In this document: positions 1-64,000 of the stretch, piece by piece
Numbering within the stretch: the first letter of the stretch is position 1
Layout of the letters: each line of letters begins with the position of its first letter
Source of the DNA: an uncultured Actinomycetota bacterium
Lineage (GTDB): Bacteria; Actinomycetota; Actinomycetes; Propionibacteriales; Propionibacteriaceae
Length of the DNA stretch: 64,000 nt
Assembly (NCBI GenBank): GCA_963780005.1
Contig: CAWAAK010000028.1
Span: forward strand, 37,730-101,729
Direction: 5' to 3'
Translations under genes and position numbers: made by a program
The notes under the pieces: model-generated
The model's database searches: none
The model's input: only the letters and a program-made list of their open reading frames with translations
Told to the model about the DNA's origin: nothing

Positions 1-718
1 GCTTCAAGAACAGCTCCAGGGCGATGCGCAGCGTCATCGAGGTGTCGAAGGCGTTCAGATGCGTACGGAACGGCCGGGCCCGGGCGCCGCCGTGGACCAA
101 CTGCAGGATCGGGGTCTCCACCTCCAGGTAACCCTCGGCGTGCAGCGTCTCCCGCAGGCTCCGGGTGACCAGAGCCCGGGTCCGGACCATGTCCCGGGCG
201 GCCTCCCGTACGGTCAGGTCGGCGTACCGCTGGCGGACCCGGACCTCGTCGGACAGCTCCGTGTGCAGGTTCGGGATCGGCCGGAGGGCCTTGGACGCGA
301 GCTGCCAGGACGACGCCAGTACGGACAGCTCGCCCCGCTTCGAAGCGATCACCCGACCGGTGACGCTGACGAAGTCCCCGAGATCGACATCGGTCTTCCA
401 GGCGGCCAGCAGGTCCTCGCCCACCTCGGCCAGCGACAACATCGCCTGGACCCGGACGCCGGAGTCGTTCAGCGAGAGACCCTCCTGGAGGGTCGCGAAG
501 CAGAGCTTGCCGGTGTTGCGGATGAAGACCACCCGACCGGTGACCGATACCACCGCGTCGGTTTCCTCCCCGGCGGTCAGCTCACCCCAGGTGTCCCGCA
601 CGTCGCGCAGGCTGTGGGAGCGTGGCACCGCGACGGGATAGGGCTCGGTCGACTGCGCCAGCAACCGGTCCCGCTTCCCCCGGCGAACTCGGATCTGCTC
701 CGGCAGGTCATCGGTCAT
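1..718 (-). CDS. lysS: lysine--tRNA ligase, class II (N-terminal ~239 codons; 3' end lies beyond the window edge)
   Basis: Own translation of the minus strand from the ATG at 718-716: MTDDLPEQIRVRRGKRDRLL...VTGRVVFIRNTGKLCFATLQEG (OB anticodon-binding part)...RQRYADLTVREAARDMVRTRALVTRSLRETLHAEGYLEVETPILQLVHGGARARPFRTHLNAFDTSMTLRIALELFLK (class II motif 1/2 region). It is absent from the ORF track because it runs off the edge. Confidence 0.85.
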   Translation of the reverse strand, partial: MTDDLPEQIRVRRGKRDRLLAQSTEPYPVAVPRSHSLRDVRDTWGELTAGEETDAVVSVTGRVVFIRNTGKLCFATLQEGLSLNDSGVRVQAMLSLAEVGEDLLAAWKTDVDLGDFVSVTGRVIASKRGELSVLASSWQLASKALRPIPNLHTELSDEVRVRQRYADLTVREAARDMVRTRALVTRSLRETLHAEGYLEVETPILQLVHGGARARPFRTHLNAFDTSMTLRIALELFLK

Positions 719-751
719 CACGAGGGTGGTCTGGTCCGGCACCGGCTCAGC

Positions 752-967
752 CTAGCGACGGAACGCCAGGCCCCGGGCGGTCAGTTCGGCGTCGAGCAGC
801 CGGACGGCCTTCGGGCCGACGCCGTGGATCCTCAGCACTTCGGCGGCCGTGAACTCGCTCAATTGGTCGTAGCGGGTGAGGCCGTGGAGGGCGAGTTCGC
901 GGCGGGCGACCTTGCCGATCGCCGCGGTGAACTCCGACGATTCGGCCTCCGGCGGCTGGGCTGACAC
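752..967 (-). CDS. small helix-hairpin-helix type DNA-binding protein (71 aa)
   Basis: ORF 752..967. The sequence ...EVLRIHGVGPKAVRLLDAELTARGL is HhH-like (hGhGxxxA). Codon usage is typical of the high-GC third position. Confidence 0.55.
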   Translation of the reverse strand: MSAQPPEAESSEFTAAIGKVARRELALHGLTRYDQLSEFTAAEVLRIHGVGPKAVRLLDAELTARGLAFRR

Positions 968-1074
968 GCCCCCACGCTAGCAATCCCGCACCTCGATCGT
1001 GCCGTCGCCGGATCCGTTCCCACCGGCCTGGGGAGTAACGGGACGGAAGCTCCAGGACCAGTACGCTGCGCCCT

Positions 1075-2805
1075 ATGAGCGACGTCCTCGCGAGCTATCA
1101 CCCCGGTGCCGCGTACGACGAGATGATCGATTCCGAGGGCGAGGTGCGACCCGCCTACACGGCGGTGCACAGCACCCTGGGCCGCGCCAAGCCCACCGAG
1201 CTGCGCACGATCTCCGAATCGCTGGCCAACAACTACTTCCAGGCCGGCGTGACCTTCGACGTCGGCGGCGTCGAGCGTCCCTTCCCCCTGGACCTGGTTC
1301 CGCGGGTCATCGCGGCCGAGGAATGGCAGGTGATCGAGACGGGAGTCGCCCAGCGGGTCCGGGCCCTCGAGGCGTTCCTCGCCGACGTCTACGCCGAGTC
1401 CCGGGTGATCACCGACGGGGTGATCCCGCGCCAACTGGTCTCCTCGTCCACCCACTACCACCGGGCGGTGTGGGGCATCGAGCCCGCCAACGGCGTCCGG
1501 GTCCACGTGGCCGGCGTGGATCTCATCCGGACCCCCGCCGGCGACGTCCGGGTACTGGAGGACAACGTCCGGGTGCCGAGCGGCGTCTCGTACGTCATGA
1601 CCAATCGCAGCGCCATGATCACCGCGATGCCGGACGCGTTCAGCCAGCAGGCGATCCGGCCGGTGGCCGGTTACCCACAACGGCTGCTGGCCGCGTTGCG
1701 GGCCGCGGCGCCCAGCGGTGTCGACGACCCGACCGTGGTGGTGCTGACCCCCGGCGTCTTCAACTCCGCCTACTTCGAGCACACCCTGTTGGCCCGCACC
1801 ATGGGCGTGGAGCTCGTCGAGGGCCGCGACCTGGAGTGCCGGCGCGGCAAGGTCTTCATGCGCACCACGGGCGGTCTGCAACGGGTCGACGTCATCTACC
1901 GACGGATCGACGACGACTTCATCGACCCGGTCCACTTCCGCGGCGACTCGATGCTCGGCGTGCCCGGACTGGTGAACGCCGTCCGTACGGGCGGGGTGGG
2001 ACTGGCCAACGCCATCGGCAACGGTGTGGCCGACGACAAGTTGATCTACACCTACGTGCCGGATCTGATCCGCTACTACCTGCACCAGGAGCCGATCATC
2101 GCCAACGTCGACACCTGGCGGCTGGAGGAGGACGAGGCTCGCGAGGAGGTGCTGGACCGGCTCGCCGAGCTGGTCGTGAAGCCGGTCGACGGATCCGGCG
2201 GCAAGGGGATCGTGATCGGCCCCCGCGCCACGGCCGCGGAACTCGATGAACTCCGCCGCCGCGTCACCACCGACCCCCGCGGCTGGATCGCCCAGCCGGT
2301 GGTGCAGCTGTCGACCGTGCCGACCTTGATCGACGATGCGCTGGAACCTCGGCACGTGGACCTTCGTCCGTTCGCGGTCAACAGCGGCGACGACATCTGG
2401 GTGCTGCCCGGCGGATTGACCCGAGTCGCGCTGCCGGCCGGCGAGCTCGTGGTCAACAGCAGCCAGGGCGGCGGCAGCAAGGACACCTGGGTGCTCGGGC
2501 CGCCGGTGTCGTTGCCGACCACCGATGAGCAGGAGCCGGCCGACGAGGCTATGGTCCTCCCGGAGGATCCGGAGGATCCGGAGGTCCGAGCCGAAGTCGC
2601 TCCCGAGCCGGAGCCCGAGCCCGAGCCGTCCCGAGCTCCCGAACCGGCGTCGGTGCTCCCCTTGCCCCCGCTTCCACCCCTGGCGCCCTTACCGAAGTTG
2701 CCGAGCGCCGTACCCCTCACCGTCGGCCGATCGCCGGGGGCAACGGGCGGCGTCCAGCATCAGGAGGAGCAACAACAGCAAGATCTGGGAGTTCGTGCAT
2801 GCTGA
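1075..2805 (+). CDS. circularly permuted type-2 ATP-grasp protein with a ~100-aa Pro/Glu-rich C-terminal tail
   Basis: 576-aa ORF. VDLIRTPAGDVRVLEDNVRVPSGVSYVMTNR and KPVDGSGGKGIVIGP are characteristic of the CP-ATP-grasp (COG2308) family. The tail contains PEDPEDPEVRAEVAPEPEPEPEPS...PLPPLPPLAPLP. The stop overlaps the next start (ATGCTGA). Confidence 0.85.
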   Translation: MSDVLASYHPGAAYDEMIDSEGEVRPAYTAVHSTLGRAKPTELRTISESLANNYFQAGVTFDVGGVERPFPLDLVPRVIAAEEWQVIETGVAQRVRALEAFLADVYAESRVITDGVIPRQLVSSSTHYHRAVWGIEPANGVRVHVAGVDLIRTPAGDVRVLEDNVRVPSGVSYVMTNRSAMITAMPDAFSQQAIRPVAGYPQRLLAALRAAAPSGVDDPTVVVLTPGVFNSAYFEHTLLARTMGVELVEGRDLECRRGKVFMRTTGGLQRVDVIYRRIDDDFIDPVHFRGDSMLGVPGLVNAVRTGGVGLANAIGNGVADDKLIYTYVPDLIRYYLHQEPIIANVDTWRLEEDEAREEVLDRLAELVVKPVDGSGGKGIVIGPRATAAELDELRRRVTTDPRGWIAQPVVQLSTVPTLIDDALEPRHVDLRPFAVNSGDDIWVLPGGLTRVALPAGELVVNSSQGGGSKDTWVLGPPVSLPTTDEQEPADEAMVLPEDPEDPEVRAEVAPEPEPEPEPSRAPEPASVLPLPPLPPLAPLPKLPSAVPLTVGRSPGATGGVQHQEEQQQQDLGVRAC

Positions 2806-3728
2806 GCCGGATCGCGGAGTCGCTGTTCTGGATCGGCCGGTACGTCGAACGCTCCGACGACACCGCCCGACTGCTGCAGACCCACCTGCGGATGCTCAGT
2901 GAGGACAATTCACAGGCCGAGTCGGACGCCTGCCACAACCTGCTCGCCCTGATGAGCGTCGACGGCGTCGAACAGCCGCATGCGGGGGACCTGTTGCGCT
3001 TTCTCTGCTACGACCGAGCGGCGCCGACCTCGATCTTCGCGACCTGGGCGGCGGCCCGGGACAACGCCCGGCGGGCCCGCGAGGTGATTCCGCTGGAGCT
3101 GTGGGAGTGCATCAACACCACCTGGCAGCGGCTGCCCGACGGGCACTTCAACACCGCGCGGACCTATCCGTTCCTGGACTGGGTGCGGCAGCGCAGTGCC
3201 CTGTTCACCGGGATCGCCCGCAGCACGATGGTGCGCGATGACGGCTGGCAGTTCCTGCTGCTCGGCCGCAGTGTCGAACAGGCCGACATGACCTCGCGGA
3301 TGGTCGCCTCCGCCGCCCTCACCACGGGCAGCACCAACTGGCCGTCCGTCCTGCGCGGCGCGGGTGGCTACGACGCGTTCCTCCGTACCCATCGCGGGTT
3401 GCACACCGACCGGGATGCGGCCCGCTTCCTGATCGTCGACGCCCGGTTCCCGCGTTCGGTCATGCACGGCCTGCGGGCGGCCTCGGAGTGCCTGGAGAAA
3501 CTGGCGCTGGCCAATCCGAGCGGCGCCGACCGGGTGGCCGACGGCGTACGGATGCTCGGGCGGCAGCGCGCGCGCCTGGAGTACACCGCCATCGAGGAGC
3601 TGCTGGGCGATCTCGGGGAAGAGATGACCGGCGTGCAGACCGTCTGTGCCGAGGTGACCGCCCTGGTCTCGGCGACGTTCTTCGCCGCCGCGGATCAGAA
3701 GGCCTGGACCACCGAGGGGACACGCTGA
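2799..3728 (+). CDS. alpha-E domain-containing protein (COG2307/DUF403)
   Basis: The N-terminus MLSRIAESLFWIGRYVERSDDTARLL is the family signature. Translationally coupled to both neighbours. Confidence 0.85.
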   Translation: MLSRIAESLFWIGRYVERSDDTARLLQTHLRMLSEDNSQAESDACHNLLALMSVDGVEQPHAGDLLRFLCYDRAAPTSIFATWAAARDNARRAREVIPLELWECINTTWQRLPDGHFNTARTYPFLDWVRQRSALFTGIARSTMVRDDGWQFLLLGRSVEQADMTSRMVASAALTTGSTNWPSVLRGAGGYDAFLRTHRGLHTDRDAARFLIVDARFPRSVMHGLRAASECLEKLALANPSGADRVADGVRMLGRQRARLEYTAIEELLGDLGEEMTGVQTVCAEVTALVSATFFAAADQKAWTTEGTR

Positions 3729-3729
3729 G

Positions 3730-4587
3730 ATGCGGCTCAACATCAACCACAAGACCGGCTTCCGGTACGCATCACGGGTCGCCGCCTCCTACAACGAGGC
3801 GCGGATGACGCCGGCCAGCACGGGCAACCAACGGGTGTGGAGCAGCCGGGTCAGCATCGATCCTGCGGCCTGGAGCTTCTCCTACACCGACTACTGGGGC
3901 ACCGCGGTGACCACCTTCGAGGTGCACGAGCGGCACGAACGGCTGACCGTGCAGGCCCAGGCGGTGGTGGAGACCCGCGGCGACGACCTCGCCTGGGACA
4001 CGGAGCGACGGGTGGCCGAGAACGATCTCGGCTGGCCGGCCCTGCAGGACCGCGGAGTCACCGACTCGATGTCGGAGTTCCTGACCATCGGGTGGCGTAC
4101 CCGCCCTCCGGAGGAGTTGCTCGCTCTGGCCCAGGCAGCCGCCGATCAGCCCGCGCGACTGGCCGCGCTCGACATCTGTGCCCTGGTCGGCGAGCACGTC
4201 AGCTACGCGCAGGGCTCCACCAACGTGACCAGTGCGGCGGCGGAGGTGTGGGAGGGCGGGCAGGGGGTGTGTCAGGACTACTCCCACCTGGTCATCGGCG
4301 CGCTCCGGTCGATCGGTATCCCGGCCCGGTACGTCTCGGGATATCTGCATCCGGCCCGGCACGCCGAAGCCAACGCCACGGTGATCGGCGAATCGCACTC
4401 CTGGGTGGAATGGTGGTGCGGCAGCTGGGTGGCGTATGACCCGACGTTGCGGCAGCGGATGTCGGAGCAGTACGTGCGGGTCGGGCACGGCCGCGACTAC
4501 GGCGACGTGGCCCCGTTGCGTGGCACCTACTCCGGCGGCGCCAGCTCGGAGATGTTCGTCACCGTGGAGATGACCCAGCTCGGCTGA
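3730..4587 (+). CDS. transglutaminase-family protein (N-terminal bacterial TGase domain plus transglutaminase core)
   Basis: MRLNINHKTGFRYASRV start. Catalytic Cys in GQGVCQDYSHL, then SHSWVEWW and a following Asp. Third member of the conserved triad. Confidence 0.85.
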   Translation: MRLNINHKTGFRYASRVAASYNEARMTPASTGNQRVWSSRVSIDPAAWSFSYTDYWGTAVTTFEVHERHERLTVQAQAVVETRGDDLAWDTERRVAENDLGWPALQDRGVTDSMSEFLTIGWRTRPPEELLALAQAAADQPARLAALDICALVGEHVSYAQGSTNVTSAAAEVWEGGQGVCQDYSHLVIGALRSIGIPARYVSGYLHPARHAEANATVIGESHSWVEWWCGSWVAYDPTLRQRMSEQYVRVGHGRDYGDVAPLRGTYSGGASSEMFVTVEMTQLG

Positions 4588-4606
4588 CGACCACTATCTT
4601 GAGGTC

Positions 4607-5386
4607 ATGAGCAACTACGGCCAGCAGCCGCCCTATGGGCAGAACCCGTACGGGCGCCCGCCGCAGCAGCCGGGGTACGGTCAGCCGGGACAGAATCCGT
4701 ACGGCCAGCCGCCCGCGCAGAACCCGTACGGTCAGCCTCCGCAGCAGCCGCAGCAGCCGGGATACGGGCAACCGGCTCCGAATCCGTACGGACAGCCCCA
4801 GCCCGGGTACGGGCAGGCTCCGCAGCAGCCGGGCTACCCGCCGCAGCAACCCGGCCAGGCACAGTGGGTGGCCCAGAACACGCGCAAGCCGTCCGTCGTG
4901 GTCCGCTCGATCCCCGTCGTGACGCTGGATGCGTTGCCCGGTAGGGAGATCGCCGAGGTGGTCGGTGACGTGGTCGGCATCGTGGCGCGGAGCCGCGAGC
5001 TGCCGCCTGAACTCCGGTCGGGCAGCGCCCAGGACGGCTACGCGATCATGCTGACCGACTCCCGCCAGGCAGCCGTGGCCAAGATGACGGCGATGGCCGA
5101 GGCGGCCGGCGCCGACGCGGTGCTCGGCCTCCGCTTCGACTGCAGCGAGATCACCCAGTCGATGAGCGAGGTCGCGGCCTACGGCACAGCGGTCAAACTC
5201 GAGCCGATCGAGGAGGTCGCCGGCCCGCCCGGCGATGAGGAGTCCGCCGACGCAGAGGAGGACCGCTCGGTCGACCCAGCGTCGGGCCAGGAGGCTCCAT
5301 GGCAGCCGCCGCAGTCGCCGAGCTCCCAAGGGACTCCCTCCCAGTCCTGGCCGCCTCCACCCTCCCAATGGCCCCAGCAGAGCTGA
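4607..5386 (+). CDS. YbjQ/DUF74 (UPF0145) domain protein flanked by Pro/Gln/Gly/Tyr-rich low-complexity regions
   Basis: 259-aa ORF. The N-terminal ~85 aa are (Q/N)PYGQPP-type repeats. The core is VVTLDALPGREIAEVVGDVVGIVARS...AMAEAAGADAVLGLRFD. The C-terminus is again P/Q/S-rich. Confidence 0.7.
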   Translation: MSNYGQQPPYGQNPYGRPPQQPGYGQPGQNPYGQPPAQNPYGQPPQQPQQPGYGQPAPNPYGQPQPGYGQAPQQPGYPPQQPGQAQWVAQNTRKPSVVVRSIPVVTLDALPGREIAEVVGDVVGIVARSRELPPELRSGSAQDGYAIMLTDSRQAAVAKMTAMAEAAGADAVLGLRFDCSEITQSMSEVAAYGTAVKLEPIEEVAGPPGDEESADAEEDRSVDPASGQEAPWQPPQSPSSQGTPSQSWPPPPSQWPQQS

Positions 5387-5473
5387 GCGGTACGCCGACT
5401 GTGCGGTTCCGGCCCACTTCCCCACCGGCGGATGGGCCGCAACTGCGCAGGAAGAGTAGGGAAGGATGGGCAG

Positions 5474-5663
5474 ATGACCGGCAAAGGCTCGAAGAAGTCC
5501 GACCCGAAGGCTGGAGGACGAGACCAAGCGGAAGTTTCGGGAGGCGCTGGCGGCGAAGCAGGGCCGCCGGACCGGCGAGGCGCACCTCGACGGCGGCAAG
5601 GATTCCAGCCAGCCGCACGGCCCGGTGGAGAGCAAGCGGGTCTTCCGCCGCAAGACCGGCTGA
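5474..5663 (+). pseudogene. DUF5302-family small protein, +1 frameshift as assembled
   Basis: A GGAAGGA RBS precedes the ATG at 5474 (MTGKGSKKSDPKA...). The conserved family C-terminus TKRKFREALAAKQGRRTGEAHLDGGKDSSQPHGPVESKRVFRRKTG* is in the +1 frame and ends at 5663. The span is 190 nt, which is not a multiple of 3. Confidence 0.6.
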
Positions 5664-5693
5664 CCCCTCGCCGCTTCTGGGCGGGCGTGGGCC

Positions 5694-6362
5694 TCAGGAG
5701 GGTCGCGGGGACACCTGGATCAGACCGTCGTCCGCAACGCTGAAGCGCACGTGCGACAGGTCCGGCACGATGGCGTCGGCGTCCAACTCGTCCTCGGGCG
5801 TGGTGGTGACCACGGCCAGCGTCAGGCAGCCCGCCTCGCGAGCGGAGGCGAGTCCCGCCGGCGCGTCTTCGACCACCAGGCAACGGCTCGGGTCGACGCC
5901 CAGCCGCGCGGCCGCCTCGAGATAGGGGTCGGGCGCCGGTTTGCCTCGCTGGACGTCGTCGGCGGTGACCAGGACCGACGGCGGAACCAGGTCGGCGGCC
6001 TCGATCCGGGCCTTGGCCAACGGGATCGTGCAGGAGGTCGCGATGGCGTTCTTGGCGTCCCGCAGCGCGCTCAGCGCATCGACGGCGCCGGGCAGCACCA
6101 CGATGTCACCGACGTCGGCCAGCTCGAGCTCGTTGATCCGCTGGATGGCGCTGGCCTGACGGTCCTCGGCGAGCAGCAGCCGGACCACGACCCGGCCGAG
6201 GGGATGCCGTGGTGCTGCAGCAGGTCGGCGGGCGGGCACGTCGTGCTCGATCGCCCAGGTCTTCCAGGAGCGGAGCACCGCCGGGGTGGAGTCGATCAAG
6301 GTGCCGTCCATGTCGAAGATCACCGCTTCGAACGATCGGTCTGCCAACGAGCCCAGCCCCAC
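5694..6362 (-). CDS. HAD-IA family hydrolase (sugar-phosphatase-like)
   Basis: FEAVIFDMDGTLIDS (motif I), ATSCT (motif II), GKPAPDPY and VVEDAPAGLASAREAG (motifs III/IV). GTG at 6362 with a GGGGAG RBS 6 nt upstream. The longer track ORF (to 6809) is upstream read-through. Confidence 0.8.
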   Translation of the reverse strand: MGLGSLADRSFEAVIFDMDGTLIDSTPAVLRSWKTWAIEHDVPARRPAAAPRHPLGRVVVRLLLAEDRQASAIQRINELELADVGDIVVLPGAVDALSALRDAKNAIATSCTIPLAKARIEAADLVPPSVLVTADDVQRGKPAPDPYLEAAARLGVDPSRCLVVEDAPAGLASAREAGCLTLAVVTTTPEDELDADAIVPDLSHVRFSVADDGLIQVSPRPS

Positions 6363-6436
6363 GGTCCACTCCCCTTGATTCGCCCGTTGGTCTGCGTATT
6401 GTCGAGCGATCACTCTAGTCGAGGTTTCGCGCTTGC

Positions 6437-6454
6437 TGAGTGAGTACTCACTCA
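6437..6454. promoter_or_regulatory. perfect 18-bp palindrome TGAGTGAGTACTCACTCA; candidate TetR operator
   Basis: Read directly from the sequence. It lies 14 nt upstream of the TetR ATG. A TAGACT hexamer at 6456-6461 sits 6 nt before the ATG, which is the geometry of a leaderless mRNA. Confidence 0.6.
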
Positions 6455-6467
6455 TTAGACTGGGCCG

Positions 6468-7089
6468 ATGCCTCGCGCCACCCCCTTGCCGGCCGACGAA
6501 CGCCGGGCCGCCATCCTCGCGGCGACCGAGCCGTTGCTGCAGCGGTGGGGCCGGGAGGTGAGCACCCGGCAGATCGCCGAGGCGGCCGGCATCGCCGAGG
6601 GCACGATCTTCCGGGTGTTCGCCACCAAGGAGGAGCTGATCGACACTGTGGTCGCCGACGCCTTCGACATGCGCCGCACCTGCCTCGAGATCGGCCGGAT
6701 CGATCGGGCGCTCGATCTCGAGACGCGACTCGAGCGGGCGGTGGAGATCCTCCAGCACCGGATGCGCCGAGTGTTCGCCTTGTTCCACGCGCTGCGCTAC
6801 CGTCCGCAACCCGACGACGCGTCACACCTGAAGCACACCGAGGACAATCGCCTACTCAACGCCACCTTGACGGCGCTCATCCGGCCGGACCGGGATCGGC
6901 TCTGCGTGCCCCCCAAGGAGGCGGCCGATCTGCTCCGCAGCCTGACCTTCGCCGTCACCCACCCGATGCTGTCGGTCCAGCCTCCCGTACGAGCCGGCGG
7001 CTCTGGTCCGGGTGCTGCTGCACGGAGTCGGGCGACAACCGTTGAGTGCTCCGATCAAGGCCTTCGACAGGAGAGCGGCACGATGCTGA
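6468..7089 (+). pseudogene. TetR/AcrR-family transcriptional regulator, C-terminal frameshift as assembled
   Basis: HTH region STRQIAEAAGIAEGTIFRVFATKEEL. Around 6970-6986 the sensible C-terminus (PYEPAALVRVLLHGVGRQPL...RC*) moves to another frame that stops at 7087-7089. The span is 622 nt. The track ORF 6468..8627 is an artefactual TetR-ABC fusion. Confidence 0.75.
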
Positions 7090-8821
7090 TCCGCCTGCTG
7101 CGGCAATACCTGGCGCCGTACCGTTCGATGATCATCGGCACGGTGCTGTTGTCCCTGGTGGGGACGATGGCCGCGCTGTACCTGCCGAGCCTCAACGCCT
7201 CGATCATCGACGACGGGGTGGCCCAGGGCGACACCGCACTGATCTGGTCCCTCGGCGGGATCATGCTCGCCGTCAGCGCGGTGCAGATCGTCTGCTCGAT
7301 CGGCTCGGTCTACTTCGGCGCCAAGACCGCGATGGCCTTCGGCCGCGACGTGCGCGGGGCGATCTTCGAGCGGGTGCTGACGTTCTCGGCCCGCGAGCTC
7401 AACTCGTACGGCGCGCCGTCGCTGATCACCCGGAACACCAACGACGTCCAGCAGGTCCAGATGCTCGTGGTGATGTCGGCCACCGTCATCCTGTCGGCCC
7501 CGATCACCATGGTCGGCGGCATCTTCATGGCCCTGCAGGAGGACGTCGGACTGTCCTGGCTGGTCGCCGTGGCCGTGCCGGCTCTGGCCCTCTCGATCTT
7601 GGCGGTCGTGCGCGGACTGCCGCCGCTGTTCCGGCTGATGCAGGGCCGGATCGACGTGGTCAACCGCATCCTGCGCGAGCAGATCGGCGGCATTCGGGTG
7701 GTGCGGGCGTTCGTGCGTGAACCGTACGAGACCGAGCGCTTCGCCCAGGCCAGCGGCGAGCTGACCAGCACCCAGCTGGCGGTCGGCCGGCGGCTGGCGA
7801 TCATGTTCCCGCTGGTCATGTTGATCTTGAACGTGTTCAGCGTCGCGGTGCTGTGGTTCGGCGCCATGCGGGTGGACAGCGGCCAGATGCAGATCGGTTC
7901 GCTGACCGCGTTCCTGACCTACCTGGTGCAGATCCTGATGGCCGTGATGATGGCCACCTTCTTGTTGATGCTGGCCCCGCGGGCCATCGTGTGCGCGGAA
8001 CGGATCGGTGAGGTGCTCGACACGGCCTCCACCGTGGTCACCGCGCCGAACCCGGTGACAACCCTGCCGACCTCGTCGGTGGTCCGGCTGGAGGACGCCG
8101 GCTTCACCTACCCGGGAGCCGACTTCCCGGTCCTGTGCAACGTGACGTTCACCGCCGAGCCGGGCGAGACCACGGCCATCATCGGCTCCACCGGGGCCGG
8201 CAAGACCACCCTGATCTCGCTGCTGCCGCGGCTGTTCGACGCCACGGCCGGCCGGGTGCTGGTCGACGAGGTGGACGTTACGGGAGTTGGAACCCGAACT
8301 TGTTGTGGAGCCGGATCGGACTCGTCCCGCAGAAGCCGTTCCTGTTCACCGGGACGGTGGCCAGCAACCTCCGGTACGGGAATCCGGACGCGACCGACGA
8401 CGAACTCTGGCATGCCCTGCGGGTGGCCCAGGCCGACGACTTCGTGGCCCAGATGGCCGGCCAGCTGGAGGCGCCCATCGCCCAGGGCGGCACCAACGTG
8501 TCCGGGGGACAGCGGCAGCGGCTCTCCATCGCCCGCGCCCTGGTCAAGAAGCCGGAGATCTACATCTTCGACGACTCGTTCTCCGCCCTGGACGTCGCCA
8601 CCGACGCCCGGCTCCGGGCGGCGCTGAAACGCGAGACCACCGACGCCTGCGTGATCATCGTCGGTCAGCGGGTGGCCACCATCGCCGAGGCCGACAAGAT
8701 CTTGGTCCTCGAGGACGGCCGGGTGGTCGGCTCCGGCACCCACGACGAGTTGCTCGCCACCTGCCCGACGTACGCCGAGATCGTCGACTCGCAGCTCAGC
8801 GCCGAAGAGGCCGCGGCATGA
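7083..8821 (+). pseudogene. ABC transporter permease/ATP-binding protein (type-1 exporter half-transporter), one frameshift near 8270-8290
   Basis: MLIRLLRQYLAPYR... followed by six-TM exporter-like sequence. Walker A is GSTGAGKTT. After ...VLVDEVDVT the frame changes to ...SWNPNLLWSRIGLVPQKPFLF, then LSGGQRQRLSIARAL and IYIFDDSFSALD (Walker B). The span is 1739 nt. Confidence 0.8.
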
Positions 8822-8869
8822 ACACGGGGAGCGAAGCGACGTCAGGCCCACCGGCGAGGTGTGTGGGGC

Positions 8870-10935
8870 ATGAGTGAGCGGACCGAGACCCGGGTCGCCG
8901 ATGATCCCGGCGACGAGGATGGCGTGCTGAACAAGGCGCCGGAACGCCCGAAGTACCAGCCGTCGCAGGTTTCCCGGTTCCCCGGCGCCCCGATCGCGGC
9001 CGAGAAGTCGTTGAACTTCGGCCCGTCGCTGCGGCGGCTGCTCTCCCACCTGTCGCCCGAGCGCTTGATCCTGATCATCTGCGTCGCCCTGGCGACAGTC
9101 GGCATCGTGTTGAGCGTGATCGGCCCGATCATCCTGGGCTGGGCCACCAACGTGATCTTCACCGGGCGTGATCGGCAAGCAGTTCGCCGCCGGGCAGACG
9201 CAAGGCGCAGGTGGTCGAGCAGCTGCGGGCCAGCGGCCAGGGCACCTTCGCCGACCTGGTCGAGCCGGCTGGACATCACGCCCGGTCAAGGCATCGACTT
9301 CGGTGCGCTCGGCCAACTGCTGCTGATCGCCCTCGCGCTCTACGTGGTCAGCTCGCTGCTGCTCTGGCTGCAGGGCTATCTGCTGAACGGGGCGGTGCAG
9401 CGCTCGATCTTCACCATGCGCAACCAGGTCCAGGCCAAGCTCAACCGGCTGCCGCTGAGCTACTTCGACCGGTCGCCGCGCGGCGAGCTGCTGAGCCGGG
9501 TCACCAACGACATCGACAACATCGCCCAGGCCCTGCAGCAGACCCTGAGCCAGCTGCTGACCTCGTTGCTCACCGTGGTCGGGGTACTGATCATGATGTT
9601 CGTGGTCTCCCCGACCCTGGCCCTGATCGCCCTGGTCACCATCCCGGCCACCGTGCTGGTCGCCGGCGTCATCGGCAAGCGGTCGCAGAAGCTGTTCGTG
9701 GCCCAGTGGAAGGCGACGGGCGAGCTCAACGCCCACATCGAGGAGGCCTTCACCGGCCAGTCCCTGGTCAAGGTGTTCGGCCGCCGGCAGGAGGTCGAGG
9801 CCGCCTTCGCGGACCACAACGCGAATCTCTTCCGGTCCAGCTTCGGGGCCCAGTTCGTCTCCGGCATCATCATGCCGGCGGTGTTCTTCCTCGGGAATCT
9901 CAACTACGTGATCATCGCGGTGGTGGGCGGGCTGCGGGTGGCCACCGGCACCATGAGCCTCGGTGACGTCCAGGCCTTCATCCAGTACAGCCGGATGTTC
10001 ACCCAGCCGCTGACCCAGCTGGCCTCGATGGCCAACCTGCTGCAGTCCGGGGTGGCCTCGGCGGAGCGGGTGTTCGAGGTGCTCGACGTCGAGGAGGAGC
10101 GTGCCGACGAGCCGGGCCGGCTGAACCCGACCCGCGGCCGGGTGGCGTTCGAGCACGTCTCCTTCGCGTACGTGCCGAGCAAGCCGCTGATCACCGACCT
10201 GTCGCTGGTGGCCGAGCCGGGGCAGACGGTGGCCATCGTCGGGCCGACCGGGGCGGGCAAGACCACCCTGGTGAACCTGATCATGCGCTTCTACGAGTTG
10301 GACGCCGGCCGGATCACCCTGGACGGGGTGGACATCGCGACGGTGCCGCGACCGCTGCTGCGGGAGCAGATCGGCATGGTGCTGCAGGACACCTGGCTGT
10401 TCCACGGCACCATCCGGGAGAACATCGCCTACGGCCGGCCGGAGGCCAGCGAGGCCGAGATCCACGCCGCCGCCGAGGCCACCTACGTCGACCGGTTCGT
10501 GCACTCCCTGCCGGACGGCTACGACACGGTGATCGACGAAGAGGGCAGCAACATCAGCGCCGGCGAGAAGCAGTTGATCACCATCGCCCGCGCCTTCCTG
10601 GCCGACCCGGCGCTGTTGATCTTGGACGAGGCGACCAGTTCGGTGGACACCCGGACCGAGGTGCTGGTGCAGCGGGCGATGGCCGCGCTCCGCTCCGACC
10701 GCACCAGCTTCGTCATCGCGCACCGGCTCTCCACCATCCGCGACGCCGACGTGATCTTGGTGATGGAGCAGGGCAGATCGTCGAGCAGGGCTCCCACCAC
10801 GAGCTGCTGGACGCCCGCGGCCACTACTGGGAGCTCTACAACTCCCAGTTCTCCGCCGCCATCGAGGAACCGGAGGACGACCAAGTGCCGGTCCCCGTCG
10901 GTGCCCCCGCCGGCAACGGGGCGCGGCGCAGCTGA
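8870..10935 (+). pseudogene. ABC transporter permease/ATP-binding protein (partner half-transporter), at least 4 frameshifts
   Basis: The conserved segment VIGKQFAAGQTQ / QVVEQLRASGQGTFADLV / SRLDITPGQGIDF is spread over three frames between about 9165 and 9265. Walker A is GPTGAGKTT, signature ISAGEKQL, Walker B LLILDEATSSVD. The C-terminus shifts at about 10772 to QIVEQGSHHELLDARGHYWELYNSQF...* ending at 10935. Confidence 0.8.
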
Positions 10936-10989
10936 CGCACGGAACCGCTCGGAGCTGCCTTCGGGAGCGTTCAGTCCGCCGAAGGCGGC

Positions 10990-13247
10990 TCAGACGTACG
11001 CGAGCAGGGCCTTCAGCGTTTCGTGGTTGAGGCCCATGTTGAAGGCGGCCAGGGTGTGCATCGGCATGGTGCCGATCACCTTGATCAACTCCGGATCCTG
11101 CAGCAGGGGCGGGGTGCCGTTGCTGGTCAGCAGGGCCCGGCCGCGCTCGTCGGCCAGCCACTCGTGCAGGGTGGAGTCGCCGTCCAGCGTGCGCTGCCGC
11201 GACGGCGCCTCGAGGGTGATCACCTCGCGCAGCGGCAGATCGCGGGAGGACGAGCCGACGGCGATCTCGAACTCGCCGCTCTCCACCACCCAGTCGTCGA
11301 TCCCGGGTCGACCAGAAGGCGAAGGCCCGCTCGTCCAGCTCGATGTCGACCGACTCGACTCTCGCCGGGCTCCAGGAACACCTTGGCGAAGCCCTTCAGC
11401 TCCCGTACGGGCCGGTCGGCGCTGGACTCCCGAGTCGCCGACGTAGACCTGGACCACCTCGCCGCCGGCGACCGTGGCCGGTGTTGGTCACCGTCGGCCC
11501 GAACGCGCACGGAGAGATCCCCGTCGGCCACCGAGCCGCTGACCTCGACTCTCGAGGTCGGCGTGCTCGAACGTCGAGTACGACAGCCCGAAGCCGAACG
11601 GGAAGCTGACCTCCTGGTCGGCCCGGTCGTACGCCCGGTAGCCGACGAAGAGGCCCTCGCCGTAGCGGACGATCCCGTAGACAACCCGGGAAGTTGAAGT
11701 ACGACGAGTTGTCCTCCAGCCGCAGCGGCACCGTCTCGGCCAGCTTCCCCGACGGGTTGACGGCACCGGTGATCAGATCGGCCGCGGCTCCACCGGCGGC
11801 CTGACCGCCCAGCCAGCACTCCAAGATCGCGGCGGCGTGCTGCTGCCAGGTCGACATCCGCACCACCGAGCCGTTGGCCAGCACCACGATCAGCCGGTCG
11901 TGCACGGCGGCCAGGGCCTCGACCAGCGCCACCTGGTTGGCCGGCAGATCCATGTGCGTCCGGTCGAAGCCCTCCGACTCGGCGCTGGCCGGCAGGCCCA
12001 GGAAGACCAGCACGTGATCGGCGTCCCGGGCGGCGGCTCGACGGCCTCCTCGGCCAGCTCGGTCGTCCCCCTCGGTGGCCCCGACGCCGAAGCCGGCGCT
12101 GAAGCTGACGGTGACGTCCTCGCCGAAGGCGGCGCGCGAGCTCGTCGAGAGCGACGTCGACCCGGGTCGGGTTCACCTGGGAACTGCCCGCGCCCTGATA
12201 GCGCGGCGTCCGGGCGAACTCCCCGATCACCGCCACCGTGCTGCCCGGCGCCGGACGGCAGCGGCAGGACGCCGCCGTCGTTCTTCAACAGCACCGCCGA
12301 CTCCGCGGCCGCCCGCCGGGCCAGGGCGTGATGGGCGTCGAAGTCCACGGTGGCCGGATCGGCCAGGGCGGGCTGAGCCTTCTCGACCAGCCGCAGCATC
12401 CGCCGTACGGTCTCGTCCAGCACCGCTTCGTCCAGTTCGCCGGAGCGCGACCGCCGCGATCACCGCCTGATCGCTGACCCCGAGATTCGGCGGCATCTCC
12501 AGGTCCAGCCCGGCGGCCAGCGGCCGCGACCCGATCATGCACCGCACCCCAGTCCGACATCACGACGCCGTCGAAGCCCCACTCGTCCCGCAGCACCTCG
12601 GTCAGCAGCCAGTGGTGCTCGGACGCGTACGTGCCGTTGATCTTGTTGTACGCGCACATCACCGTCCACGGCTGCGACTCCTTGACCACCGCCTCGAAGG
12701 CCGGCAGGTAGATCTCCCGCAGGGTCCGCTCGTCCACCTCGGCGCTGACCCGGAGCCGGTCGTCCTCCTGGTTGTTGGCGGCGTAGTGCTTCACCGACGT
12801 GCCGATGCCCTGGCTCTGGATGCCGTTGACCATGGCGGTCGGCCAGGGCGCCGGACAGGTAGGGGTCTTCCGACACGTACTCGAAGTTGCGCCCGCACAG
12901 GGGTGAGCGCTTGATGTTGATGCCGGGCCCGAGGATGACCGAGATCTTGAGCCGGCTGGCTTCCCGGCCGAGCGCCTCACCCACCTCGGCGAACAGGTCC
13001 GCGAGTTCCACGACGATCCGATGCCCGACGCGGTCGGGAAGCAGGTGGCGGGTTCGCTGCCGGACAGGCCGACGTGGTCGGCCTCCTTCAGCTGGGCCCG
13101 CAGCCCGTGCGGCCCGTCGGAGACCATGATCTCGCCGATGCCGAGCCGGTCCACCGCCGCCGTGCGCCAGAAGTCCGGACCCGAGGCACAGCGAGGCCTT
13201 CTCCTCCAGGGTCAGCTCGGTCAGCAGAGGTCATCGATGTCGGTCAT
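10990..13247 (-). pseudogene. glycoside hydrolase family 3 beta-glucosidase (BglX-like), heavily frameshifted
   Basis: Fragments lie in all three minus frames: [48 protein letters not shown]...; [12 protein letters not shown]; VMSDWGAV; LLKNDGGVLPL; VIGEFARTPRYQGAGSSQVNP; LVVLANGSVV; and the fibronectin-like C-terminus ...DWVVESGEFEIAVGSSSRDL. At least 8 frame changes. Confidence 0.8.
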
Positions 13248-13306
13248 TGCCAACTCCTTCGGTCGGGCTACCCGGTCTGTCTAGCACTTCGAGGGCATGG
13301 GCACCG

Positions 13307-13907
13307 CTAGGCGGGTGCGAAGTGCCGGAAGGTGAGATTCATCCTCGGACCCACGGGCCGGGCGGTCTTCGGGACCGCGTGCCGGTAGTCGCGCTGCGAT
13401 TCCCCGGACATGACCAGCAGGTCTCCCGCGCCCAGCTCCCAGGTCCACCGCTCGCTTGGAGGTGCCGGTGGCGGAGCGCGAACCGCCGCCGGGCGCCCAG
13501 GCTGATCGAGGCGATCACCGGTTGCGGACCGAGCTCCGGCTCGTCGTCGGCGTGGTAGCCCATCGAGTCGCTGCCGTCGCGGTACAGGTTGGCCAGGCAG
13601 GAGTTGAAGGCGATTCCGAGCTCCTCGCTCAGCCGGTCGCGCAGCGTCGCCAGCGTCGGCGGCCACGGCTGCGGCTCGTTGGCCAGCCCGGAGTAGCGGT
13701 AGGCGTGATCGCCCATCCAGGCCGTCAGCCGGGGCGTCGGCACGCTGCGGCCGTGGATCCGGATGTCGTGCTGCTCCCAGCCGATCTGGGTCTCGCAGCC
13801 GGCTGAAGAGGCGTATCCGAATCATCGATCCAGCCCGGACGGTAGGCGACGCAGGCCGGGGTTTCCACGGCTCCTAGCTTGCCGCTCGAGCCAAGCTGTG
13901 ATTTCAC
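13307..13907 (-). pseudogene. alkB: alpha-ketoglutarate-dependent dioxygenase AlkB-like (2OG-Fe(II) oxygenase), frameshifted
   Basis: PTPRLTAWMGDHAYRYSG...NLYRDGSDSMGYHADDEPELG...ISLGARRRFALRH is in one frame. GDLLVMSGESQRDYRHAVPKT...RMNLTFRH is in another. The N-terminal part is in a third. Confidence 0.7.
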
Positions 13908-13918
13908 CGTCGGGCAAG

Positions 13919-15552
13919 ATGGATGCTGTGCAGCGCAGCAGACCGATCGGCCTGGCTCGGTTGGCCGGTGTGGTTGCCGGCCTGACCGGCCTCGCGATCG
14001 CGGATCTCGCTGCCTGGTTCCTGGCTCCGGCGGCCGCCCCGCTGACCGCGGTCGGTTCGACCATCATCGACCTGCTGCCGGCGCCGTTGGTCAACTGGGG
14101 CAAGGAAACGCTCGGCACGGCCGACAAGCCGGTGCTGCTGATCATCATCACGGTCGCCGTGCTCACCCTGTGCGCCGTGGCCGGGCAGCTGGAACTCCGC
14201 CGGCGCTACAGCGGGCCGTGCGTCTTCGCCGCGGTCGCCGCTGGTGGGCATCGTCGTCCGTGCTCAGCCGGCTGCCCGGGCAGTTCCAGGCCGTGCTGCC
14301 GACGGTGATCGGTCTGGCCGCCGGTTACACCGTGCTGCATCTGCTGATCGTGCGGTTGGTCCGTTCCGTACGCGGCGGCGGCCGATCTCGCTCAACCCGA
14401 GCCGCCGCACCCGCCCCGCTCAGGAGCCCACCGGCGATCGGCAACCGGCACCCGATCTGTCCGGTCCGGTCGTGGTGCAGCGGCGCAGCTTCCTGCGCAC
14501 CACAGTGCTGCTGGGGGCGGGGGCCGCCGTCGCCGCGGTGGCCGGCCGGGCTCTGGTCAGTGCCGCGGCCAAGATCGCCGAGGCACGGGCCAGGATTCGG
14601 CTCCCCGGCCCGGCCAAGCCCGGCAAGGCCGATCCCGGCCGGAGCGGACCTGCGGGTGCCGGGCCTGAGTCCGTACGTGACCCCGACGGAGACGTTCTAC
14701 CGGATCGACACCGCGCTACAGGTGCCGGTGATCGACCCCGACGCAGTGGACGCTGAAGGTCACCGGGATGGTCGAGCAGGAGATCACCATCAGCTTCGCC
14801 GAGCTGCTGGCCCGGCCGCTGACCGAGCACATGACCACCCTGACGTGCGTGTCGAATCCGGTCGGCGGCAACCTCGTCGGCAACGCCACCTGGCTCGGCC
14901 TGCCGATCCGGGAGCTGCTCGCGCGAGGCGCGCCCGCGGGCGGACGCCGACATGGTGTTGTCCCGGAGTCACGACGGGTGGACGGCGGGCACGCCGCTCA
15001 GCGTGCTGCTGGACGACGACCGCCAATCCCTGCTGGCCGTGGGCATGAACGGTCGGCCGCTCCCGGTCGAGCACGGTTTTCCGGTCCGGATGGTGGTGCC
15101 CGGGCTGTACGGCTACGTGTCGGCGACCAAGTGGGTGACCGAGCTCAAGGTGACCACGTTCGCCGCCGACCAGGGCTACTGGACGCCGCTGGGCTGGTCC
15201 GCCCGGGGACCGATCAAGCTGGCCTCCCGGATCGACGTGCCGGCCGACGCCGACCGTCGATGCGGGCCGGGTCGTGGTGGCCGGGGTGGCCTGGGCGCAG
15301 CACACCGGGATCGCGAAGGTCGAGGTGCGCGTCGACGACGACGAGTGGCGGACGCAGAGCTGGCCGCGGTCACCGGGCCGGACACCTGGCGGCAATGGCG
15401 CTTCGATCTGGGACGCCGAGCCGGGTCCGCACGAGGTGACCGTGCGGGCGGTCGACGCCGACGGTGAGGTGCAGACCGACGCGGCCGCGCCGCCCGCCCC
15501 GGACGGCGCCACGGGCTGGCACCAGATCGCCGTGCGGGTGCGCGAGGCCTGA
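13919..15552 (+). pseudogene. membrane-anchored molybdopterin-dependent oxidoreductase (sulfite-oxidase family), multiple frameshifts
   Basis: TM-rich N-terminus; RRSFLRTTVLLGAGAAVAAVAG; GLSPYVTPTETFYRIDTAL; TLTCVSNPVGGNLVGNATWLGLPIRELL; GMNGRPLPVEHGFPVRMVVPGLYGYVSATKWVTEL; Ig-like C-terminus VAGVAWAQHTGIAKVEVRVDDDEW. These pieces are spread over three frames. Confidence 0.75.
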
Positions 15553-15564
15553 CCGGCTGCCGGG

Positions 15565-16405
15565 CTACAGCTCGACGGACCCCTCGATGCGGGTGATCGT
15601 GCCGCCGCCGACCCAGATCTCGCTCGGATTTCGCTGTCTGCGGTGATGTGCACCCGACCCGAGCGTCCGAGGACGGTGCCCTGCCGGGCGACGTACGGGG
15701 CGGTGAGGCGGCCGGAGCCGAGCAGCCACTGGGCCAGGGCGGCGTTCAGGCTCCCGGTGACCGGATCCTCGGCCGTGGATCCCCCGAGCGGGAAGAAGGC
15801 ACGGACTTCGATGCTCTCCGCCGAGCCCGGCGGGTAGAGGCCGGCGATCCCGATGTCGGCGTCGACGACGCCCGGGCGGACCGCGAGGACCGCCTCGGCA
15901 CTGTCCAGCAGCACCCCGATCCACGGCGGCCCGTTGACCAGCCACGAGGCGTCGACGATCGCGGTCCGGTCGAGATTCAGCATCCCGGCGACGCGGTCGG
16001 AGCAGGTCCTCGTCCACCGGTCCGGAGCGTCGCAGTGGTGGTGCGGCGAAGGCCAGACCGATCTCGGTCCGGCGCAGGCGCACGAGACCGGCCCCGCACT
16101 CCTGAACGATCTCGTCCGCGCTCCTGGGCGTCGCCGCCGGCCGTCAGCCAGGCGTGGCCGCTGCCCAACGTGGGGTGGCCGGCGAACGGCAACTCCTGGG
16201 TGGGGGTGAAGATCCGGACCCGGTAGTCGGCGCGAGGGTCCTCCGGCGGCAGCAGGAAGGTCGTCTCCGACAGGTTCGTCCACGACGCGAATCGCTGCAT
16301 GGCCTCGGTGTCCAGATCCTCGGCGTCGTGCACCACGGCCAGCGGATTGCCGCCGTACGGGACGGCGGAGAAGACGTCGACCTGGCTGAAGCGGCGGCTG
16401 CGCAT
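15565..16405 (-). pseudogene. PhzF-family isomerase, frameshifted
   Basis: The N-terminus MRSRRFSQVDVFSAVPYGGNPLAVVHDAEDLDTEAMQRFASWTNLSETTFLLPP...RIFTPTQELPFAGHPTLGS is followed by frame changes. The C-terminal fragments ...VRAFFPLGGSTAEDPVTGSLNAALAQWL... and ...GGGTITRIEGSVEL* lie in two different frames. The span is 841 nt. Confidence 0.7.
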
Positions 16406-16502
16406 CTCTCGATCCTGGCAGCCGATCTTTCACCGTCTTCGCGGCGCGGGTAGCGGCGAGGTCGGCGGGGCCGGCGACGCGATGGTGGGCTAAGTTCGGC
16501 GG

Positions 16503-17633
16503 GTGCGTATCGCCATCCGGAAAGAAGTTGTTCCGGGTGAGATCGCGGGTGGCGATGGTGCCGGAGCTGGTCGGCCGGCTGGTTCGGGCCGGCTACGAGG
16601 TGGCGGTCGAACCCGGCTGCGGAACGGCGGCGTTGTTCCCCGACGACGGCGTACGCCGCGGCCGGGGCGCGAGGTGCGACCCGGCGGCCGCTGGCCGGAG
16701 CCGGACTGGTGCTGAGCGTGCAGCCGGTGCCGACCGCGGAGCTGGAACCGGCCGCGGCCGACGTCGCCACCTGCTCGTTCTTCCCGACCGGGAGCCAGGA
16801 GGCCGAGGTGGCGGCCCGGCGGGACCGTGGCGTGACGACCTTCGCGATGGAACTGGTGCCGCGGATCTCCCGCGCCCAACCGATGGACGCCCTGAGTTCG
16901 CAGGCCATGGTGGTCGGCTACCGCGGTGCGGTCGTCGCGGCCGGGCGGCTGCGACAGTTCTTCCCGCTGAGCATGACCGCCGCCGGCACCGTACGTCCGG
17001 CCGAGGTCCTGGTCCTCGGCGCCGGGGTCGCCGGGCTGCAGGCCATCGCCACCGCCCGAAGCGGCTGGGGGCCGTGGTCAGGGGTTACGACGTGCGAGCG
17101 GCGGCCGCCGAGGAGATCGCCTCCCTCGGAGCGGTCCCGATCGACCTGGCCCTGCCCACGCTGGAGGGATCCGGCGGCTACGCCCGCGAGATGAGCGAGG
17201 AACGCGCCCAGCGTCAGCGGGAGCTGCTCGCCCCGTACGTCGCGGCGGCCGACGCCCTGATCACGACCGCGGCGGTTCCGGGTCGGCACCGCCCCGATCC
17301 TGGTGACGGCCGAGATGGTGGCGGCGATGAAGCCCGGCTCGGTGGTGGTCGACCTGGCGGCGGACTCCGGCGGCAACGTCGAGGGCGTCGTGGCCGGCCG
17401 GGCGATCACGGTCGGGTCGGTGCAACTGTGGGGCGGCAGCAACGTGGCCAGTCAGATGCCGAACCCGGCCAGCCGGCTGTACGCCCAGAACGTGTGGCAG
17501 GTGATCAACCTGATGACCGGCCCGGAGCGGCTTCGCGCCGGACTTCGACGACGAGATCGTGGCGGCTATGTGCGTCACTCGGAACGGATCGATCAGCGAC
17601 ACCGCGAGCCAGGAGCTCGGTGCGGGTGAGTGA
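16503..17633 (+). pseudogene. pntA: NAD(P) transhydrogenase subunit alpha part 1 (PntAa), multiple frameshifts
   Basis: VRIAIRKEVVPGE / RVAMVPELVGRLVRAGYEVAVEPG / TTFAMELVPRISRAQPMDALSSQAMVVGYRG...VLVLGAGVAGLQAIATA / LGAVVRGYDVRAAAAEEIASLGA / MTAEMVAAMKPGSVVVDLAADSGGNVEG / FAPDFDDEIVAAMCVTRNGSI...* lie in alternating frames. Confidence 0.8.
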
Positions 17634-17647
17634 AGGAGGAGGGGCCG

Positions 17648-18058
17648 ATGGGTGAGGCGATCACCTGGCTGACGATCTTCGTGCTGGCCGCCTTCGTGGG
17701 GGTCGAGGTGATCTCCAAGGTGTCCTCGACCCTGCACACGCCGCTGATGTCCGGCGCCAACGCCATCCACGGGGTGATCCTGGTCGGGGCCATCGCGGTG
17801 GCTGGCACGGCCGATTCCACCCCGGTCCTCGCGCTGAGCCTGGTTGCGGTGGTGCTGGCCGCGATCAACATGGCCGGCGGTTTCGTGGTCACCGACCGGA
17901 TGCTGCAGATGTTCACCCGGAAAGCGCTACGCGGTCCCGCCAAAGAGCGTGGAGCGCTTCGCGCACGTTCTTCTGGTTCCGTCGAACCAAGCCCTCCTTC
18001 GTCGGGACGGTTCGACGGTCGGACTTCGTCCGATGCCGGCCCGGAGGGCCTGTCGTGA
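17648..18058 (+). CDS. pntA: NAD(P) transhydrogenase subunit alpha part 2 (PntAb), with an unusual ~44-aa C-terminal extension
   Basis: A GAAGGAGGAGG RBS precedes the ATG at 17648. The sequence FVGVEVISKVSSTLHTPLMSGANAIHGVILVGA...GGFVVTDRMLQMF is diagnostic. The stop overlaps the pntB GTG. Confidence 0.8.
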   Translation: MGEAITWLTIFVLAAFVGVEVISKVSSTLHTPLMSGANAIHGVILVGAIAVAGTADSTPVLALSLVAVVLAAINMAGGFVVTDRMLQMFTRKALRGPAKERGALRARSSGSVEPSPPSSGRFDGRTSSDAGPEGLS

Positions 18059-19443
18059 CGCCGGTGTGGGCGCAGCTGGGCTATCTGGCGGCGGCGGTCT
18101 GCTTCATCGTGGCGCTCAAGGGCCTGTCGTCGCCGCGGACCGCCCGGCGCGGGAACCTGATCGGTGCGGTCGGGGCCGTGCTGGCCTGCGTGATCGTGTT
18201 CCTGGCCAGCGATCTCGATCATCTCGGCTGGATCCTGATCGCGGTCGGGGTCGGCACCGTGATCGGGGTTCTCGGCGCCTACCGGGTCCGGATGACCCAG
18301 ATGCCCCAACTGGTCGCCCTGTTCAACGGCGTCGGTGGGGCGGCCGCGGCGATCGTGGCGCTGGTCGAGCTGGAGGCGGTGTCCCGGGCCGGATCGGCCC
18401 CGGTCTTCGACCTGGTGGCCACGGCCTTCACCATCGTGGTCGGATCGGTCAGCTTCACCGGGTCGGTGGTCACGTTCCTCAAGTTGCAGGAGCTGATGAC
18501 CGGTCGGCCGATCACCTTCGCCGGCTACCCGATCCTGTACGGGTTCGCGTTGGTCTCGGCGGTCGGCTTCGCGATCGGTCTCGTCCTGGTTCCGTCGCTG
18601 ATCCTCGGTCTGGCGCTGGCCCTGATCGGGGCGGGGGTCGGCGTACTGCTCGTCCTTCCGGTCGGCGGCGCGGACGTGCCGATCGTCATCTCGCTGCTCA
18701 ACGCCTTCACCGGCTTGTCGGTGGCGGCGAGCGGCTACGTCCTCGGCAACACCCTGCTGCTGGTGGCGGGCACGCTGGTCGGCGCGGCGGGCACGCTGCT
18801 GACCAAGCTGATGGCCACCGCCATGGGCCGGCCGTTGGGTGCCACCCTGTTCGGGGCGCTCCGCGGCGGTTCCACCCTGGGGGCCGGCGAGGCGAGCGAC
18901 CGCCCCGTGAAGTCGGTGAGCCCCGCCGACGTGGCCATCCTGCTGGCGTACGCGAACCGGGTGATCATCGTCCCCGGCTACGGTCTGGCGGTCGCCCAGG
19001 CCCAACACACGCTGCGACAACTCGTCGACGTGCTCACCGAGCGCGGAATCCAGGTCGACTACGCCATCCATCCGATCGCCGGCCGGATGCCGGGACACAT
19101 GAACGTCCTGCTGGCCGAGGCGCAGGTGCCGTACGAGCAACTCAGAGAGGCGGACGAGATCGACCCGGAGTTCCGCCAGGCCGACGTCGCGCTCGTGGTC
19201 GGTGCCAACGACGTGGTCAATCCGGCCGCCGAGACCACCCCGGGGGCCCCGATCTACGGGATGCCGATCCTGCACGCCAACGCCGCCCGCCAGGTCGTGT
19301 TCCTCAAGCGCTCGATGCGCCCCGGCTTCGCCGGGATCGAGAACGAGCTGCTCTTCGAGCCGGGCACCACCCTGCTCTTCGGCGACGCCAAGGACTCTCT
19401 CGGCCAGCTCCTCGCCGAGGTGAAGGACCTCAAGGTTTCCTGA
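18055..19443 (+). CDS. pntB: NAD(P) transhydrogenase subunit beta
   Basis: 462-aa intact ORF: ...VIIVPGYGLAVAQAQH...YAIHPIAGRMPGHMNVLLAEA...VVGANDVVNPAA...PIYGMPIL. Confidence 0.9.
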   Translation: MTPVWAQLGYLAAAVCFIVALKGLSSPRTARRGNLIGAVGAVLACVIVFLASDLDHLGWILIAVGVGTVIGVLGAYRVRMTQMPQLVALFNGVGGAAAAIVALVELEAVSRAGSAPVFDLVATAFTIVVGSVSFTGSVVTFLKLQELMTGRPITFAGYPILYGFALVSAVGFAIGLVLVPSLILGLALALIGAGVGVLLVLPVGGADVPIVISLLNAFTGLSVAASGYVLGNTLLLVAGTLVGAAGTLLTKLMATAMGRPLGATLFGALRGGSTLGAGEASDRPVKSVSPADVAILLAYANRVIIVPGYGLAVAQAQHTLRQLVDVLTERGIQVDYAIHPIAGRMPGHMNVLLAEAQVPYEQLREADEIDPEFRQADVALVVGANDVVNPAAETTPGAPIYGMPILHANAARQVVFLKRSMRPGFAGIENELLFEPGTTLLFGDAKDSLGQLLAEVKDLKVS

Positions 19444-19478
19444 GCCGCCTCGGAGTCGCGAGCGGCTCAGATTGACAA

Positions 19479-19529
19479 CTGGTCACAGACGACACCCCCC
19501 AACGGCCCATGGCTGCCGTCTGTGACCAG
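19479..19529. terminator. 13-bp perfect-stem hairpin between convergent genes (bidirectional terminator candidate)
   Basis: CTGGTCACAGACG (19479-19491), a 25-nt loop, then CGTCTGTGACCAG (19517-19529). It is flanked by TGAGCCGC/GCGGCTCA (19441-19469). Confidence 0.5.
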
Positions 19530-19562
19530 ATCCGGGATGGTGCGGCTCAGGTCGCGAGCGGC

Positions 19563-20907
19563 TCAATCGAACACGTACGGGTTGGTGCGGGTTCCCGCCA
19601 TGACGTACCACGAGGTCGCCCCGACGTGCAGGTGCTGGTAATAGCCGAAGCTGAAGCCGGTGTTGAGCGGTGACGATGCGGCCACGATGCCGCCGGGAAT
19701 CGCCTTGCCGTTGTACGTCTGGCCCTGCCCCAGTTGGCTCTGGGCGGAGCTGATCGCGGCCATCAATTCGTCGGCCTTGTCGCGGTCGCCTCGCCCATCG
19801 CGGTCCCGCAGCGCGAGAGCAAGCTGAGCGGTGCCCTCGAACCAGACCGCTCCGGAGTCCGGGTTGCCGTGCCACTTGTCGATCGGCGTCTCGGTGTCCG
19901 CCTTGAGGGAGCCGCTGCCGAACGCGACGCCGGTGACCGTCGTAGTTGCCGGTCAGCTCCGAGTTGGTGCGCTGCGGAGTGTCGGTGACGGCGAGATTGG
20001 TCCGGGCCCAGTCCAGCGCCTCGGCGTATCGCGACTGCCGAGCGGCCAGCCAGCTCCAGGTCTGCACGTCGAGCGGGCGCTGGGTCGCCGACTTGTTGAT
20101 CGTGGCGCCGTCGTTGGACCCGGTCCAGAAGTAGCCGTCCTCGGCGTTCCACATCCGCTCCACGAAGTCCCATGCGTGTTGCGCCCGGGTGCGCCAGATC
20201 CGGTCACCGGTCAACTCGGCGATCATGAGGAAGAAGCGCGTAGACGTCGATGTTGTGCTCGGCCGACTTGAAGCCCGCCAGCCCTTCGGTCTCCCCGAAG
20301 TCGTAGCCGCCCAGCCCGGTCGTCGGTGCGGGTCTCTTTCTGAATCCACGTGGCGATCCGCAGCGCCCCGGTCAGGTAGCTGCTCTGCCGGGTGCGGCGA
20401 GCCAGCTGGGCCAGCGCGATGCCCGACCAGGACATGTCGCCGACCGCCGTGCCGACCAGCCCGTACTCCCAACCGAAGTGCGCCTTGCCTTCGGTGATGA
20501 AGTCGTTGGCGTGATAGGCCTGCCGCAGCCGGCCGTCGGTGTACTTCTCGTCGTGGGATCTGGGCGTAGAGCAGGGCGTCGCCGATGGCCCGGGCGCGGC
20601 TCACGTCCCCGCCAGCGAGCAGGGCGATGATCGTCAGCGCGTTGTCGTAGATGAAGCCGATGTCGGTTAGGCCGGACTCGTCGTAGTAGCTCTGCGCCAG
20701 CCGCGGGCCGGTGCTGCGGTACGCGTCGGTCACGCCCTGCAGGAATCGGACTGCGGACCGCACCGAGCCCGAGGACGCACCCCGTCGTGGTGTCGGCTGG
20801 GCGGCGGCGTCCGGCACTCCTAGGCCGGCCAGGCCCACCCCTAGTGCGGCGCCGCCGCCCAGCAGCAATCGCCGGCTCAGAGGGGCGGTCACGATCTCGT
20901 CGGACAT
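19563..20907 (-). pseudogene. Tat-signal secreted protein, possibly an (alpha/alpha)-toroid hydrolase-like fold, at least 5 frameshifts
   Basis: MSDEIVTAPLSRRLLLGGGAALGVGLAGLGVPDAAA (twin-arginine signal). Coding-like fragments occur in three frames: ...IYDNALTIIALLAGGD..., MSWSGIALAQLARRT..., FLMIAELTGDRIWRTRAQHAWDFVERMWNAEDGYFWTGSNDG..., ...GATSWYVMAGTRTNPYVFD*. The family assignment is tentative. Confidence 0.5.
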
Positions 20908-21030
20908 GTGGCTGACCTCTCTGTCGGCTGCTCGAGGAAGCTGTGGGAGCGCTCCCAAAGCACCGTAGGTGGGCCGATCTCCCGCTGTCAACGAATCCGA
21001 TCGGCTTTCGTCGCTGCGTCGCAGAGAATT

Positions 21031-21050
21031 TTGCAAAGAGATCTTTGCAA
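21031..21050. promoter_or_regulatory. 20-bp palindrome TTGCAAAGA-GA-TCTTTGCAA plus a third half-site; candidate ArsR-type operator
   Basis: 9-bp perfect arms read directly from the sequence. CTCTTTGC repeats again at 21055-21062. An AT-rich island sits 30 nt upstream of the regulator start at 21081. Confidence 0.6.
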
Positions 21051-21080
21051 AAAACTCTTTGCGGTCTACGTGTAGTCAGT

Positions 21081-21674
21081 GTGAGCTTCGAGCAGGAGTC
21101 CGTACGGCTGACCGCCGACAACCTGAAGGCCATGGCCCACCCCCTGCGGGTGCAGATCCTCGGGCTGCTGCGTACGCACGGCCCGGCCACCGCCACGGGA
21201 CTGGCCGCTCGGCTCGGTCTGACCAGCGGCGCGCTGTCCTACCACCTGCGGCAGCTCGAGCGCTTCGGTTTCATCACCGAGGACACCGCCCAGGGGAACC
21301 AACGGGATCGCTGGTGGCGGGCCGTCCACCGGTCGACCGAGTTCAGCAGTGCCGACCTCGATCCGGCCGTGGCCGAGGCCGGGGAAGCGTACGAGGAGAG
21401 CGTCATCGCCGCCATCACCCGCTCGCTGTCGGCGGCGCAAGCCGAGCGCCGCAGTTGGCCGATCGAGTGGCAGCGCGCCTACGACCTTTCCGACGTCCTG
21501 CTGCAGCTGACGCCGGACGAGGCCGAGCGGTTGGCTCGAGACCTGATCGGCGTGCTCAACCGGTACCGCCGGCACACCCCGGGGGACGAGGGGCCGCTCG
21601 GCAGCCGTACCGTCAGTGCGCGCTACCAGGTCCATCCGGTCGCCGGTCAGCCCGAGCCCGAGGACCAGCTTTGA
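21081..21674 (+). CDS. ArsR-family / winged-helix transcriptional regulator
   Basis: LKAMAHPLRVQILGLLRTHGPATATGLAARLGLTSGALSYHLRQLERFGFI. GTG at 21081 is in frame with track ORF 20943..21674. The stop overlaps the start of the following MFS gene. Confidence 0.75.
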   Translation: MSFEQESVRLTADNLKAMAHPLRVQILGLLRTHGPATATGLAARLGLTSGALSYHLRQLERFGFITEDTAQGNQRDRWWRAVHRSTEFSSADLDPAVAEAGEAYEESVIAAITRSLSAAQAERRSWPIEWQRAYDLSDVLLQLTPDEAERLARDLIGVLNRYRRHTPGDEGPLGSRTVSARYQVHPVAGQPEPEDQL

Positions 21675-22966
21675 AGGCCCCGGCCCGGCAGATCGTCGGT
21701 CTGCTGATCGGCGGTGCGGTGGCCGGGATCGGGTTGCGGGTCGCGGCGCTGGCCTTGCCCTGGTTCGTCCTGACCAGCACCGGGTCGGCCGCCCAGACCG
21801 GTCTGGTCGTGGCCTGCGAGTTCGGCCCCTACATCGCGGCGAAGGCACTGAGTGGTCCGGTCGTGGACCGCTGGGGGCAGCGCCGGGTGAGCATCGTGGC
21901 CGACCTCGGCAGCGCGCTCGCCTTCGGTGTGATTCCGGGGCTGTTTGCCCTGGGGGTGCTGCCCTTTCCGGTGTTGCTGATCATGGTCGCCCTCGGCGGC
22001 AGCCTGCGCGGCCCCGGCGACAACGCCAAGGACACCAGCGTCCCGTTGGTCGCAATCGGAGCCGCGGTGCCCCTGGAACGCGTGACCGGGCTGTACGCCG
22101 CCATCGACCGGGGCTCAGGACTGATCGGTCCTGGTCTGGCGGCGGTCTTGATCACCGTGATCGGGGCGGCCGGCAGCATCATGATCACCGCGGCCTGCTT
22201 CGCCGGATGCGCCCTCGTCTGGTGGTTGATCATGCCGGCCGATCTGGACCGAGCCGATGCCGCTCCCTCCGAGAGCGGCTACCTGGCTCAACTGCGCGAA
22301 GGATGGCGATTCCTGATCAAGGACCGACTGCTGATCACCGTCACGTTGATGATCGCGGTCACGAACCTGCTCGACATCGCCAAGTCCTCGGTCTTCTTGC
22401 CGGTGTGGGCGGTCGCCAACGGTCACGGCGTGGCGACCGTCGGACTGCTGCTCACCTGCTTCGCGGTGACCGCGATGATCAGCTCGCTGGTCGCATCGGC
22501 CGTCGGGAGCCGGCTGCCCCGGCGGGTCACCTACTTCGTGGCCTTCGCCGTCGCCGGTCCGCCGCCGTTCCTGGTGCTGGGCCTCGACCTCCCGCTGTGG
22601 GCGATCGCGGTGGTGTTCGGGATCTCCGGCTTCGCGGCCGGGTTCCTCAATCCGATGCTGGGGGCGATCTTCTTCGAACGGATCCCCCAGCCGTTGCTCG
22701 GCCGGGTCGGCGGACTCGCCGACGGTGTCTGCTGGGCCGGGGTGCCCTTCGGCGGGCTGGTGGCGGCCGGGTTGATCGCCCTGACCGGCCTGACGCCGGG
22801 GTTGATCATCGCCGCCGGCCTGTACGCCGCCGCCACCCTGTTGCCGGCGCTGGCCAGCCGGGCCTCCTTCGACCCACCGCCGAGCGGGCCGGCCGCAGCT
22901 GCGGCTGCGGACGAAGCCCAGGATCAAACCGCACCTCAAGCCGTAGCTCAGCGTGCGGGCGTCTGA
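21671..22966 (+). CDS. MFS transporter
   Basis: About 430 aa of TM-rich sequence in the frame of track ORF 20969..22966. The TTG at 21671 overlaps the ArsR stop. Usual 12-TM-like hydrophobic periodicity. Confidence 0.75.
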   Translation: MKAPARQIVGLLIGGAVAGIGLRVAALALPWFVLTSTGSAAQTGLVVACEFGPYIAAKALSGPVVDRWGQRRVSIVADLGSALAFGVIPGLFALGVLPFPVLLIMVALGGSLRGPGDNAKDTSVPLVAIGAAVPLERVTGLYAAIDRGSGLIGPGLAAVLITVIGAAGSIMITAACFAGCALVWWLIMPADLDRADAAPSESGYLAQLREGWRFLIKDRLLITVTLMIAVTNLLDIAKSSVFLPVWAVANGHGVATVGLLLTCFAVTAMISSLVASAVGSRLPRRVTYFVAFAVAGPPPFLVLGLDLPLWAIAVVFGISGFAAGFLNPMLGAIFFERIPQPLLGRVGGLADGVCWAGVPFGGLVAAGLIALTGLTPGLIIAAGLYAAATLLPALASRASFDPPPSGPAAAAAADEAQDQTAPQAVAQRAGV

Positions 22967-23703
22967 TCCGCCAACCAGGCCTCGAAGCCCCGGCCGCCGA
23001 TTCGGGCGTCGGGTCCGGGCAGGTTGGCCCCGGCGGCGAAGTCCCGCAGCGTCGGACCCCAGGCGGGCAGGGGCAGGATCCGCGGCACCGGCCGGTCGGC
23101 GTGCCGGGCCGTCAGGGCGATCGCGTCAGCCAGGCTGAGGACGTCCGGCCCGGCCAGATCGGGAACCCGGACGAAGCCCTCAGGCGCCGGACCCAGAGCC
23201 AACTCGGTGAGCCGGGCCGCGACCAACGCCGTCTCGACGGACTGCGAGCGAACCGGCGGCGCGAGCGCGACCGGGCCCATGGTGAACGTGCGGGCAAGCG
23301 TGGAAATCAAGGAGTGGAACTGGGTGGCGCGCAGCACCGTCACTCCGAACCCGCTCCGCTCCAGCGCGATCTCGGTCGCGTACTTGGCCCGGTAGTACGG
23401 GTAGCGCAGTCGATCGACGCCGACGATCGAGATGTAGACGAGGTGCGGCCGCCGGCCCAGCTCGTTCAGCACGTCGATCATCCGCCGGCTGCCCTGGAGG
23501 TCGACCTCGCGCGCCCGCGTCGGGTGGGATGCGCAGTGCACGATCACGTCGGCGTCGAGCAGGACACTGCGGAGCCGGACGCCCGTGCGGAGATCGACCC
23601 CGGTCCGCCGGCTGGCCGGTAGGGCCGATTGATCCCGCTCCGCCAGCGCGGCGATGACGGCCCGTCCCAACTCGCCGGATCCCCCGGTCACCACGATCGA
23701 CAT
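22948..23703 (-). CDS. NAD(P)H-binding NmrA/SDR-like protein
   Basis: MSIVVTGGSGELGRAVIAAL is a Rossmann GxxGxxG motif. 251 aa, intact. Confidence 0.7.
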   Translation of the reverse strand: MSIVVTGGSGELGRAVIAALAERDQSALPASRRTGVDLRTGVRLRSVLLDADVIVHCASHPTRAREVDLQGSRRMIDVLNELGRRPHLVYISIVGVDRLRYPYYRAKYATEIALERSGFGVTVLRATQFHSLISTLARTFTMGPVALAPPVRSQSVETALVAARLTELALGPAPEGFVRVPDLAGPDVLSLADAIALTARHADRPVPRILPLPAWGPTLRDFAAGANLPGPDARIGGRGFEAWLADQTPAR

Positions 23704-23794
23704 GGCGGCCAAGATAGCGGCCGTATCTCTGTGGGGCCTGATGGCTCAATAATGCAGAACACAGAGCACGTGCCGATCCGACGGGGAGGTCGCC

Positions 23795-26446
23795 ATGGCC
23801 GTTGCGAGTCGGGGGGCGGCGCTCAGCGCCCTGCGGTCCTTGATCAATCACGATCCGGTGCCGGCCAGTACGCTGCTCCAGCGCCCGTACCTGCCCGAAG
23901 GGATCGACCCGGTGGCCGACTCCGTCCGGCTCGCCCCCGAGTCACTGATCGGTGGCTACGGCAATGAGGCTCGCTACCTGCTGCCGGCGGAGGACGAGGC
24001 GACCCGGGTCGCCGTCGCGGGGCCTCCCGTCCATGTGCTCGCGGACCGGCCGTCCATCGACAGCCGGATGGTCCGCACCTACGTCTCCTCCAGCATCGAC
24101 CTGACCATGCAGGGCGGCACGACCTCGGGTGTCGTCTATCCGCTGGCCGTCTGCGATCTGGCCACGGCGTTCCGATTCCGCAACGTGGGTGGGGCCTCCG
24201 CCGGGGCCATCGCGGCCGCGCTGACCGCGGCCGCCGAGTTGGGTCGAAGCGAGCGCGTCCGGCACCCCGAGGCGACGCCGACCCCGGAAGCGACGACAGA
24301 TCCCGATCCAGTCGCCGACCCCGCCGTTGGACAACCGGCGGCGAGTCCGGCCACCACCGTCCGCCGGGGTTTCGTCGGACTGACCGACATCATCGGCTGG
24401 CTGACCCAGATCCGACCGGGCGATCCGGAGCGGGACGAGTTCCGGCTCGCCCAGCTGTTCCGCGCACCCGACGGCACCCGCGACATCTTCCGCATCCTGG
24501 TCGCCGCCATGCGGCAACGGACCTGGTCGCTGCCGTTGATCATGCTGTCCGCCTTCGGCTGGCCGACCCGGATCGCCGCCGCCGTGATCATCGCCGCCAC
24601 CGTGGTCGGCACCGGCTGGGTCTGCTCCCGCTTCGTGGGCCGGGAGTTCTCCGGGCTGGGCCTGGTCGGTTGGGGGCTGCTCGGTTATCTGAGCTTCCTG
24701 GCCACCGTGATCGGCGCGGTGTTGTTGGTCCAAGGGCTGCTGGTACTCGTGCACGATCGGCGGACGTTCGTCCCGGCCCCGGACTGGGTCCTCCGCCTCC
24801 GCAACGCCAGCAGCCGCTTCGTCCCCTCGCCGACCCGACCGAACCTGCTGCTGGCGCCCGGGTTCCTGCTGCCGGTGCTGGGTCTGACGGTCGTCTGGCA
24901 GCAGCCCGCCCCGTACTGGGCCGGTTGGCTGGTCGGGCTGGCGGGCACGCTGACCCTGATCGCCGTCCTGCTCGGCTCCGCCCTGCGGATGGTGGGCCGG
25001 TTCCGCGACGTCTCGTACGGGCTGCTGGCCGGCGACACGCCCCATCGCTCGCGTGACCTGCTGGACGTCCTGGCCGGAGCGCCCCGGGCCACGGTCGGGC
25101 CGTCGGTGGTCCCGTGGCTGGCGGCGAGTCTGAATCAGCTCGCCGGACTGTCGCCCCAGGTCGTGATGCGGTTCGGCCATCTCTGGTCCGGTCTGGACTA
25201 CGCCGCACCCGGAGCCGGTGGCGACGGGGCGACGCTGGCCGGGCTCCGCGCGACGTCCGAGGACCCCGATCGCCGGCTGGTCAACCTGGAGCTGATGACG
25301 ACCGACATCACCCGGCAGCGACCGTACCGGTTCCCGTTGCCGGCGGTCGGCGTCGACGATCCCGAGCGGCTCTGGCTGTGCCTGGACGAACTGCGGGACG
25401 CCTCCGGGTCCGGCCCGTTCGGCGAGGACGTGTTGGCCGTGCTGGGCGAGGGAAAGTCCCGGCGGGTCGCCGACGTGACCGGCACGGTGCGCACCCTGCA
25501 CCCGCTGCCCGACCCGTGGGACCTCCCGGTCGTCTTCGCGGTGCGGATCAGCATGGCCCTGCCGGGGTTGTTCCAGGCGATCCGGATGTACCGGATCCTG
25601 CCCGCCACCCCCGTGCACGACGACTTCGGACGTCAGCTCCGCGGCAAGGGGCTGCCCACCGCTGGCGAAGGCCCCGAGGTAGGAGGGGAGCCGGCGACGG
25701 AGGTGGCGGAGGAACTCTGGTTCTCCGACGGAGGCATCACCTCGAACTTCCCGGTGCACTTCTTCGACGCGTCGCTGCCCCGGTGGCCGACCGTCTCCCT
25801 CAACCTCGGCAAGCACCCCGACACCTCGCCACACCAGGACGTCTCGCTCCCGCAGGACTGGGACGCCGATGCCGCGGTCAGCAAGTCGCTGACCCGCTCC
25901 GGGTTCTCCCTCGTCGCCGGGATGTTCTTCACAGCCATGTCCTGGCGGGACACCATGCAGTCGGCCATGCCCGGCTACCGGAACCGGATCGCCCAGGTTC
26001 GGACCCGGCCCAACGAGGGCGGGGCCAACCTGTTCATGGCCCGCGAACTGATCAGCTCGATGGCCCTGCGGGGTGCCTTGGCGGGGGCGCGGTTGCGGAG
26101 CCGCTTCGCCGACGAGTCCCAGTGGAACCGGTTCCGCTGGCTGCGCCTGCGGGTGGCGGTGGGGAACCTCGAGCGGCTGCGGGCCCTGACCGGCGAGCGC
26201 CGCGGATTCTACGCCGATGCCTTCAGCGGGCCGGCCTGGCTGGTCGACCAGGAGCAGCGGTTCACCGAGCATCCGGCCGGCGGCAGTGTGCCCTGGCATG
26301 AGCCGGCCGAGGGCTTCTGGCCGAAGGCGCCGCGGATGCTGAACACCTTCGTGGATGGTCACCGGCCGACGGGGGCCGAGCCGAACGTCATGACCACCTG
26401 CGTCCCCGGCCCGGAACCGGTGTTGCGCCAGGTTCCGCGGGAGTAG
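23795..26446 (+). CDS. patatin-like phospholipase with a large multi-TM insertion (883 aa)
   Basis: Oxyanion motif MQGGTTSGVVYP, nucleophile elbow GGASAGA (GxSxG), and the catalytic Asp motif FSDGGITSNFP about 470 residues later. Between them are at least 4 hydrophobic helices (IAAAVIIAATVVGTGWV, GLVGWGLLGYLSFLATVIGAVLLVQGLLVLV, LLLAPGFLLPVLGLTVV, WAGWLVGLAGTLTLIAVLLGSAL). Confidence 0.8.
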   Translation: MAVASRGAALSALRSLINHDPVPASTLLQRPYLPEGIDPVADSVRLAPESLIGGYGNEARYLLPAEDEATRVAVAGPPVHVLADRPSIDSRMVRTYVSSSIDLTMQGGTTSGVVYPLAVCDLATAFRFRNVGGASAGAIAAALTAAAELGRSERVRHPEATPTPEATTDPDPVADPAVGQPAASPATTVRRGFVGLTDIIGWLTQIRPGDPERDEFRLAQLFRAPDGTRDIFRILVAAMRQRTWSLPLIMLSAFGWPTRIAAAVIIAATVVGTGWVCSRFVGREFSGLGLVGWGLLGYLSFLATVIGAVLLVQGLLVLVHDRRTFVPAPDWVLRLRNASSRFVPSPTRPNLLLAPGFLLPVLGLTVVWQQPAPYWAGWLVGLAGTLTLIAVLLGSALRMVGRFRDVSYGLLAGDTPHRSRDLLDVLAGAPRATVGPSVVPWLAASLNQLAGLSPQVVMRFGHLWSGLDYAAPGAGGDGATLAGLRATSEDPDRRLVNLELMTTDITRQRPYRFPLPAVGVDDPERLWLCLDELRDASGSGPFGEDVLAVLGEGKSRRVADVTGTVRTLHPLPDPWDLPVVFAVRISMALPGLFQAIRMYRILPATPVHDDFGRQLRGKGLPTAGEGPEVGGEPATEVAEELWFSDGGITSNFPVHFFDASLPRWPTVSLNLGKHPDTSPHQDVSLPQDWDADAAVSKSLTRSGFSLVAGMFFTAMSWRDTMQSAMPGYRNRIAQVRTRPNEGGANLFMARELISSMALRGALAGARLRSRFADESQWNRFRWLRLRVAVGNLERLRALTGERRGFYADAFSGPAWLVDQEQRFTEHPAGGSVPWHEPAEGFWPKAPRMLNTFVDGHRPTGAEPNVMTTCVPGPEPVLRQVPRE

Positions 26447-26473
26447 CCCGATGCATCCGCTCGCTCGTCTCCC

Positions 26474-27029
26474 GTGAGCCCGTTGGCCTGGCCCGACCCG
26501 CTGCCGGCGGAGGGCGCCGATCCGGCTCCGGCCGTACCGGGAGTCCGATCTGCGGTTGGTGGCCGAACTGGCCGCGGATCCGTACCTGCCACTGATCGGC
26601 ACCATCCCGGCCGAGTACAGCGACGAGGCGGGGCGGGCCTATCTCGAGCGGCAACACCAGCGGCTGCACGACGAGGCCGGCTTCTCCTTCGCCGTCGCGC
26701 GCCGGATCGACGATGTGGCCGTCGGAGGCGCGGGACTGTGGCTGGCTCGCGCTGGCGCCGTGCCCGGGACCGCTTCGGCGGGTTACGCCATCGCGCCGCC
26801 GTACCGGAACGCCGGCTACGCCACCGCCGCCCTGGTGGCCCTCACGAGATTCGCCTGGACGCGACCGGACCTGGACCGGGTCGACCTGTACGTCGAGCCG
26901 GACAACGCGGCCTCAATCGCCGTCGCCGAGCACGCCGGCTATCTCCGGCTGGGTCTGCTGCCCGGCCACGACGAGATCGGCGGGCGCCGCCGGGACATGC
27001 TCCACTACCGCGCCTTTCGCCCGCGCTGA
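26474..27029 (+). pseudogene. GNAT-family N-acetyltransferase (RimJ-like), N-terminal frameshift or internal start
   Basis: IRLRPYRESDLRLVAELAADPYLPLI...YAIAPPYRNAGYATAALVAL...NAASIAVAEHAGY. The conserved IRLRPY lies upstream of the first in-frame start (26553/26556). It connects to the GTG at 26474 only through a 1-nt shift near 26515. Confidence 0.65.
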
Positions 27030-27071
27030 ATCCGCAGCAGCCTCGTCAGTGGTCGATGACAGGATGAACTG

Positions 27072-27848
27072 GTGCGGATCGCGACCTGGAACGTCAACTC
27101 GATCGGCGCGCGACTGCCCAGGCTGCTGGACTGGCTGGCCACGGCCGAGCCGGACGTCGTCGCCGTCCAGGAGACCAAGGCCGGCGAGGCGAGCTTCCCG
27201 TACGAGCCGTTGCGAGCCGCGGGTTACGAGGCGCTGCACGTGGGTGACGGCCGCTGGAACGGGGTGGCCGTGGTCTCCCGGATCGGCGTGGAGCCGGTCG
27301 CGACCAGCCTGCCCGGGCACAGCGAGTCGCGGTACGTCAGCGCCCAGTGCGGACCGCTGCGGGTGACCAGCATCTACGTGCCGAACGGGCGTGAGTTGGG
27401 GCACGAGCAGTACGACTACAAGCTGCGCTGGTTCGCGTCACTGGCCGAGGTCGTCCGGGACAGCCTGGGCGGCGGGCCGCAGGTGATCATGGGTGACTTC
27501 AACGTCGCCCTGCACGACGAGGACGTCTGGGACATCGAGGCGTTCGCCGGGTCAACCCACGTCACCGCGGAGGAACGTGCCGCCGTCCAGGACCTGATCG
27601 ACGCGGGGTTCGCCGACATACAGGCTCGACCCGGCAAGGGCGATCATCCCTTCACCTACTGGGACTATCGGGCCGGGATGTTCCACAAGGACCTCGGCAT
27701 GAGGATCGACTACATCCTGGCCAGCGCCGGCGTGTCCGTCCTCGACGCCTATGTCGATCGGGAAGCCCGCAAGGGCAAGTTGCCGTCCGACCACGCGCCG
27801 GTGATCGCCGATATCGAGGTACGGAGCAAGGTCGCCGGCGAGACCTGA
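27072..27848 (+). CDS. xthA: exodeoxyribonuclease III
   Basis: MRIATWNVNSIGARLPRLLDWL...VVAVQETK...GDFNVA...FTYWDYR...RIDYIL...SDHAPV. Confidence 0.9.
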   Translation: MRIATWNVNSIGARLPRLLDWLATAEPDVVAVQETKAGEASFPYEPLRAAGYEALHVGDGRWNGVAVVSRIGVEPVATSLPGHSESRYVSAQCGPLRVTSIYVPNGRELGHEQYDYKLRWFASLAEVVRDSLGGGPQVIMGDFNVALHDEDVWDIEAFAGSTHVTAEERAAVQDLIDAGFADIQARPGKGDHPFTYWDYRAGMFHKDLGMRIDYILASAGVSVLDAYVDREARKGKLPSDHAPVIADIEVRSKVAGET

Positions 27849-27922
27849 GCGACGGGCGCCGGCTGAGGCGTCGAGACCCCGCCCTGTGCGCCGCGGTTGC
27901 CCGACGGGGCAGAATCGCCGAT

Positions 27923-28690
27923 GTGATCGAGTACCGCACGCCCATTGAGATCGACGAGATGCGCCCCGCCGGCCGCTTCGTATCCGTTGTGCTGGACGCC
28001 CTGGTCGAGCGGGCGGCGATCGGGGTGAACCTGCTGGAACTCGACGAACTGGCCCACCAGATGATCCGCGAACGCGGCGCCACCTCCTGCTACATCGACT
28101 ACCACCCGTCGTTCGGAGCCAGCCCGTTCGGCAAGGTGTTGTGCACCTCCGTCAACGACGCGGTGCTGCACGGTCTGCCGCACGACTACGCGCTGGTCGA
28201 CGGTGATCTGGTGAGTTTCGACTTCGCCTGTTCGGTCGACGGCTGGGTGTGCGACGCCGCGAGGTCGGTGGTCGTCGGCACGCCGCGGGCCGAAGACCTG
28301 CAACTGATCCAGACCTCAGAGACGGCTCTGGCGGCCGGGATCGAGGCGGCTCAGCCCGGCAACAAGATCGGCGACATCTCCTTCGCCATCGCCCGGGTGG
28401 CCGGCCAGGCGGGCTACAAGATCAACACTGATTTCGGCGGCCACGGCGTGGGGCGGACCATGCACGGCGATCCGCACATCCCCAACAACGGCCGGCGTGG
28501 TCGCGGACTGCCCCTGCGGCCGGGACTGGTGATCGCCATCGAGCCGTGGTTCCTGCACAGCACCGACAAGATCTACACCGACCCCGACGGGTGGACCCTG
28601 CGCAGCCGGGACGGTTCCCGCGGCGCCCACTCCGAACACACGGTGGCGATCACCGAGGCGGGTCCCGTCATCCTCACCGCTCGCTCCTGA
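27923..28690 (+). CDS. map: type I methionyl aminopeptidase
   Basis: VNDAVLHGLP...DGDLVSFDF...DAA...GHGVGRTMHG...IAIEP...SEHTV are the metal-ligand motifs. Confidence 0.9.
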   Translation: MIEYRTPIEIDEMRPAGRFVSVVLDALVERAAIGVNLLELDELAHQMIRERGATSCYIDYHPSFGASPFGKVLCTSVNDAVLHGLPHDYALVDGDLVSFDFACSVDGWVCDAARSVVVGTPRAEDLQLIQTSETALAAGIEAAQPGNKIGDISFAIARVAGQAGYKINTDFGGHGVGRTMHGDPHIPNNGRRGRGLPLRPGLVIAIEPWFLHSTDKIYTDPDGWTLRSRDGSRGAHSEHTVAITEAGPVILTARS

Positions 28691-28697
28691 GGACGGT

Positions 28698-29888
28698 TCA
28701 GGCGTAGACGACGACCCGGTCGCCGAGCCGGACCTCGTGCCAGAGCCACTTGATGCCGTCGAAGTTCCGTACGTTGACGCAGCCGTGCGAGGCCCCGTTG
28801 TAGCCCCGGGCGGCGAAGTCGGGTGAATAGTGCACGGCCTGGCCGCCGCTGAAGGTCATGGCCCAGGGCATCCGGGTCCGGTACAGCGTCGATACGCCGT
28901 TGACGGTCTTCCGGAACACCCGGAAGGAGCCGTTGCGGGTCGGCGTCTCGTCGGACCCGAAGCGGACATCCATCCGCAGCTTGGCCTTGCCGTCGACGAC
29001 CCAGGTCAGCGAGTCGCTCCGCTTGCTGATGCACATGACCCGCCCGGTCAGGCAACGCGAATCCAACCCGGCGGTCGTCGCGCCCGCAGACCTCTTCGGC
29101 GCCCGATTGTGCAACTCGTCGTCGGTCGGCTCGCGGGTCATCCCCGTCAGTCGACTCCAGGTGCGTTGGTCCACCTCACCGGTTTCCGGGATGGCCCGCT
29201 TGGCCTGGAAGTCCCGGACGCTCTTCGTGGTGGCGGTTCCGTAACGGCCGGTGACCTTTTGGTCGAACCAGCCGATCTGCTTCAGCCGGGCCTGCAGCTC
29301 GCGCACCCGGTCTCCATCGGCACCGTCCTCGAGAATGGCGGGCCCCGCCACCAGGCGGTTGAACAGTTCGTCGTTGGTGGGCTCCCGGGTCATCCCGGTC
29401 AGCCGCTTCCAGGTGCGTTTGTCCACATCGCCGGTCCGGGCGAGGTCGCGCTTCTCCTGAAAGCCCGTCACCCCCTCGGTGGTGGCCTTTCCGTAGCGGC
29501 CGGTGATCTGGCCGGCGAACCAGTCGAGTTGGCGAAGCCGGTGTTGCAGCTCGCGAACCTGTTCCCCGTTCGCCCCGGCCGCCATCACAGCCGTGGGCTT
29601 GGCCGGGGCCGACTTGGGCGCTACCGAGCGCGGGGTCGAGTCGGGGGTCGACTTCGGGGTCGCCTTCGGGGTCGATCGCGGGGCGGTCGAGCGGGGTGCG
29701 CCGGGGCCGGGGTCGGTCGAGGGCGCCGTACGGGTGGGCGTCGGAGCCGGCGCGGAGGTGGCCGGTGCTGTCGGGGCTGGGGCCGGGGCAGCCTGCCGCG
29801 CCTGCGGCGTGCCGCAGCCCGTCGCCGTCACCGCTGCGCCGAGCGCGAGCCCGAGCAAGGCGACCACCGGTCGTGATCGGAGTGCCAT
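28698..29888 (-). CDS. lipoprotein L,D-transpeptidase with two peptidoglycan-binding (PG_binding_1) repeats
   Basis: Lipobox MALRSRPVVALLGLALGAAVTATGCG, followed by an A/P/T-rich linker. Two ~75-aa repeats (GANGEQVRELQHRLRQLDWF... / GADGDRVRELQARLKQIGWF...). The YkuD domain ends in HYSPDF...SHGCVNV. Confidence 0.85.
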   Translation of the reverse strand: MALRSRPVVALLGLALGAAVTATGCGTPQARQAAPAPAPTAPATSAPAPTPTRTAPSTDPGPGAPRSTAPRSTPKATPKSTPDSTPRSVAPKSAPAKPTAVMAAGANGEQVRELQHRLRQLDWFAGQITGRYGKATTEGVTGFQEKRDLARTGDVDKRTWKRLTGMTREPTNDELFNRLVAGPAILEDGADGDRVRELQARLKQIGWFDQKVTGRYGTATTKSVRDFQAKRAIPETGEVDQRTWSRLTGMTREPTDDELHNRAPKRSAGATTAGLDSRCLTGRVMCISKRSDSLTWVVDGKAKLRMDVRFGSDETPTRNGSFRVFRKTVNGVSTLYRTRMPWAMTFSGGQAVHYSPDFAARGYNGASHGCVNVRNFDGIKWLWHEVRLGDRVVVYA

Positions 29889-30162
29889 CCGGCTCCTCTG
29901 CTCTGTTCGGCGACCCCGACTCGCCGTCACGTCGTTCTCAAGGGTTAGACGGTAGACGGCCGAAGACGGGAAGTCACGCCCGACGTGGGCCGACGGGCGA
30001 GTCTGTTATGGGCCCGGAACTAACGGTGCGAAGCGCGGTGACGACTTGGTAACAGACGACGCGACCCGTTCGGGGTTCGGATCTGGGCACCGCGGCCGGT
30101 GATCGATAGGGTCGGAGCGAATCGCCTGGCCGGTGGCGGTCGACGGGAGAGGACAGCACGGG

Positions 30163-30651
30163 ATGGCAACACTGACAGCGTGGGCGTTCGCCAGCGTGGA
30201 CGGCGCCGATCAGGCGGTCCAACGGCTGCAGGCCCTGCAGGCGCAGCAACTGATCAACATCCAAGATGCCGCGGTGGTGTCCTGGGAGGAGGGCAAAAAG
30301 AAACCGAAAACCCGCCAGCTGAACAATCTGGCCGGCGTCGGTGCCCTCGGCGGCGCCTTCTGGGGCATGCTCTTCGGACTCATCTTCTTCGTGCCCCTGC
30401 TCGGAGCGGCCGTCGGTGCCGCGGTCGGCGCGCTCAGCGGGTCGATGGCCGACGTCGGCATCGACGACTCGTTCATCGATGGCGTCAAGCAGAAAGTCAC
30501 GCCGGGCACGTCCGCGTTGTTTCTGCTGAGTTCCGACGCCGTGGTCGAGCGCGTCCGCGAAGCGTTCCAAGGCAGCCACGGGCATCTGATCGCCAGCAAC
30601 CTGTCCACCGAGCAGGAGGAGAAGTTGCGCGAGGTGTTCGCCGACGACTGA
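30163..30651 (+). CDS. DUF1269 membrane protein
   Basis: MATLTAWAFASVDGADQAV...AAVVSWEEGKKKPKTRQL; Gly-zipper TM segment GVGALGGAFWGMLFGLIFFVPLLGAAVGAAVGAL; ...TPGTSALFLL. Confidence 0.75.
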   Translation: MATLTAWAFASVDGADQAVQRLQALQAQQLINIQDAAVVSWEEGKKKPKTRQLNNLAGVGALGGAFWGMLFGLIFFVPLLGAAVGAAVGALSGSMADVGIDDSFIDGVKQKVTPGTSALFLLSSDAVVERVREAFQGSHGHLIASNLSTEQEEKLREVFADD

Positions 30652-30705
30652 TCCGCTCGGGGCATGCTGCCGGCCCGGCTGAGGTGCGGTCGGGCCGGCG
30701 AGAGA

Positions 30706-31266
30706 TCAGGTCGGCGCGTAGCGCTGGAAGGTGATCCCGCTGCGGAAGGCCTTGGATTCCAGCAGACGCAGGCGGGGCACCTCGTACCCGTCGGGGAACA
30801 ACCGCCGGCCGCGGCCCTGCACGGACGGATAGCCGAACAGCCGGTATTCGTCGACCAGTCCGGCCTCGATCATCGCGTGGGCCAGTGTGATGCTGCCGGT
30901 CAGCACGATGTCGAGGCCCTCCTGCTCCTTCAGCGCGCTGACCTGTTGGACCGGATCGCCCCGGAGTACGGTGGAGTTCCCCCACTCCGGGTCGTCAAGG
31001 GTGCCGGAGACCACATACTTCTGGACCCGGTTGAGGTAGTCGGTGACGCCGGTCCGGTCGTCGGTCTGCAGGGGCCAGTAGCCGCGGAAGTCGGTGAAGG
31101 TCTGCCGGCCCAGCAGCAGGGCGTCGGCAAGGCGGTCCTGCCGGTGGTTCTCCTCCATCAGATCCGCCATGTCGACCCCGGCCTGACCCTGCGGGTCGAA
31201 CCAGTCGCCGAGCATCTCGATGGAGCCGTCGAGGGTGATGTTCTCCGTGATCGCGAGCGTGCGCAT
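30706..31266 (-). CDS. dihydrofolate reductase-family protein (RibD C-terminal domain)
   Basis: MRTLAITENITLDGSIE...LLLGRQTFTDFRGYWP...KYVVSGTL...DIVLTGSITLAHAMIEAGLVDEYRLF. Confidence 0.75.
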   Translation of the reverse strand: MRTLAITENITLDGSIEMLGDWFDPQGQAGVDMADLMEENHRQDRLADALLLGRQTFTDFRGYWPLQTDDRTGVTDYLNRVQKYVVSGTLDDPEWGNSTVLRGDPVQQVSALKEQEGLDIVLTGSITLAHAMIEAGLVDEYRLFGYPSVQGRGRRLFPDGYEVPRLRLLESKAFRSGITFQRYAPT

Positions 31267-31343
31267 ATCGTCCTTTCCTGATGGTCGTGCCGTCATGGTT
31301 TGGACTCCGCAGGCCTCGAATGTTCATCGGGTTGAAGCGGCGC

Positions 31344-31358
31344 GGTCGTGGCACGACC
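31344..31358. promoter_or_regulatory. 15-bp palindrome GGTCGTG-G-CACGACC; candidate antitoxin operator
   Basis: It lies 17 nt upstream of the antitoxin ATG (31375). A further half-site GGTCGTGCC occurs at 31283-31291. Confidence 0.5.
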
Positions 31359-31374
31359 ATGCTACGTTTGTGGC

Positions 31375-31614
31375 ATGCCTCGTACGCGGATCAGTACGAC
31401 CGTCGATCCCGCACTGCTCGGCCGGGCCCGCGCACTGGATCCCTCCGGCACCGACGCCCGGATGATCGAACGTGCTCTCGAGGCCCTGTTGGCCTCTCAT
31501 CGTCGGGCCGAGATCGACGCGGCGTATGCCCGCGGGTACGCCGAGCATCCCCTCGAGGATGCGGACGAATGGGGTGATCTGGCCAGCTTCGCGACCGCTG
31601 TTCGCGCCCGATGA
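31375..31614 (+). CDS. type II antitoxin (ribbon-helix-helix-like)
   Basis: MPRTRISTTVDPALLGRARAL...IERALEALL. ATGA overlap with the downstream toxin gene. Confidence 0.65.
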   Translation: MPRTRISTTVDPALLGRARALDPSGTDARMIERALEALLASHRRAEIDAAYARGYAEHPLEDADEWGDLASFATAVRAR

Positions 31615-31931
31615 CCCAAGCCGCCCACGGTGAGGTCTGGTGGTGCGAGCATCGCGACATCGGCCGACGACCGGTGCTCGTGCTCTCCCGCGCCGCGGCG
31701 ATGCGCGGGCGCGGGCTGGCCATGGTTGCGCCGTGCACCACGACGGTACGAGGGCTGCCCAGCGAAGTCGCGCTCACTCCCGGTGAGGATCCGGTGCCCC
31801 GCGAGTGCGTCGTGAATCTGGACTCGATCGAGCAGGTCTCCGTCGCGCTGCTGGTGGATCGGCTCGGCCTCGTCTCCGACGAGCGCATGCGGGAGGTGTG
31901 TGCGGCCCTGGGCGTTGCCGTCGATTGTTAG
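31611..31931 (+). CDS. mazF: MazF/PemK-family type II toxin endoribonuclease
   Basis: GEVWWCEHRDIGRRPVLVLSRAAA...MVAPCTTTVRGLPSEVAL...CVVNLDSIEQVSVALL. Confidence 0.75.
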   Translation: MTQAAHGEVWWCEHRDIGRRPVLVLSRAAAMRGRGLAMVAPCTTTVRGLPSEVALTPGEDPVPRECVVNLDSIEQVSVALLVDRLGLVSDERMREVCAALGVAVDC

Positions 31932-31932
31932 C

Positions 31933-31946
31933 GGCCAGCGCTGGCC
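31933..31946. terminator. GC-rich 14-bp palindrome GGCCAGCGCTGGCC between convergent mazF and dnaB
   Basis: Read directly from the sequence. It is the only structure in the 32-nt gap between the two stops. Confidence 0.4.
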
Positions 31947-31963
31947 TACCGGCTGTCGAATGA

Positions 31964-33323
31964 TCAGCGCTGCATGTCGGTGAACCGGCTGTAGTGGCCC
32001 TGGAAGGCGACGGTGATGGTCTTGGTGGGGCCGTTGCGGTGCTTGGCGACGTCGAAGTCGGCCTCGCCGGCCCGCTCGGAGTCCCGGTCGTAGAGGTCGG
32101 GGCGGCTGAGCAGGATGACCATGTCGGCGTCCTGCTCCAGCGAGCCGGACTCGCGCAGGTCCGACAGCACCGGGCGCTTGTCGACCCGGGTCTCCGGTCC
32201 GCGGTTCAACTGGGACAGGGCGACGACCGGCAGGTCGAGTTCCTTGGCCAGCAGCTTGAGCTGGCGGGAGAACTCGCTGACCTCGAGCTGACGGGACTCG
32301 ACCTTCTTGCCGGAGGTCATCAGCTGGATGTAGTCGATGACCACCAGCTTGAGATCATGCCGCTGCTTCAGCCGGCGGGCCTTCGCCCGGATCTCCATCA
32401 TGGTCAGGTTGGGGGAGTCGTCGATGAACATCGGCGCCTCGGAGACCTGTCCCATCCTGGTCGACACCCGGGACCAGTCCTGCTCGCTCATCCGGCCGCC
32501 GCGAATGTGGGACAACGGAATCCCGGCCTCGGCCGACAGCAGCCGCATGGTGATCTCGATCTGGCGACATCTCCAGGGAGAAGATCGCCGAGGTCAGATC
32601 GTTCTTGATCGAGGCCGAGCGGGCCAGATCCAGGGCCAGCGTCGACTTTCCGGCCCCCGGCCGGGCCGCCACGATGATCATCTGGCCGGGATGCAGCCCG
32701 TTCGTCAGCTCGTCCAGATCGGCGAACCCGGTCGGCACCCCCGACAGGCCGGCGCCGCGCGACTCGATGGCCTCCATCTCGTCCAGGGTCGGCTGCATCA
32801 ACTCCGACAGCGACTTGTAGTCCTCGCTGGCTCGCCGATCGGTGACCGCGTACACCTCCGCCTGGGCCCGGTCGACCAGGTCGGCGACGTCCCCCTCGGC
32901 GGCGTAGGACATCTGGCCGATGCGGATCGAGGCGTCGACGAGGCGGCGCAGGATCGCCTTCTCGCGGACGATTTCGGCGTAGAAACCGGCGTTGGCCGCC
33001 ACCGGCACGCTCTGCAGCAGATCGTGCAGGTACGGGGCGCCGCCGACCCGCATCAGCTCGCCGCGCTTGCCCAACTCCGCCGACACGGTCACCGCGTCGG
33101 CCGGCTCGCCCCGGCCGTACAGATCGATGACGGCCGCGTAGATCTGCTCGTGGGCCGGCCGGTAGAAGTCTGGCCCGCGCAGCACCTCGACGACATCGGC
33201 GATGGCGTCCTTGGACATCATCATGGCGCCGATCACGCACTGCTCGGCCACCATGTCCTGCGGCGGCGTCCGATCGCTCGCCCGACCCATTCCTGAGGGT
33301 GCCTCGTCATGATAGGGAGGCAT
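31964..33323 (-). pseudogene. dnaB: replicative DNA helicase DnaB, single frameshift near 32560-32570 (most likely an assembly error)
   Basis: The N-terminal ORF has ...PPQDMVAEQCVIGAMMMSKDAI..., Walker A ARPGAGKSTLALD and ...AIFSLEMS. The frame then breaks. The C-terminal ORF resumes MRLLSAEAGIPLSHIRGGRMSEQDW...LVVIDYIQLM...VALSQLNR...SDLRESGSLEQDAD...KHRNGPT. The span is 1360 nt and no intein is present. Confidence 0.9.
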
Positions 33324-33501
33324 CACTTCAGTCAGCGTCACAGAGGCCTTTCTCACGATCCGCGGTCCACGCCGACGGCGGTCGTCGCTATCGAACACAT
33401 GTTCGTCACTGTTACGGGAGGGACTGACACTCTGGCGTCAAGCCCCGCAACTCGACGACTCCGGCTCACCGTACGCGGATCCGGCGGAGGGGGGAATCGC
33501 C

Positions 33502-33524
33502 TCATCCACAGCTGCTGTGGACAA
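33502..33524. promoter_or_regulatory. inverted pair of DnaA-box-like 9-mers (TCATCCACA / TGTGGACAA)
   Basis: On the minus strand, TTGTCCACA is a perfect match to the high-GC actinobacterial DnaA-box consensus. It faces a 7/9 box, together forming TCCACAGC-T-GCTGTGGA, about 180 nt upstream of the dnaB start. Confidence 0.35.
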
Positions 33525-33823
33525 CCGGCTCAGCACTGTGTGGGACACGCGTCGAGGTTGTGCACCGGCTGGGCACAAACCTGGGGACAGCGAGCAACGC
33601 GGACTGACACTATGCCTCTGACTAGGGTAAACACCGTCGGCACAGGTGGACGGAGAATCCTGAGAAAGAATTCTTGGTGTCTCAGAATTCACCGGTAGGG
33701 GGTTGACAAGCAGCGGTTTCGTCCCGAACCCAGCGACCTTCCTGGGGATAACGTCAGATCGACTTAGCGCTTGATCGCCGAGTTTCCTCCGGCTGGTCGA
33801 CGGGCGTGTCCCCGCCCCGCTTC

Positions 33824-35068
33824 CTACACGCCGCGCTCCGGGGACGCCGTCGCACCGGACGTCCGCCGCCGACGGATGCTCAACGAGATCACGGCCGCGA
33901 CGAGGCAGAGCCCCGCGCCGCCGAACCAGGCGAAGTCGTAGTGCCCGGTGGTGTCGCGCAGCAGGCCGGCGGCGGCCGAGGCGAGCGCGGCGCCCACCTG
34001 GTGAGAGGCGAACACCCAGCCGAAGACGATCGTCCCGGATGCGCCGAAAGCCTCCCGGCAGAGCGCCGCCGTCGGGGGCACCGTGGCCACCCAGTCCAGG
34101 CCGTAGACCACGATGAAGACGAGCATGCTGGGATGGACCTGATCGGACAGCAGCCAGGGCAGCAGCAGGAGCCCGACGCCGCGTAACGCGTAGTACCCGA
34201 CGAGGAGCAGCCGCGGGTCGATCCGGTCGGTCAACGCCCCGGACACGATGGTGCCCACGATGTCGAAGATCCCCACGACCGCGAGCAGGCCGGCGGCGGT
34301 CGTCTGGGCCATACCGTGGTCGTGCGCGGACGGGACGAAGTGGGTGCCGATCAGCCCGTTGGTGGTGGCGCCGCAGATGGCGAAGCCGCCGGCGAGGGCC
34401 CAGAAGGTCTTGGTGCGGGCGGCCTCCCGCAACGCCCGCAACGTCCTTCGCACGGCACCGGCCGGGTCCGGCCGGGCGGGTTCGGGATCGCCGGGCTGCC
34501 AGCCGTACGGGGCCACACCGCGGTCGGCCGGATAGTCCCGGAGCACGACGAGCACGAAGGGGACCACGGCCAGTGCCGCCACGGTGACCACAAGGGAGGC
34601 GGCCCGCCAGGACTGAGACTCGGTCAGCGCCGCCATCACCGGCAGGAAGATCAACTGGCCGGTCGCGGCGGCGGCGGTGAGGACACCCATCACCAGTCCC
34701 CGCCGGGCCACGAACCAGCGGTTGGCCACCGTGGCGGCGAACACCAGGGCCATCGATCCCGTGCCGAGCCCGATCAGCACGCCCCAGGTGAGCATCAGCT
34801 GCCACCCCTGCGAGACGAAGATGGTCAACCCGCTTCCGGCGGCCACGAAGACCAGGGCGGCGCTGGTGATGGTCCGGATGCCGAACCGGTCAATGAGCGC
34901 GGCGGCGAACGGGGCCATCACCCCGTACAAGATCAGGTTGAGACTGACGGCGCTGGACATCAGCGAGCGGGACCAGCCGAATTCGGCCTCCATCGGCACC
35001 ATCAACACGCCGGGGGCCGAGCGGAATCCGGCGGCGCCGAGCAGGGCGACGAACGCCACCGCGGCCAC
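33824..35068 (-). CDS. MFS transporter (OFA/YhjX-like)
   Basis: 414-aa TM-rich ORF. The N-terminus probably extends to the ATG at 35133: the frame holding ...RIHPAWWVAAVAFVALLG stays open upstream, and the ATG there (ATGGACC) is 1 nt out of frame. Confidence 0.75.
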   Translation of the reverse strand: MAAVAFVALLGAAGFRSAPGVLMVPMEAEFGWSRSLMSSAVSLNLILYGVMAPFAAALIDRFGIRTITSAALVFVAAGSGLTIFVSQGWQLMLTWGVLIGLGTGSMALVFAATVANRWFVARRGLVMGVLTAAAATGQLIFLPVMAALTESQSWRAASLVVTVAALAVVPFVLVVLRDYPADRGVAPYGWQPGDPEPARPDPAGAVRRTLRALREAARTKTFWALAGGFAICGATTNGLIGTHFVPSAHDHGMAQTTAAGLLAVVGIFDIVGTIVSGALTDRIDPRLLLVGYYALRGVGLLLLPWLLSDQVHPSMLVFIVVYGLDWVATVPPTAALCREAFGASGTIVFGWVFASHQVGAALASAAAGLLRDTTGHYDFAWFGGAGLCLVAAVISLSIRRRRTSGATASPERGV

Positions 35069-35238
35069 CCACCACGCGGGATGGATCCGGGTCCGCGGCG
35101 GCGCGGGGATCCTCTGCTGGCTTGAGGTCCATGGTCGGCGGGCGCGCCTCTCCGGTCAGGATGCCCGCCGGAGGATCGCGACGGGCGTGGCTACGGTGGG
35201 CCGGATCACCGGCTCGAACCAAGCAGCTTCTCTGCACA

Positions 35239-35274
35239 CTGCTCGCCGCAGGGGCCTGAGCTCGCTGCGCTCGC
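35239..35274. repeat. solitary copy of a 36-bp intergenic repeat core (CTGCTCGCCGCAGGGGCCTGAGCTCGCTGCGCTCGC)
   Basis: Identical to the core of the 3 x 48-bp array at 43286-43429, in the same orientation. It lies between two minus-strand genes. Confidence 0.8.
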
Positions 35275-35338
35275 GCGACCTTCGCCGACGCGATGGCGCC
35301 AGCTCCGGTCCTGGCCCGAGCAGACGGAACAAGACGGA

Positions 35339-35923
35339 TCAGTGCGGAACCGCGTACGTCGAGGTGACGTAGACGTTCCCGCCCCGGCTGGTGTCGATCA
35401 ACGTGAGCGGCGGAGTGGCGATGTGCCGGGGGAGCAGCGGAGCCCCAGAGCCGAGGAACACCGGCATCACGGTCACGATCACTTCGTCCAGCAGTCCTTG
35501 ATCATGGAACTGGCCGACCAGTTCCCCACCGCCGACGAGCCAGACGTTCTTGCCGGCCGCGGCCGCCAGCATCTCGGCGTGCACCGGGGCCACGTCACCG
35601 GAGACGAACCGGACATCGGCGCCCTCGACCGGCGGCAATTCCCGACTGCTGAACACCCAAGCCGGCTGGGTGTAGACCCAACTCTCGGGATGGTTCCCCA
35701 TGTCCTCGTGGTCGAAGATCCACTCGTACGTAGAGGAACCCATCGCCAGTGCACCCACTTCGGCGATGAACGCCGGATAGGTCGGACCCTCCTCCTCGGA
35801 ACCCTCGACCGATTCGGCGGTGTCGCCGAACTGCATCAGCCAGTCCAACGAGTTGTTCGCGTCGGCGATGAAGCCGTCGATGCTGGTCGCGGTGTAGTAC
35901 TGGGTTTTCGCTGCTGCGCTCAT
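35339..35923 (-). CDS. dihydrofolate reductase-family protein (RibD C-terminal domain), second copy
   Basis: MSAAAKTQYYTATSIDGFIAD...LAMGSSTYEWI...VWLVGGGELVGQFHDQGLLDEVIVTVMPVFLG. Confidence 0.75.
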   Translation of the reverse strand: MSAAAKTQYYTATSIDGFIADANNSLDWLMQFGDTAESVEGSEEEGPTYPAFIAEVGALAMGSSTYEWIFDHEDMGNHPESWVYTQPAWVFSSRELPPVEGADVRFVSGDVAPVHAEMLAAAAGKNVWLVGGGELVGQFHDQGLLDEVIVTVMPVFLGSGAPLLPRHIATPPLTLIDTSRGGNVYVTSTYAVPH

Positions 35924-35954
35924 TTCTGCACCATCCCACGCACCGCCGACAGGC

Positions 35955-38900
35955 TCAGGCCAGCCGAGCCCGGACCCGGCCCTCCATGGCTTCCTGCAGC
36001 ACCGTGACCGTCTCCGGCGCCAGGTCCACCCCGAGTTGCCGCGCCTGCGCCGCGAGCTGGAGGGTGAGGCGCTCGACCTCGGCGCGGTTGCCGGCCTGGT
36101 CTTCGGTGCGGATCCGGGCGACCAGCAGCAGCTCGTCACCGGGGGCGGCGGCCAGGGCTCGGGCGGCGGCCCACCGGGCCAGGTCGATGTCGTCCTCCTC
36201 GAGGGCCCGCCGGGCCAACTCGGCACCGATGTCGCGGACGGCGGAGATCATGTCGGTGCGCAACTCTTCGGCCCAGTGCCACTGTCCTGGAGCGGCGTCG
36301 GCCAGCGGTGCGCCGCGAACCAGCTCCAGCGCGGACCGCAACGCGGTGGTGCCGGCCTGGTTGACGCCGTGGGCGGTGAAGATCTGCAAGCGCTGCCAAT
36401 CCGAACTGACCGCGTTGTGCAGCTGGATCCGCCCGGAGTAGGCGTCCGGCAGGAAGGCGGAGCCGTCGTCGGCGGTGCCGAGCCACGTGCGGAGCCGGCT
36501 CATATTGGAGCGACGAGTGCCTTCGGCGACGACGAGGGACACCGCCATCCGGTGCGCCGTCGCGCCAGGGTTCTCCAGCAGCCAGCCGCAGTACTCCAGG
36601 CACTGCCGGGTGGCCCGGCTGGGCGCCGGGCCGGCCGCGCCGATGAGATCGATCGGGCCGAGCAGCCGCAGGGTGGGGTGCAGGGCGATCCTGTCGTCCC
36701 CGGCCCCGAAGTCCATTTCGCCTGTTTCCCCTTCCGTCCGTGTGGCCCAACCGCCGAGTCGATGAAGTTTTGTTGACGGCCCGAGATAGGTCACGTTGTC
36801 CGGCGGTGGAGCCGGATCCGGTGCGGGCCACCACGGCGCCGGGGTGGTCTGCTCGCTGCCGGTCGCGGCCACGAGTTCCACGAGGGCGGCGGCGGCCGGG
36901 GCCTCGATCAGCTGTGGCTTCAAGATCACCCCGGCCGGTTCGAGCGCGGCGCTCGGCTGCGCAAGCTCGGGTCCGGGCGGTTCGAGGATCAAGCTCCACT
37001 CGTGCTCCGCGGCCCGGGCGCCCGGCAGCACGGCCGCCATGGTCACCCGGGGCCGGCGGCTGAGCAGGTCCCGCAGTCGTTCGTCCTGGGCGGCGGCCAA
37101 GGGCTTGTTGATCAAAACGATCTCGGGCGCCCACGGGTCGGCCAGGTCGGGATCGACTCGGTGCTGCCCGGGAATCTCGTACGACTGCTGCTCCCGCTGC
37201 ACGGCGGCCCGAGCCTCGAGCCGGTCCAGCAGCGCGTCGACGTCGTCGGTGCTGGTCACGTTGTGCCGGCCGAGCGCCGCCGGCAGCTGCGGGAGCGTCC
37301 CCACCAACGTCAAGATCATTTCCTCGGCCCACGGGGAGAAGGACAGTTCGAGCGCCATGGCCGTGAGCGCGGCCTCGACCAGGGCCGGGTCCTCAGCGTG
37401 CAGCCGCAGCAGACCCAGCGTTTCCAAGTCACCGACGACTGGTCGGCCCGCCTCGTCCTGGCCCAGGGTCACCAGCGCCGGAAAGGGACGGGCGGCTTCG
37501 CCGAGACCGGGCACCGTCTTGAGGTAGCCGACATCGGCGGCGTCGAGCAGCCAGCGCGATCCGTCGGCCCGGAAACCCGGAGGTGCCTGAGGGGCCGGTT
37601 CGGTCCAGTGCAGCTCGAGGTGGTCATCGGACACGGTGGCGATGGTCAGGCAGGGCAGCGGACTGCGACCGTGGTGGCAGTGTGCGCCGATCGCCCGGGT
37701 GGCCAGATCCAGCGTGCGCAGCCCGAGCGGCCGGGCCCGGTGGCCCAGCACCACCTCGGCGGTGCGACCGGCCACGGGAGGGTGCAGGATCCGGCGACCC
37801 AGCGGCCGAGCCTGCAACTGCAGCCGGCGCCGCGCCGCCAGACCGGCGATCAACGAGGCAGAGAGCAGCGCGCCGGCCGCGGCCAAACCGGCCACGACCA
37901 GCTGAGTGTGGTCGCCGCTCGAGGTGCTCGAATCGGCACCATCGCGTGCCTTCGAGGTCTGGTCCGGCACCTGGGTCGGCGACGGCTCGGGCCCTGCTGG
38001 CGGCGATTCGGCCGGGGCGTTCTGGGGCGCCGAGGCAGGAGTCGTCGACTTGACCTTCGGCACGCCGGCCGTGCTGGTCCCGTCGCCGTTCTTCACGGGT
38101 TGGTCCTCTGGCTCGGTCTTGGCCCGGTCCTTCGACACGGCTTTCGTAGCGCGTGTCCGCGCTCCTGGGACGACGAGGCGCATGCCGATCAGCAGTTCGT
38201 CGGGATCGTCCAGTTGGAAGCGGTTGGCCCGCCACAACACCGGCCAGCGTCGTTCCGCGCCGTAGGCGCGCTGGGCAATGGCCGACAGGGTGTCGCCAGG
38301 CTGCACGACCACCGTTCGTTCGCCTTCGTCGCTGTCTGGCGCGGTTGCTGGTCCGGCCGCGCTTCCTCTCCCGATCGGAGTCGGGTTCCACGCCGGGGAT
38401 GCGCAGCTTCCAGCCCACGTCAAGCCGATCGGGCCCGCCACTGAGGCGGGACGGGTTGGCGGCGGCGATGCGGCGCCAGTCCGTACCCCGCCCGTAGTAA
38501 CGCTGAGCCAAGGACCACAGGTCATCACCGAGCTCGACAACATGCACGTGAACGTCGTCCCCCTTCGTTGTCCCGGGAGTGGCCGGCGTGGATGTCGCGG
38601 GGGGTTCCACCGCCCGTCGGGGGGGCTGAGCGGCAGCGGATGCAGGATCGTCGTCGAGGCGGGCCTCCGACGAGTGCGGGCTGATCGGCTCCGGCCGAGG
38701 CTCCCTCGGCGGTAGCTCCGCCGAGCTCAGTTGTGCCGTGCTCACCATGGCGATCACCGACACGAACAGGCCCGCCGCCAACCGCTGCGTCGCCGCCAAC
38801 CCCGGGACACCGGGCAGCCGAAGGCGTATTTGGCGGCCGGACACGAGTCCGACCAGTTCGCTGAGCGCGCCGAGCGTGAAGATCAACCAGGCCACCCACG

Positions 38901-39110
38901 CGACTCCGAAGAGGAGGGTGATCATGATGACGAGCGGGTCCGGGCCGGTCAGTAGCGCCAACGGATCGGACCACGCTGACAGCGCGGTCCAGAGTTGCCG
39001 GGTGAGCGCGAGCAGGAGCACCGGAACCCCGAACAGCCCGCCAGTCAGGGCGACGAGCGCGGCCAAGCCGCGGATCACCCGCATGGGCTGTCTTTCTCGG
39101 ACCGTGACAT
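35955..39110 (-). pseudogene. 4-TM membrane protein with two extracytoplasmic LysM domains and a cytoplasmic winged-helix + BTAD (SARP-like) C-terminus; about 1040 aa, one frameshift near 38330-38400 and possibly a second near the start
   Basis: N-terminal ORF: MRVIRGLAALVALTGGLFGVPVLLLAL..., two more TM helices, then LysM1 (HVVELGDDLWSLAQRYYGRGTDWRRIAAANP...GWKLRIP). After the frame change: LysM2 (VVVQPGDTLSAIAQRAYGAERRWPVLWRANR...GMRLVVP), a P/S/T linker, TM4 (LVVAGLAAAGALLSASLIAGLAA), and ~330 aa of unassigned sequence. Next comes LRLLGPIDLIGAAG...RATRQCLEYCGWLLENPGATAHRMAVSL...SRLRTWLG (wHTH), then the BTAD-like ...LELVRGAPLADA...WAEELR...LAAAPGDELLLVARIRTEDQAGNRAEVERL. The start is either ATG 39084 (MRVIRG) or the RBS-preceded ATG 39110, which is 1 nt out of frame. 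Confidence 0.7.
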
Positions 39111-39173
39111 GCGGCCCTCCTTCTCGCCTGGGCTCACCCTGACGGTCCGCCGAGGGGCGCGCCAGCGCTGAGT

Positions 39174-39200
39174 TGTTGTCGGTCGGCCTGAGGTGTTGTC
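39174..39200 (-). promoter_or_regulatory. two GACAACA heptamers 20 nt apart (minus-strand sense) upstream of the LysM/BTAD gene
   Basis: The minus strand reads GCGGACAACACCTCAGGCCGACCGACAACAACTCAG. The extended matches GCGGACAACACC and CGACCGACAACA recur at 46587-46650. Confidence 0.4.
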
Positions 39201-39203
39201 CGC

Positions 39204-40104
39204 TCATCCGGCCGGGCCCAGCAGGAGCGTCAACAGGGCAGCGACCAGGAAGATCAAACCGAAGATCAACGCCGGCAGTGTCATGTAGACCGTCATGCCT
39301 TCGGCGGCGGCGCTGGCCAGCAGGCGTTCCTTGGTCAGGTGCGCGTCCCGCAGTTCCTTGACCCGCGCCCGGAGGGTGCCCGACAGGGCCGCACCGGTTT
39401 CGTCCAGCTGCATCACGTCGGCGACATCATTCAGTTCCGGCAGGTCGAGCTGCTCGGCCAACCGCCGCAACTCACCGTACGGGGACTGCTGCTCGAGCCG
39501 CGCGCGTTCGAGGGCTATCCGGATCTGGCGGAACAGGGGGGCATCGCTCAGCTCGGCCGCCTGTTGGAGGGCCGAGGTGGCCGAGGCGTTGGCCAGCCGC
39601 TCCAGGGTGACCAGATCCAGGAAGACGAGTAGCGCCTCCACCGCGCTGGAGCGGGAGGCGCGCGCCGTCCGGCGCAGCAGCAGATCCGGGGCGAAGTATC
39701 CGGTCACCGCGCCGAGCAGGGCCAGCGCGGCCGGCCAGGCCGACGTACGGCCGGTGAGCAGCAGATAGCCGAAGCTCGACGGCGGTAGGGATCGCCGCCC
39801 CTACCACCGCCATCACGATCTTGTCGGCGTAGAACTCGGCCACCGACTTCCCCTGCAGCCGCAGGCTCTGGCGCTGTCGCTCGGTCAGCGGGATCGGGGA
39901 GTGTCGGAAGAGCCACGCGCCGAGCCGCTCCGAGGGGCTGCCTGCCATGGTGAGCTCGACGGGGTTCGAGGCGGAACCCGGCTCGCCGAAAACCCGCTGC
40001 AGCGCGGGTTCCAGCTTCGGCGGCGTGGGCACCAACGCCGCTGTGATGATCACCACACCTCCGGCGATCAGCAGTCCGGTGACCATGATCAACATCGGCG
40101 TCAT
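39204..40104 (-). pseudogene. tadC: Flp pilus assembly inner-membrane protein TadC (T2SS F-domain), one frameshift near 39778-39785
   Basis: MTPMLIMVTGLLIAGGVVIITAAL... then a frame change ...SSFGYLLLTGRTSAWPAALALLGAVTGYFAPDLLLRR...ELRRLAEQLDLPELNDVADVMQ...TVYMTLPALIFGLIFLVAALL. ATGA overlaps at both ends. Confidence 0.75.
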
Positions 40105-40971
40105 CGCCGGGCTCCGACCAGGATCCGTTCCCGCGGTGTCTGCTGAGCCTTGCGTCGCAGCAGGATGAGCGAGCCGAGATAGAGCACCACCAACACGGAC
40201 AGGATCAGCTGCCCGAGAGGCGTGCCGTACCCGGCGAAGAAGCTGGGTGACAGCACAAAGACCCCGCCCAGGGTGACCAGGCTGATGATCGTGACCTGTC
40301 GGACCACCACGTACGGCTTCGCCCGCTCGGTCTCGATCAGCCGTCGCCCCTTCAATTGATCTTGGATCGAATCGGCCAGGGCGGACAGGGTCATGCGAGG
40401 CGCCATTGGCACCGCGCCGTGCCGCCAAGATCAATGCCGCCACCACTCCATCGGCGTCGGGTGAGTCCAGTGCGTCCGCGAAGCTGCGCAGGGCATCGGC
40501 GGTATCCCAACGATTGTTCAGTCGATCGACCAGCCGGCCCACCTCGGGCAGCAACCGTGCCGGGGCGGTACGGCGCGAGATCCGGATGGCGTCAGTGACC
40601 GAACGGCCGGTGGTCATCGACGCCGCCAGCGCCCGGACCCAGCGGTCGAGGTCCTCCAGCAGTTCGACGTCTCGGGCTTTCGGCAGGACGAGCAGGTACG
40701 GCAACCCGATCGCCAGGATGGGAGCAGCCACGACGGCGACCGCCCACCCGGACAGCCCGGCCACGATCAGGCCGACGACCACACTGACGACGATCCGCAG
40801 ATCGCGGTTCCGGCCCGTGCGGCCCGGCGGGCGGCGGGTCAACCGAGCCCAGCACTCCGCCACAGATTCGCTCCGCCGAGTGCGGGTTGGCCACCCTCGG
40901 GACCAACCTGCAACGGCAAGCACCGCGCCGCCGACCAGCAGCACTCCCGCCACGACCGCGACCGCGGTCAT
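40101..40971 (-). pseudogene. tadB: Flp pilus assembly inner-membrane protein TadB, one frameshift near 40400-40420
   Basis: MTAVAVVAGVLLVGGAVLAVAGW...LPYLLVLPKARDVELLEDLDRWVRALAASMTTGRSVTDAIRIS... then a frame change ...TLSALADSIQDQLKGRRLIETERAKPYVVVRQVTIISLVTLGGVFVL. Confidence 0.75.
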
Positions 40972-42492
40972 GATGGACTCCCCGGCGCCAGCAGCTGAGC
41001 GGACTCTGGTAGGGCGCGGGCGAAGGGCAACAGTTCGGCTTCGAAGTCGGCGTCCGGGGTGAATCCCGCGGGCGCGGTGCGCGACCCCGTAGCCGAGTAG
41101 GTCAGGTGGGTTACCGGCCGACCATTCTCCAGCGCCCCGGTCGCCTGACGGATCTCGGAGATGTAGCGGCGACGGACTCCGCCCTTCCACGTTTCGTCCA
41201 CCAGGCGGACGTAGATGAACAAGGCGATGTTGTGCGCCACCTGGCGGTAGGCCTCGTCGATGGTCAACACTCCGCCCTGCGCGACCCGGGACGCCAACCG
41301 ATCGATCGTGGAGTCGGCAGAGTGTGAGTGGGTGGTGCTCATGGTGCCGGTGCCGGCCTGCATGGCTTCGAACATGGCGGCGGCTTCTCCGCCGCGGACC
41401 TCCCCGACGATGAGCCGGGAAAGGTTCTGCCGCAACGCTTCGGGCATCAGGTCGCTGATGGTGAACTCACCGACCCGACTGCCGCCGTTCGTTTCGCCGT
41501 GGCCGACCCGGGACTGCAGGGCAAGGATGTTCTCCCGGCCCGGCTGCAGGTGGGTCATCAGTTCGTAGTCGGTCTCGAGGGTGCCGAACCGTTCAGTGGC
41601 GGGGATCGCGTGGATCAGGGCTCGCAGCAAAGTGGTCTTGCCTGCGCCTTGATCGCCGGCGATCACCATCGACTTGCGAGCCAGCACAGCGGCGTCGAGG
41701 AATTGCGCCACCTCGGCCGGCATCAGTCCGCCGGCCACCAGGTCGGTGAGGGAGACGTCGGTGAGGATGTGTTGCCGGATCACCACACTCGGCCGGTACG
41801 ACAATCCGAAACCCATGGCGTGCAGGCGGAACCGTTCCCCGAGCGCCAAGGTGATGGTCGGGTGGGTGTCGTCGAACGGTCGCGACGGCTCCCCGTTCTG
41901 GCCGAGGAAACGGATCGCGTCGATCAGTTCGAGCGTCGCTGTCGGCGACCGGCGGCCGCTGCTCACGCCGCCCGTCGCCGTACTGGACCACGACCGAGTC
42001 GCACCCGGAGATCTCGATGTTCTCCACGTCGGGCAGCTCCAGCAGCGGTTGCAGCCGGCCGTAGCCGAAGACGGCGTTCTCCACTGCCTCGACGAACTGC
42101 TCCTCCTGCGCCCGCGACCACAGATCGGCCCCTTCCCGGTGCAGGGTTCGAACGTGATCGCCGACCACGCGGCGGATGACCGCCCGACCGAGAAGGACCC
42201 GATCGTCGGCGTGCATAGCCCGCCCCGTGCGAGTCGACTCGGACGCCCCCTCTTCGGTGATCAGTGCGGACGCCTGCCGTCGGAGCTCGACCACCGTCGG
42301 CCAGTCGACGAGCGACGGCGCCAGGCGCACTCCGAACTCGGCGACCTCTGGAGCCGTGAACGTGGTCCGCGGCGTGCTGTCGGCGCGCCCGCTTGTGTCG
42401 GCGGGTGCCTTGTCGAGTTCGCCGAGCAGGGGGACGTCCGCCAAGGACGCCTCGGCCGTCGGGTCGGCTTGGTCCGCGTGGAGGTCGGTCAT
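40968..42492 (-). pseudogene. tadA: CpaF/TadA secretion ATPase, one frameshift near 41931-41950
   Basis: The N-terminal ORF runs to ...NIEISGCDSVVVQYGDGRREQRPPVADSD. The frame then changes to ELIDAIRFLG...VIAGDQGAGKTTLLRAL (Walker A)...RLIVGEVRGGEAAAMFEAMQAGTGTMSTTHS (Walker B/His box). Confidence 0.85.
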
Positions 42493-43278
42493 GATCGGCC
42501 ACCGATCAGCTCGGCATGCAGTTCCAACCGATCCGAGAGATCGGTCGCCGTCGTGTGCAGTGCCCGGGCGAAGGCCGACGTATCGAATCTGCGGGCCCGA
42601 TCGCGGCCATCGGAGAGATGTCCGGCCGACGACGGATCCCACGGGATGGTTCCCGTCACGCGCACGGCCAATGCCCGGCCGATCTCCCGAGCGGAATAGG
42701 GCCTGCCTTCACCGACCACGATCAGGCCCAGGCGGCTGTCGCCTGCGTGGTTTCGGCGGTCCTCCACCAGAACCGGCAGGTGCACTTGCGCCGATACCAC
42801 CGCACGCAGGTCCGAGCGGACGACCAGTCCGGTGAAGGCCGCCGCATCCGCCAGTGGAGCGGGCAGGCCGCGGGGTCCGAGCCGGCCCGCATCGACCACC
42901 ACGTCGACGCCGATGTCCCCCAAGGCGTCGAAGGCGGCGACGAGATCCGCCCAGACACCAGCGAAGATGGCGGCGCTACCGGGACGGTTGAAGCCGGGCA
43001 GGAAGTGCCGCTGATGATCACCAGTCGGTGACCAGCGGCAGCGTCTGGTCGAGGATCACCTCGGTGAGCGGTCGGCGATCGCGGTGTGCCTCAGCGACTC
43101 GCAGCAAACCCTTGCCGTCCGAGCTCTGCCCGGCCAGGAATCCGGCCAGCACGGCTTGGTGGGCGCCTGGATCACAGTCGGCGAGCACCACCGACCGCGG
43201 CCAGGCGAGCGCCAATCCTACGGCGAGGGTCGTGACTCCGGGAGCACCGGAGACCGATCCGAGGACGACGATGGCCAT
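42489..43278 (-). pseudogene. tadZ: TadZ/CpaE-like ParA-fold protein with a degenerate Walker A, one frameshift near 43015-43025
   Basis: MAIVVLGSVSGAPGVTTLAVGLALAW has no Walker lysine. ...PLVTD / frame change / HFLPGFNRPGSAAIF...DVVVDAGRLGP...TGLVVRSDLRAVVSAQ...IPWDPSSAG. Confidence 0.7.
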
Positions 43279-43285
43279 GATCAAC

Positions 43286-43429
43286 TCACCCTGCTCGCCG
43301 CAGGGGCCTGAGCTCGCTGCGCTCGCACCCTCTTCACCCTGCTCGCCGCAGGGGCCTGAGCTCGCTGCGCTCGCACCCTCTTCACCCTGCTCGCCGCAGG
43401 GGCCTGAGCTCGCTGCGCTCGCACGCCGT
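43286..43429. repeat. three tandem 48-bp repeats filling the cpaB-tadZ intergenic gap
   Basis: Units lie at 43286-43333, 43334-43381 and 43382-43429. The first two are identical and the third diverges in its last ~8 nt. Each contains the hairpin CCCTGC-TCGCC-GCAGGG. The core recurs at 35239. Confidence 0.9.
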
Positions 43430-44158
43430 TCACCGATCGGCGTCACGGACGAGGGACAGGCGATCTTGGGCCGCCAACAGCGCGATCACCGGAGCCTGGT
43501 CGCTGCCCACGTCGACATTGACCAGGATCGAGGCGGCGTCCGGTCCTGGTTGTTGATCAACGACCCGGGCGGCGAAGGTCTTGCCCGCATACTCGTCGCG
43601 ATATCCGGGCTCGGCGTTGCCCGGGGGCACGGAGATCAACCGCACCGAGGAGCCGGGCAACAGATGATTGCTTGGAGCCCGGCCGGCCGTTAGCTTGATC
43701 CCGACCAACGCCCGTTTGTCCAGTGGGATCTTGCTCGGCGCGATCGCTCCTTGCGGCAGGACCGACCCTTCGATGAGGTCATACTGCGCCCGCTGCCCGA
43801 CCAACTGCGTCCGCTCGGCGGCCGGAACCGTCCGGATGCCCGGATCCCCGCTCAGGGTCACCGTGGTGAGATCCGATGCGGCCACGGTCTGCCCCCGATA
43901 GACCGTGTGGGCGAGGCCGACCACGGCGGTCTCCGTTGCCACCCGGGCGTAGATGAGGTACGAGAGCAGCCCTCCGATACAGATGGCGACGACTCCGAGA
44001 GCGATCCACTTCGGGTTGCGCCGGCCGGGGAGTCGCGGCGGCCCAGGGGTGGCCGGCGACGATTGCTGATCTTCCACCGGCCGGTGTCGGGGACTCAGTC
44101 GCCGGAACAGACCCGAGGTGCGCTCGGCGCGGGGGTGTGGTTCGGTCTCGATGCTCAT
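43430..44158 (-). CDS. cpaB: Flp pilus assembly protein CpaB/RcpC-like (SAF domain)
   Basis: MSIETEP...a single TM (WIALGVVAICIGGLLSYLIYA), then ...VVGLAHTVYRGQTVAASDLT...LVGQRAQYDLIEGSVL. Confidence 0.7.
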   Translation of the reverse strand: MSIETEPHPRAERTSGLFRRLSPRHRPVEDQQSSPATPGPPRLPGRRNPKWIALGVVAICIGGLLSYLIYARVATETAVVGLAHTVYRGQTVAASDLTTVTLSGDPGIRTVPAAERTQLVGQRAQYDLIEGSVLPQGAIAPSKIPLDKRALVGIKLTAGRAPSNHLLPGSSVRLISVPPGNAEPGYRDEYAGKTFAARVVDQQPGPDAASILVNVDVGSDQAPVIALLAAQDRLSLVRDADR

Positions 44159-44210
44159 GCGGTTCCCGAGGTGAGTAGGGGCGCCGCAGCGCGTGGCGGC
44201 GGAGTGATCA

Positions 44211-44624
44211 TCAGCGGCCTCCGGACGGGACCAACTCGGCTGCGGCCGACCCACGCGCCGAGACCGATCGGATACCGATGATCGCCAGGAAGATCGTGGG
44301 TTCCGTGGTGGCGGTGTCCACGGTCACTACGCCGTTGGAGACGCCGACGGTACCGGTCACACCGGGTTGGCCGCCCAAATAGGTACGCGCGGCGAGCACC
44401 GCAGCCCCTGCTGAACTGGAACCGCCCAGCGCTCCGGTGGCCCGAGCATTGGCGGCCACTCGCGCTGCACCCGCAGCGGCGACCTCGGCCCGGGTGGCGG
44501 CGGCGATCTGCTGTCCGCCATCGACGACCAATCCGGCGGCCATGATCATCGCGGCGAAGACGACGCAGAGAAAGACGCTGACGGCCTGTCCTCGTTCGTC
44601 CTGCGGCCGGGTCGTGGGTTTCAC
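44211..44624 (-). CDS. TadE/TadG-like pseudopilin (pilus assembly protein)
   Basis: DERGQAVSVFLCVVFAAMIMAAGLVVDGGQ is a TadG-type N-terminus. ATGA-coupled upstream. Confidence 0.65.
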   Translation of the reverse strand: MKPTTRPQDERGQAVSVFLCVVFAAMIMAAGLVVDGGQQIAAATRAEVAAAGAARVAANARATGALGGSSSAGAAVLAARTYLGGQPGVTGTVGVSNGVVTVDTATTEPTIFLAIIGIRSVSARGSAAAELVPSGGR

Positions 44625-45058
44625 GTCCGGCCCCGATAGGTGTCCAGGGCTGACGATCCGCTTTCCCTCAGGGTGATGCTGCCGGGCATGCCAGGCAGAA
44701 CGAGATCGGCGAAGGCTACGGAGCAGGTCACCGTTGCGCGAATCGTGGCCGGAGTGCCGACGGTGACTCTGAAACCGCTGGTGTCGACGTCGACGGCGCC
44801 GGCGGAACAGCGCAGACCGGCGGTGTCCAGCGAGCGCGCGGCGGCTCGTTCGCCGTCGCCACCCGCCTGACCGGGGGTACGAGCGAGGGAGCCAGCCCGG
44901 GCGGCGGCGTAGGCCGACTCCGTCACCGAAGCCCGGGCGAACCAGAGCCGGCCGCCCGCCACCATCAGGGCAAGCATGATCACCAGCGCGGGGACAGCCA
45001 AGGTCAACTCGACGGCGGCGGAGCCCCGGTCGTCGCGCGGCTTACGCGGGCTGATCAT
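44621..45058 (-). CDS. tadE: TadE-family pseudopilin
   Basis: DDRGSAAVELTLAVPALVIMLALMVAGGRLW is the TadE motif. Start and stop both overlap their neighbours (ATGA). Confidence 0.7.
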   Translation of the reverse strand: MISPRKPRDDRGSAAVELTLAVPALVIMLALMVAGGRLWFARASVTESAYAAARAGSLARTPGQAGGDGERAAARSLDTAGLRCSAGAVDVDTSGFRVTVGTPATIRATVTCSVAFADLVLPGMPGSITLRESGSSALDTYRGRT

Positions 45059-45441
45059 GGGTCGCTGAAGACTTCGCGGGGTGCGGCCGCGGATTCGGTG
45101 ATCCGCCCAAGCGGAAGATCGAGGATCGTCGGTGTCGTGCCCGACACCACGACCCGGACCTGCGCGCCGGACATGTCCACCCCGACCTCGACTGAACGCA
45201 GTCCGGCCGACGCCGCGATCTTGGTAGCCAGATCGTCGGCGGCCGCGGCCGAACCGGCGCTGCCGCTGGCGACATCGGCGGCCGCGATGGCGGCCCGCAA
45301 AGCAGCCTGGCGACCGTGGATCCAAATCCCCGCCTGGATGATCCCCAGAGTGACCAGCAGCAGCAACGGCCAGATCAGCGCGAGTTGAACCGATTCGCTG
45401 GTCCCTCGCTCGTTTCGAGCCAGGGAGACGGCCGGGATCAA
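45055..45441 (-). CDS. tadE: TadE-family pseudopilin
   Basis: NERGTSESVQLALIWPLLLLVTLGIIQAGIW. Confidence 0.7.
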   Translation of the reverse strand: MIPAVSLARNERGTSESVQLALIWPLLLLVTLGIIQAGIWIHGRQAALRAAIAAADVASGSAGSAAAADDLATKIAASAGLRSVEVGVDMSGAQVRVVVSGTTPTILDLPLGRITESAAAPREVFSDP

Positions 45442-45620
45442 CGCGGCAGACGACTCTGGACGAAGGCGGTGATGGCGGCGATGATGCCGAGGGCGATGGT
45501 GACCGCTCCCGCCAGCAGGATGGCGTTCTCGGCCGATTGACTGAGTCCTCGTTGATCGCGCGCTGCCGGAGTGCGGAGGAAGACCAGGACGCCGACGAGG
45601 CAGTGAAGGAGGCGGATCAT
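45438..45620 (-). CDS. flp: Flp-family type IVb prepilin (60 aa)
   Basis: Leader MIRLLHCLVGVLVFLRTPAARDQRG, then LSQSAENAILLAGAVTIALGIIAAITAFV (G/xxxxE processing-site type). Confidence 0.8.
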   Translation of the reverse strand: MIRLLHCLVGVLVFLRTPAARDQRGLSQSAENAILLAGAVTIALGIIAAITAFVQSRLPR

Positions 45621-45803
45621 GTCATCGTGACTCTCTGCGAGGGGATCGGATGTCGGGGCAAAGGGGCTGTTCGGTCAGACGCCGGGTCACCTTCGCACAA
45701 CCCGACCCGTGTCGGATAGTCCCGATCCAGCCTGATCGATGGCCTCTTTAGGACATGGCAGCTTCCTGACTCATACGGCCGGAAAACGAACGAATTAAGG
45801 GAT

Positions 45804-46541
45804 TCATGCTGCCTCGGCAATGGCTGCTGCCGACCGGGCCATTCGGCGTAGGGCCCAGCTGCATCGATAGCGCACCATCGCGGGGGTGGTGTGATGGCGG
45901 AGGGCGGCGTACCGTCCGGACGCGCCGTCGACGTACACCGTGTGCAGCAGGGCGGCGGTGGCCTGATCGATCACGCCGATCACGCGCGCGGTGGCGATCA
46001 CCCGGCCGGCGTCCCGGCAGGCCGCGAAGCCGTTGTGGTCCAGGACTTCGGAGTCTGTCCGCCGGTGCAGCACGTGCTCCCAGGTGGACTCCGACCAGGA
46101 TCCAGCACTCACCTCCAACCGGCGGGTGGACAAGCGGCCCAGGACGTCCTTGCGGGTATCCCAGGCGAGGTTGGCGGCGATCCGCCGGGGCCGCCGCGTC
46201 AGCGGGTAGCTGCGGATGCGACACCACAGCGCGGACACGAAGTCGTCAACGGCGACGCCCGGATTGGCCTGGGAGAGGCGGACCACCTTGCCCAGCATGG
46301 TCTGCAGCACGACCCGCCCGGCCAGCGTGTCGCCGTCCAGGACGAGGGCCACGAGAGCGCCGAGCACCGGGTCCGGGTCGGCGCAGATCTCGTCCAACAC
46401 GTCGGCCAGATCCGTGCAACGCGAGAGGGCGGGACGGGTCGCCGCCCATCCGGCCACTCGGCTCTGGTCACCTTCGACCAGGCGTTGCCACTCTGCGTTC
46501 AACCCGTCGATGAGCGCGTATCGCGATGACTGCTGCGGCAC
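45804..46541 (-). CDS. hypothetical protein at the head of the tad cluster, weakly sigma-70/ECF-like (tentative)
   Basis: GTG at 46541 with a GGAGG RBS 7 nt upstream. DDFVSALWCRIRSYPLTRRPRRIAANLAWDTRKDVL resembles sigma region 2. AALRHHTTPAMVRYRCSWALRRMA resembles the region 4 HTH. No strong motif, so only the ORF call itself is confident. Confidence 0.35.
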   Translation of the reverse strand: MPQQSSRYALIDGLNAEWQRLVEGDQSRVAGWAATRPALSRCTDLADVLDEICADPDPVLGALVALVLDGDTLAGRVVLQTMLGKVVRLSQANPGVAVDDFVSALWCRIRSYPLTRRPRRIAANLAWDTRKDVLGRLSTRRLEVSAGSWSESTWEHVLHRRTDSEVLDHNGFAACRDAGRVIATARVIGVIDQATAALLHTVYVDGASGRYAALRHHTTPAMVRYRCSWALRRMARSAAAIAEAA

Positions 46542-46586
46542 GATGGGGCCTCCTCGACTCGGGTCGAGACGAGCCTGCCGGGAAGG

Positions 46587-46646
46587 TGTTGTCCGCATTG
46601 TTGTCCGACACCCAGCGGGTGTCGTCGCTCAGCTGGAGGTGTTGTC
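46587..46646 (-). promoter_or_regulatory. array of four direct GAC(A/G)ACA heptamers spaced 20, 21 and 12 nt (minus-strand sense), 45-105 nt upstream of the first tad-cluster gene
   Basis: Plus-strand TGTTGTC at 46587, 46599 and 46640; TGTCGTC at 46620. CAGGCT lies 9 nt downstream of the proximal repeat on the minus strand. Confidence 0.45.
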
Positions 46647-46680
46647 GGTCGTACTCACGCTCGATGAATCTCGGTGAACC

Positions 46681-47376
46681 TCAGGGGCGCAGGACACGGC
46701 GGGTGACCAGTTCCCCGCGGGCGTAGCGGCCGATCTCATGGGTGGCGATCCCGTCCATCACCGCACCGACCCCGCCGCCGAGCAGTGGCACCCGGCGGGT
46801 GATCGCGAGCGCGAAGCTCTTGCCGCCGACGCGGGCGAAGAGGTCACCCAGCACCTCTTCGGCAACCGTCTTGTCCAGCTGGGGGTCGAACACGGGCGCG
46901 GTGGCCACCGCCAGGGGCGAGGTCGGCAGCTTGCCCTGCACGATGCGCTTGCCCACCTGCTCCCCGCCCAGCAGGCACATGATCAGCGCCGTACGGACGC
47001 GGTTGTCGTCGAGGTCGTAGCCGCGCAGGTGCGCCAGCGCCGCCACCATCCGGGTCTGCACCACCGCGACCCCGGCCACGTTGGCGGGCAGGGTCACCGG
47101 CAGGGCCGCCACCCCGCCGAGATTGGTGGCGAAGCCCTGGGCGGACGCCAGGCCGACATGGAAATCGATGATTCCGTCGATCGCGCCGTCGGCGGAACCG
47201 GCGTGCTTCTGCAGCTGCCGGCCGGCACTGGCCTTCGCACTGGGCAACCAGCCGGTGCCGTCGATGGCCAGCTCCAGCACCCTGCGGAGGACTCCGCCGG
47301 CGGCCCCCGGGGCGTATCGGGTCGCGACCGAGGTGCCCCGGGCGAACAACTTGCCGACGTCTTGGGCTGACGGCAT
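46681..47376 (-). CDS. EcsC-family protein
   Basis: 231 aa from MPSAQDVGKLF...IIDFHVGLASAQGFATNLGGVAALPVTLPANVAGVAVVQTRMVAALAHLRGYDLDD. The longer track ORF (to 48426) is antisense read-through over aat. Confidence 0.6.
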   Translation of the reverse strand: MPSAQDVGKLFARGTSVATRYAPGAAGGVLRRVLELAIDGTGWLPSAKASAGRQLQKHAGSADGAIDGIIDFHVGLASAQGFATNLGGVAALPVTLPANVAGVAVVQTRMVAALAHLRGYDLDDNRVRTALIMCLLGGEQVGKRIVQGKLPTSPLAVATAPVFDPQLDKTVAEEVLGDLFARVGGKSFALAITRRVPLLGGGVGAVMDGIATHEIGRYARGELVTRRVLRP

Positions 47377-47547
47377 CGTGCTCCCTTCCACCCATCGACT
47401 TAACACGGCTCGACCCGCCCCGCCGGTGCGGCGAGATGGTGCGCGTGCTGGCCAGCCTATGTGGCCCGTGGTGGCCGACCGAGTGGCCGCGACCCCGGCC
47501 GCACCCCGAGCGGTCCCTGAACGGCGCCGGGGCGGAAGACTGCAGGC

Positions 47548-48213
47548 GTGGTCGAGTCGACGTTCGGGCCGCCGGAGCGGTGGCGACCCAGTGATCTGAT
47601 CGCGGTGTCGCGCGAGTTCGACGCCGATCTGGTCCGGGGGGCGTACCGCGCCGGGGTGTTCCCGATGCCGATCCGGCGCGGGGTTATGGGCTGGTTCTCG
47701 CCGCTGCGCCGGGGCATCCTGCCGCTGGACCGACTCCGGGTGAGTCGATCGCTCCGCAAGATGACCGGCCGGTACCGCATCACCGTCGACACCGCGTTCG
47801 ACAAGGTGCTGGCGGCCTGTGCGGACCGACGCCGTCCGGGCGCCTGGATCGACACGCGGATCTCGACGGTCTATCAGGAGCTGCACCGCGACCACGTGGT
47901 GCATTCGATGGAGGCCTGGACGTCCGACGGACGACTCGCCGGCGGCCTGTACGGGGTCAGCATCGGCGGCCTGTTCGCCGGCGAGTCGATGTTCCACGAT
48001 CCCGAGGTGGGCCGGGACGCGTCGAAGGTGGCCCTGATGGCCCTGGTCGAGCGGTTGCGCACGGCCGACGGCGAGGATCGGCTGCTGGACGTCCAGTGGC
48101 AGACGCCGCACCTGGCCTCGCTCGGCGTGGTCGAGATCAGCCGGTCGACGTACCTGCGCCGACTCGAGAAAGCGTTGACTATGCCCACCCCCGACTGGAT
48201 CAGCCACCGATAA
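47548..48213 (+). CDS. aat: leucyl/phenylalanyl-tRNA--protein transferase
   Basis: GAYRAGVFPMP...GWFSP..RGILPLD...VHSMEAW...LAGGLYGVSIGGLFAGESMFH...DASKVALMALV. Confidence 0.85.
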   Translation: MVESTFGPPERWRPSDLIAVSREFDADLVRGAYRAGVFPMPIRRGVMGWFSPLRRGILPLDRLRVSRSLRKMTGRYRITVDTAFDKVLAACADRRRPGAWIDTRISTVYQELHRDHVVHSMEAWTSDGRLAGGLYGVSIGGLFAGESMFHDPEVGRDASKVALMALVERLRTADGEDRLLDVQWQTPHLASLGVVEISRSTYLRRLEKALTMPTPDWISHR

Positions 48214-48220
48214 TGGGCCC

Positions 48221-49084
48221 ATGCCCGAGATGCCTGAGGTGGAGTCGCTCGCCCGGTTCCTGACCGAGAAATGCGTCGGGCACACGATCGCGCGGATCGA
48301 GTTGCTGGCCTTCAGCGCCCTGAAGACGTACGACCCGCCGCTGTCGGCTCTCGAGGGCCTGGAGATCGACGGGGTGAGCAGGCACGGCAAGTTCCTCGAC
48401 ATCTCGGCCCAGGGCGTGCATCTCATCTTTCATCTGGCCCGGGCGGGTTGGCTGCGCTGGCGGGACCAGCTGCCGGCTGCCCCCGGCAAGCCCGGGCGGG
48501 GGCCCCAGACCCTGCGGCTCCGGCTGGACGACGATTCCGGTTTCGACCTCACCGAGGCCGGCACCCAGCGGAAGCTGGCGGTCTACGTGGTGTACGACCC
48601 GGACGCCGTTCCCCACATCGCGACGCTTGGTCCAGATCCGCTGTCGGAGGAGTTCGACGAGGACGCGCTCGCGGCCCTGCTGCGGCGGTTGGGTCGCGCT
48701 CAACTCAAGGGGGTGCTGCGGGATCAGAAGAACATCGCCGGGATCGGTAACGCCTATTCCGACGAGATCCTGCATGCGGCCAGGCTGAGCCCGTTCAAGG
48801 CGGCCAACAGCCTCAGTCCCGAGGAGCTCGCGACCCTGTACGCCGCCATCCGGGGCGAGTTGGCCGGGGCCATCGAGCGTGCGAAGGGCCTGGCGGCGTC
48901 GGACCTGAAGGGCGAGAAGAAGTCCGGGATGAGGGTGCACGGCCGGAAGGGCTTGCCCTGCCCGGTGTGCGGGGACACGGTCGCCGAGGTGTCCTTCCAC
49001 GATTCCTCACTGCAGTACTGCCCGACCTGCCAGACCGGCGGCAAGAAGCTCGCCGATCGCCGGCTGTCCCGGCTGCTGAAGTAG
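48221..49084 (+). CDS. nei: Fpg/Nei-family DNA glycosylase / AP lyase
   Basis: MPEMPEVES with N-terminal catalytic Pro2/Glu3. H2TH segment LRDQKNIAGIGNAYSDEILHAARL. Zinc finger CPVCG...CPTCQ. Confidence 0.85.
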   Translation: MPEMPEVESLARFLTEKCVGHTIARIELLAFSALKTYDPPLSALEGLEIDGVSRHGKFLDISAQGVHLIFHLARAGWLRWRDQLPAAPGKPGRGPQTLRLRLDDDSGFDLTEAGTQRKLAVYVVYDPDAVPHIATLGPDPLSEEFDEDALAALLRRLGRAQLKGVLRDQKNIAGIGNAYSDEILHAARLSPFKAANSLSPEELATLYAAIRGELAGAIERAKGLAASDLKGEKKSGMRVHGRKGLPCPVCGDTVAEVSFHDSSLQYCPTCQTGGKKLADRRLSRLLK

Positions 49085-49111
49085 CCGCCTGCTTCGTCGC
49101 CCCCGGCGGCT

Positions 49112-49206
49112 CCCGTACGGCCTCACCACAGCTGCTCGGGTTGCATGGTCCTGCTCGAGTTGCAACCCGAGCAGCAACGAGCAGATCGAGCAGCTGGCCG
49201 TACGGG
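49112..49206 (+). other. nested GC-rich hairpin structure (15-bp inner stem, 11-bp outer stem) with CGAGCAG repeats
   Basis: Inner stem: GCTGCTCGGGTTGCA (49131-45) pairs with TGCAACCCGAGCAGC (49161-75). Outer stem: CCCGTACGGCC (49112-22) pairs with GGCCGTACGGG (49196-206). CGAGCAG occurs 3 times at a 9-nt period. Confidence 0.5.
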
Positions 49207-49245
49207 GTCGGCGGTGAGCACCGGACCCGCGGGTAGCATCGCCGG

Positions 49246-49551
49246 ATGCTCGAGGCACCGGGAATCCAACCCGCCGAGGTGGACGTCAGAGTCGCCGACG
49301 GCTGGACGCTGCTCGACGTCCGTACGGCTCCGGAGTGGGCCCACGTCCACCTGAACGGGGCTCAACACCTGCCGATGGATCAGGTGGTGGCCCGGCTGGA
49401 CGAGGTCCCGGACCGTGTCATCTGTGTCTGCGCGGTGGGGGCCCGCTCCGCGCAGGTGGCGGACTATCTGCAGGCGCGGGGCCGCGAGGCGGTCAACCTC
49501 GAGGGCGGGATCCAGGCCTGGCTCGCCGAGGGCCGCCCCGTCGCCGGCTGA
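49246..49551 (+). CDS. rhodanese-like domain protein
   Basis: LLDVRTAPEW...active-site loop CAVGARS...LEGGIQAW. Confidence 0.8.
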   Translation: MLEAPGIQPAEVDVRVADGWTLLDVRTAPEWAHVHLNGAQHLPMDQVVARLDEVPDRVICVCAVGARSAQVADYLQARGREAVNLEGGIQAWLAEGRPVAG

Positions 49552-49622
49552 TTAGCGAGCGCGCTCGCGCGCTCGCGCGGCTGACGCAGGTGTAAATTGA
49601 CGTTCGTCCGATTCGGGAGCTC

Positions 49623-49731
49623 ACACCAGATGGTGGGCTGAGAGGGTGGAGTGCCGGGCTGAGGCCTGCTGGTCCACCGACCGACCGAACCTGACCGGGT
49701 AATGCCGGCGTAGGGAGTCGATCGCTGGTGT
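49623..49731 (+). promoter_or_regulatory. TPP (THI-box) riboswitch
   Basis: P1 is ACACCAG (49623-29) pairing with CTGGTGT (49725-31). The conserved GGGCTGAGAGG and GAACCTGACCGGGTAATGCCGGCGTAGGGAG are present. It is followed by a CytX-type transporter gene. Confidence 0.85.
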
Positions 49732-49884
49732 CCCCGTCCAACAAGATCATCTCGTCTCAACCACCTCGAGCCGCGCGACCCGTCAAGGGAGGTTCCGACC
49801 GGGACGGGGTCCCGGCCGGCGGAGGCCCCCCTCCACCTCACGACAGATCCGCCGCGGCCGCTGCGATTCGTCGACCAGCTGGCC

Positions 49885-51108
49885 ATGTGGGCCAACCTCG
49901 GCATCAGCCTGTTCGGCCCGCTCACCGGGGCGCTGATCGCCCTCACCACCGGCTCGGTCGGACTGGCCATCGCGGCGGTCGTGGTGGGCTGCGCGATCGG
50001 CGCCCTGCTGCTCGGCGGGTCGGCAATGTTCGGCGCCACCACCGGGGCACCGGCCATGGTCTCCCTGCGCGGCATGTTCGGTCGCCGCGGCTCGGTGCTG
50101 CCGACGTTGCTCAACATCGCCCAGAACGTCGGCTGGGCCACCATGGAGATCATCGTGATCTCCACCGCGGCCGCGGCGGTGCTGGGTCCGCAGTGGCGCT
50201 GGCCCCTGGTGATCGTCTCGGGCGCGGTGGCCACCCTGATGGCCGTCCGCCCGCTGGGCAGCGTCCGGTTGCTGCGCAAGATCATGGTCTGGATCGTGCT
50301 GGCCGCCTCGGTGTACCTCTTCGTCCAGGTCCTCGCCCGACCGGCACAACCGATCCCGCAGGAGGGGGTGCTGGGCTTCTGGCCGGGGGTGGATCTGGCC
50401 ATCGCCGGGGTGATCTCGTTCGCGCCGCTGGCGGCCGACTACAGCCGGCACTCCCGGACCCGGCCGGCGGCGTTCTGGGGTGCCTCCCTGGGCTACGGGC
50501 TGGCGGCGATCGCCTACTACATCCTGGGCGTGCTCGCGGTGGTGAATCTGGCCGCGACCGACGTGATCGCCTCCCTGGTCGCCCTGCCGGCGGGAGCGAT
50601 AGCGCTCGGCATCCTGCTGGTCGACGAGGTGGACGAGGCGTTCGCCAACATCTACTCGACCACCATGAGCGTGCAGAATCTCTTCGGCGGCCTCGACCGG
50701 CGGATCGTCGCGGTGATCATCGGAGCCACCGCGACGTTGATCGCCGGATTCCTCGACTTCAGCCAGTACCAGTCGTTCCTGTTCTTGATCGGCTCCGTGT
50801 TCGTGCCGCTGTTCGCCGTGGCGGCCGTCGACTTCTTCCTCGTCAGCGGTCAGCGCTGGGACGTCTCGGCGACCGCGCGGCTGCGGGTCGTCCCGGTCGT
50901 CGCCTGGGCCGCCGGTTTCGTGGCCTACCAGCTCGTCTACCCCGGTACGGTGCCGGGCTGGGCGGACTTCTGGCGCGGCGTGGCCGGGACCATCGGCTTC
51001 ACCCCGCCGACCTGGCTCGGCTCCTCGGTGGCGGCGATCGTCGTCGGTGGAGTGATCATGTTCGGACTGGGCCGGCTCACCCGGCGCTCGGCCCCTTCGC
51101 GCACCTAG
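49885..51108 (+). CDS. cytX: NCS1-family hydroxymethylpyrimidine/thiamine-precursor transporter (CytX-like); true start probably upstream
   Basis: 407-aa TM-rich ORF. The same frame stays open upstream (…LTTDPPRPLRFVDQLAMW), which looks like the conserved N-terminus, but no ATG/GTG/TTG exists there. An AAGGGAGG RBS sits at 49783-49790. Confidence 0.75.
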   Translation: MWANLGISLFGPLTGALIALTTGSVGLAIAAVVVGCAIGALLLGGSAMFGATTGAPAMVSLRGMFGRRGSVLPTLLNIAQNVGWATMEIIVISTAAAAVLGPQWRWPLVIVSGAVATLMAVRPLGSVRLLRKIMVWIVLAASVYLFVQVLARPAQPIPQEGVLGFWPGVDLAIAGVISFAPLAADYSRHSRTRPAAFWGASLGYGLAAIAYYILGVLAVVNLAATDVIASLVALPAGAIALGILLVDEVDEAFANIYSTTMSVQNLFGGLDRRIVAVIIGATATLIAGFLDFSQYQSFLFLIGSVFVPLFAVAAVDFFLVSGQRWDVSATARLRVVPVVAWAAGFVAYQLVYPGTVPGWADFWRGVAGTIGFTPPTWLGSSVAAIVVGGVIMFGLGRLTRRSAPSRT

Positions 51109-51151
51109 GTCAGCCACCCCGCCCGCTCAGGGCGCCGGTAGCCTCGGCGCT

Positions 51152-51922
51152 GTGCTGATCTTCGCGCACCGGGGATTCTCGGGCCGGCAGCCGGAGATGA
51201 CCAGGGCCGCGTACGCCGACGCGATCGCCTGGGCCGAGGAGACCCAGATCCCCTCGGAGCTGGAGTGCGACGTGCAGTTCAGCGCCGATGATCACCTGAT
51301 CTGCCTGCACGACCTCACGCTCGACCGCACCTCGAACGGCAGCGGACCGGCGTTCGCGCGCCGGCTCGACGATCTGCAGCAGCTCGACTTCGGGTCCTGG
51401 GCCACCCCACGACCGAGTCCCGATCAGCGCCGATTGGTGACCCTGGCGGAGTTGCTGATCATGGTCGCCGAAGCCCGCGAACGGGGCGTCCCGGTCGGCC
51501 TGGCCATCGAGACCAAGCACCCCAACCCGCGTGGGCTCGACATCGAGGAGCGGGTCCGAGCCCTGCTGGAGCCGTACGGCTGGCACCGCCCGGGATCTCC
51601 CATTCGGTTGATCTCGTTCTCGGTGCCGGCTCTGCAACGGCTGCGGGAGCTGCTGCCCGACCTGGAGCGGACCCTGCTCATCGAGCACGACCTCGCGGCG
51701 TGGGCCGACGGCCGGCTGCCCGACGGCGTCCGGCTCGCCGGGGTCGATCTCGCACTGCTCCGCGCCGACCCGGACTACGTGGCGCGGGCCCGCCGGCACC
51801 ACAACGCGGTGCACGTCTGGACGGCCAACACGGCCGACGAGATCCTCTTCTGTCTCGAGCTCGGCGTGGCCGGCATCACCACCGACCATCCCGACCGGGT
51901 GGCCGCCGCGCTGGCCGGCTGA
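51152..51922 (+). CDS. glpQ: glycerophosphodiester phosphodiesterase
   Basis: IFAHRGFSGRQPEMT...LECDVQFSADDHLICLHD...IETKHP...HVWTAN. Confidence 0.85.
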   Translation: MLIFAHRGFSGRQPEMTRAAYADAIAWAEETQIPSELECDVQFSADDHLICLHDLTLDRTSNGSGPAFARRLDDLQQLDFGSWATPRPSPDQRRLVTLAELLIMVAEARERGVPVGLAIETKHPNPRGLDIEERVRALLEPYGWHRPGSPIRLISFSVPALQRLRELLPDLERTLLIEHDLAAWADGRLPDGVRLAGVDLALLRADPDYVARARRHHNAVHVWTANTADEILFCLELGVAGITTDHPDRVAAALAG

Positions 51923-51953
51923 CCGGTCGGGTCGATCCTCTACCCTTTCGGTT

Positions 51954-52712
51954 GTGAGTCTCGCCCGCGTCGCCTGTGTGATTCCGGCCGCGAACGAGGC
52001 CTCATCGGTGGCGGCCACCGTCGCCGCAGCGTCGGCCCTGCCGGGGATCAACATCGTCATCGTCTGTGACGACGGCAGCTCCGACGACACCGGTCGGCTC
52101 GCGGGCGCCGCCGGAGCCGTGGTGGTCAGCCACGCCCGGACCCGAGGCAAAGCCGCGGCGATCGAGTCCGCCGTCAACGCCCTCGGGGTGCTGGAACAGC
52201 GGGATCGGCGTCCCGAGTGCGGCACGCTGCTGCTGCTGGACGCCGACCTGGGCGCCTCGGCGGCCCGGTGCGGCCCCGTGATCATCCCGGTGACCAGCGA
52301 CCGGGCCGACCTGGTCATCGGCGTCCCGCCCGAGGCCGGCAGCGGTCTGGTCGCGACGACGGCGGCTCGAGGCATCACCGAGTTGACCGGCTGGACCACC
52401 CGGGCTCCGGTGTCCGGCCCGCGCGGCCTGACCCGCCGGGCCTTCGAGTTGGCCAGTCCGCTGGCGTCCGGCTGGGGCGTCGAGGTCGGGATGAGCATCG
52501 ACATCGTCAAGGCCGGGCTTCGGGTCCAGGAGGTCGACGTGCCCGTCTTCGGCCGCCCGGCCGATTCCTCCCTGAGCGGTCAGCTGAGACGGGCCAAGCA
52601 GCTGCGGGACGTGAGTCGGGCGCTGGCCGCCCGCGGGCTGGTCCAAGCCGGCCTCCAGGACTTCCGGGAGTCGGGCGGCGTCCAAGGGCTGCTGAACCGG
52701 TTCCGCCGATGA
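51954..52712 (+). CDS. family 2 glycosyltransferase
   Basis: ACVIPAANEASSV...IVIVCDDGSSDDTG...LLLLDADL (DxD). The stop overlaps the next start (ATGA). Confidence 0.75.
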   Translation: MSLARVACVIPAANEASSVAATVAAASALPGINIVIVCDDGSSDDTGRLAGAAGAVVVSHARTRGKAAAIESAVNALGVLEQRDRRPECGTLLLLDADLGASAARCGPVIIPVTSDRADLVIGVPPEAGSGLVATTAARGITELTGWTTRAPVSGPRGLTRRAFELASPLASGWGVEVGMSIDIVKAGLRVQEVDVPVFGRPADSSLSGQLRRAKQLRDVSRALAARGLVQAGLQDFRESGGVQGLLNRFRR

Positions 52713-54340
52713 GCACGGCCGCGAACCAGAATCATCGGCCCCATCACGACCATCCCCACCACCACGTCCGGCGCAGCCCGGCGCATCCGCCGATCCAGCG
52801 GTACGCACCGAGTGCCTGGCACCGGGATCATCGCTACGCCCTCGGTTTCATCGTCGCCGCGACCGGACTGACCCTGCTGACCGGCTTCCTGGGTCCGTCC
52901 GCCGTCACCTTGACCCTGGGTCCGCGGGCCTCCCTGCTGCCGCCGTGGTACCTCCCGAGCGGCGTCCTCACGCCCAACGAATGGTTGGTGTCGGGCCTGA
53001 CCGTGCTGATCATCCTGCTCGGCGCGGTCGGCCTCTGGGTCGGCCTGCGGGCCATCGCCGGCGGTTGGCAGCCGAACGTCCGGCGCCTGTTCGGACTGGG
53101 CACCGGTCTTTGCCTGACCACGATCCTGGTGCCGCCGCTCACCTCCGCCGACGTGATGATCTACGCCGGGTACGGCCGGCTGTACGCCCTCGGCCGCGAC
53201 CCGTACAGCTTCACGATCGGCGAAGTGATTCGCGGCCAGTACGATCCGGTGCTGCGCTGGGTCGAAGCTCCCTGGTACGACACCCCGAGCGTCTACGGGC
53301 CGATCATGACCACCGTCCAGTGGGCCGCGAATCAGCTGGGCGGGGAGAACATGCACGACATCGTGTGGTGGCTGCAGGTCTCCTCGGTGCTGCCGTTCCT
53401 CGCGGCCAGCGCCATCGTCGTGCGGATGGCGCGCGGCGACCCCGCCCGCCAGGCCCGGGCCACCCTGCTCAGCGTGGCCAATCCGATGCTCATCTGGGCG
53501 GTCGTGGCCGGCGCGCACAACGAGGCCCTGGCGATCATGTTCGCGCTGCTGGGATTGCAGTTCATGCGCCGCAACCCGTTCCTGGCCGGGTTGGGGATCG
53601 GCCTGGCCGGATGCACCAAGCTCAGCATCGGCCTGTGGGGTTTGGCCATGCTCTGGGCCTACCGCCGCGAGCCCAAGAAGGCCGCACTGCTCTGCCTGGG
53701 CACGGCGATCCCGATGGGTCTGGCCTATATCGTCTGGCAACCCACCGCCTTCGGTCAGGTGCTGCGCAACGGGACCTACGTCTCGGTCGGGTCCTGGGCG
53801 AATCCGCCGTTCCGACTCCTCAATCTGTTCCTCGGCGAGTGGGGGGCCAAGACCGTCGTCGGAGTCGTCGCCTACGCGGGTCTGCTGGTGATCGCCTGGA
53901 TGCTGTCCAAGGTGGTGCCCTGGACCGCCGCGCCCGGACTGCCCCGAGGGCTGGATCCGCGGGCTGACTCGATGACGGTCGCCCTGCGCACCTCGTTGAT
54001 CTTGTCGGTGGCCTGGCTGACCACCTCGATGTACACCCTGGCCTGGTACGACCTGCTCGCCTGGATGCCGCTCGCCTTGATGGTGGCGAGCAAGCTGGAC
54101 CGGATCCTGCTGCTGCGCATCACGTTGTTGTCGCTGGCCTTCGTGCCGGGCCGGGTGGTCGACATCGGGCCGGCCCTGGAGTTCGTGGCCACCCGCCTGT
54201 ACGACACCGTGTCCCCGATCGTTCAGATCGGGGTGCTGGTGGCCATCGTGATGTGGTGGCGGAAGCCCGATCGAGAAGAGCTGTTCCCGTTCCGGGACGC
54301 CAAGCCGACCGTGGTCGAGTCGGCCGAGATGCGGTCTTGA
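52709..54340 (+). CDS. GT-C membrane glycosyltransferase, GT87/DUF2029 (PimE-like mannosyltransferase family)
   Basis: 543 aa with a His-rich N-terminus (HRPHHDHPHHH). About 11 TM segments with the loop ...DVMIYAGYGRLYALGRDPYS...WYDTPSVYGPI, typical of DUF2029 proteins. Confidence 0.6.
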   Translation: MSTAANQNHRPHHDHPHHHVRRSPAHPPIQRYAPSAWHRDHRYALGFIVAATGLTLLTGFLGPSAVTLTLGPRASLLPPWYLPSGVLTPNEWLVSGLTVLIILLGAVGLWVGLRAIAGGWQPNVRRLFGLGTGLCLTTILVPPLTSADVMIYAGYGRLYALGRDPYSFTIGEVIRGQYDPVLRWVEAPWYDTPSVYGPIMTTVQWAANQLGGENMHDIVWWLQVSSVLPFLAASAIVVRMARGDPARQARATLLSVANPMLIWAVVAGAHNEALAIMFALLGLQFMRRNPFLAGLGIGLAGCTKLSIGLWGLAMLWAYRREPKKAALLCLGTAIPMGLAYIVWQPTAFGQVLRNGTYVSVGSWANPPFRLLNLFLGEWGAKTVVGVVAYAGLLVIAWMLSKVVPWTAAPGLPRGLDPRADSMTVALRTSLILSVAWLTTSMYTLAWYDLLAWMPLALMVASKLDRILLLRITLLSLAFVPGRVVDIGPALEFVATRLYDTVSPIVQIGVLVAIVMWWRKPDREELFPFRDAKPTVVESAEMRS

Positions 54341-54344
54341 GTAC

Positions 54345-55875
54345 GTACGTCCGACTTGTATGTGATGCAGCGATGGCGTGGTCGGGTCAGCTGCCCGTAG
54401 CGTCTCGTAGGACGCCAGGCGGGCTGACTCGAGTACTTTCTGCCGCCTTCGTGGCTGGCTCGTCTTCGGTGTGTCGCCCGGCTGGTGTCTGTTCGCGGCT
54501 TGACTCAACAGAGGCATGACGACGAGGACGCAACAGGGTCTCGAAGTCGGATTGTCAGTCGCGGAATCCACAGCAGCCCCACGAGAAGGGAACCATCACC
54601 GCGATGATGCTTATAGGTATCGACCCGCACAAGACCACCCACACCGCCACAGCCGTCGAATCCGACACCCAGCGGGAGGTGGCGTCGATCCGTATCGACG
54701 CCACACTCCGGGAGTACCGCCGAATGTTGACCTGGGCACGGCAGTGGTCGCAGCGCCGGTGGGCGATCGAGAACGCCGAAGGGCTTGGCCGGCACCTGAC
54801 GTCGTGGCTGGTTGCCCGCGGCGAAGTTGTGGTCGACGTCCCCACGACCGCTACCGCCCGAGTCCGGCAACTGTCTCGCGGGGGTGGCCGCAAGAACGAC
54901 CGCATCGACGCCGCCGCCGCCGCGTGTGTGGCCGCGCTGCAAGGCGACGCCCGACCAATGGAAGCCGAAGGCCACGCCGACGCTATCGCCGTCCTCGACG
55001 AGCGTCGGGTCAACCTGGCTCAGTCCAGGGTCCGCGCGGTCAATCAACTCCACGCGCTGCTTCGTGCCCTTATCGCTGGCGGCGCCCCTCGGGATCTGTC
55101 CGCCGCCGCCGCAAGTGCCCTGCTGCGCACGGTCCGACCCAGTGGTGCGGTGGAGCACGCCCGTAAGGCCGTCGCCAAAGATCTGGTGACCGAGATCCGA
55201 GCGCTCGACATCCAGCTGCGGGCCAATATCCGCGCTATCGCCCAGCTCGTCGACGCCACCGGCAGCACTCTCACCCAGACCGCCGGGTCGGGCCGATCAT
55301 GGCCGGCCGATTGATCAGCCGAACCGGCCGCGCCAGCCGCTTCCCCACCTCTTCGGCGTTCGCGAACTACGCCGGCGCCGCACCCGTCGAGATCGCCAGC
55401 GCTGCGCAGTCCCGGCACCGGCTCTCGCGCCACGGCGACCGCCAACTCAACTCCGCCTTACACACCATCGCCATCACCCAGATCCGGATGCCCAGCAGTT
55501 CAGGGCATCGGTACTACAAAACCAAGCTTGAAGAAGGAAAGACCCCACGCGAAGCCGCCCGATGCCTAAAGAGGCGCCTCGCCGACCACCTATGGCGGAC
55601 CATGATCAACGATGAGCGGCGAGCGGTGGATCTGGGAGGACACCTGGGGACGACTCTGCAATCCAGCGTGACTGGCTCAACCCCAAACACCAGCTCTTCG
55701 GACAAGTCACTTCCCAGACCCACCACCCACGACTCTACGACAGCCGAACCAGCCGCTTGACAAACACAGAGGCACCGAAGAGTCCTTGGCGTCGTAACTG
55801 TCGGCTTGCGACCTGTCTCCAGCCGGCGCGATGCACCAAGCCAACAGTTGCAGCGAAGCGACCACACCGAGAAGT
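54345..55875 (+). mobile_element. IS110-family insertion sequence (boundaries approximate)
   Basis: About 260 nt of non-coding, lower-GC leader followed by a DEDD-type transposase gene. It fills the whole space between the stops of two unrelated genes. No terminal inverted repeats are seen, as expected for IS110. Confidence 0.6.
54604..55760 (+). pseudogene. IS110-family transposase, one frameshift near 55285-55295
   Basis: N-terminal MMLIGIDPHKTTHTATAV...WAIENAEGLGRHL...KNDRIDA (DEDD domain). ...TLTQTAG / frame change / GPIMAGRLISRTGRASRFPTSSAFANYAGAAPVEIASA...HRLSRHGDRQLNSALH (Transposase_20). The span is 1157 nt. Confidence 0.85.
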
Positions 55876-55880
55876 GTTCC

Positions 55881-56492
55881 TCAGCCGGAGCCGAAGCGGC
55901 GAGCCGAGGCTTCGGCCTGGGCCAGGCGGCGCAGGGCCAGCAGAACCGGCTCCAGGAGGACGGTACCCAAGATCACGTACGACACAGCTCCGGCGGCGGA
56001 GGACGTCGGGACCGCGGCAACCTCGTGTTCGGCCAGATCGAGCATCCGCTCGGCGTAGCGGTCCAGCAGCCCGGATGGCAGCTCGAGACCTGACTGTTCG
56101 ACCGCGGTGAGGGCCGCCGCGAGCAGGGCCTGGGTGTCGCAGTCCTTCGGCTGCACGTGCCAGCCCCACCCGTGCAGCAACCTGTGCACATCGGTCAGGT
56201 CGACCTCCGGCGGGGCCGGCGGAGTCACCGCCTGGTGGGCCAGTCCGAGCAGGTCGTGGGTGCCGGTCGGGGGGTGGTCGATGTGCCCGAGCACCTCCCG
56301 GGCCCGGGCGATCGACAACCCGCCGGGCCCGAGCAGCGCGCGGATCAATCGCAGCCGGTTGAGATGGCTGTCGTCGTACTGGGCCTGGGTGGCGGCGGTG
56401 CGCCGGCCTTCGGGCAGCAGGTGTTCGCGCAGATAGAACTTGATCGTGGCCACCGGCACCTCGCTCGCCCGGGCCAGCTCTGAGATGCGCAA
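55881..56492 (-). CDS. MerR-family transcriptional regulator
   Basis: MRISELARASEVPVATIKFYLREHLLP...YDDSHLNRLRLIRAL. Confidence 0.8.
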   Translation of the reverse strand: MRISELARASEVPVATIKFYLREHLLPEGRRTAATQAQYDDSHLNRLRLIRALLGPGGLSIARAREVLGHIDHPPTGTHDLLGLAHQAVTPPAPPEVDLTDVHRLLHGWGWHVQPKDCDTQALLAAALTAVEQSGLELPSGLLDRYAERMLDLAEHEVAAVPTSSAAGAVSYVILGTVLLEPVLLALRRLAQAEASARRFGSG

Positions 56493-56501
56493 CCGTCCTC
56501 C

Positions 56502-56532
56502 TTGACAAATAGATAGTGGTGATCTCTAGTAT
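56502..56532 (+). promoter_or_regulatory. MerR-type promoter: TTGACA - 19-nt spacer - TAGTAT, with overlapping dyads
   Basis: TTGACA at 56502-07 and TAGTAT at 56527-32. The dyad TCTAGTA-N6-TACTAGA and the direct repeat TAGATAGTG x2 are nearby. This is an AT-rich island between divergent merR and the DUF4188 gene. Confidence 0.6.
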
Positions 56533-56572
56533 CTAACTACTAGATAGTGTCACTTTCCAATAGGAGTTCACC

Positions 56573-57049
56573 ATGGCCGCGATCATTCGTCAACGCATGA
56601 CCCACCAGCACACCGGGGAGCTGGTGGTGTTCCTGATCGGGATGCGGGTCAACCAGTTCTGGCGGCTGGATCTCTGGCTCCCGGTGTTCCGGGCGATGCC
56701 GAGGATGCTGGCCGAGCTCTACGCCGATCCCGAGTCGGGCTTCCTCGGCCACCGGCTCAGCTTCTCCTCCGACGGCCCGCTGCTGGTGCAGTACTGGACC
56801 AGCCGCGAGTCGCTGTGGGCCTACGCCAGCAGTCTGGACGCGGGGCACCGACCGGCCTGGACCGAGTTCAACCGGCGGGCCCGCCGAGCACCGGGTGTCG
56901 TGGGCATCTGGCACGAGACCTTCGAGGTCGAGCAGGCCGAGTCGGTCTACGTCGGGATGCCCGTCATCGGTCTGGCCAAGGCCACCACCGCGGTCCCCGT
57001 AGGAGCACACCACGACGCGGCCCGGCCGGGCTACGACGCCGCCGCCTGA
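56573..57049 (+). CDS. DUF4188 domain protein (monooxygenase-like)
   Basis: GELVVFLIGMRVNQFWRLDLWLPVFRAMPRMLAELYADPESGFLGH...LLVQYWTSRESLWAYA...HRPAWTEFN. Confidence 0.7.
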   Translation: MAAIIRQRMTHQHTGELVVFLIGMRVNQFWRLDLWLPVFRAMPRMLAELYADPESGFLGHRLSFSSDGPLLVQYWTSRESLWAYASSLDAGHRPAWTEFNRRARRAPGVVGIWHETFEVEQAESVYVGMPVIGLAKATTAVPVGAHHDAARPGYDAAA

Positions 57050-58710
57050 TCGGCTGCTCCCTCGGGCGCGGCCACCAGGGCCGGTCGGACCTCCGGCGCA
57101 TCGCCGACCCGCTGCGGCACCCGCAGCAACAGAGCGGAGTCGTGCACCTGCGCCGTCAGTGTCGTACAGGAGCCGACGGTGTCCCCGTCTAGTTGGTACC
57201 GGTCGGGTTGTTCGACGGTGAGGGTGACCCGACGACCTTGCAGCCGGACGAGTTGGGCGTCGGGGCGCCGGTGCCGGGCGAGCACCTGGATGATCAAGAG
57301 CACGAAGTTCCGGAGGGATCGCGGTGAGGCCACCAGGACATCGAGGACCCCGTCGTCGGCCCGGGCGTCGGGGATCAGCTCGATGTTGCCGCTGAGCAGG
57401 CCGACGTTCCCGATCAACACCAGGTGCGCCCGACGGCGCAGCGGCGGCCTGTCGTCCAGCTGAACCGTCACCTGCACCGGTGGGTGGTTGGCGTACCGGG
57501 CCGCCGACACGAAGTACGCGGCGGATCCGACCGCCTTCTTCAGATCCGGGTTGGCGCCCTGCATGATCACCGCGTCGATGCCGATCCCGGCCATCACCGC
57601 GAAATAGTCGGTCGCCTGGTGGTCCACCCGGATCGCGATCAGGTCGATCGGCTTCTCCACCCCGTCGAACGCGACGTCGAGCGCCAGACCCTCGTCCAGC
57701 GGGATGCCGAGATTCCGGGCCAGCAGATTTCCCGTGCCGGCCGGAATCAAACCGAATGGGATGCCGGTGCCCGCCAACCCGCCGCAGACCACCCGGATGG
57801 TTCCGTCGCCGCCCGCCCCCAGGACCAGGTCGACGCCCTCGGCCACGGCCTGCGCCGTCATCGCTCGACCCGGGTCGTTCCGCTTCGTCTCCAGCCAGAT
57901 GGCGGGTTGCCAGCCGCGGGTGCGCAGCTCGTACTCCACCCGCCGGCGGAAGGTCGGGAGATCCGTGATCTTGATCGGGTTGTAGATCACCGCGCAGCGC
58001 CGGCCGGCCGGATCGGGGTCGTCCTGCTCCACCCGCCGGGCCTGCAGATCGCGTACGAGTTCCTGCACGATCTCGTGGGTGACGGGCACGGTGACGCCTG
58101 CAGCGAGGAGCGCCCCGACCGCCACCAGCGCCCCGAACAGGGCCCCGCCGATCAGGTCGGACACGAAGTGTGCGCCCAGCAGCCAGCGATCGAAGGCCAC
58201 CGCCAGCACCAGAACCGAGGCCCCGACCTGCCACGCGAGCTTGCGCCGTGGACTGCGGCGGGTGACGGCGAACACCGCTCCGACCGAGATCGAACACGCC
58301 ACGACGGCCACCATGTGCCCCGACGGGTACGAGTAACCCCAGGCGGTCAGCACGTCGAGCCGGGACTCCGGGCGTTCCCTCGCGAAGATCACCTTGAGCA
58401 GGTCGGAGCCGGCCCAGCCGACCACGACGACGAGCACCAGGGCCAGGGCCAGAGCGCGGAGCCGGCGCCGGTACGCCCACCAGGCGGTGGCAGCCAGGGC
58501 CGCGTACTGCAGGCCCGGCCAGGTCACCAGAGCGAAGGCACTGGCGATCTCGGCGACCGCCGATCCGGGAGTCAGCGGCGGAGCGAGGAGCCGCTGGTCG
58601 AAGGCAGCCAGCGGTGGCCAGGTGAAGACCCCGACCGTCCAGAGGGCCATCGCCGCGACGAGCAGCCCCAGGATGACCAGGGAGCTCCGCGACGGCGGCT
58701 GGCGGACCAT
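57031..58710 (-). CDS. bifunctional PAP2 phosphatase / diacylglycerol-kinase-family lipid kinase fusion
   Basis: PAP2 motifs KVIFARERP, YSYPSGH and GAHFVSDLIGG in a TM-rich N-terminal half. The C-terminal half has LVLGAGGDGTIRVV and GLIPAGTGNLLARNLG (DAGK catalytic domain). Confidence 0.8.
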   Translation of the reverse strand: MVRQPPSRSSLVILGLLVAAMALWTVGVFTWPPLAAFDQRLLAPPLTPGSAVAEIASAFALVTWPGLQYAALAATAWWAYRRRLRALALALVLVVVVGWAGSDLLKVIFARERPESRLDVLTAWGYSYPSGHMVAVVACSISVGAVFAVTRRSPRRKLAWQVGASVLVLAVAFDRWLLGAHFVSDLIGGALFGALVAVGALLAAGVTVPVTHEIVQELVRDLQARRVEQDDPDPAGRRCAVIYNPIKITDLPTFRRRVEYELRTRGWQPAIWLETKRNDPGRAMTAQAVAEGVDLVLGAGGDGTIRVVCGGLAGTGIPFGLIPAGTGNLLARNLGIPLDEGLALDVAFDGVEKPIDLIAIRVDHQATDYFAVMAGIGIDAVIMQGANPDLKKAVGSAAYFVSAARYANHPPVQVTVQLDDRPPLRRRAHLVLIGNVGLLSGNIELIPDARADDGVLDVLVASPRSLRNFVLLIIQVLARHRRPDAQLVRLQGRRVTLTVEQPDRYQLDGDTVGSCTTLTAQVHDSALLLRVPQRVGDAPEVRPALVAAPEGAADQAAAS

Positions 58711-58789
58711 CCACTCATCCTGTCATCCGAGCGGGTGGGCGGACACGATCGTCGTGATGCGACCGGAGCGGGCTCGGTAGGGTGGCCGG

Positions 58790-60076
58790 GTGATCGACGT
58801 GAAGGTGCTGCGCAACGACCCCGACCGGGTTCGGGCGTCGCAGCGCGCTCGTGGTGAGTCCGACGACCTGGTCGACGAGCTGCTGGCCGCCGACTCTGCG
58901 CGGCGGGCGGCGATCGCGGAGTTCGAGGCTCGGCGGGCGAAGCAGAAGGAGCTCGGCAAGCAGATCCCGCGCGCCACCGGTGCGGAGCGCACCGGGTTGC
59001 TGGCCGAGACCAAAGAGCTGGCGGATCTGGTCAAGAAGGCCGAGTCCGATGTGGCTCGAGCCGCTGCCACCTTCGAGGACCTGTTCAAGCGGGTCGGCAA
59101 TCTGGTCGCCGAGAATGTGCCGTCCGGCGGCGAGGACGACTACGTCGTGCTGGAGACCTACGGATCACCGCGCGACTTCGCCGCCGAGGGATTCCGACCG
59201 CGTGATCATCTCGAACTCGGTCAGCTGCTCAGCGCGATCGACGTCGAACGCGGCGCCAAGGTGTCCGGTTCCCGTTTCTACTACCTCACCGGGCAGGGCG
59301 CCGAGCTGGAGTTGGCCTTGATCAACTTGGCCATGAGCATGGCGCTCCGGAACGGTTTCACGGCGGTGATTCCGCCGGCGCTGGTCAAGCCGGAGGCGAT
59401 GGAGGGCACCGGTTTCCTCGGTCAGGCCGCTCAGGACGTCTATCACCTGGCGACCGACGACCTCTACCTGGTGGGCACCGCCGAGGTGCCGTTGGCGGCG
59501 TACCACTCCGACGAGATCCTCGACCCGGCCACGCTGCCGCTGCGCTACGCCGGTTACAGCCCGAGTTTCCGCCGCGAAGCCGGCTCGCACGGAAAAGACA
59601 CCCGCGGGATCTTCCGGGTGCACTGGTTCGACAAGGTCGAGATGTTCAGCTTCTGCGCGCCCGAGGAGGCCGACGCGGAGCACCAGCGGCTACTGGCCTG
59701 GGAGAAGGAGTTCATCGACGCTCTGGAGATCCCGTACCAGGTGCTGGAGCTGGCCGGTGGTGATCTTGGTCTGAGCGCGGCCCGCAAGTACGACTGTTAC
59801 GGCTGGCTGCCGACGCAGGATCGCTACCGGGAAATCACCTCCACCTCCAACTGCACCGACTACCAGGCGCGGCGGCTCAACATCCGAGCCCGGTTCGAGG
59901 AGGGTGTCGCACCGGTCGCCACGCTGAACGGCACGCTGTGCGCCATGACCCGGACCATCATCATGATCTTGGAGAATCATCAGCAGGCGGACGGATCGGT
60001 GCTGATCCCGTCGGCGCTGCGGCCTTACCTGGCCGGGCGTGAGGCGCTGACGCCGGTCCGGGCCCCCGGCTCTTGA
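58790..60076 (+). CDS. serS: serine--tRNA ligase
   Basis: [23 protein letters not shown]...coiled-coil arm...[18 protein letters not shown]...[32 protein letters not shown]...[19 protein letters not shown]. Confidence 0.92.
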
Positions 60077-60870
60077 TTCCCGGCTCTCCGGGTTGGCGTC
60101 CTCGGCTGGTGGCGTTGGACATCGACGGCACGGTGGTCGATCACGACGGAACGCTGCCCGTACGGGTGCGGGACGCGATCGCCTCGGTGGTGACGGCCGG
60201 CGTGCCGTTGGTGCTGACGACCGGTCGGTCGTGGCACGGGGTGCGGCCGCTGGTCGAGGATCTGCAGCTACCGCCCGGCTGGTCCGTGGCGTCCAACGGC
60301 GCGGTCGTGGTCAGCTATCCACCGGACCGGATCGTCAAGGCCGTGACGTTCGACCCGCGTGAGGTGATCGAGCGGGTCGGGCAACTCGCCCCCGAGGCAC
60401 TGATCGCGGTGGAAGAGATCGGCCGCGGCTATCGCGTCACCGGTGAGTTCCCGGGCGGCGACCTGACCGGCGAAATGATCATCGAGGACGTCGAGCAGCT
60501 GAGTTCACGCCCGGTGACCCGGGTGATCGTTCGGGATCCGCTGCGCTCGGACGCCGAGTTCATCGCGTTGGCCGAGCAGTTGGGCCTGCACGGCGTGGCC
60601 TACTACGTAGGCTGGAGTGCCTGGCTGGACATCGCCCCGGCCGGGGTGACCAAGGCCTCCGGGCTGGCGGACGCCATCGCCGAGCTGGCCCTGGAAGCCG
60701 TCGACGTGCTGGCGGTCGGCGACGGGCGCAACGACGTGGAGATGCTCGAGTGGGCCGGGCGCGGGGTCGCCATGGGCCAGGCCCCGGCCGAAGTAGCCGC
60801 CGCCGCCGACGCCGTGACCGGCACCTTCGACGAGGGCGGATTGGTCACCGAACTACGGCGCTGGTTCTGA
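60073..60870 (+). CDS. Cof-type HAD-IIB family hydrolase
   Basis: [15 protein letters not shown]...LVLTTGRS...[18 protein letters not shown]. The start is TTG 60073 or GTG 60109. Confidence 0.75.
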
Positions 60871-61008
60871 GTTGTCCGGCTCGCGCACGCTCCGCGCCTC
60901 AAGACTCGGTCTTCCTCCCTCGCTCGCAGACGACAAGCGTGTCTGCTCCTCGGTCGTGTAGACCGAGCCGGCGCTGCGCTAACGACGCTCGCCGGAGGCG
61001 GCGAGTAC

Positions 61009-61359
61009 TCAACTAGACACTTCGTCCAGGTGCTGGAGCAGATCGTGGGCCGCCAGCTCGACCTTCTTGTGGCGCCATTCCGAGGCTCGGTACACGCAGG
61101 CGATCAGGCCGGTGCGGTGGACGCGGCGGAAGTCCCCGACGACGAAGGCGTACCGGGCCTTGGTCTCCTCGGTTGCTCCCTGGGTCAGCCCGAGATGCCA
61201 ATTGGCGTACTCAGCCCACGTGTGCCGCTCGAGGTAGCTGTTCTGCCGGTCGGCATTCGGCTGGGCGTCTCCCCAGTCACTGTCCAGCACGTACTGGCGT
61301 CGGTCGATCAGTCCGCGGATGTAGGCCACGGCTTCCGCGTTCACCTCATACGACGCCAT
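61009..61359 (-). CDS. hypothetical protein (116 aa)
   Basis: MASYEVNAEAVAYIRGLIDRRQYVLDSDWGD... has good coding character. I recognise no family. It lies directly downstream of the WhiB-like gene. Confidence 0.5.
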   Translation of the reverse strand: MASYEVNAEAVAYIRGLIDRRQYVLDSDWGDAQPNADRQNSYLERHTWAEYANWHLGLTQGATEETKARYAFVVGDFRRVHRTGLIACVYRASEWRHKKVELAAHDLLQHLDEVSS

Positions 61360-61411
61360 CCCGGCTTGCCTCCTCGTCGACCGCTGTGGGCCCATCATCT
61401 CGTCCTGACCT

Positions 61412-62014
61412 TCAGGCCGCGGCCAATCGCTCCGATCGCGTCAACCGTTCCGGCCGATGGCCGAGCACCGCGCCCGCCTCGATCATGACCGCTCGTGGCG
61501 AGGGCCGGACGGCGGCGGAGCCGGATGTGCTCGGCGACCGGCGCTCACTGCGCAGGTGCCGCTTCACCGTCGACAGCGAGCAGCCGAGTCGATGGGCGAG
61601 TTTCTCCAGGCTCTCGTCGGGATGGGCCCGGCGGAGCCGTACGACCTCGCCGTGGTCGACCGGCCGGTGGCCGCCGCTCACCCCGGCGAGCGTGTCGAAG
61701 TCCTCCGGGACGATCCGGATTCCGAGCCGCCGCCGGATCTCGGACCGCTGCCGCTCAGTGGTGCCGGCCACGAACCCGGCGACGTCGTAGACCACCACCG
61801 CCCGGTACAGGCAGTCGGCCAGCAGCGGGCACTCGATACACGCCGCCTTGGCCTGGCGGGTCAGCTCGACGAAACGGCGGCGTACGGAGGAGGGGGCGCT
61901 GCCGAGCGGCGGCTGCTCCAGCAGCGGGTCCAGAAAGACCGCCGCGAGTCGAACACAGGCGGGGATGGACGGGGCGAGGCTGCTGCGGTCGGGGCGGTCG
62001 GCAGCACTGATCAT
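61412..62014 (-). CDS. WhiB-like Fe-S regulator fused to a C-terminal helix-turn-helix segment (200 aa)
   Basis: Cys pattern C20...C-IE-C-PLLAD-C (CxxCx5C), then GFVAGTTERQRSEIRR (the WhiB G[VI]WGG..ER turn equivalent), then ESLEKLAHRLGCSLSTVKRHLR (HTH-like). Confidence 0.65.
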   Translation of the reverse strand: MISAADRPDRSSLAPSIPACVRLAAVFLDPLLEQPPLGSAPSSVRRRFVELTRQAKAACIECPLLADCLYRAVVVYDVAGFVAGTTERQRSEIRRRLGIRIVPEDFDTLAGVSGGHRPVDHGEVVRLRRAHPDESLEKLAHRLGCSLSTVKRHLRSERRSPSTSGSAAVRPSPRAVMIEAGAVLGHRPERLTRSERLAAA

Positions 62015-62115
62015 TCGGCGTCTCCATCAGTCGTCTCGAACGGGCTCGAATGAGACGTACCGGATCGCCGGTCTGGTTCCCCCTTCTCCTCAGTTCGCCG
62101 GAAACGTCCGGCGGG

Positions 62116-62718
62116 TCAGAGGTACATCCCTTCACTGCCTGCACGCGGACGCGGATTGGGGCCCTCGGGGGCTCCGTGCGATCCGCCGGCCGGCAGGGCC
62201 CGTCGCATCTGCTCCAGCTGGGCCCGGGCAGCCATCTGCTGGGCGAAGAGAGCGGTCTGGATCCCGTGGAACAGGCCCTCGAGCCAACCCACCAGTTGCG
62301 CCTGCGCGATCCGCAGCTCCGCGTCGGTGGGAGTGGCGTCCTCGCCGAACGGCAAGGTGATCCGCTCCAGTTCCTCCACGAGTTCGGGGGCGAGGCCGTC
62401 CTTGAGTTCCGCGATGGAGGCCGAATGAATGTCGCGGAGCCGCTGCCGGCTCGCCTCGTCGAGCGGAGCCGCCTTCACCTCATCCAGCAGCTGCCGGATC
62501 ATGCTACCGATCCGCATCACCTTGGCCGGCTGCTCGACCATGTCGGTCACCGACTTGGAGTCATTGTCATTGCCTTCCACTTCTGCTGCCGGTGGGCCCT
62601 CGACGGCCATCGAGTTCGGCGTGACCACGTAGACCCGCCCGTCTTCGGTGGCCCCAGCCACCCCGGCGGGCATCCCTTCCGGGCGGTCAGAACTGGTGGG
62701 TGCTTCGTCGTTGGTCAT
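62116..62718 (-). CDS. bpa: bacterial proteasome activator Bpa/PafE family (DUF2587)
   Basis: KVMRIGSMIRQLLDEVKAAPLDEASRQRLRDIH...LRIAQAQLVGWLEGLFHGIQ. The C-terminus ends ...GMYL*, where the family motif is GQYL. Confidence 0.75.
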   Translation of the reverse strand: MTNDEAPTSSDRPEGMPAGVAGATEDGRVYVVTPNSMAVEGPPAAEVEGNDNDSKSVTDMVEQPAKVMRIGSMIRQLLDEVKAAPLDEASRQRLRDIHSASIAELKDGLAPELVEELERITLPFGEDATPTDAELRIAQAQLVGWLEGLFHGIQTALFAQQMAARAQLEQMRRALPAGGSHGAPEGPNPRPRAGSEGMYL

Positions 62719-62817
62719 GGTTCCGATCCTAGATTGCCGAACCTGCCGAAAGAGAAGCCGAAGGACTCAGAAAAGGGTTGGAGACCGCCGCCCGCGCGCG
62801 CCTAGAGTTGGCCGGTC

Positions 62818-64000
62818 ATGCGTGACTTCCCACCGGTCGTTCCGGCCTTCACCACTCCGTCTGCGCCAGTCCGCGTCGCCGCCCATCGGCGGTCGACGGC
62901 GGACCGCGACGGGGCCTTTGCGCGCCCGGACACCCGCAGCCCACGGCGCTACCTGCTCTGGACGCTGCGGCAGCAATGGACCACGCTGCTGGTCAGCTCG
63001 CTGGTCGGGGTGGTCGAGTGGCTGCCGGGGTCGGTGGGCCCGTACCTGGTCGGACGCATCGTGGACGAGGGGATTCTGGCCCGGGACCTCACGGTGGTCG
63101 GCCGGCTCTCGTTGATCTTGGCCGGGATCGCGCTCGCGGGCGTGGTGGCCGGCGTCCTGCGCCACACCTTCATCGTCCGAACCTGGCTGGTGGCCATGTA
63201 CGGCTCGATGAAGCTGGTGACCCGGAAGACCACCCAGATGGGGCACGTCCTGCCGCAACGGGTACCGACCGGGGAGATCCTCAGCGTCTCCGATGGCGAC
63301 TCCGATCAGTTGGGCGGACTGACCGAGGTCCTCACCCGGGCGCTGGGCGCGCTGATCGCCTACCTGTTGATCGCCGGCATCGTGTTGTCGATGTCGGTCC
63401 AACTCGGACTGGTCGTGTTGGTCACCGCCCCGCTGTTGGTGATCTTGGCCGTCCCGCTGCTCCGGCCCCTGGAACGCCGCCAGGACGTGGAGCGGACCCG
63501 GCTGTCGGAACTGACGTCGCTGGCCACCGACATCGTGGCCGGGTTGCGGATCCTGCGCGGGATCGGCGGCGAGCGGACCTTCTCGGCCAACTACGACGCC
63601 CAGTCCCAGCGGACCCGGCGCGCCGGAGTGTCGGCCGGCCGCTGGCAGGGAGCGGTGGACGCCGCCAGTGTGCTGTTCTCCGGTCTGTTCCTGGTCGCCC
63701 TGACCTGGCTCGGGGCGCGGCAGGTCAGCGCCGGGGTCCTGACCATCGGTGATCTGATCAGCCTGTTCGGCTATGCCGTGTTCATGGTCTGGCCCATCCA
63801 GACCTTCTTCGAGTTGGCCCAGGAGTGGGTCCGGTCGATCATCTCGGCGCGCCGGACGATCGCGGTGATGGAACAGCAGCCGCCGTGGCGGGTGCCGGAA
63901 TGTCCTCGGGACCTTCCGTTCGGTGCGGAGATCGTGGACGAGGTCAGTGGATTCGTCGGCCGCCCCGGGGAGTGGACGATCGTCGTGTCGGCCGTGCCGG
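62818..64000 (+). CDS. ABC transporter permease/ATP-binding protein (exporter; 3' end beyond the window)
   Basis: Own translation from the ATG at 62818 stays open to the window end: ...LWTLRQQWTTLLVSSLVG...GRIVDEGIL...TGEILSVSDGDSDQLGGL...RILRGIGGERTF...TIGDLISLFGY... This is type-1 exporter TMD sequence. It is not in the ORF track because no stop is reached. Confidence 0.75.
   Translation, partial: MRDFPPVVPAFTTPSAPVRVAAHRRSTADRDGAFARPDTRSPRRYLLWTLRQQWTTLLVSSLVGVVEWLPGSVGPYLVGRIVDEGILARDLTVVGRLSLILAGIALAGVVAGVLRHTFIVRTWLVAMYGSMKLVTRKTTQMGHVLPQRVPTGEILSVSDGDSDQLGGLTEVLTRALGALIAYLLIAGIVLSMSVQLGLVVLVTAPLLVILAVPLLRPLERRQDVERTRLSELTSLATDIVAGLRILRGIGGERTFSANYDAQSQRTRRAGVSAGRWQGAVDAASVLFSGLFLVALTWLGARQVSAGVLTIGDLISLFGYAVFMVWPIQTFFELAQEWVRSIISARRTIAVMEQQPPWRVPECPRDLPFGAEIVDEVSGFVGRPGEWTIVVSAVP

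What the first reader, a model, noticed from the sequence alone, without database searches (positions are those of the whole stretch)
35955..39110. Membrane-anchored LysM-LysM / winged-helix-BTAD protein as the last tad-operon gene: a possible one-component, peptidoglycan-sensing SARP-like regulator
After joining the two ORFs at the frame break, the protein is about 1040 aa.
- Three N-terminal TM helices.
- Two LysM domains, predicted to be outside the membrane.
- A P/S/T-rich linker, then a fourth TM helix.
- About 330 aa of cytoplasmic sequence that I cannot assign.
- A C-terminal OmpR/SARP-type winged helix followed by a BTAD-like helical domain.

Soluble SARPs are well known. A SARP-type output tethered to the membrane and coupled to extracytoplasmic LysM domains, sitting in a pilus operon, would be a ToxR-like architecture that I do not know to be characterised.

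One weak observation on the unassigned region: the segment VTLGQDEAGRPVVGDLETLGLLRLHAEDPALVEAALTAMALEL resembles the neighbourhood of the P-loop in FtsK/EccC-type ATPases but lacks GxxGxGK[ST].
Basis: inference. Interest (0 to 1): 0.72.

Follow-up and report, generated by a model that had tools for sequence, protein, structure and literature searches.

The report
Membrane-anchored LysM/SARP protein of Tad operons
The last gene of this actinobacterial Tad-pilus operon encodes one 1042-residue membrane protein with cell-wall-binding LysM domains outside and, inside, an inactive FtsK-like ATPase fold plus a complete SARP-type DNA-binding module; it belongs to a very large, uncharacterised family that is probably a membrane-tethered regulator of the pilus genes, though it may instead be a scaffold.

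Summary
The two minus-strand ORFs (37624..39207 and 35955..38543) are one gene. It is split by a single extra base at window 38336, when compared with a 99.5 %-identical public contig that encodes an intact 1042-aa protein. The window has similar one-base insertions in tadA, tadB, tadC and dnaB, so the break is most likely a sequence error.

The predicted domain order is:
- 3 TM helices
- 2 LysM domains (outside)
- a P/S/T-rich linker
- TM4
- a 339-aa FtsK/EccC-like fold with no Walker A or B motif in any family member
- a SARP module (wHTH + BTAD), whose only strong structural matches are AfsR and EmbR

The true start is ATG 39084, not 39110, which is out of frame.

The family is large: more than 3,300 clusters at 50 % identity. 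It is the last gene of tad loci in Propionibacteriales, Kitasatospora, Modestobacter and the Cutibacterium acnes plasmid.

GACAACA(C) direct repeats spaced 20/21/12 bp, with the 3' copy 8–9 bp from a −10-like hexamer, lie upstream of the operon and of this gene. That is SARP-type promoter architecture. The link is circumstantial: a sister clade with the same recognition helix lacks the repeats, and a sigma-like gene co-occurs with them. This is a new variant of known kinds, and its function is unproven.

The parts
35955..39084 (-). Whole gene. It encodes 1042 aa once the extra base at 38336 is removed, and the stop codon is included. Domain order: 3TM, LysM, LysM, linker, TM4, FtsK-like pseudo-ATPase, wHTH, BTAD.
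   Evidence: The corrected protein differs from P0001 at 6 of 1042 residues.
38336..38336 (-). Single extra base (G on the minus strand) that causes the apparent frame break.
   Evidence: this position is a gap in L001. P0001 reads ...TSNRANSDEGE... through this point.
38725..39069 (-). N-terminal three-helix membrane domain: TM1 39004-39069, TM2 38863-38934, TM3 38725-38781.
   Evidence: Hydropathy. Loop charges follow the positive-inside rule. Coordinates.
38392..38544 (-). LysM domain 1, predicted to be extracytoplasmic.
   Evidence: Pfam PF01476, E 7.5e-8. Coordinates.
38163..38312 (-). LysM domain 2, predicted to be extracytoplasmic.
   Evidence: Pfam PF01476, E 1.9e-7. Coordinates.
37902..38162 (-). 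P/S/T/A-rich low-complexity linker, 87 aa.
   Evidence: Composition. This is the least conserved part of the protein, about 21 % mean identity.
37836..37901 (-). TM4, followed by an Arg-rich juxtamembrane stretch (ARRRLQLQARPLGRR).
36819..37835 (-). FtsK/EccC-like RecA-type domain with no Walker A or B motif (pseudo-ATPase), 339 aa.
   Evidence: AF2 model with pLDDT 91. Top Foldseek PDB hits are the FtsK motor, TcpA, EccC and EssC, E down to 2e-7. No P-loop or acidic Walker B in 28 family members. No Pfam or PDB sequence hit.
36384..36686 (-). OmpR/SARP-type winged helix. The recognition helix is TRRSNMSRLRTWLG.
   Evidence: Family profile against EmbR and AfsR. The wHTH-only profile hits CadC at E 6e-5. 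Fold match. The helix is invariant in 80 loci.
35958..36383 (-). BTAD (TPR-like helical) domain packed on the wHTH, completing the SARP module.
39174..39200 (-). Pair of GACAACA direct repeats 20 bp apart. They lie between the tadC stop and the gene start.
   Evidence: The pair is conserved at this position in 36 of 66 orthologous loci scored.
46587..46646 (-). Four-copy GACAACAC-type direct-repeat array (copies at 46646, 46626, 46605 and 46593; spacing 20/21/12) upstream of the operon.
   Evidence: The same 20/21/12 layout is seen in many species.
46572..46577 (-). -10-like hexamer CAGGCT. It lies 9 nt after the 3' heptamer, which is 8 nt after the octamer GACAACAC.
   Evidence: CAGATT, CAGGCT or CAGGGT sits at the same distance in orthologous loci.
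45804..46541 (-). First gene after the array: a 245-aa divergent sigma-70/ECF-like protein. It is a possible partner or an alternative trans-factor.
39075..39110 (-). 11-codon uORF behind a strong AAGGAGG ribosome-binding site, overlapping the main ATG at 39084.
   Evidence: Analogous short uORFs with a TGATG overlap occur in orthologous loci.
39204..42492 (-). tadA (40968-42492), tadB (40101-40971) and tadC (39204-40104), directly upstream. In the window each is broken by a 1-nt insertion.

Best explanation
What it is. The gene encodes a polytopic membrane protein that is a conserved accessory component of actinobacterial Tad (Flp) pilus loci.

Shown or predicted from sequence:
- Three N-terminal TM helices.
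- Two LysM domains predicted to face the cell wall.
- A fourth TM helix.
- A cytoplasmic FtsK/EccC-like RecA fold that has lost its nucleotide-binding motifs.
- A complete SARP module (OmpR-type winged helix plus BTAD).

Inferred mechanism:
1. The protein acts like a ToxR/CadC-type membrane-tethered one-component activator.
2. The pseudo-ATPase domain serves as an oligomerisation or docking platform, standing where the NOD stands in large SARPs such as AfsR.
3. This platform presents several SARP modules to arrays of GACAACAC direct repeats.
4. The repeats lie on one face of the helix (20/21/12-bp spacing), next to a weak -10 upstream of the tad operon and again in front of its own gene.
5. 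The result would be activation of the pilus genes and of itself.
6. The LysM domains anchor the protein in peptidoglycan. They may also couple its activity to the state of the wall or of the pilus machine.

The frame break in the window is a sequence error.
For: One polypeptide:
- 109 homologues were found, most of them 950-1150 aa and covering 96 % of the joined query.
- A 98 %-identical intact copy exists.
- The break is one inserted base among 11 such insertions in 23 kb, including dnaB and tadABC.

LysM and topology:
- Two LysM domains.
- Charge distribution fits LysM outside and the C-terminus inside.

FtsK-like domain:
- pLDDT 91.
- The top 30 Foldseek hits are FtsK, TcpA, EccC and EssC.
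- The Walker A loop is replaced by a 2-4-residue turn, and Walker B is absent, in all 28 aligned members.

SARP module:
- The family profile matches EmbR residues 15-257 at E 2e-15 and AfsR at E 2e-8.
- The AF2 model has pLDDT 93.
- The only five PDB matches below E 1e-3 are AfsR-TIC and EmbR, with TM 0.66-0.69 over the whole module.
- The SARP module is the most conserved part of the protein, 54-56 % mean identity against 38 % for the FtsK-like domain.
- The recognition helix TRRSN[ML]SRLRxWLG is invariant in 80 loci.

Cis elements:
- In 1.36 Mb of orthologous loci GACAACA occurs 232 times on the gene strand and 52 times on the other.
- 180 of the gene-strand copies are in clusters, with spacings of 20 (55 cases), 21 (24) and 12 bp (20).
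- The clusters sit at two fixed places: upstream of the operon, and between tadC and this gene.
- The 3' copy lies 8-9 bp from a conserved CAG(A/G)(T/C/G)T hexamer.
- This matches the published rule for SARP promoters: repeats about 11 or 22 bp apart, with the 3' repeat 8 bp from the -10 (PMC10936776).
- These are the only such clusters on that strand in the 64-kb window.
- Kitasatospora, whose recognition helix differs, has a different heptamer (ATGGTCC) repeated at 43/22 bp upstream of its tad cluster.
Against: - No binding or expression data exist.
- Micropruina, Propionicimonas and Auraticoccus loci carry the identical recognition helix but have no GACAACA arrays within 10 kb upstream.
- The C. 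acnes plasmid has the 21/12 array, but its protein has a different recognition helix.
- Wherever a sigma-like gene is present, the arrays lie directly in front of it: 12 of 12 loci. Another factor could therefore own them.
- The window clade has a 4-residue deletion that removes the W-P motif, which contacts DNA in AfsR and is conserved in SARPs.
- Pfam does not recognise BTAD or Trans_reg_C in the window protein. Profiles built only from close relatives hit nothing but LysM proteins in the PDB.
- The internal repeat pair lies 30-45 nt from its -10-like hexamer, which does not follow the 8-bp rule.
- A regulator need not be conserved as the last gene of nearly every actinobacterial tad locus, plasmid-borne ones included.
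Confidence: 0.5

Rival explanations
1. Structural scaffold, not a DNA-binding regulator. On this reading the protein is a peptidoglycan-anchored assembly or positioning subunit of the Gram-positive Tad machine, working like FimV, HubP or TsaP (LysM outside, TM, TPR-like scaffold inside). The pseudo-ATPase ring and the TPR-like BTAD would dock TadZ (a ParA/MinD-like protein) or the TadA hexamer. The winged helix would be retained only as a structural part of the SARP fold.
For: - It is the last gene of tad loci in Propionibacteriales, Kitasatospora, Modestobacter and the C. acnes plasmid.
- The family has more than 3,300 clusters and occurs on 180 plasmid records. That pattern suits a machine part.
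- The LysM part resembles TsaP and other envelope-machine LysM proteins.
- BTAD scores strongly against TPR proteins.
- Clades with an identical helix lack the arrays.
- The SARP-typical W-P DNA-contact motif is deleted in this clade.
Against: - The wHTH, and especially the recognition helix, is the most conserved segment of the protein. That is unexpected for a vestigial DNA-binding element.
- The whole SARP module, not just the TPR-like part, superposes on DNA-bound AfsR.
- SARP-type repeat arrays sit at the operon promoter.
- No sequence similarity to FimV or HubP was found beyond LysM.
Confidence: 0.3
2. Sigma-factor partner. On this reading the protein controls the operon through the divergent sigma-70/ECF-like protein encoded at the head of the operon. 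It would either hold that protein at the membrane in the manner of an anti-sigma factor, or act as its adaptor, since the SARP BTAD and wHTH contact sigma region 4 in the AfsR complex. The GACAACA arrays would then belong to the sigma-like factor or to another regulator.
For: - The 245-aa first gene has homologues carrying Sigma70_r4_2 or Sigma70_r4 and named sigma-24 family.
- A profile HMM finds this gene directly downstream of the array in 12 of 12 loci that have it, including Enemella and the C. acnes plasmid.
- Clades without the sigma-like gene also lack arrays.
- An extracytoplasmic sensor, a TM helix and a cytoplasmic binding domain is the usual anti-sigma layout (established knowledge).
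- AfsR SARP contacts sigma R4 (PMC10936776).
Against: - Sigma factors are not known to need 3-4 direct repeats at helical-turn spacing. Such arrays are typical of OmpR/PhoB/SARP winged helices.
- About 25 loci have arrays but no detectable sigma-like gene next to them.
- No similarity to known anti-sigma domains was found.
Confidence: 0.12
3. Real frameshift. On this reading the two ORFs are separate genes or a decaying pseudogene in this strain, so the LysM and SARP parts are not on one polypeptide.
For: The window as given has no single ORF across 38336. No reads are available to check the base.
Against: - A 99.5 %-identical contig lacks the base and encodes the intact protein.
- All 9 in-gene indels between the two sequences are insertions in the window. 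They also break dnaB, tadA, tadB and tadC.
- Frame A after the break is 250 aa of Arg-rich sequence with low third-position GC.
- The downstream part has no start codon or signal sequence of its own ahead of LysM2.
Confidence: 0.04

Closest known systems
SARP family (AfsR SARP domain, PDB 8HVR/8K60; EmbR, PDB 2FEZ; small SARPs such as ActII-ORF4, RedD and DnrI)
   Same: - A contiguous OmpR-type winged helix plus BTAD module. These are the only strong structural matches, and the family profile matches them.
- Candidate target promoters with direct repeats at one- or two-turn spacing, and the 3' repeat 8-9 bp from a weak -10.
- Like the large SARPs, the module is joined to a P-loop-NTPase-type fold.
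   Different: - The module is C-terminal, not N-terminal.
- The protein is membrane-anchored, with extracytoplasmic LysM domains.
- The attached NTPase fold is FtsK/HerA-type and catalytically dead, not a STAND/NOD ATPase.
- The W-P DNA-contact motif is deleted in the window clade.
- Pfam BTAD and Trans_reg_C models do not score the window protein.
- The genomic context is a pilus operon, not a biosynthetic gene cluster.
ToxR-like membrane-integrated one-component regulators (ToxR, TcpP, CadC)
   Same: - An OmpR-type winged helix is tethered to the membrane in the same polypeptide as an extracytoplasmic domain.
- The wHTH-only profile hits the CadC DNA-binding domain at E 6e-5 and, more weakly, ToxR.
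   Different: - Orientation is reversed: here the sensor is N-terminal and the wHTH C-terminal.
- There are four TM helices instead of one.
- About 340 aa of pseudo-ATPase lie between the membrane and the wHTH.
- A BTAD is present.
- No homology outside the wHTH.
FtsK/SpoIIIE/EccC/EssC/TcpA (FtsK-HerA superfamily), especially the degenerate ATPase domains of EccC and EssC
   Same: - The fold of the 339-aa domain.
- Its position just after a TM helix.
- The local sequence pattern PALVxLG..G..V..DLE..G.L...G, which corresponds to the strand leading into the P-loop.
   Different: - No GxxGxGK[ST] and no acidic Walker B in any member.
- No sequence-level hit to Pfam FtsK_SpoIIIE or to any PDB chain.
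- A single domain, not a tandem.
- No FtsK-gamma-type wHTH.
FimV / HubP / TsaP (LysM-anchored scaffolds of type IV pilus and polar machineries)
   Same: - An extracytoplasmic LysM domain plus a TM helix plus a cytoplasmic TPR-like region.
- Encoded with, or acting on, a type IV filament machine.
- The LysM region of the family profile matches TsaP.
   Different: - No similarity beyond LysM.
- Those proteins have no winged helix and no RecA-like domain.
- FimV and HubP are Gram-negative.
PAGK_2369 / WP_015588743 of the Cutibacterium acnes HL096PA1 plasmid tad locus
   Same: - A family member: 27-29 % identity over 89 % of the length.
- The same position, after the tadE/tadG-like genes.
- Listed with 'LysM, BTAD' domains in PMC3666418.
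- The same GACAAC[AG] repeats, spaced 21/12, upstream of a sigma-like gene.
   Different: - The recognition helix differs: STVRSIATHLRHWLG.
- It is plasmid-borne.
- It was mislabelled 'TadB' in that paper and never studied functionally.

Membership tests
LysM domain proteins (PF01476) | Pfam LysM match above the gathering score. | tested here: met
   Two domains score 32.6 and 31.3 bits against a cut-off of 20.9. The NCBIfam LysM model also hits.
SARP (Streptomyces antibiotic regulatory protein) family | A contiguous OmpR-type winged helix followed by a BTAD, folding as one module like AfsR and EmbR. | tested here: met
   The family profile matches EmbR 15-257 at E 2e-15 and AfsR at E 2e-8. 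The AF2 model has pLDDT 93. Its only hits below E 1e-3 are AfsR and EmbR, TM 0.66-0.69.
SARP (Streptomyces antibiotic regulatory protein) family | Pfam BTAD (PF03704) and/or Trans_reg_C (PF00486) recognised in the protein itself. | tested here: not met
   There is no hit at E<=1 on the window ORFs or on the 243-aa C-terminus. BTAD is found in 13 of 31 aligned family members and Trans_reg_C in 1 of 31.
SARP (Streptomyces antibiotic regulatory protein) family | Conserved DNA-contact residues of the ODB domain. In AfsR these are Q48, W74, P79, T88, R94 and K95 (PMC10936776). | tested here: inconclusive
   The W-P motif is present in distant members (ALWPG) but deleted in the window clade (AL----VV). 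The recognition-helix core S-R-L-R is retained and invariant. Residue-by-residue equivalence with AfsR is my own alignment by motif, not a tool result.
SARP (Streptomyces antibiotic regulatory protein) family | Binds direct repeats spaced about 11 or 22 bp, with the 3' repeat 8 bp from the -10, and activates transcription. | not testable with these tools
   Promoter geometry of this kind is present and conserved. Binding and activation need experiments.
SARP (Streptomyces antibiotic regulatory protein) family | A soluble cytoplasmic protein with the SARP module at the N-terminus. | tested here: not met
   The module is at residues 800-1042, behind four TM helices.
ToxR-like membrane-integrated one-component regulators | N-terminal cytoplasmic wHTH, a single TM helix, and a C-terminal periplasmic sensor. 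| tested here: not met
   The order is reversed and there are four TM helices. Only the wHTH is similar (CadC E 6e-5). It may work like one, but it is not a member.
FtsK/SpoIIIE/EccC ATPases (FtsK-HerA superfamily) | A RecA-like motor-domain fold. | tested here: met
   Foldseek hits: FtsK 6t8o and 2ius at E 2e-7 to 4e-6, TcpA, EccC, EssC, and EccCb1-D2 at TM 0.44/0.52 with rmsd 5.4. The query model has pLDDT 91.
FtsK/SpoIIIE/EccC ATPases (FtsK-HerA superfamily) | Walker A GxxGxGK[ST] and Walker B hhhhDE. | tested here: not met
   Neither motif is present in any of 28 aligned members. The P-loop is replaced by a short G-D-P/AED turn, and the Walker B strand ends in IVLxN/G.
FtsK/SpoIIIE/EccC ATPases (FtsK-HerA superfamily) | Sequence-level match to Pfam FtsK_SpoIIIE or to solved FtsK or EccC chains. 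| tested here: not met
   No Pfam hit. The profile against PDB sequences gives nothing better than E 0.1, and that hit (midasin) is unrelated.
Tad (Flp) pilus locus components | Conserved co-location and co-orientation with tadA, tadB, tadC, flp and tadE. | tested here: met
   tadA-tadB-tadC lie directly upstream on the same strand in essentially every locus with enough flank. The same holds in Kitasatospora, Modestobacter and the C. acnes plasmid.
FimV/HubP/TsaP-type LysM scaffolds | Homology beyond the LysM domain (FimV C-terminal TPR, HubP repeats, TsaP linker domains). | tested here: not met
   The full-length family profile matches TsaP and other LysM proteins only over the LysM region.

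The most novel reading that the evidence does not exclude
The protein is both a part of the Tad machine and its transcription factor. It would be a peptidoglycan-anchored, oligomeric (FtsK-like ring) SARP sitting at the pilus base. It would translate the assembly or load state of the pilus, or the state of the wall around it, directly into activation of the flp-tad promoter and of its own gene, possibly together with the operon's own sigma-like factor. That would be a one-protein surface-sensing feedback loop in Gram-positive bacteria, and the first membrane-embedded SARP.
Probability: 0.2. Interest if true: 0.85.

Novelty: new variant of a known kind. Interest (0 to 1): 0.62.

Why it matters
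How Tad pili of Actinomycetota are assembled through a thick wall, and how they are regulated, is essentially unknown. These pili are implicated in colonisation by bifidobacteria, adhesion of Actinoplanes zoospores, DNA uptake in Micrococcus, and the acne-associated Cutibacterium plasmid.

This gene is conserved in such loci across the phylum and has no name beyond 'LysM domain protein'. Showing that its cytoplasmic half is a dead FtsK-like fold plus a full SARP module gives a concrete hypothesis that can be tested directly: defined DNA arrays, a defined recognition helix, and defined domains.

If confirmed, three things would follow:
- The SARP family would extend from soluble antibiotic-cluster activators to membrane-tethered regulators of a surface organelle.
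- A Gram-positive counterpart of ToxR/CadC-type signalling would be established.
- Annotators could label more than 3,000 protein clusters.

Tried and rejected
- Pfam directly on both window ORFs and on the C-terminal 243 aa found only LysM. 'No wHTH/BTAD' was rejected only after the family-profile and fold tests.
- phmmer of the window C-terminus against PDB sequences found nothing.
- A profile of close relatives only (A4) found only LysM proteins.
- A profile of the middle domain against PDB sequences found nothing significant. The FtsK assignment therefore rests on the predicted fold.
- NCBIfam has no family model beyond LysM.
It was redone with a narrower alignment, so the 80 loci returned are all Propionibacteriales.
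- The sigma-70 consensus promoter scan found no hits in the operon region.
The ATG at 39207 is in frame and overlaps the tadC stop. It was rejected because the 41-aa extension is not conserved and would contain the repeat pair.
- A search for GACAACA-type arrays in the Micropruina, Propionicimonas and Auraticoccus loci found none. Those loci have a DnaA-box-like TTATCCACAGATT instead.
- An attempt to align the recognition helix to AfsR residue by residue using a wHTH-only profile returned only CadC.
- Five literature searches found no functional study of this family.

Full report
**1. The observation**

On the minus strand there are two long ORFs, 37624..39207 (527 aa) and 35955..38543 (862 aa). 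Third-position GC shows the real coding frame passing from the first to the second between about 38390 and 38330.

A public protein, P0001 (1042 aa), is 98 % identical to the joined product as a single polypeptide. P0002 (84 %) and dozens of 950-1150-aa homologues cover 96 % of the joined query.

The contig that encodes P0001 (L001) is 99.5 % identical to the window over 23 kb. The two differ by 14 one-base gaps. All nine that fall inside genes are extra bases in the window. They hit the tadZ-like gene, tadA, tadB, tadC, this gene (38336, GCCA[G]ACAGC), an MFS gene (twice), dnaB and a GNAT gene.

Removing base 38336 restores a 1042-aa ORF that differs from P0001 at six residues. The frame break is therefore almost certainly a sequence error in the window, not a pseudogene and not two genes. 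Only reads could prove this.

The start is ATG 39084. All homologues begin at MRVIRG or its equivalent.

**2. Anatomy**

- *Membrane segments.* Hydropathy gives four membrane segments, at residues 6-27, 51-74, 102-120 and 395-416 of the 1042-aa protein.
- *Topology.* Loop charges follow the positive-inside rule: N-tail +2, loop 1 +1/-2, loop 2 +4/-1, and +7/0 after TM4. This puts the segment between TM3 and TM4 outside and the C-terminal 626 aa inside. This is an inference. No dedicated topology predictor was available.
- *Outside segment.* It holds two LysM domains (Pfam E 7.5e-8 and 1.9e-7) and an 87-aa P/S/T/A-rich linker.
- *'Unassignable' 339 aa.* This stretch has no Pfam, NCBIfam or PDB sequence match. 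With a 28-sequence family alignment AlphaFold2 gives a confident model (pLDDT 91, pTM 0.90). Its best PDB matches are uniformly FtsK motor domains, the conjugative coupling protein TcpA, and EccC and EssC ATPase domains (E 2e-7 to 1e-4).
In all 28 aligned members the Walker A loop is replaced by a 2-4-residue turn, and the Walker B strand carries no acidic pair. The domain is a family-wide pseudo-ATPase of the FtsK-HerA type.
- *C-terminal 243 aa.* It gives no Pfam hit on its own and no PDB hit by phmmer. A profile of 31 family members matches EmbR residues 15-257 (E 2e-15) and the AfsR SARP domain (E 2e-8) end to end. 13 of the 31 members carry Pfam BTAD.
- *Fold of the C-terminus.* The AF2 model of the window's own sequence (pLDDT 93) has exactly five PDB matches below E 1e-3. 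They are the AfsR SARP domain in two transcription-initiation complexes and EmbR, with TM 0.66-0.69 over the whole module.
- *wHTH alone.* The wHTH-only profile hits the DNA-binding domain of CadC.

The middle region can now also be named.

**3. Context and distribution**

The window locus, read on the minus strand, runs in this order:
1. a sigma-like gene
2. flp
3. tadE
4. tadE
5. a tadG-like gene
6. a SAF/CpaB-like gene
7. a tadZ-like gene
8. tadA
9. tadB
10. tadC
11. this gene

A ribD_C-like gene follows 32 nt downstream with no terminator-like site in between. 'Last tad gene' is correct, but the transcript may run on.

A scan of one genome per species found 245 relatives. The best 80 are all Propionibacteriales: Microlunatus, Friedmanniella, Micropruina, Propionicimonas, Auraticoccus and Enemella. 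In practically every locus with enough flank, tadA-tadB-tadC lie directly upstream on the same strand. In the deeper clade, flp and two tadE genes are inserted before this gene.

The same position is found in:
- Kitasatospora
- Modestobacter
- the C. acnes HL096PA1 plasmid

For that plasmid, a 2013 paper lists the gene with 'LysM, BTAD' domains under the wrong name TadB (PMC3666418).

A profile of the pseudo-ATPase domain finds 3,363 clusters at 50 % identity with E<=1e-10. The best 150 are nearly all about 1000-1200 aa, with the domain at the same relative position. 180 plasmid records carry a member.

All are annotated only as LysM proteins. No paper in the searchable library studies them.

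**4. Evidence bearing on function**

*(a) Conservation.*
- The SARP module is the best-conserved part of the protein: 54-56 % mean pairwise identity. The FtsK-like domain is at 38 % and the linkers at about 20 %.
- The recognition helix TRRSN[ML]SRLRxWLG is invariant in all 80 Propionibacteriales loci, even where overall identity is 36-41 %.

*(b) Cis elements.*
There are 12 copies in the window against 3.8 expected.
- With one mismatch allowed, the only clusters on the gene strand in 64 kb are two. One is a four-copy array at 46646/46626/46605/46593, upstream of the operon. The other is a pair at 39200/39180, between tadC and this gene.
- Across 1.36 Mb of orthologous loci there are 232 copies on the gene strand and 52 on the other. 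180 of the gene-strand copies are clustered. The spacings are 20 bp (55 cases), 21 bp (24) and 12 bp (20).
- The 20/21/12 layout recurs in species after species.
- The 3' copy is followed, after 8-9 nt, by a conserved -10-like CAGATT, CAGGCT or CAGGGT.
- SARP-dependent promoters are described as direct repeats 11 or 22 bp apart with the 3' repeat 8 bp from the -10, and with a weak -10 such as CACTGT (PMC10936776). The resemblance is close.
- In Kitasatospora, where the helix differs, a different heptamer (ATGGTCC) is repeated at 43/22 bp upstream of the tad cluster. That is a single case.

*(c) Counter-evidence.*
- Micropruina, Propionicimonas and Auraticoccus have the same helix but no arrays in the 10 kb upstream. 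Their tad promoter region carries a conserved DnaA-box-like gagTTATCCACAGATT instead.
- The C. acnes plasmid has GACAACG/GACAACA/GACAACA at 21/12 spacing, although its protein has a different helix.
- In all 12 loci where a profile HMM detects the divergent sigma-like gene, the array lies directly in front of it. However, about 25 loci have arrays without that gene next to them.
- The window clade has lost four residues of the helix-turn-helix loop, including the W-P pair that contacts DNA in AfsR and is conserved among SARPs.

It is therefore unresolved which protein reads the arrays.

**5. Most likely mechanism**

I put about 0.5 on a ToxR/CadC-like, membrane-tethered SARP activator of the tad operon. 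It would be anchored in peptidoglycan by its LysM pair. It would be oligomerised or docked through the dead FtsK-like domain, which plays the part the NOD plays in AfsR. It would bind the GACAACAC arrays and autoregulate.

What is shown or predicted from sequence: the domain folds, the loss of the ATPase motifs, the fusion into one polypeptide, the synteny, and the existence, geometry and conservation of the arrays.

What is inferred: the topology, DNA binding, the target, activation, and any sensing by LysM.

The rivals are:
- A FimV/HubP/TsaP-like scaffold with no DNA role (0.3).
- A partner or anti-sigma-like controller of the operon's own sigma-like factor (0.12).
- A real frameshift (0.04).

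The first two rivals are not exclusive with a regulatory role.

**6. Comparison and novelty**

By fold the protein contains a SARP module. It fails several features of the family as usually defined: it is not soluble, the module is not N-terminal, Pfam does not recognise it, and the W-P motif is missing. I would call it SARP-module-containing rather than a SARP.

It has the logic of ToxR-like regulators but is not a member, because the order is reversed and there are four TM helices. It has the FtsK fold but not the defining motifs.

The combination of LysM, TM, FtsK-like pseudo-ATPase and SARP as a standing component of Tad loci is, as far as the searched literature shows, undescribed beyond a table entry. 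I rate it a new variant of known kinds. Interest is moderate to high because the family is huge, the locus type matters for colonisation and adhesion, and the hypothesis can now be tested sharply. No function has been demonstrated here.

Noticed in passing
window 26520, 31949, 32563, 34323, 34326, 38336, 39777, 40395, 41934, 43024, 43410: The window carries eleven single-base insertions relative to a 99.5 %-identical public contig. None is in a homopolymer. Nine of them break genes: GNAT, dnaB, MFS (twice), this gene, tadC, tadB, tadA and the tadZ-like gene. Any ORF-based reading of this window will be fragmented.
   Followed up: partly
window 43286-43424: A perfect 48-bp tandem repeat (2.9 copies, 100 % match) exactly fills the gap between the SAF/CpaB-like gene and the tadZ-like gene of the operon. 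It contains the palindromic CTGAGCTCG. Its function is unknown.
   Followed up: no
window 39075-39110 (minus strand); orthologous loci such as L005 and L009 just upstream of position 10001: A short uORF sits behind a strong Shine-Dalgarno sequence (AAGGAGG) and overlaps the start codon of the LysM/SARP gene, which has no good ribosome-binding site of its own. In many related species the uORF encodes MxERVxx* and ends in a TGATG overlap. This suggests translational coupling or leader-peptide control.
   Followed up: partly
window 45804-46541 (minus strand): The first gene after the upstream repeat array encodes a 245-aa protein with no Pfam hit of its own. Its homologues carry Sigma70_r4_2 or Sigma70_r4 and are named sigma-24 family. 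It appears to be a divergent sigma-like factor dedicated to this tad locus, and it is also present on the C. acnes plasmid.
   Followed up: partly
L067, L069, L074, L075, L077, L079 and L081, about 100-150 nt upstream of the SAF/CpaB-like gene: In the Micropruina, Propionicimonas and Auraticoccus clade the tad promoter region has no GACAACA arrays. It has instead a conserved motif, gagTTATCCACAGATT (TTGTCCACA in one locus), which is identical to a DnaA box and overlaps the -10-like CAGATT.
   Followed up: no
L084 (C. acnes HL096PA1 plasmid) 2120-2160: GACAACG, GACAACA and GACAACA spaced 21 and 12 bp lie about 60 nt upstream of the plasmid's sigma-like gene. This is the same array layout as in Microlunatus, despite only 27-29 % identity of the LysM/SARP protein.
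   Followed up: partly
L082 (Kitasatospora) 208-300: Direct repeats CC(C/G)ATGGTCCCGC at 43- and 22-bp spacing lie upstream of the first gene of the Kitasatospora tad cluster. They may be a clade-specific counterpart of the GACAACA arrays.
   Followed up: no
window 42488-43276 (minus strand; L001 5811-6599): The 262-aa gene before tadA looks like TadZ/CpaE: a ParA/MinD-like N-terminus with GSVSGAPGVTT in place of a canonical P-loop. It has no Pfam hit. With it, the locus has two degenerate NTPase folds.
   Followed up: no
window about 31580-32150 (L001 16947-17503): A PemK-family toxin gene with a small upstream partner sits next to the dnaB-like helicase gene, downstream of the tad locus. This could be part of a mobile or accessory region.
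   Followed up: no

What the first reader, a model, noticed from the sequence alone, without database searches (positions are those of the whole stretch)
46587..46646. Helically phased GAC(A/G)ACA heptamer array upstream of the first tad-cluster gene (SARP-type operator geometry)
Read on the minus strand, four direct heptamers (GACAACA, GACGACA, GACAACA, GACAACA) start 20, 21 and 12 nt apart. That is roughly two, two and one helical turns.
- They lie 45-105 nt upstream of the RBS-supported GTG at 46541.
- A CAGGCT hexamer lies 9 nt downstream of the proximal repeat, close to the heptamer-to-(-10) geometry of SARP-activated promoters.
- The motif is T/A-rich in a 70% GC genome. By my composition estimate only a few copies are expected in the whole window, and I noticed only about three others, all in coding sequence.
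- The only protein in the window with a SARP-like DNA-binding module is encoded by the same cluster.
Basis: partly seen in the sequence, partly recalled or inferred. Interest (0 to 1): 0.62.

Follow-up and report, generated by a model that had tools for sequence, protein, structure and literature searches.

The report
Conserved repeat operator before sigma gene
Four evenly phased copies of the short DNA word GACAACA, followed by a promoter -10 box, sit in front of a sigma-factor-like gene that heads a pilus (tad) gene cluster; the same layout recurs across a whole bacterial family, so it is a real, undescribed on-switch that is probably read by a membrane-anchored SARP-like activator encoded in the same cluster.

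Summary
On the minus strand, GACAACA/GACGACA/GACAACA/GACAACA start at 46646, 46626, 46605 and 46593 (spacing 20, 21, 12), followed 9 nt later by CAGGCT. No such cluster arose in 300 simulated windows.

The gene downstream is not a tad structural gene. It is a divergent sigma-70-like factor.

In 80 related Propionibacteriaceae loci, where the sigma proteins are only about 40% identical, the array is conserved:
- 76 of 79 loci carry the heptamer.
- Spacings peak at 12, 20 and 21.
- 58 loci share the 12-nt proximal pair.
- The hexamer 9 nt downstream has A-11 and T-7 in 58 of 58.
- In 18 loci an ATG lies exactly at the predicted start (leaderless mRNA), which fixes the promoter.

The repeat units fall at about -30..-20, -42..-32, -63..-53 and -83..-73. 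This is within 1 bp of the AfsR (SARP) box geometry.

A two-copy version lies before the cluster's LysM membrane-protein gene (39200-39174). The C-terminal 242 aa of that protein fold like the AfsR/EmbR SARP domain.

Which protein binds the repeats is not proven. In 26 loci the sigma gene and array have no SARP gene within 10 kb. I judge this a new variant of a known kind.

The parts
46638..46648 (-). Repeat A (distal): 11-mer CCGACAACACC with heptamer GACAACA at 46646-46640, at about -83..-73
   Evidence: (PWM 16.7 bits)
46618..46628 (-). Repeat B: GCGACGACACC with heptamer GACGACA at 46626-46620, at about -63..-53. The close relative L001 has GACAACA here.
   Evidence: (8.8 bits)
46606..46624 (.). 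Perfect 8-bp palindrome CGACACCC-gct-GGGTGTCG overlapping repeat B. A partial ACACC...GGTGT inverted copy recurs in some relatives. Its role is unknown.
46597..46607 (-). Repeat C: TCGGACAACAA with heptamer at 46605-46599, at about -42..-32. It overlaps the place where a -35 element would lie.
   Evidence: (13.9 bits)
46585..46595 (-). Repeat D (proximal): GCGGACAACACC with heptamer at 46593-46587, at about -30..-20, 12 nt after repeat C
   Evidence: (18.9 bits)
46572..46577 (-). -10 hexamer CAGGCT, 9 nt after heptamer D. The equivalent position has A-11 and T-7 in 58 of 58 anchored loci and G-14 in 50 of 58.
46564..46565 (-). Predicted transcription start. This is inferred from 18 relatives in which an ATG lies 6-7 nt after the conserved T. 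It has not been measured.
45804..46541 (-). Sigma-70-like gene (245 aa, GTG start, RBS GAGGAGG at 46555-46549). It is the gene the array controls and the first gene of the cluster.
39172..39202 (-). Second operator: GACAACACCT-N10-GACAACAACT (heptamers at 39200-39194 and 39180-39174, spacing 20), between the TadC-like gene and the LysM/SARP-like gene
39136..39141 (-). -10-like hexamer CAGGGT, 32 nt after the second heptamer. The same 31-32 nt offset occurs in 15 of 18 loci (33 nt in L001).
35955..39084 (-). LysM membrane protein gene with a SARP-fold C-terminal module (36683-35958). In this window it is read in two frames, with the shift near 38330-38370.

Best explanation
The array is the operator of an activator-dependent promoter that drives the sigma-like gene at the head of the tad pilus cluster.

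Shown by comparison of sequences:
- Four head-to-tail copies of cgGACAACACC lie at about -83, -63, -42 and -30 (5' ends of the 11-mers).
- They are followed at a fixed distance by a -10 element (CAGGCT here; consensus T-n-G-n-(C/G)-A-n-n-(C/G)-T).
- No -35 consensus is present. Repeat C occupies the -35 region.

Inferred:
- A winged-helix activator of the OmpR/SARP type binds one monomer per repeat on one face of the helix.
- The proximal pair (C and D) takes the place of the -35 element and contacts region 4 of the sigma in RNA polymerase, as AfsR does at the afsS promoter.
- The two upstream repeats, two helical turns apart, add cooperative binding.
- The most likely binder is the SARP-fold module at the cytoplasmic C-terminus of the cluster's own LysM membrane protein. 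That would make it a membrane-tethered, possibly cell-wall-sensing, one-component activator.
- This protein would switch on the sigma-like gene. It would also switch on its own gene, through the two-copy operator at 39200-39174. In relatives it would switch on the operon that follows the sigma gene. The sigma-like factor would then serve the pilus genes.
For: Conservation of the array:
- 76 of 79 related loci have GACAACA within 300 nt upstream of the sigma-like gene, although the proteins are only about 40% identical.
- The 11-mer PWM gives 275 hits in 16.6 kb of upstream sequence. Background is about 0.5 per kb per strand.
- Spacings between adjacent sites are 12 (58 times), 20 (46 times) and 21 (74 times).

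Promoter:
- 52 of 58 anchored loci have [CG]A..[GC]T exactly 9 nt after the proximal heptamer.
- A-11 and T-7 are invariant in 58 of 58.
- 18 loci have an ATG at the predicted +1 with no room for an RBS, so the mRNA is leaderless.

Same motif at other promoters of the cluster:
- Pairs 20 nt apart lie before the LysM gene in 18 loci, with a -10 hexamer 31-32 nt downstream in 15 of them.
- Four-copy arrays lie before the gene that follows sigma.
- At about -47 and -67 the motif cannot be a -35 element, so a separate DNA-binding protein is needed.

SARP rules (PMC10936776):
- Direct repeats, with the 3' repeat 8 bp from the -10.
- 11 or 22 bp between repeats.
- The afs box spans -40..-19.
- The afsS -10 is CACTGT.

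Candidate binder:
- The C-terminal 242 aa of the LysM protein give AfsR (8k60, 8hvr) and EmbR (2ff4, 2fez) as the six best Foldseek matches, with TM 0.57-0.62 over about 260 columns.
- Homologues are annotated as BTAD proteins in Kineococcus and Streptomyces plasmids and in the C. acnes plasmid (PMC3666418).

Other lineages:
- The C. acnes plasmid keeps GACAACG-21-GACAACA-12-GACAACA before its sigma-like gene.
- Kineococcus pKRAD01 keeps the layout (33, 12, with the -10 at the same offset) but uses CGGCAAG. That is the heptamer of the SARPs PimR, SanG and PolR.
Against: - 26 loci with at least 10 kb of downstream sequence have the sigma gene and the array but no tad or SARP-like gene within 10 kb on either side. 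The binder would then have to act in trans, and I could not check whole genomes.
- Pfam and PDB sequence searches find no wHTH or BTAD in the window's protein.
- The wHTH part of the model has pLDDT 40-60.
- The proximal spacing is 12, not the canonical 11.
- Canonical SARP domains are N-terminal and soluble.
- The recognition helix differs between the window (TRRSNMSRLR) and the C. acnes plasmid (TVRSIATHLR) although the motif is the same.
- The gene is frameshifted in this window.
- A Streptomyces plasmid with a LysM-SARP tad cluster showed no obvious array.
- There is no transcript or binding evidence. Only DNA metagenome runs hold this sequence.
Confidence: 0.5

Rival explanations
1. Autoregulation by the sigma-like protein itself. 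Its region-4-like helix-turn-helix reads the GACAACAC repeats, either as a -35 element (repeat C, with a spacer of about 19 bp) inside RNA polymerase or as a free multimeric DNA-binding protein. The array would then be the sigma's own positive-feedback promoter.
For: - The sigma-like gene is the only gene linked to the array in every context, including 26 stand-alone loci and all 3 real arrays found in an unbiased metagenome scan.
- Paralogues and distant homologues carry their own 12-nt-spaced repeats with different sequences. Examples are L065 GAGTGATC, Iamia CACGAC, and Kineococcus and Xylanimonas GGCAAG.
- ECF-type sigmas usually autoregulate (established knowledge).
- The region 4.2 helix VRxRCSRAxRRL is highly conserved.
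- The linker of about 40 aa between domains 2 and 4 could allow a longer spacer.
Against: - The geometry does not fit a sigma in holoenzyme. AAC of repeat D is 10 nt and AAC of repeat C is 22 nt from the -10 hexamer, whereas ECF promoters have 16-18.
- Repeats at -58 and -78, and the LysM-promoter pair at about -47 and -67, cannot be -35 elements.
- Invariant A-11 and T-7 are typical of housekeeping-type -10 recognition.
- The 4.2 helix is almost the same in Xylanimonas (VRKRCSRAV) and in Propionibacteriaceae (VRWRCSRAL) although the repeat sequence differs.
- In every tad-type cluster examined, a LysM-SARP paralogue co-varies with the motif as well.
Confidence: 0.25
2. The repeats are the operator of an unlinked regulator, for example an OmpR/PhoB-family response regulator encoded elsewhere. 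That regulator would control the sigma-like gene and the tad cluster as part of a larger regulon.
For: - Phased direct repeats overlapping the -35 region are typical of OmpR/PhoB/GlnR-type response regulators in actinobacteria (PHO boxes of 11-nt direct repeats, PMC2275107, listed).
- Stand-alone sigma loci show that the binder need not be encoded nearby.
Against: - Within the 1.4 Mb of related loci, clusters of the motif occur almost only before the sigma gene, before the gene after it and before the LysM-SARP gene.
- The motif changes together with the module in plasmid-borne and paralogous clusters. This argues for a module-encoded binder.
Confidence: 0.15
3. The array is not an operator. 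It could instead be a chance cluster, the terminator region of the upstream EcsC-like gene, an RNA element in a 5' leader, or iteron/centromere repeats of a mobile element.
For: - The palindrome at 46624-46606 could be a terminator hairpin for the upstream gene.
- Related modules sit on conjugative plasmids next to ParA genes and tandem repeats.
Against: - Chance is excluded.
- The upstream gene differs among loci, with EcsC in only 14 of 80, while the array stays with the sigma gene.
- There is no Rfam match, and the RNA fold is no better than shuffles (z = -0.07).
- The fixed offset to an invariant A-11/T-7 hexamer and to leaderless ATGs places the repeats upstream of the transcript.
- The terminator scan found nothing.
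Confidence: 0.05

Closest known systems
SARP operators (AfsR afs box at afsS; ActII-ORF4, DnrI and PimR heptamer repeats)
   Same: - Head-to-tail direct repeats with about 8 conserved bases per unit.
- The 3' repeat lies 8-9 bp from the -10.
- The proximal two units span about -42..-20, against -40..-19 for the afs box.
- They overlap a missing -35 element.
- Further repeats lie two helical turns away.
- The -10 is of the CAnnGT type, as in afsS (CACTGT).
- The Kineococcus version even uses the PimR heptamer CGGCAAG.
   Different: - The proximal spacing is 12, not 11, and upstream spacings are 21 and 20, not 22.
- Four copies is the commonest pattern (about half of the loci).
- The core is GACAACAC.
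- The target is a sigma-like gene and a pilus cluster in Propionibacteriaceae, not an antibiotic cluster.
- The candidate activator carries its SARP-fold module at the C-terminus of a LysM membrane protein.
ToxR/CadC/TcpP-type membrane-bound winged-helix activators (own knowledge)
   Same: A single membrane-spanning protein would couple an extracytoplasmic domain to a cytoplasmic OmpR-type DNA-binding domain. That domain would bind direct repeats near or over the -35 region.
   Different: - In ToxR-like proteins the DNA-binding domain is N-terminal and has no BTAD.
- Here the module is C-terminal and follows about 380 aa of unknown function.
- The outside part is two LysM domains.
- Nothing here has been tested experimentally.
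Autoregulated ECF sigma promoters (for example SigL TGAACC-N17-CGTgtc; own knowledge)
   Same: A conserved motif with an AAC core lies directly upstream of a divergent sigma gene. The sigma has region-2-like and region-4-like domains, and its region 4 is most similar to SigL and SigD of M. tuberculosis.
   Different: - There are four phased copies instead of one -35 element.
- The distances to the -10 (10 or 22 nt) do not fit the 16-18 nt ECF spacing.
- The -10 has invariant A-11 and T-7 rather than a CGT-type motif.
Tad locus of the Cutibacterium acnes plasmid pIMPLE-HL096PA1 (PMC3666418)
   Same: - The same module: a sigma-70-family gene first, then tad genes, with a LysM/BTAD protein after the TadG-related gene (two uncharacterised ORFs follow it).
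- The same repeat word and spacing before the sigma-like gene: GACAACG-21-GACAACA-12-GACAACA.
   Different: - It is plasmid-borne with a different gene order.
- The sigma-like protein is only 32% identical.
- The paper proposed sigma control of the locus but did not describe the repeats or any operator.

Membership tests
SARP-type operator/promoter | Direct (head-to-tail) repeats of a heptamer or 11-nt unit on one strand | tested here: met
   Four same-strand copies in the window. The 11-mer consensus is cgGACAACACC from 170-281 sites.
SARP-type operator/promoter | Adjacent repeats 11 or 22 bp apart (PMC10936776) | tested here: inconclusive
   The spacings are 12, 21 and 20 in the window, and 12 (58 times), 20 (46 times) and 21 (74 times) across loci. 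Spacing 11 occurs only twice and 22 three times. The sites are helically phased, but the spacings are not the canonical numbers.
SARP-type operator/promoter | 3' repeat about 8 bp upstream of the -10 element, with the repeats overlapping the -35 region | tested here: met
   The gap is 9 nt after the heptamer, or 8 nt after the conserved 8-mer GACAACAC, in the window and in 52 of 58 anchored loci. The -10 position is fixed by invariant A-11/T-7 and by 18 leaderless ATGs. The units lie at -30..-20 and -42..-32, against -29..-19 and -40..-30 for AfsR.
SARP-type operator/promoter | Bound and activated by a SARP protein | not testable with these tools
   No binding, reporter or transcript data are available. 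Only DNA metagenome runs hold the sequence.
SARP protein (OmpR-type wHTH plus BTAD) | Fold of the wHTH-BTAD module | tested here: met
   The AF2 model of the C-terminal 242 aa gives AfsR 8k60/8hvr and EmbR 2ff4/2fez as the six best Foldseek matches. E-values are 3e-4 to 2e-3, TM 0.57-0.62, over 258-266 columns. Caveat: pLDDT is 40-60 in the wHTH part.
SARP protein (OmpR-type wHTH plus BTAD) | Sequence match to Pfam Trans_reg_C / BTAD | tested here: not met
   There is no Pfam hit other than LysM at E up to 10, and no PDB sequence hit. However, homologues are annotated as BTAD by NCBI and by PMC3666418.
SARP protein (OmpR-type wHTH plus BTAD) | SARP domain at the N-terminus of a soluble protein | tested here: not met
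   The module is the last 242 aa of a protein of about 1050 aa. It follows hydrophobic segments and two LysM domains.
Sigma-70 family (ECF-like) factor, for the downstream gene | Region 2 and region 4 domains | tested here: met
   - A profile of 28 homologues hits region 4 of Mtb SigL and SigD (E = 2e-4).
- The AF2 model has pLDDT 89, and its Foldseek matches are almost all sigma factors (probability up to 0.99, weak E-values of 0.03-1).
- Some homologues carry PF08281 and are named sigma-24.
- The window protein itself has no Pfam or NCBIfam hit.
ECF sigma autoregulated promoter | One -35 (AAC) and one -10 (CGT-type) motif 16-18 nt apart | tested here: not met
   AAC of repeats D and C lies 10 and 22 nt from the -10 hexamer. 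CGTC after the hexamer is present in the window and a few relatives only.
Plasmid iterons / partition repeats | Repeats tied to a replication or partition gene rather than to a promoter | tested here: not met
   The array keeps a fixed offset to a -10 hexamer and to the start codon of the sigma-like gene, in chromosomal contigs of up to 4.1 Mb among the loci fetched.

The most novel reading that the evidence does not exclude
A self-contained three-part regulatory module controls Tad pili on actinobacterial chromosomes and conjugative plasmids, including the acne-associated C. acnes plasmid. Its parts are:
- a membrane-tethered LysM-SARP activator that senses the cell wall or the pilus assembly state;
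- a divergent sigma-like factor;
- a phased four-repeat operator whose word differs from module to module (GACAACA, CGGCAAG, GAGTGATC, CACGAC).

The SARP module would replace the -35 element and hand RNA polymerase to the promoter. This would be the first membrane-bound SARP and the first SARP circuit outside secondary metabolism that feeds a dedicated sigma factor.
Probability: 0.35. Interest if true: 0.75.

Novelty: new variant of a known kind. Interest (0 to 1): 0.62.

Why it matters
Tad (Flp) pili drive adhesion, biofilm formation and DNA uptake in many bacteria. How Gram-positive actinobacteria switch them on is largely unknown.

This work gives a precisely defined promoter/operator (repeat word, spacing, -10 element and predicted start) that is conserved across Propionibacteriaceae and on the Cutibacterium acnes plasmid. 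It also gives two concrete candidate regulators. The question becomes directly testable with gel shifts and reporters.

If the LysM-SARP protein is the binder, SARP-type "sigma adaptation" would extend from soluble antibiotic regulators to a membrane-anchored sensor. It would also give a set of orthogonal repeat-word/activator pairs. If the sigma-like protein is the binder, that would be an unusual way for a sigma-family protein to recognise a promoter.

Tried and rejected
- **Sigma-70 promoter and intrinsic terminator consensus scans of 46000-47200:** nothing found.
- **Rfam on 38800-47600 at E up to 1:** no match. The RNA fold of the intergenic region is no better than shuffles. I rejected the RNA-element reading.
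- **5' UTR hairpin next to the RBS:** it looked recurrent by eye, but folds of 32 predicted leaders were not better than shuffles (mean z = +0.57). I dropped it.
- **ECF-type reading (GACAAC-N16-CGTCT):** it fits the window and a few close relatives, but CGTC is not conserved. Rejected.
- **RNA-seq support:** only DNA metagenome runs hold the sequence. The C. acnes plasmid locus could not be sent to the run search.
- **Recognition-helix comparison across lineages with different repeat words, for both sigma region 4.2 and the SARP wHTH:** not decisive either way.
- **Streptomyces plasmid pRVR1 with a LysM-SARP tad cluster:** no obvious phased array upstream.
- **Metagenome scan for the C-D pair:** mostly chance matches in coding DNA.
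- **Literature searches for the motif, for tad/LysM/BTAD regulation and for membrane-anchored SARPs:** only the C. acnes plasmid annotation paper turned up.
- **Intergenic region between the sigma gene and flp:** no shared promoter motif was seen.

Full report
**1. The observation**

Read on the minus strand, the 139-nt intergenic region 46680-46542 contains four heptamers: GACAACA (46646-46640), GACGACA (46626-46620), GACAACA (46605-46599) and GACAACA (46593-46587). Their start-to-start spacing is 20, 21 and 12. CAGGCT (46577-46572) follows the last heptamer after 9 nt. GAGGAGG (46555-46549) and the GTG at 46541 follow.

GACAACA is over-represented in the window: 12 copies against 3.8 expected, and 0 of 100 shuffles reach 12. 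A same-strand cluster of four GACRACA within 60 nt never appeared in 300 Markov simulations.

Three details needed correction:
- The conserved unit is an 11-mer, c-g-GACAACA-C-C.
- A second pair with the same 20-nt spacing lies in another intergenic region of the same cluster, at 39200-39174.
- The downstream gene is not a tad gene.

**2. The neighbourhood**

- GC3 frame analysis shows that the long 581-aa ORF upstream is a composite. The real upstream gene is an EcsC-family gene (46681-47376, minus strand). It diverges from a leucyl/phenylalanyl-tRNA protein transferase gene (47548-48213, plus strand).
- Downstream of the array lies a 245-aa protein with no Pfam or NCBIfam hit.
  - It has 263 homologues, several named sigma-24 or carrying PF08281, almost all from Propionibacteriaceae.
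  - A profile of 28 homologues matches region 4 of M. tuberculosis SigL and SigD.
  - An AlphaFold2 model (pLDDT 89) gives sigma factors as essentially all its best Foldseek matches.
  - It is therefore a divergent sigma-70-family protein with an N-terminal extension of about 55 aa and a long linker between domains 2 and 4.
- After it come:
  - an Flp-like pilin;
  - three TadE/TadG-like genes;
  - a SAF/CpaB-like gene;
  - a TadZ-like gene;
  - the TadA ATPase;
  - TadB and TadC;
  - a large LysM protein gene.

**3. Conservation of the array**

A scan of one genome per species with the sigma alignment returned 80 loci from Microlunatus, Friedmanniella, Enemella, Propionicimonas, Micropruina, Propioniferax, Granulicoccus and many MAGs. 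Sigma identity in these loci is mostly 37-51%.

- 76 of the 79 loci that have upstream sequence carry GACAACA within 300 nt of the sigma gene.
- A PWM of the 11-mer gives 275 hits in 16.6 kb of upstream DNA. Background over the 1.38 Mb of loci is about 0.5 per kb per strand.
- Distances between adjacent sites are 12 (58 times), 20 (46 times), 21 (74 times) and 33 (11 times).
- The window's pattern [20,21,12] is shared by about 40 loci.
- Anchoring 58 sequences (57 related loci and the window) on the 12-nt pair gives this consensus: cggacAacaCc..g......cgGACAACAcCg..gg.g..tCGG.CAACACc.cgGaCAACACC.gcTcG.cAg.gTcg

**4. It is a promoter**

At the hexamer that starts 9 nt after the proximal heptamer, the second base is A in 58 of 58 loci and the sixth is T in 58 of 58. 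G two positions upstream of the hexamer occurs in 50 of 58, and 52 of 58 hexamers fit [CG]A..[GC]T.

In 18 loci the ATG of the sigma gene lies 6-7 nt after that T, with no room for a ribosome-binding site. These must be leaderless mRNAs. That fixes the T at -7 and the A at -11, the two bases that define a sigma-70-type -10 element (established knowledge).

In the window the -10 is CAGGCT, so the predicted start is about 46565 and the leader about 24 nt. This is an inference. No RNA data exist, because only DNA metagenome runs hold the sequence.

With this numbering the 11-mers lie at -30..-20 (D), -42..-32 (C), -63..-53 (B) and -83..-73 (A). There is no -35 consensus, and repeat C sits where it would be.

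**5. The same word at other promoters**

Clusters of the motif in the 80 loci fall in only three places:
- Before the sigma gene: 75 loci.
- Immediately after the sigma gene, before the next operon: four-copy arrays with the same [21,21,12] spacing plus -10 layout in L024, L028, L038, L052 and L056 and three-copy arrays in L011 and L026, several of them leaderless, and two-copy arrays before flp in L048, L062, L067 and L072.
- Between tadC and the LysM gene: a pair 20 nt apart in 17 of 18 loci (21 nt in L001), the window included. A CAnnGT or CAnnCT hexamer lies 31-32 nt downstream in 15 of the 18 (33 nt in L001).

At the LysM promoter the repeats are centred near -47 and -67. They therefore cannot act as a -35 element, and a separate DNA-binding protein is required there.

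**6. Who binds?**

The closest known geometry is that of SARP activators. The 3' repeat lies 8 bp from the -10, repeats are 11 or 22 bp apart, the afs box spans -40..-19 and overlaps a poor -35, and the afsS -10 is CACTGT (PMC10936776). The array here differs by 1 bp in the proximal spacing (12) and by 1-2 bp upstream (21, 20).

*For the LysM-SARP protein:*
- Its C-terminal 242 aa have no Pfam or PDB sequence match.
- They are very conserved, at 60-86% identity among more than 120 hits.
- Their AlphaFold2 model gives AfsR (8k60, 8hvr) and EmbR (2ff4, 2fez) as the six best Foldseek matches, with TM 0.57-0.62 over the whole module. The helical half of the model is confident, while the wHTH half is not.
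- Homologues are annotated as BTAD proteins on Kineococcus and Streptomyces plasmids and in the C. acnes plasmid paper.
- The protein has N-terminal hydrophobic segments, two LysM domains and a further hydrophobic segment followed by an Arg-rich stretch. About 600 aa follow, ending in the SARP-fold module. This fits an outside-LysM, inside-SARP topology, which I inferred by eye.

*Against it:*
- 26 loci with full flanks have the sigma gene and the array but no tad or SARP gene within 10 kb.
- The wHTH recognition helix differs between the window and the C. acnes plasmid although the word is the same.

*For the sigma-like protein:*
- It is the only constant neighbour of the array.
- Distant or paralogous sigma-like genes each have their own 12-nt-spaced repeats:
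  - CGGCAAG in Kineococcus pKRAD01, with the -10 at the identical offset;
  - GGGCAAG in Xylanimonas;
  - CACGAC in Iamia;
  - GAGTGATC in L065, a second cluster in the same MAG as L053.
- However, the tad-type clusters among these (Kineococcus pKRAD01 and L065) also carry their own LysM or BTAD paralogue, so this covariation does not separate the two candidates.

*My weighting:*
- The geometry (sites at -58, -78, -47 and -67, and invariant A-11/T-7) argues against reading by a sigma inside holoenzyme.
- CGGCAAG is a documented SARP heptamer, used by PimR, SanG and PolR (PMC5930380).
- On this evidence I put the LysM-SARP protein at about 0.5, the sigma-like protein at about 0.25, an unlinked regulator at about 0.15 and a non-operator reading at about 0.05.

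**7. Wider distribution**

- The C. acnes plasmid pIMPLE-HL096PA1 has the same module, and the LysM protein gene follows the TadG-related gene.
  - Its sigma-like protein is 32% identical to the window's.
  - GACAACG-21-GACAACA-12-GACAACA lies before that sigma-like gene.
  - The paper on this plasmid suggested sigma control of the Tad locus but described no operator (PMC3666418).
- The SARP-like module occurs on 195 actinobacterial plasmids in PLSDB.
- I found no paper describing the repeat word, the operator or a membrane-bound SARP.

**8. Verdict**

The finding is real and functional. It is a conserved activator-type operator fused to a -10-only promoter for a sigma-like gene, and its geometry is that of a SARP box. 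It is unproven as to the binder, and it was wrong about the identity of the downstream gene. I rate this a new variant of a known kind, with interest 0.62.

Noticed in passing
window 39075-39110 (minus strand): An 11-codon upstream ORF (MSRSEKDSPCG*) with its own RBS. Its stop overlaps the ATG (39084) of the LysM-SARP gene. A similar 10-11 codon ORF ending in C-G/A-stop occurs in L001, L023, L029, L035, L037, L046 and L053. This suggests translational coupling or a leader peptide.
   Followed up: partly
window about 38330-38370 (minus strand): The LysM-SARP gene changes reading frame here. The window differs by 2 nt from L001 in the linker between the two LysM domains. Relatives have one uninterrupted ORF of about 1050-1190 aa. 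This is either an assembly indel or a real frameshift/pseudogene.
   Followed up: partly
window 46681-48426: The 581-aa minus-strand ORF is a composite. Only 46681-47376 (EcsC-family, 231 aa) has coding GC3. A plus-strand leucyl/phenylalanyl-tRNA protein transferase gene occupies 47548-48213.
   Followed up: yes
window 46606-46624: A perfect 8-bp palindrome (CGACACCC gct GGGTGTCG) overlaps repeat B. Several relatives have a partial inverted copy (ACACC..GGTGT, or CAACACC ttc GGTGTTG in L014) at the same place. Its role is unknown.
   Followed up: partly
L083 12905-13400 (Kineococcus pKRAD01): About 41 tandem copies of a 12-nt unit, GCTCGCAC(G/C)CAG, lie between the sigma-like gene and a ParA gene. 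This may be a partition (centromere-like) site. The C. acnes plasmid has short 12-nt-spaced repeats at the equivalent place (L082 12831-12853).
   Followed up: no
L083 11800-11851; L086 1279-1297; L085 1402-1432; L065 about 9838-9857: Distant or paralogous sigma-like genes keep 12-nt-spaced direct repeats but use other words (CGGCAAG, GGGCAAG, CACGAC, GAGTGATC). In pKRAD01, CGGCAAG is also enriched (26 copies against 7.6 expected), and a 20-nt-spaced pair lies before another gene (L083 1655/1635, minus strand).
   Followed up: partly
L055, L057, L068, L069, L073, L078, L080 (about 50-70 nt upstream of the array): A conserved box, GAATTGTTAGAAA.GTGCAA (GAATTGTTCTTAGGCTGC in L073 and L078), lies upstream of the array, preceded by a further conserved stretch. 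A tRNA-Ala(TGC) gene lies 2.4-5.8 kb upstream of the sigma gene in five of these seven loci (none in L068 or L069) and also in L039 and L076. This may be another regulator site or the border of an integrated element.
   Followed up: no
window about 39200-46600: The tad cluster genes have lower third-position GC (below 0.85) than most flanking genes. The sigma-flp intergenic region (45804-45620) is markedly AT-richer. This hints at horizontal acquisition, in line with the plasmid-borne relatives.
   Followed up: no
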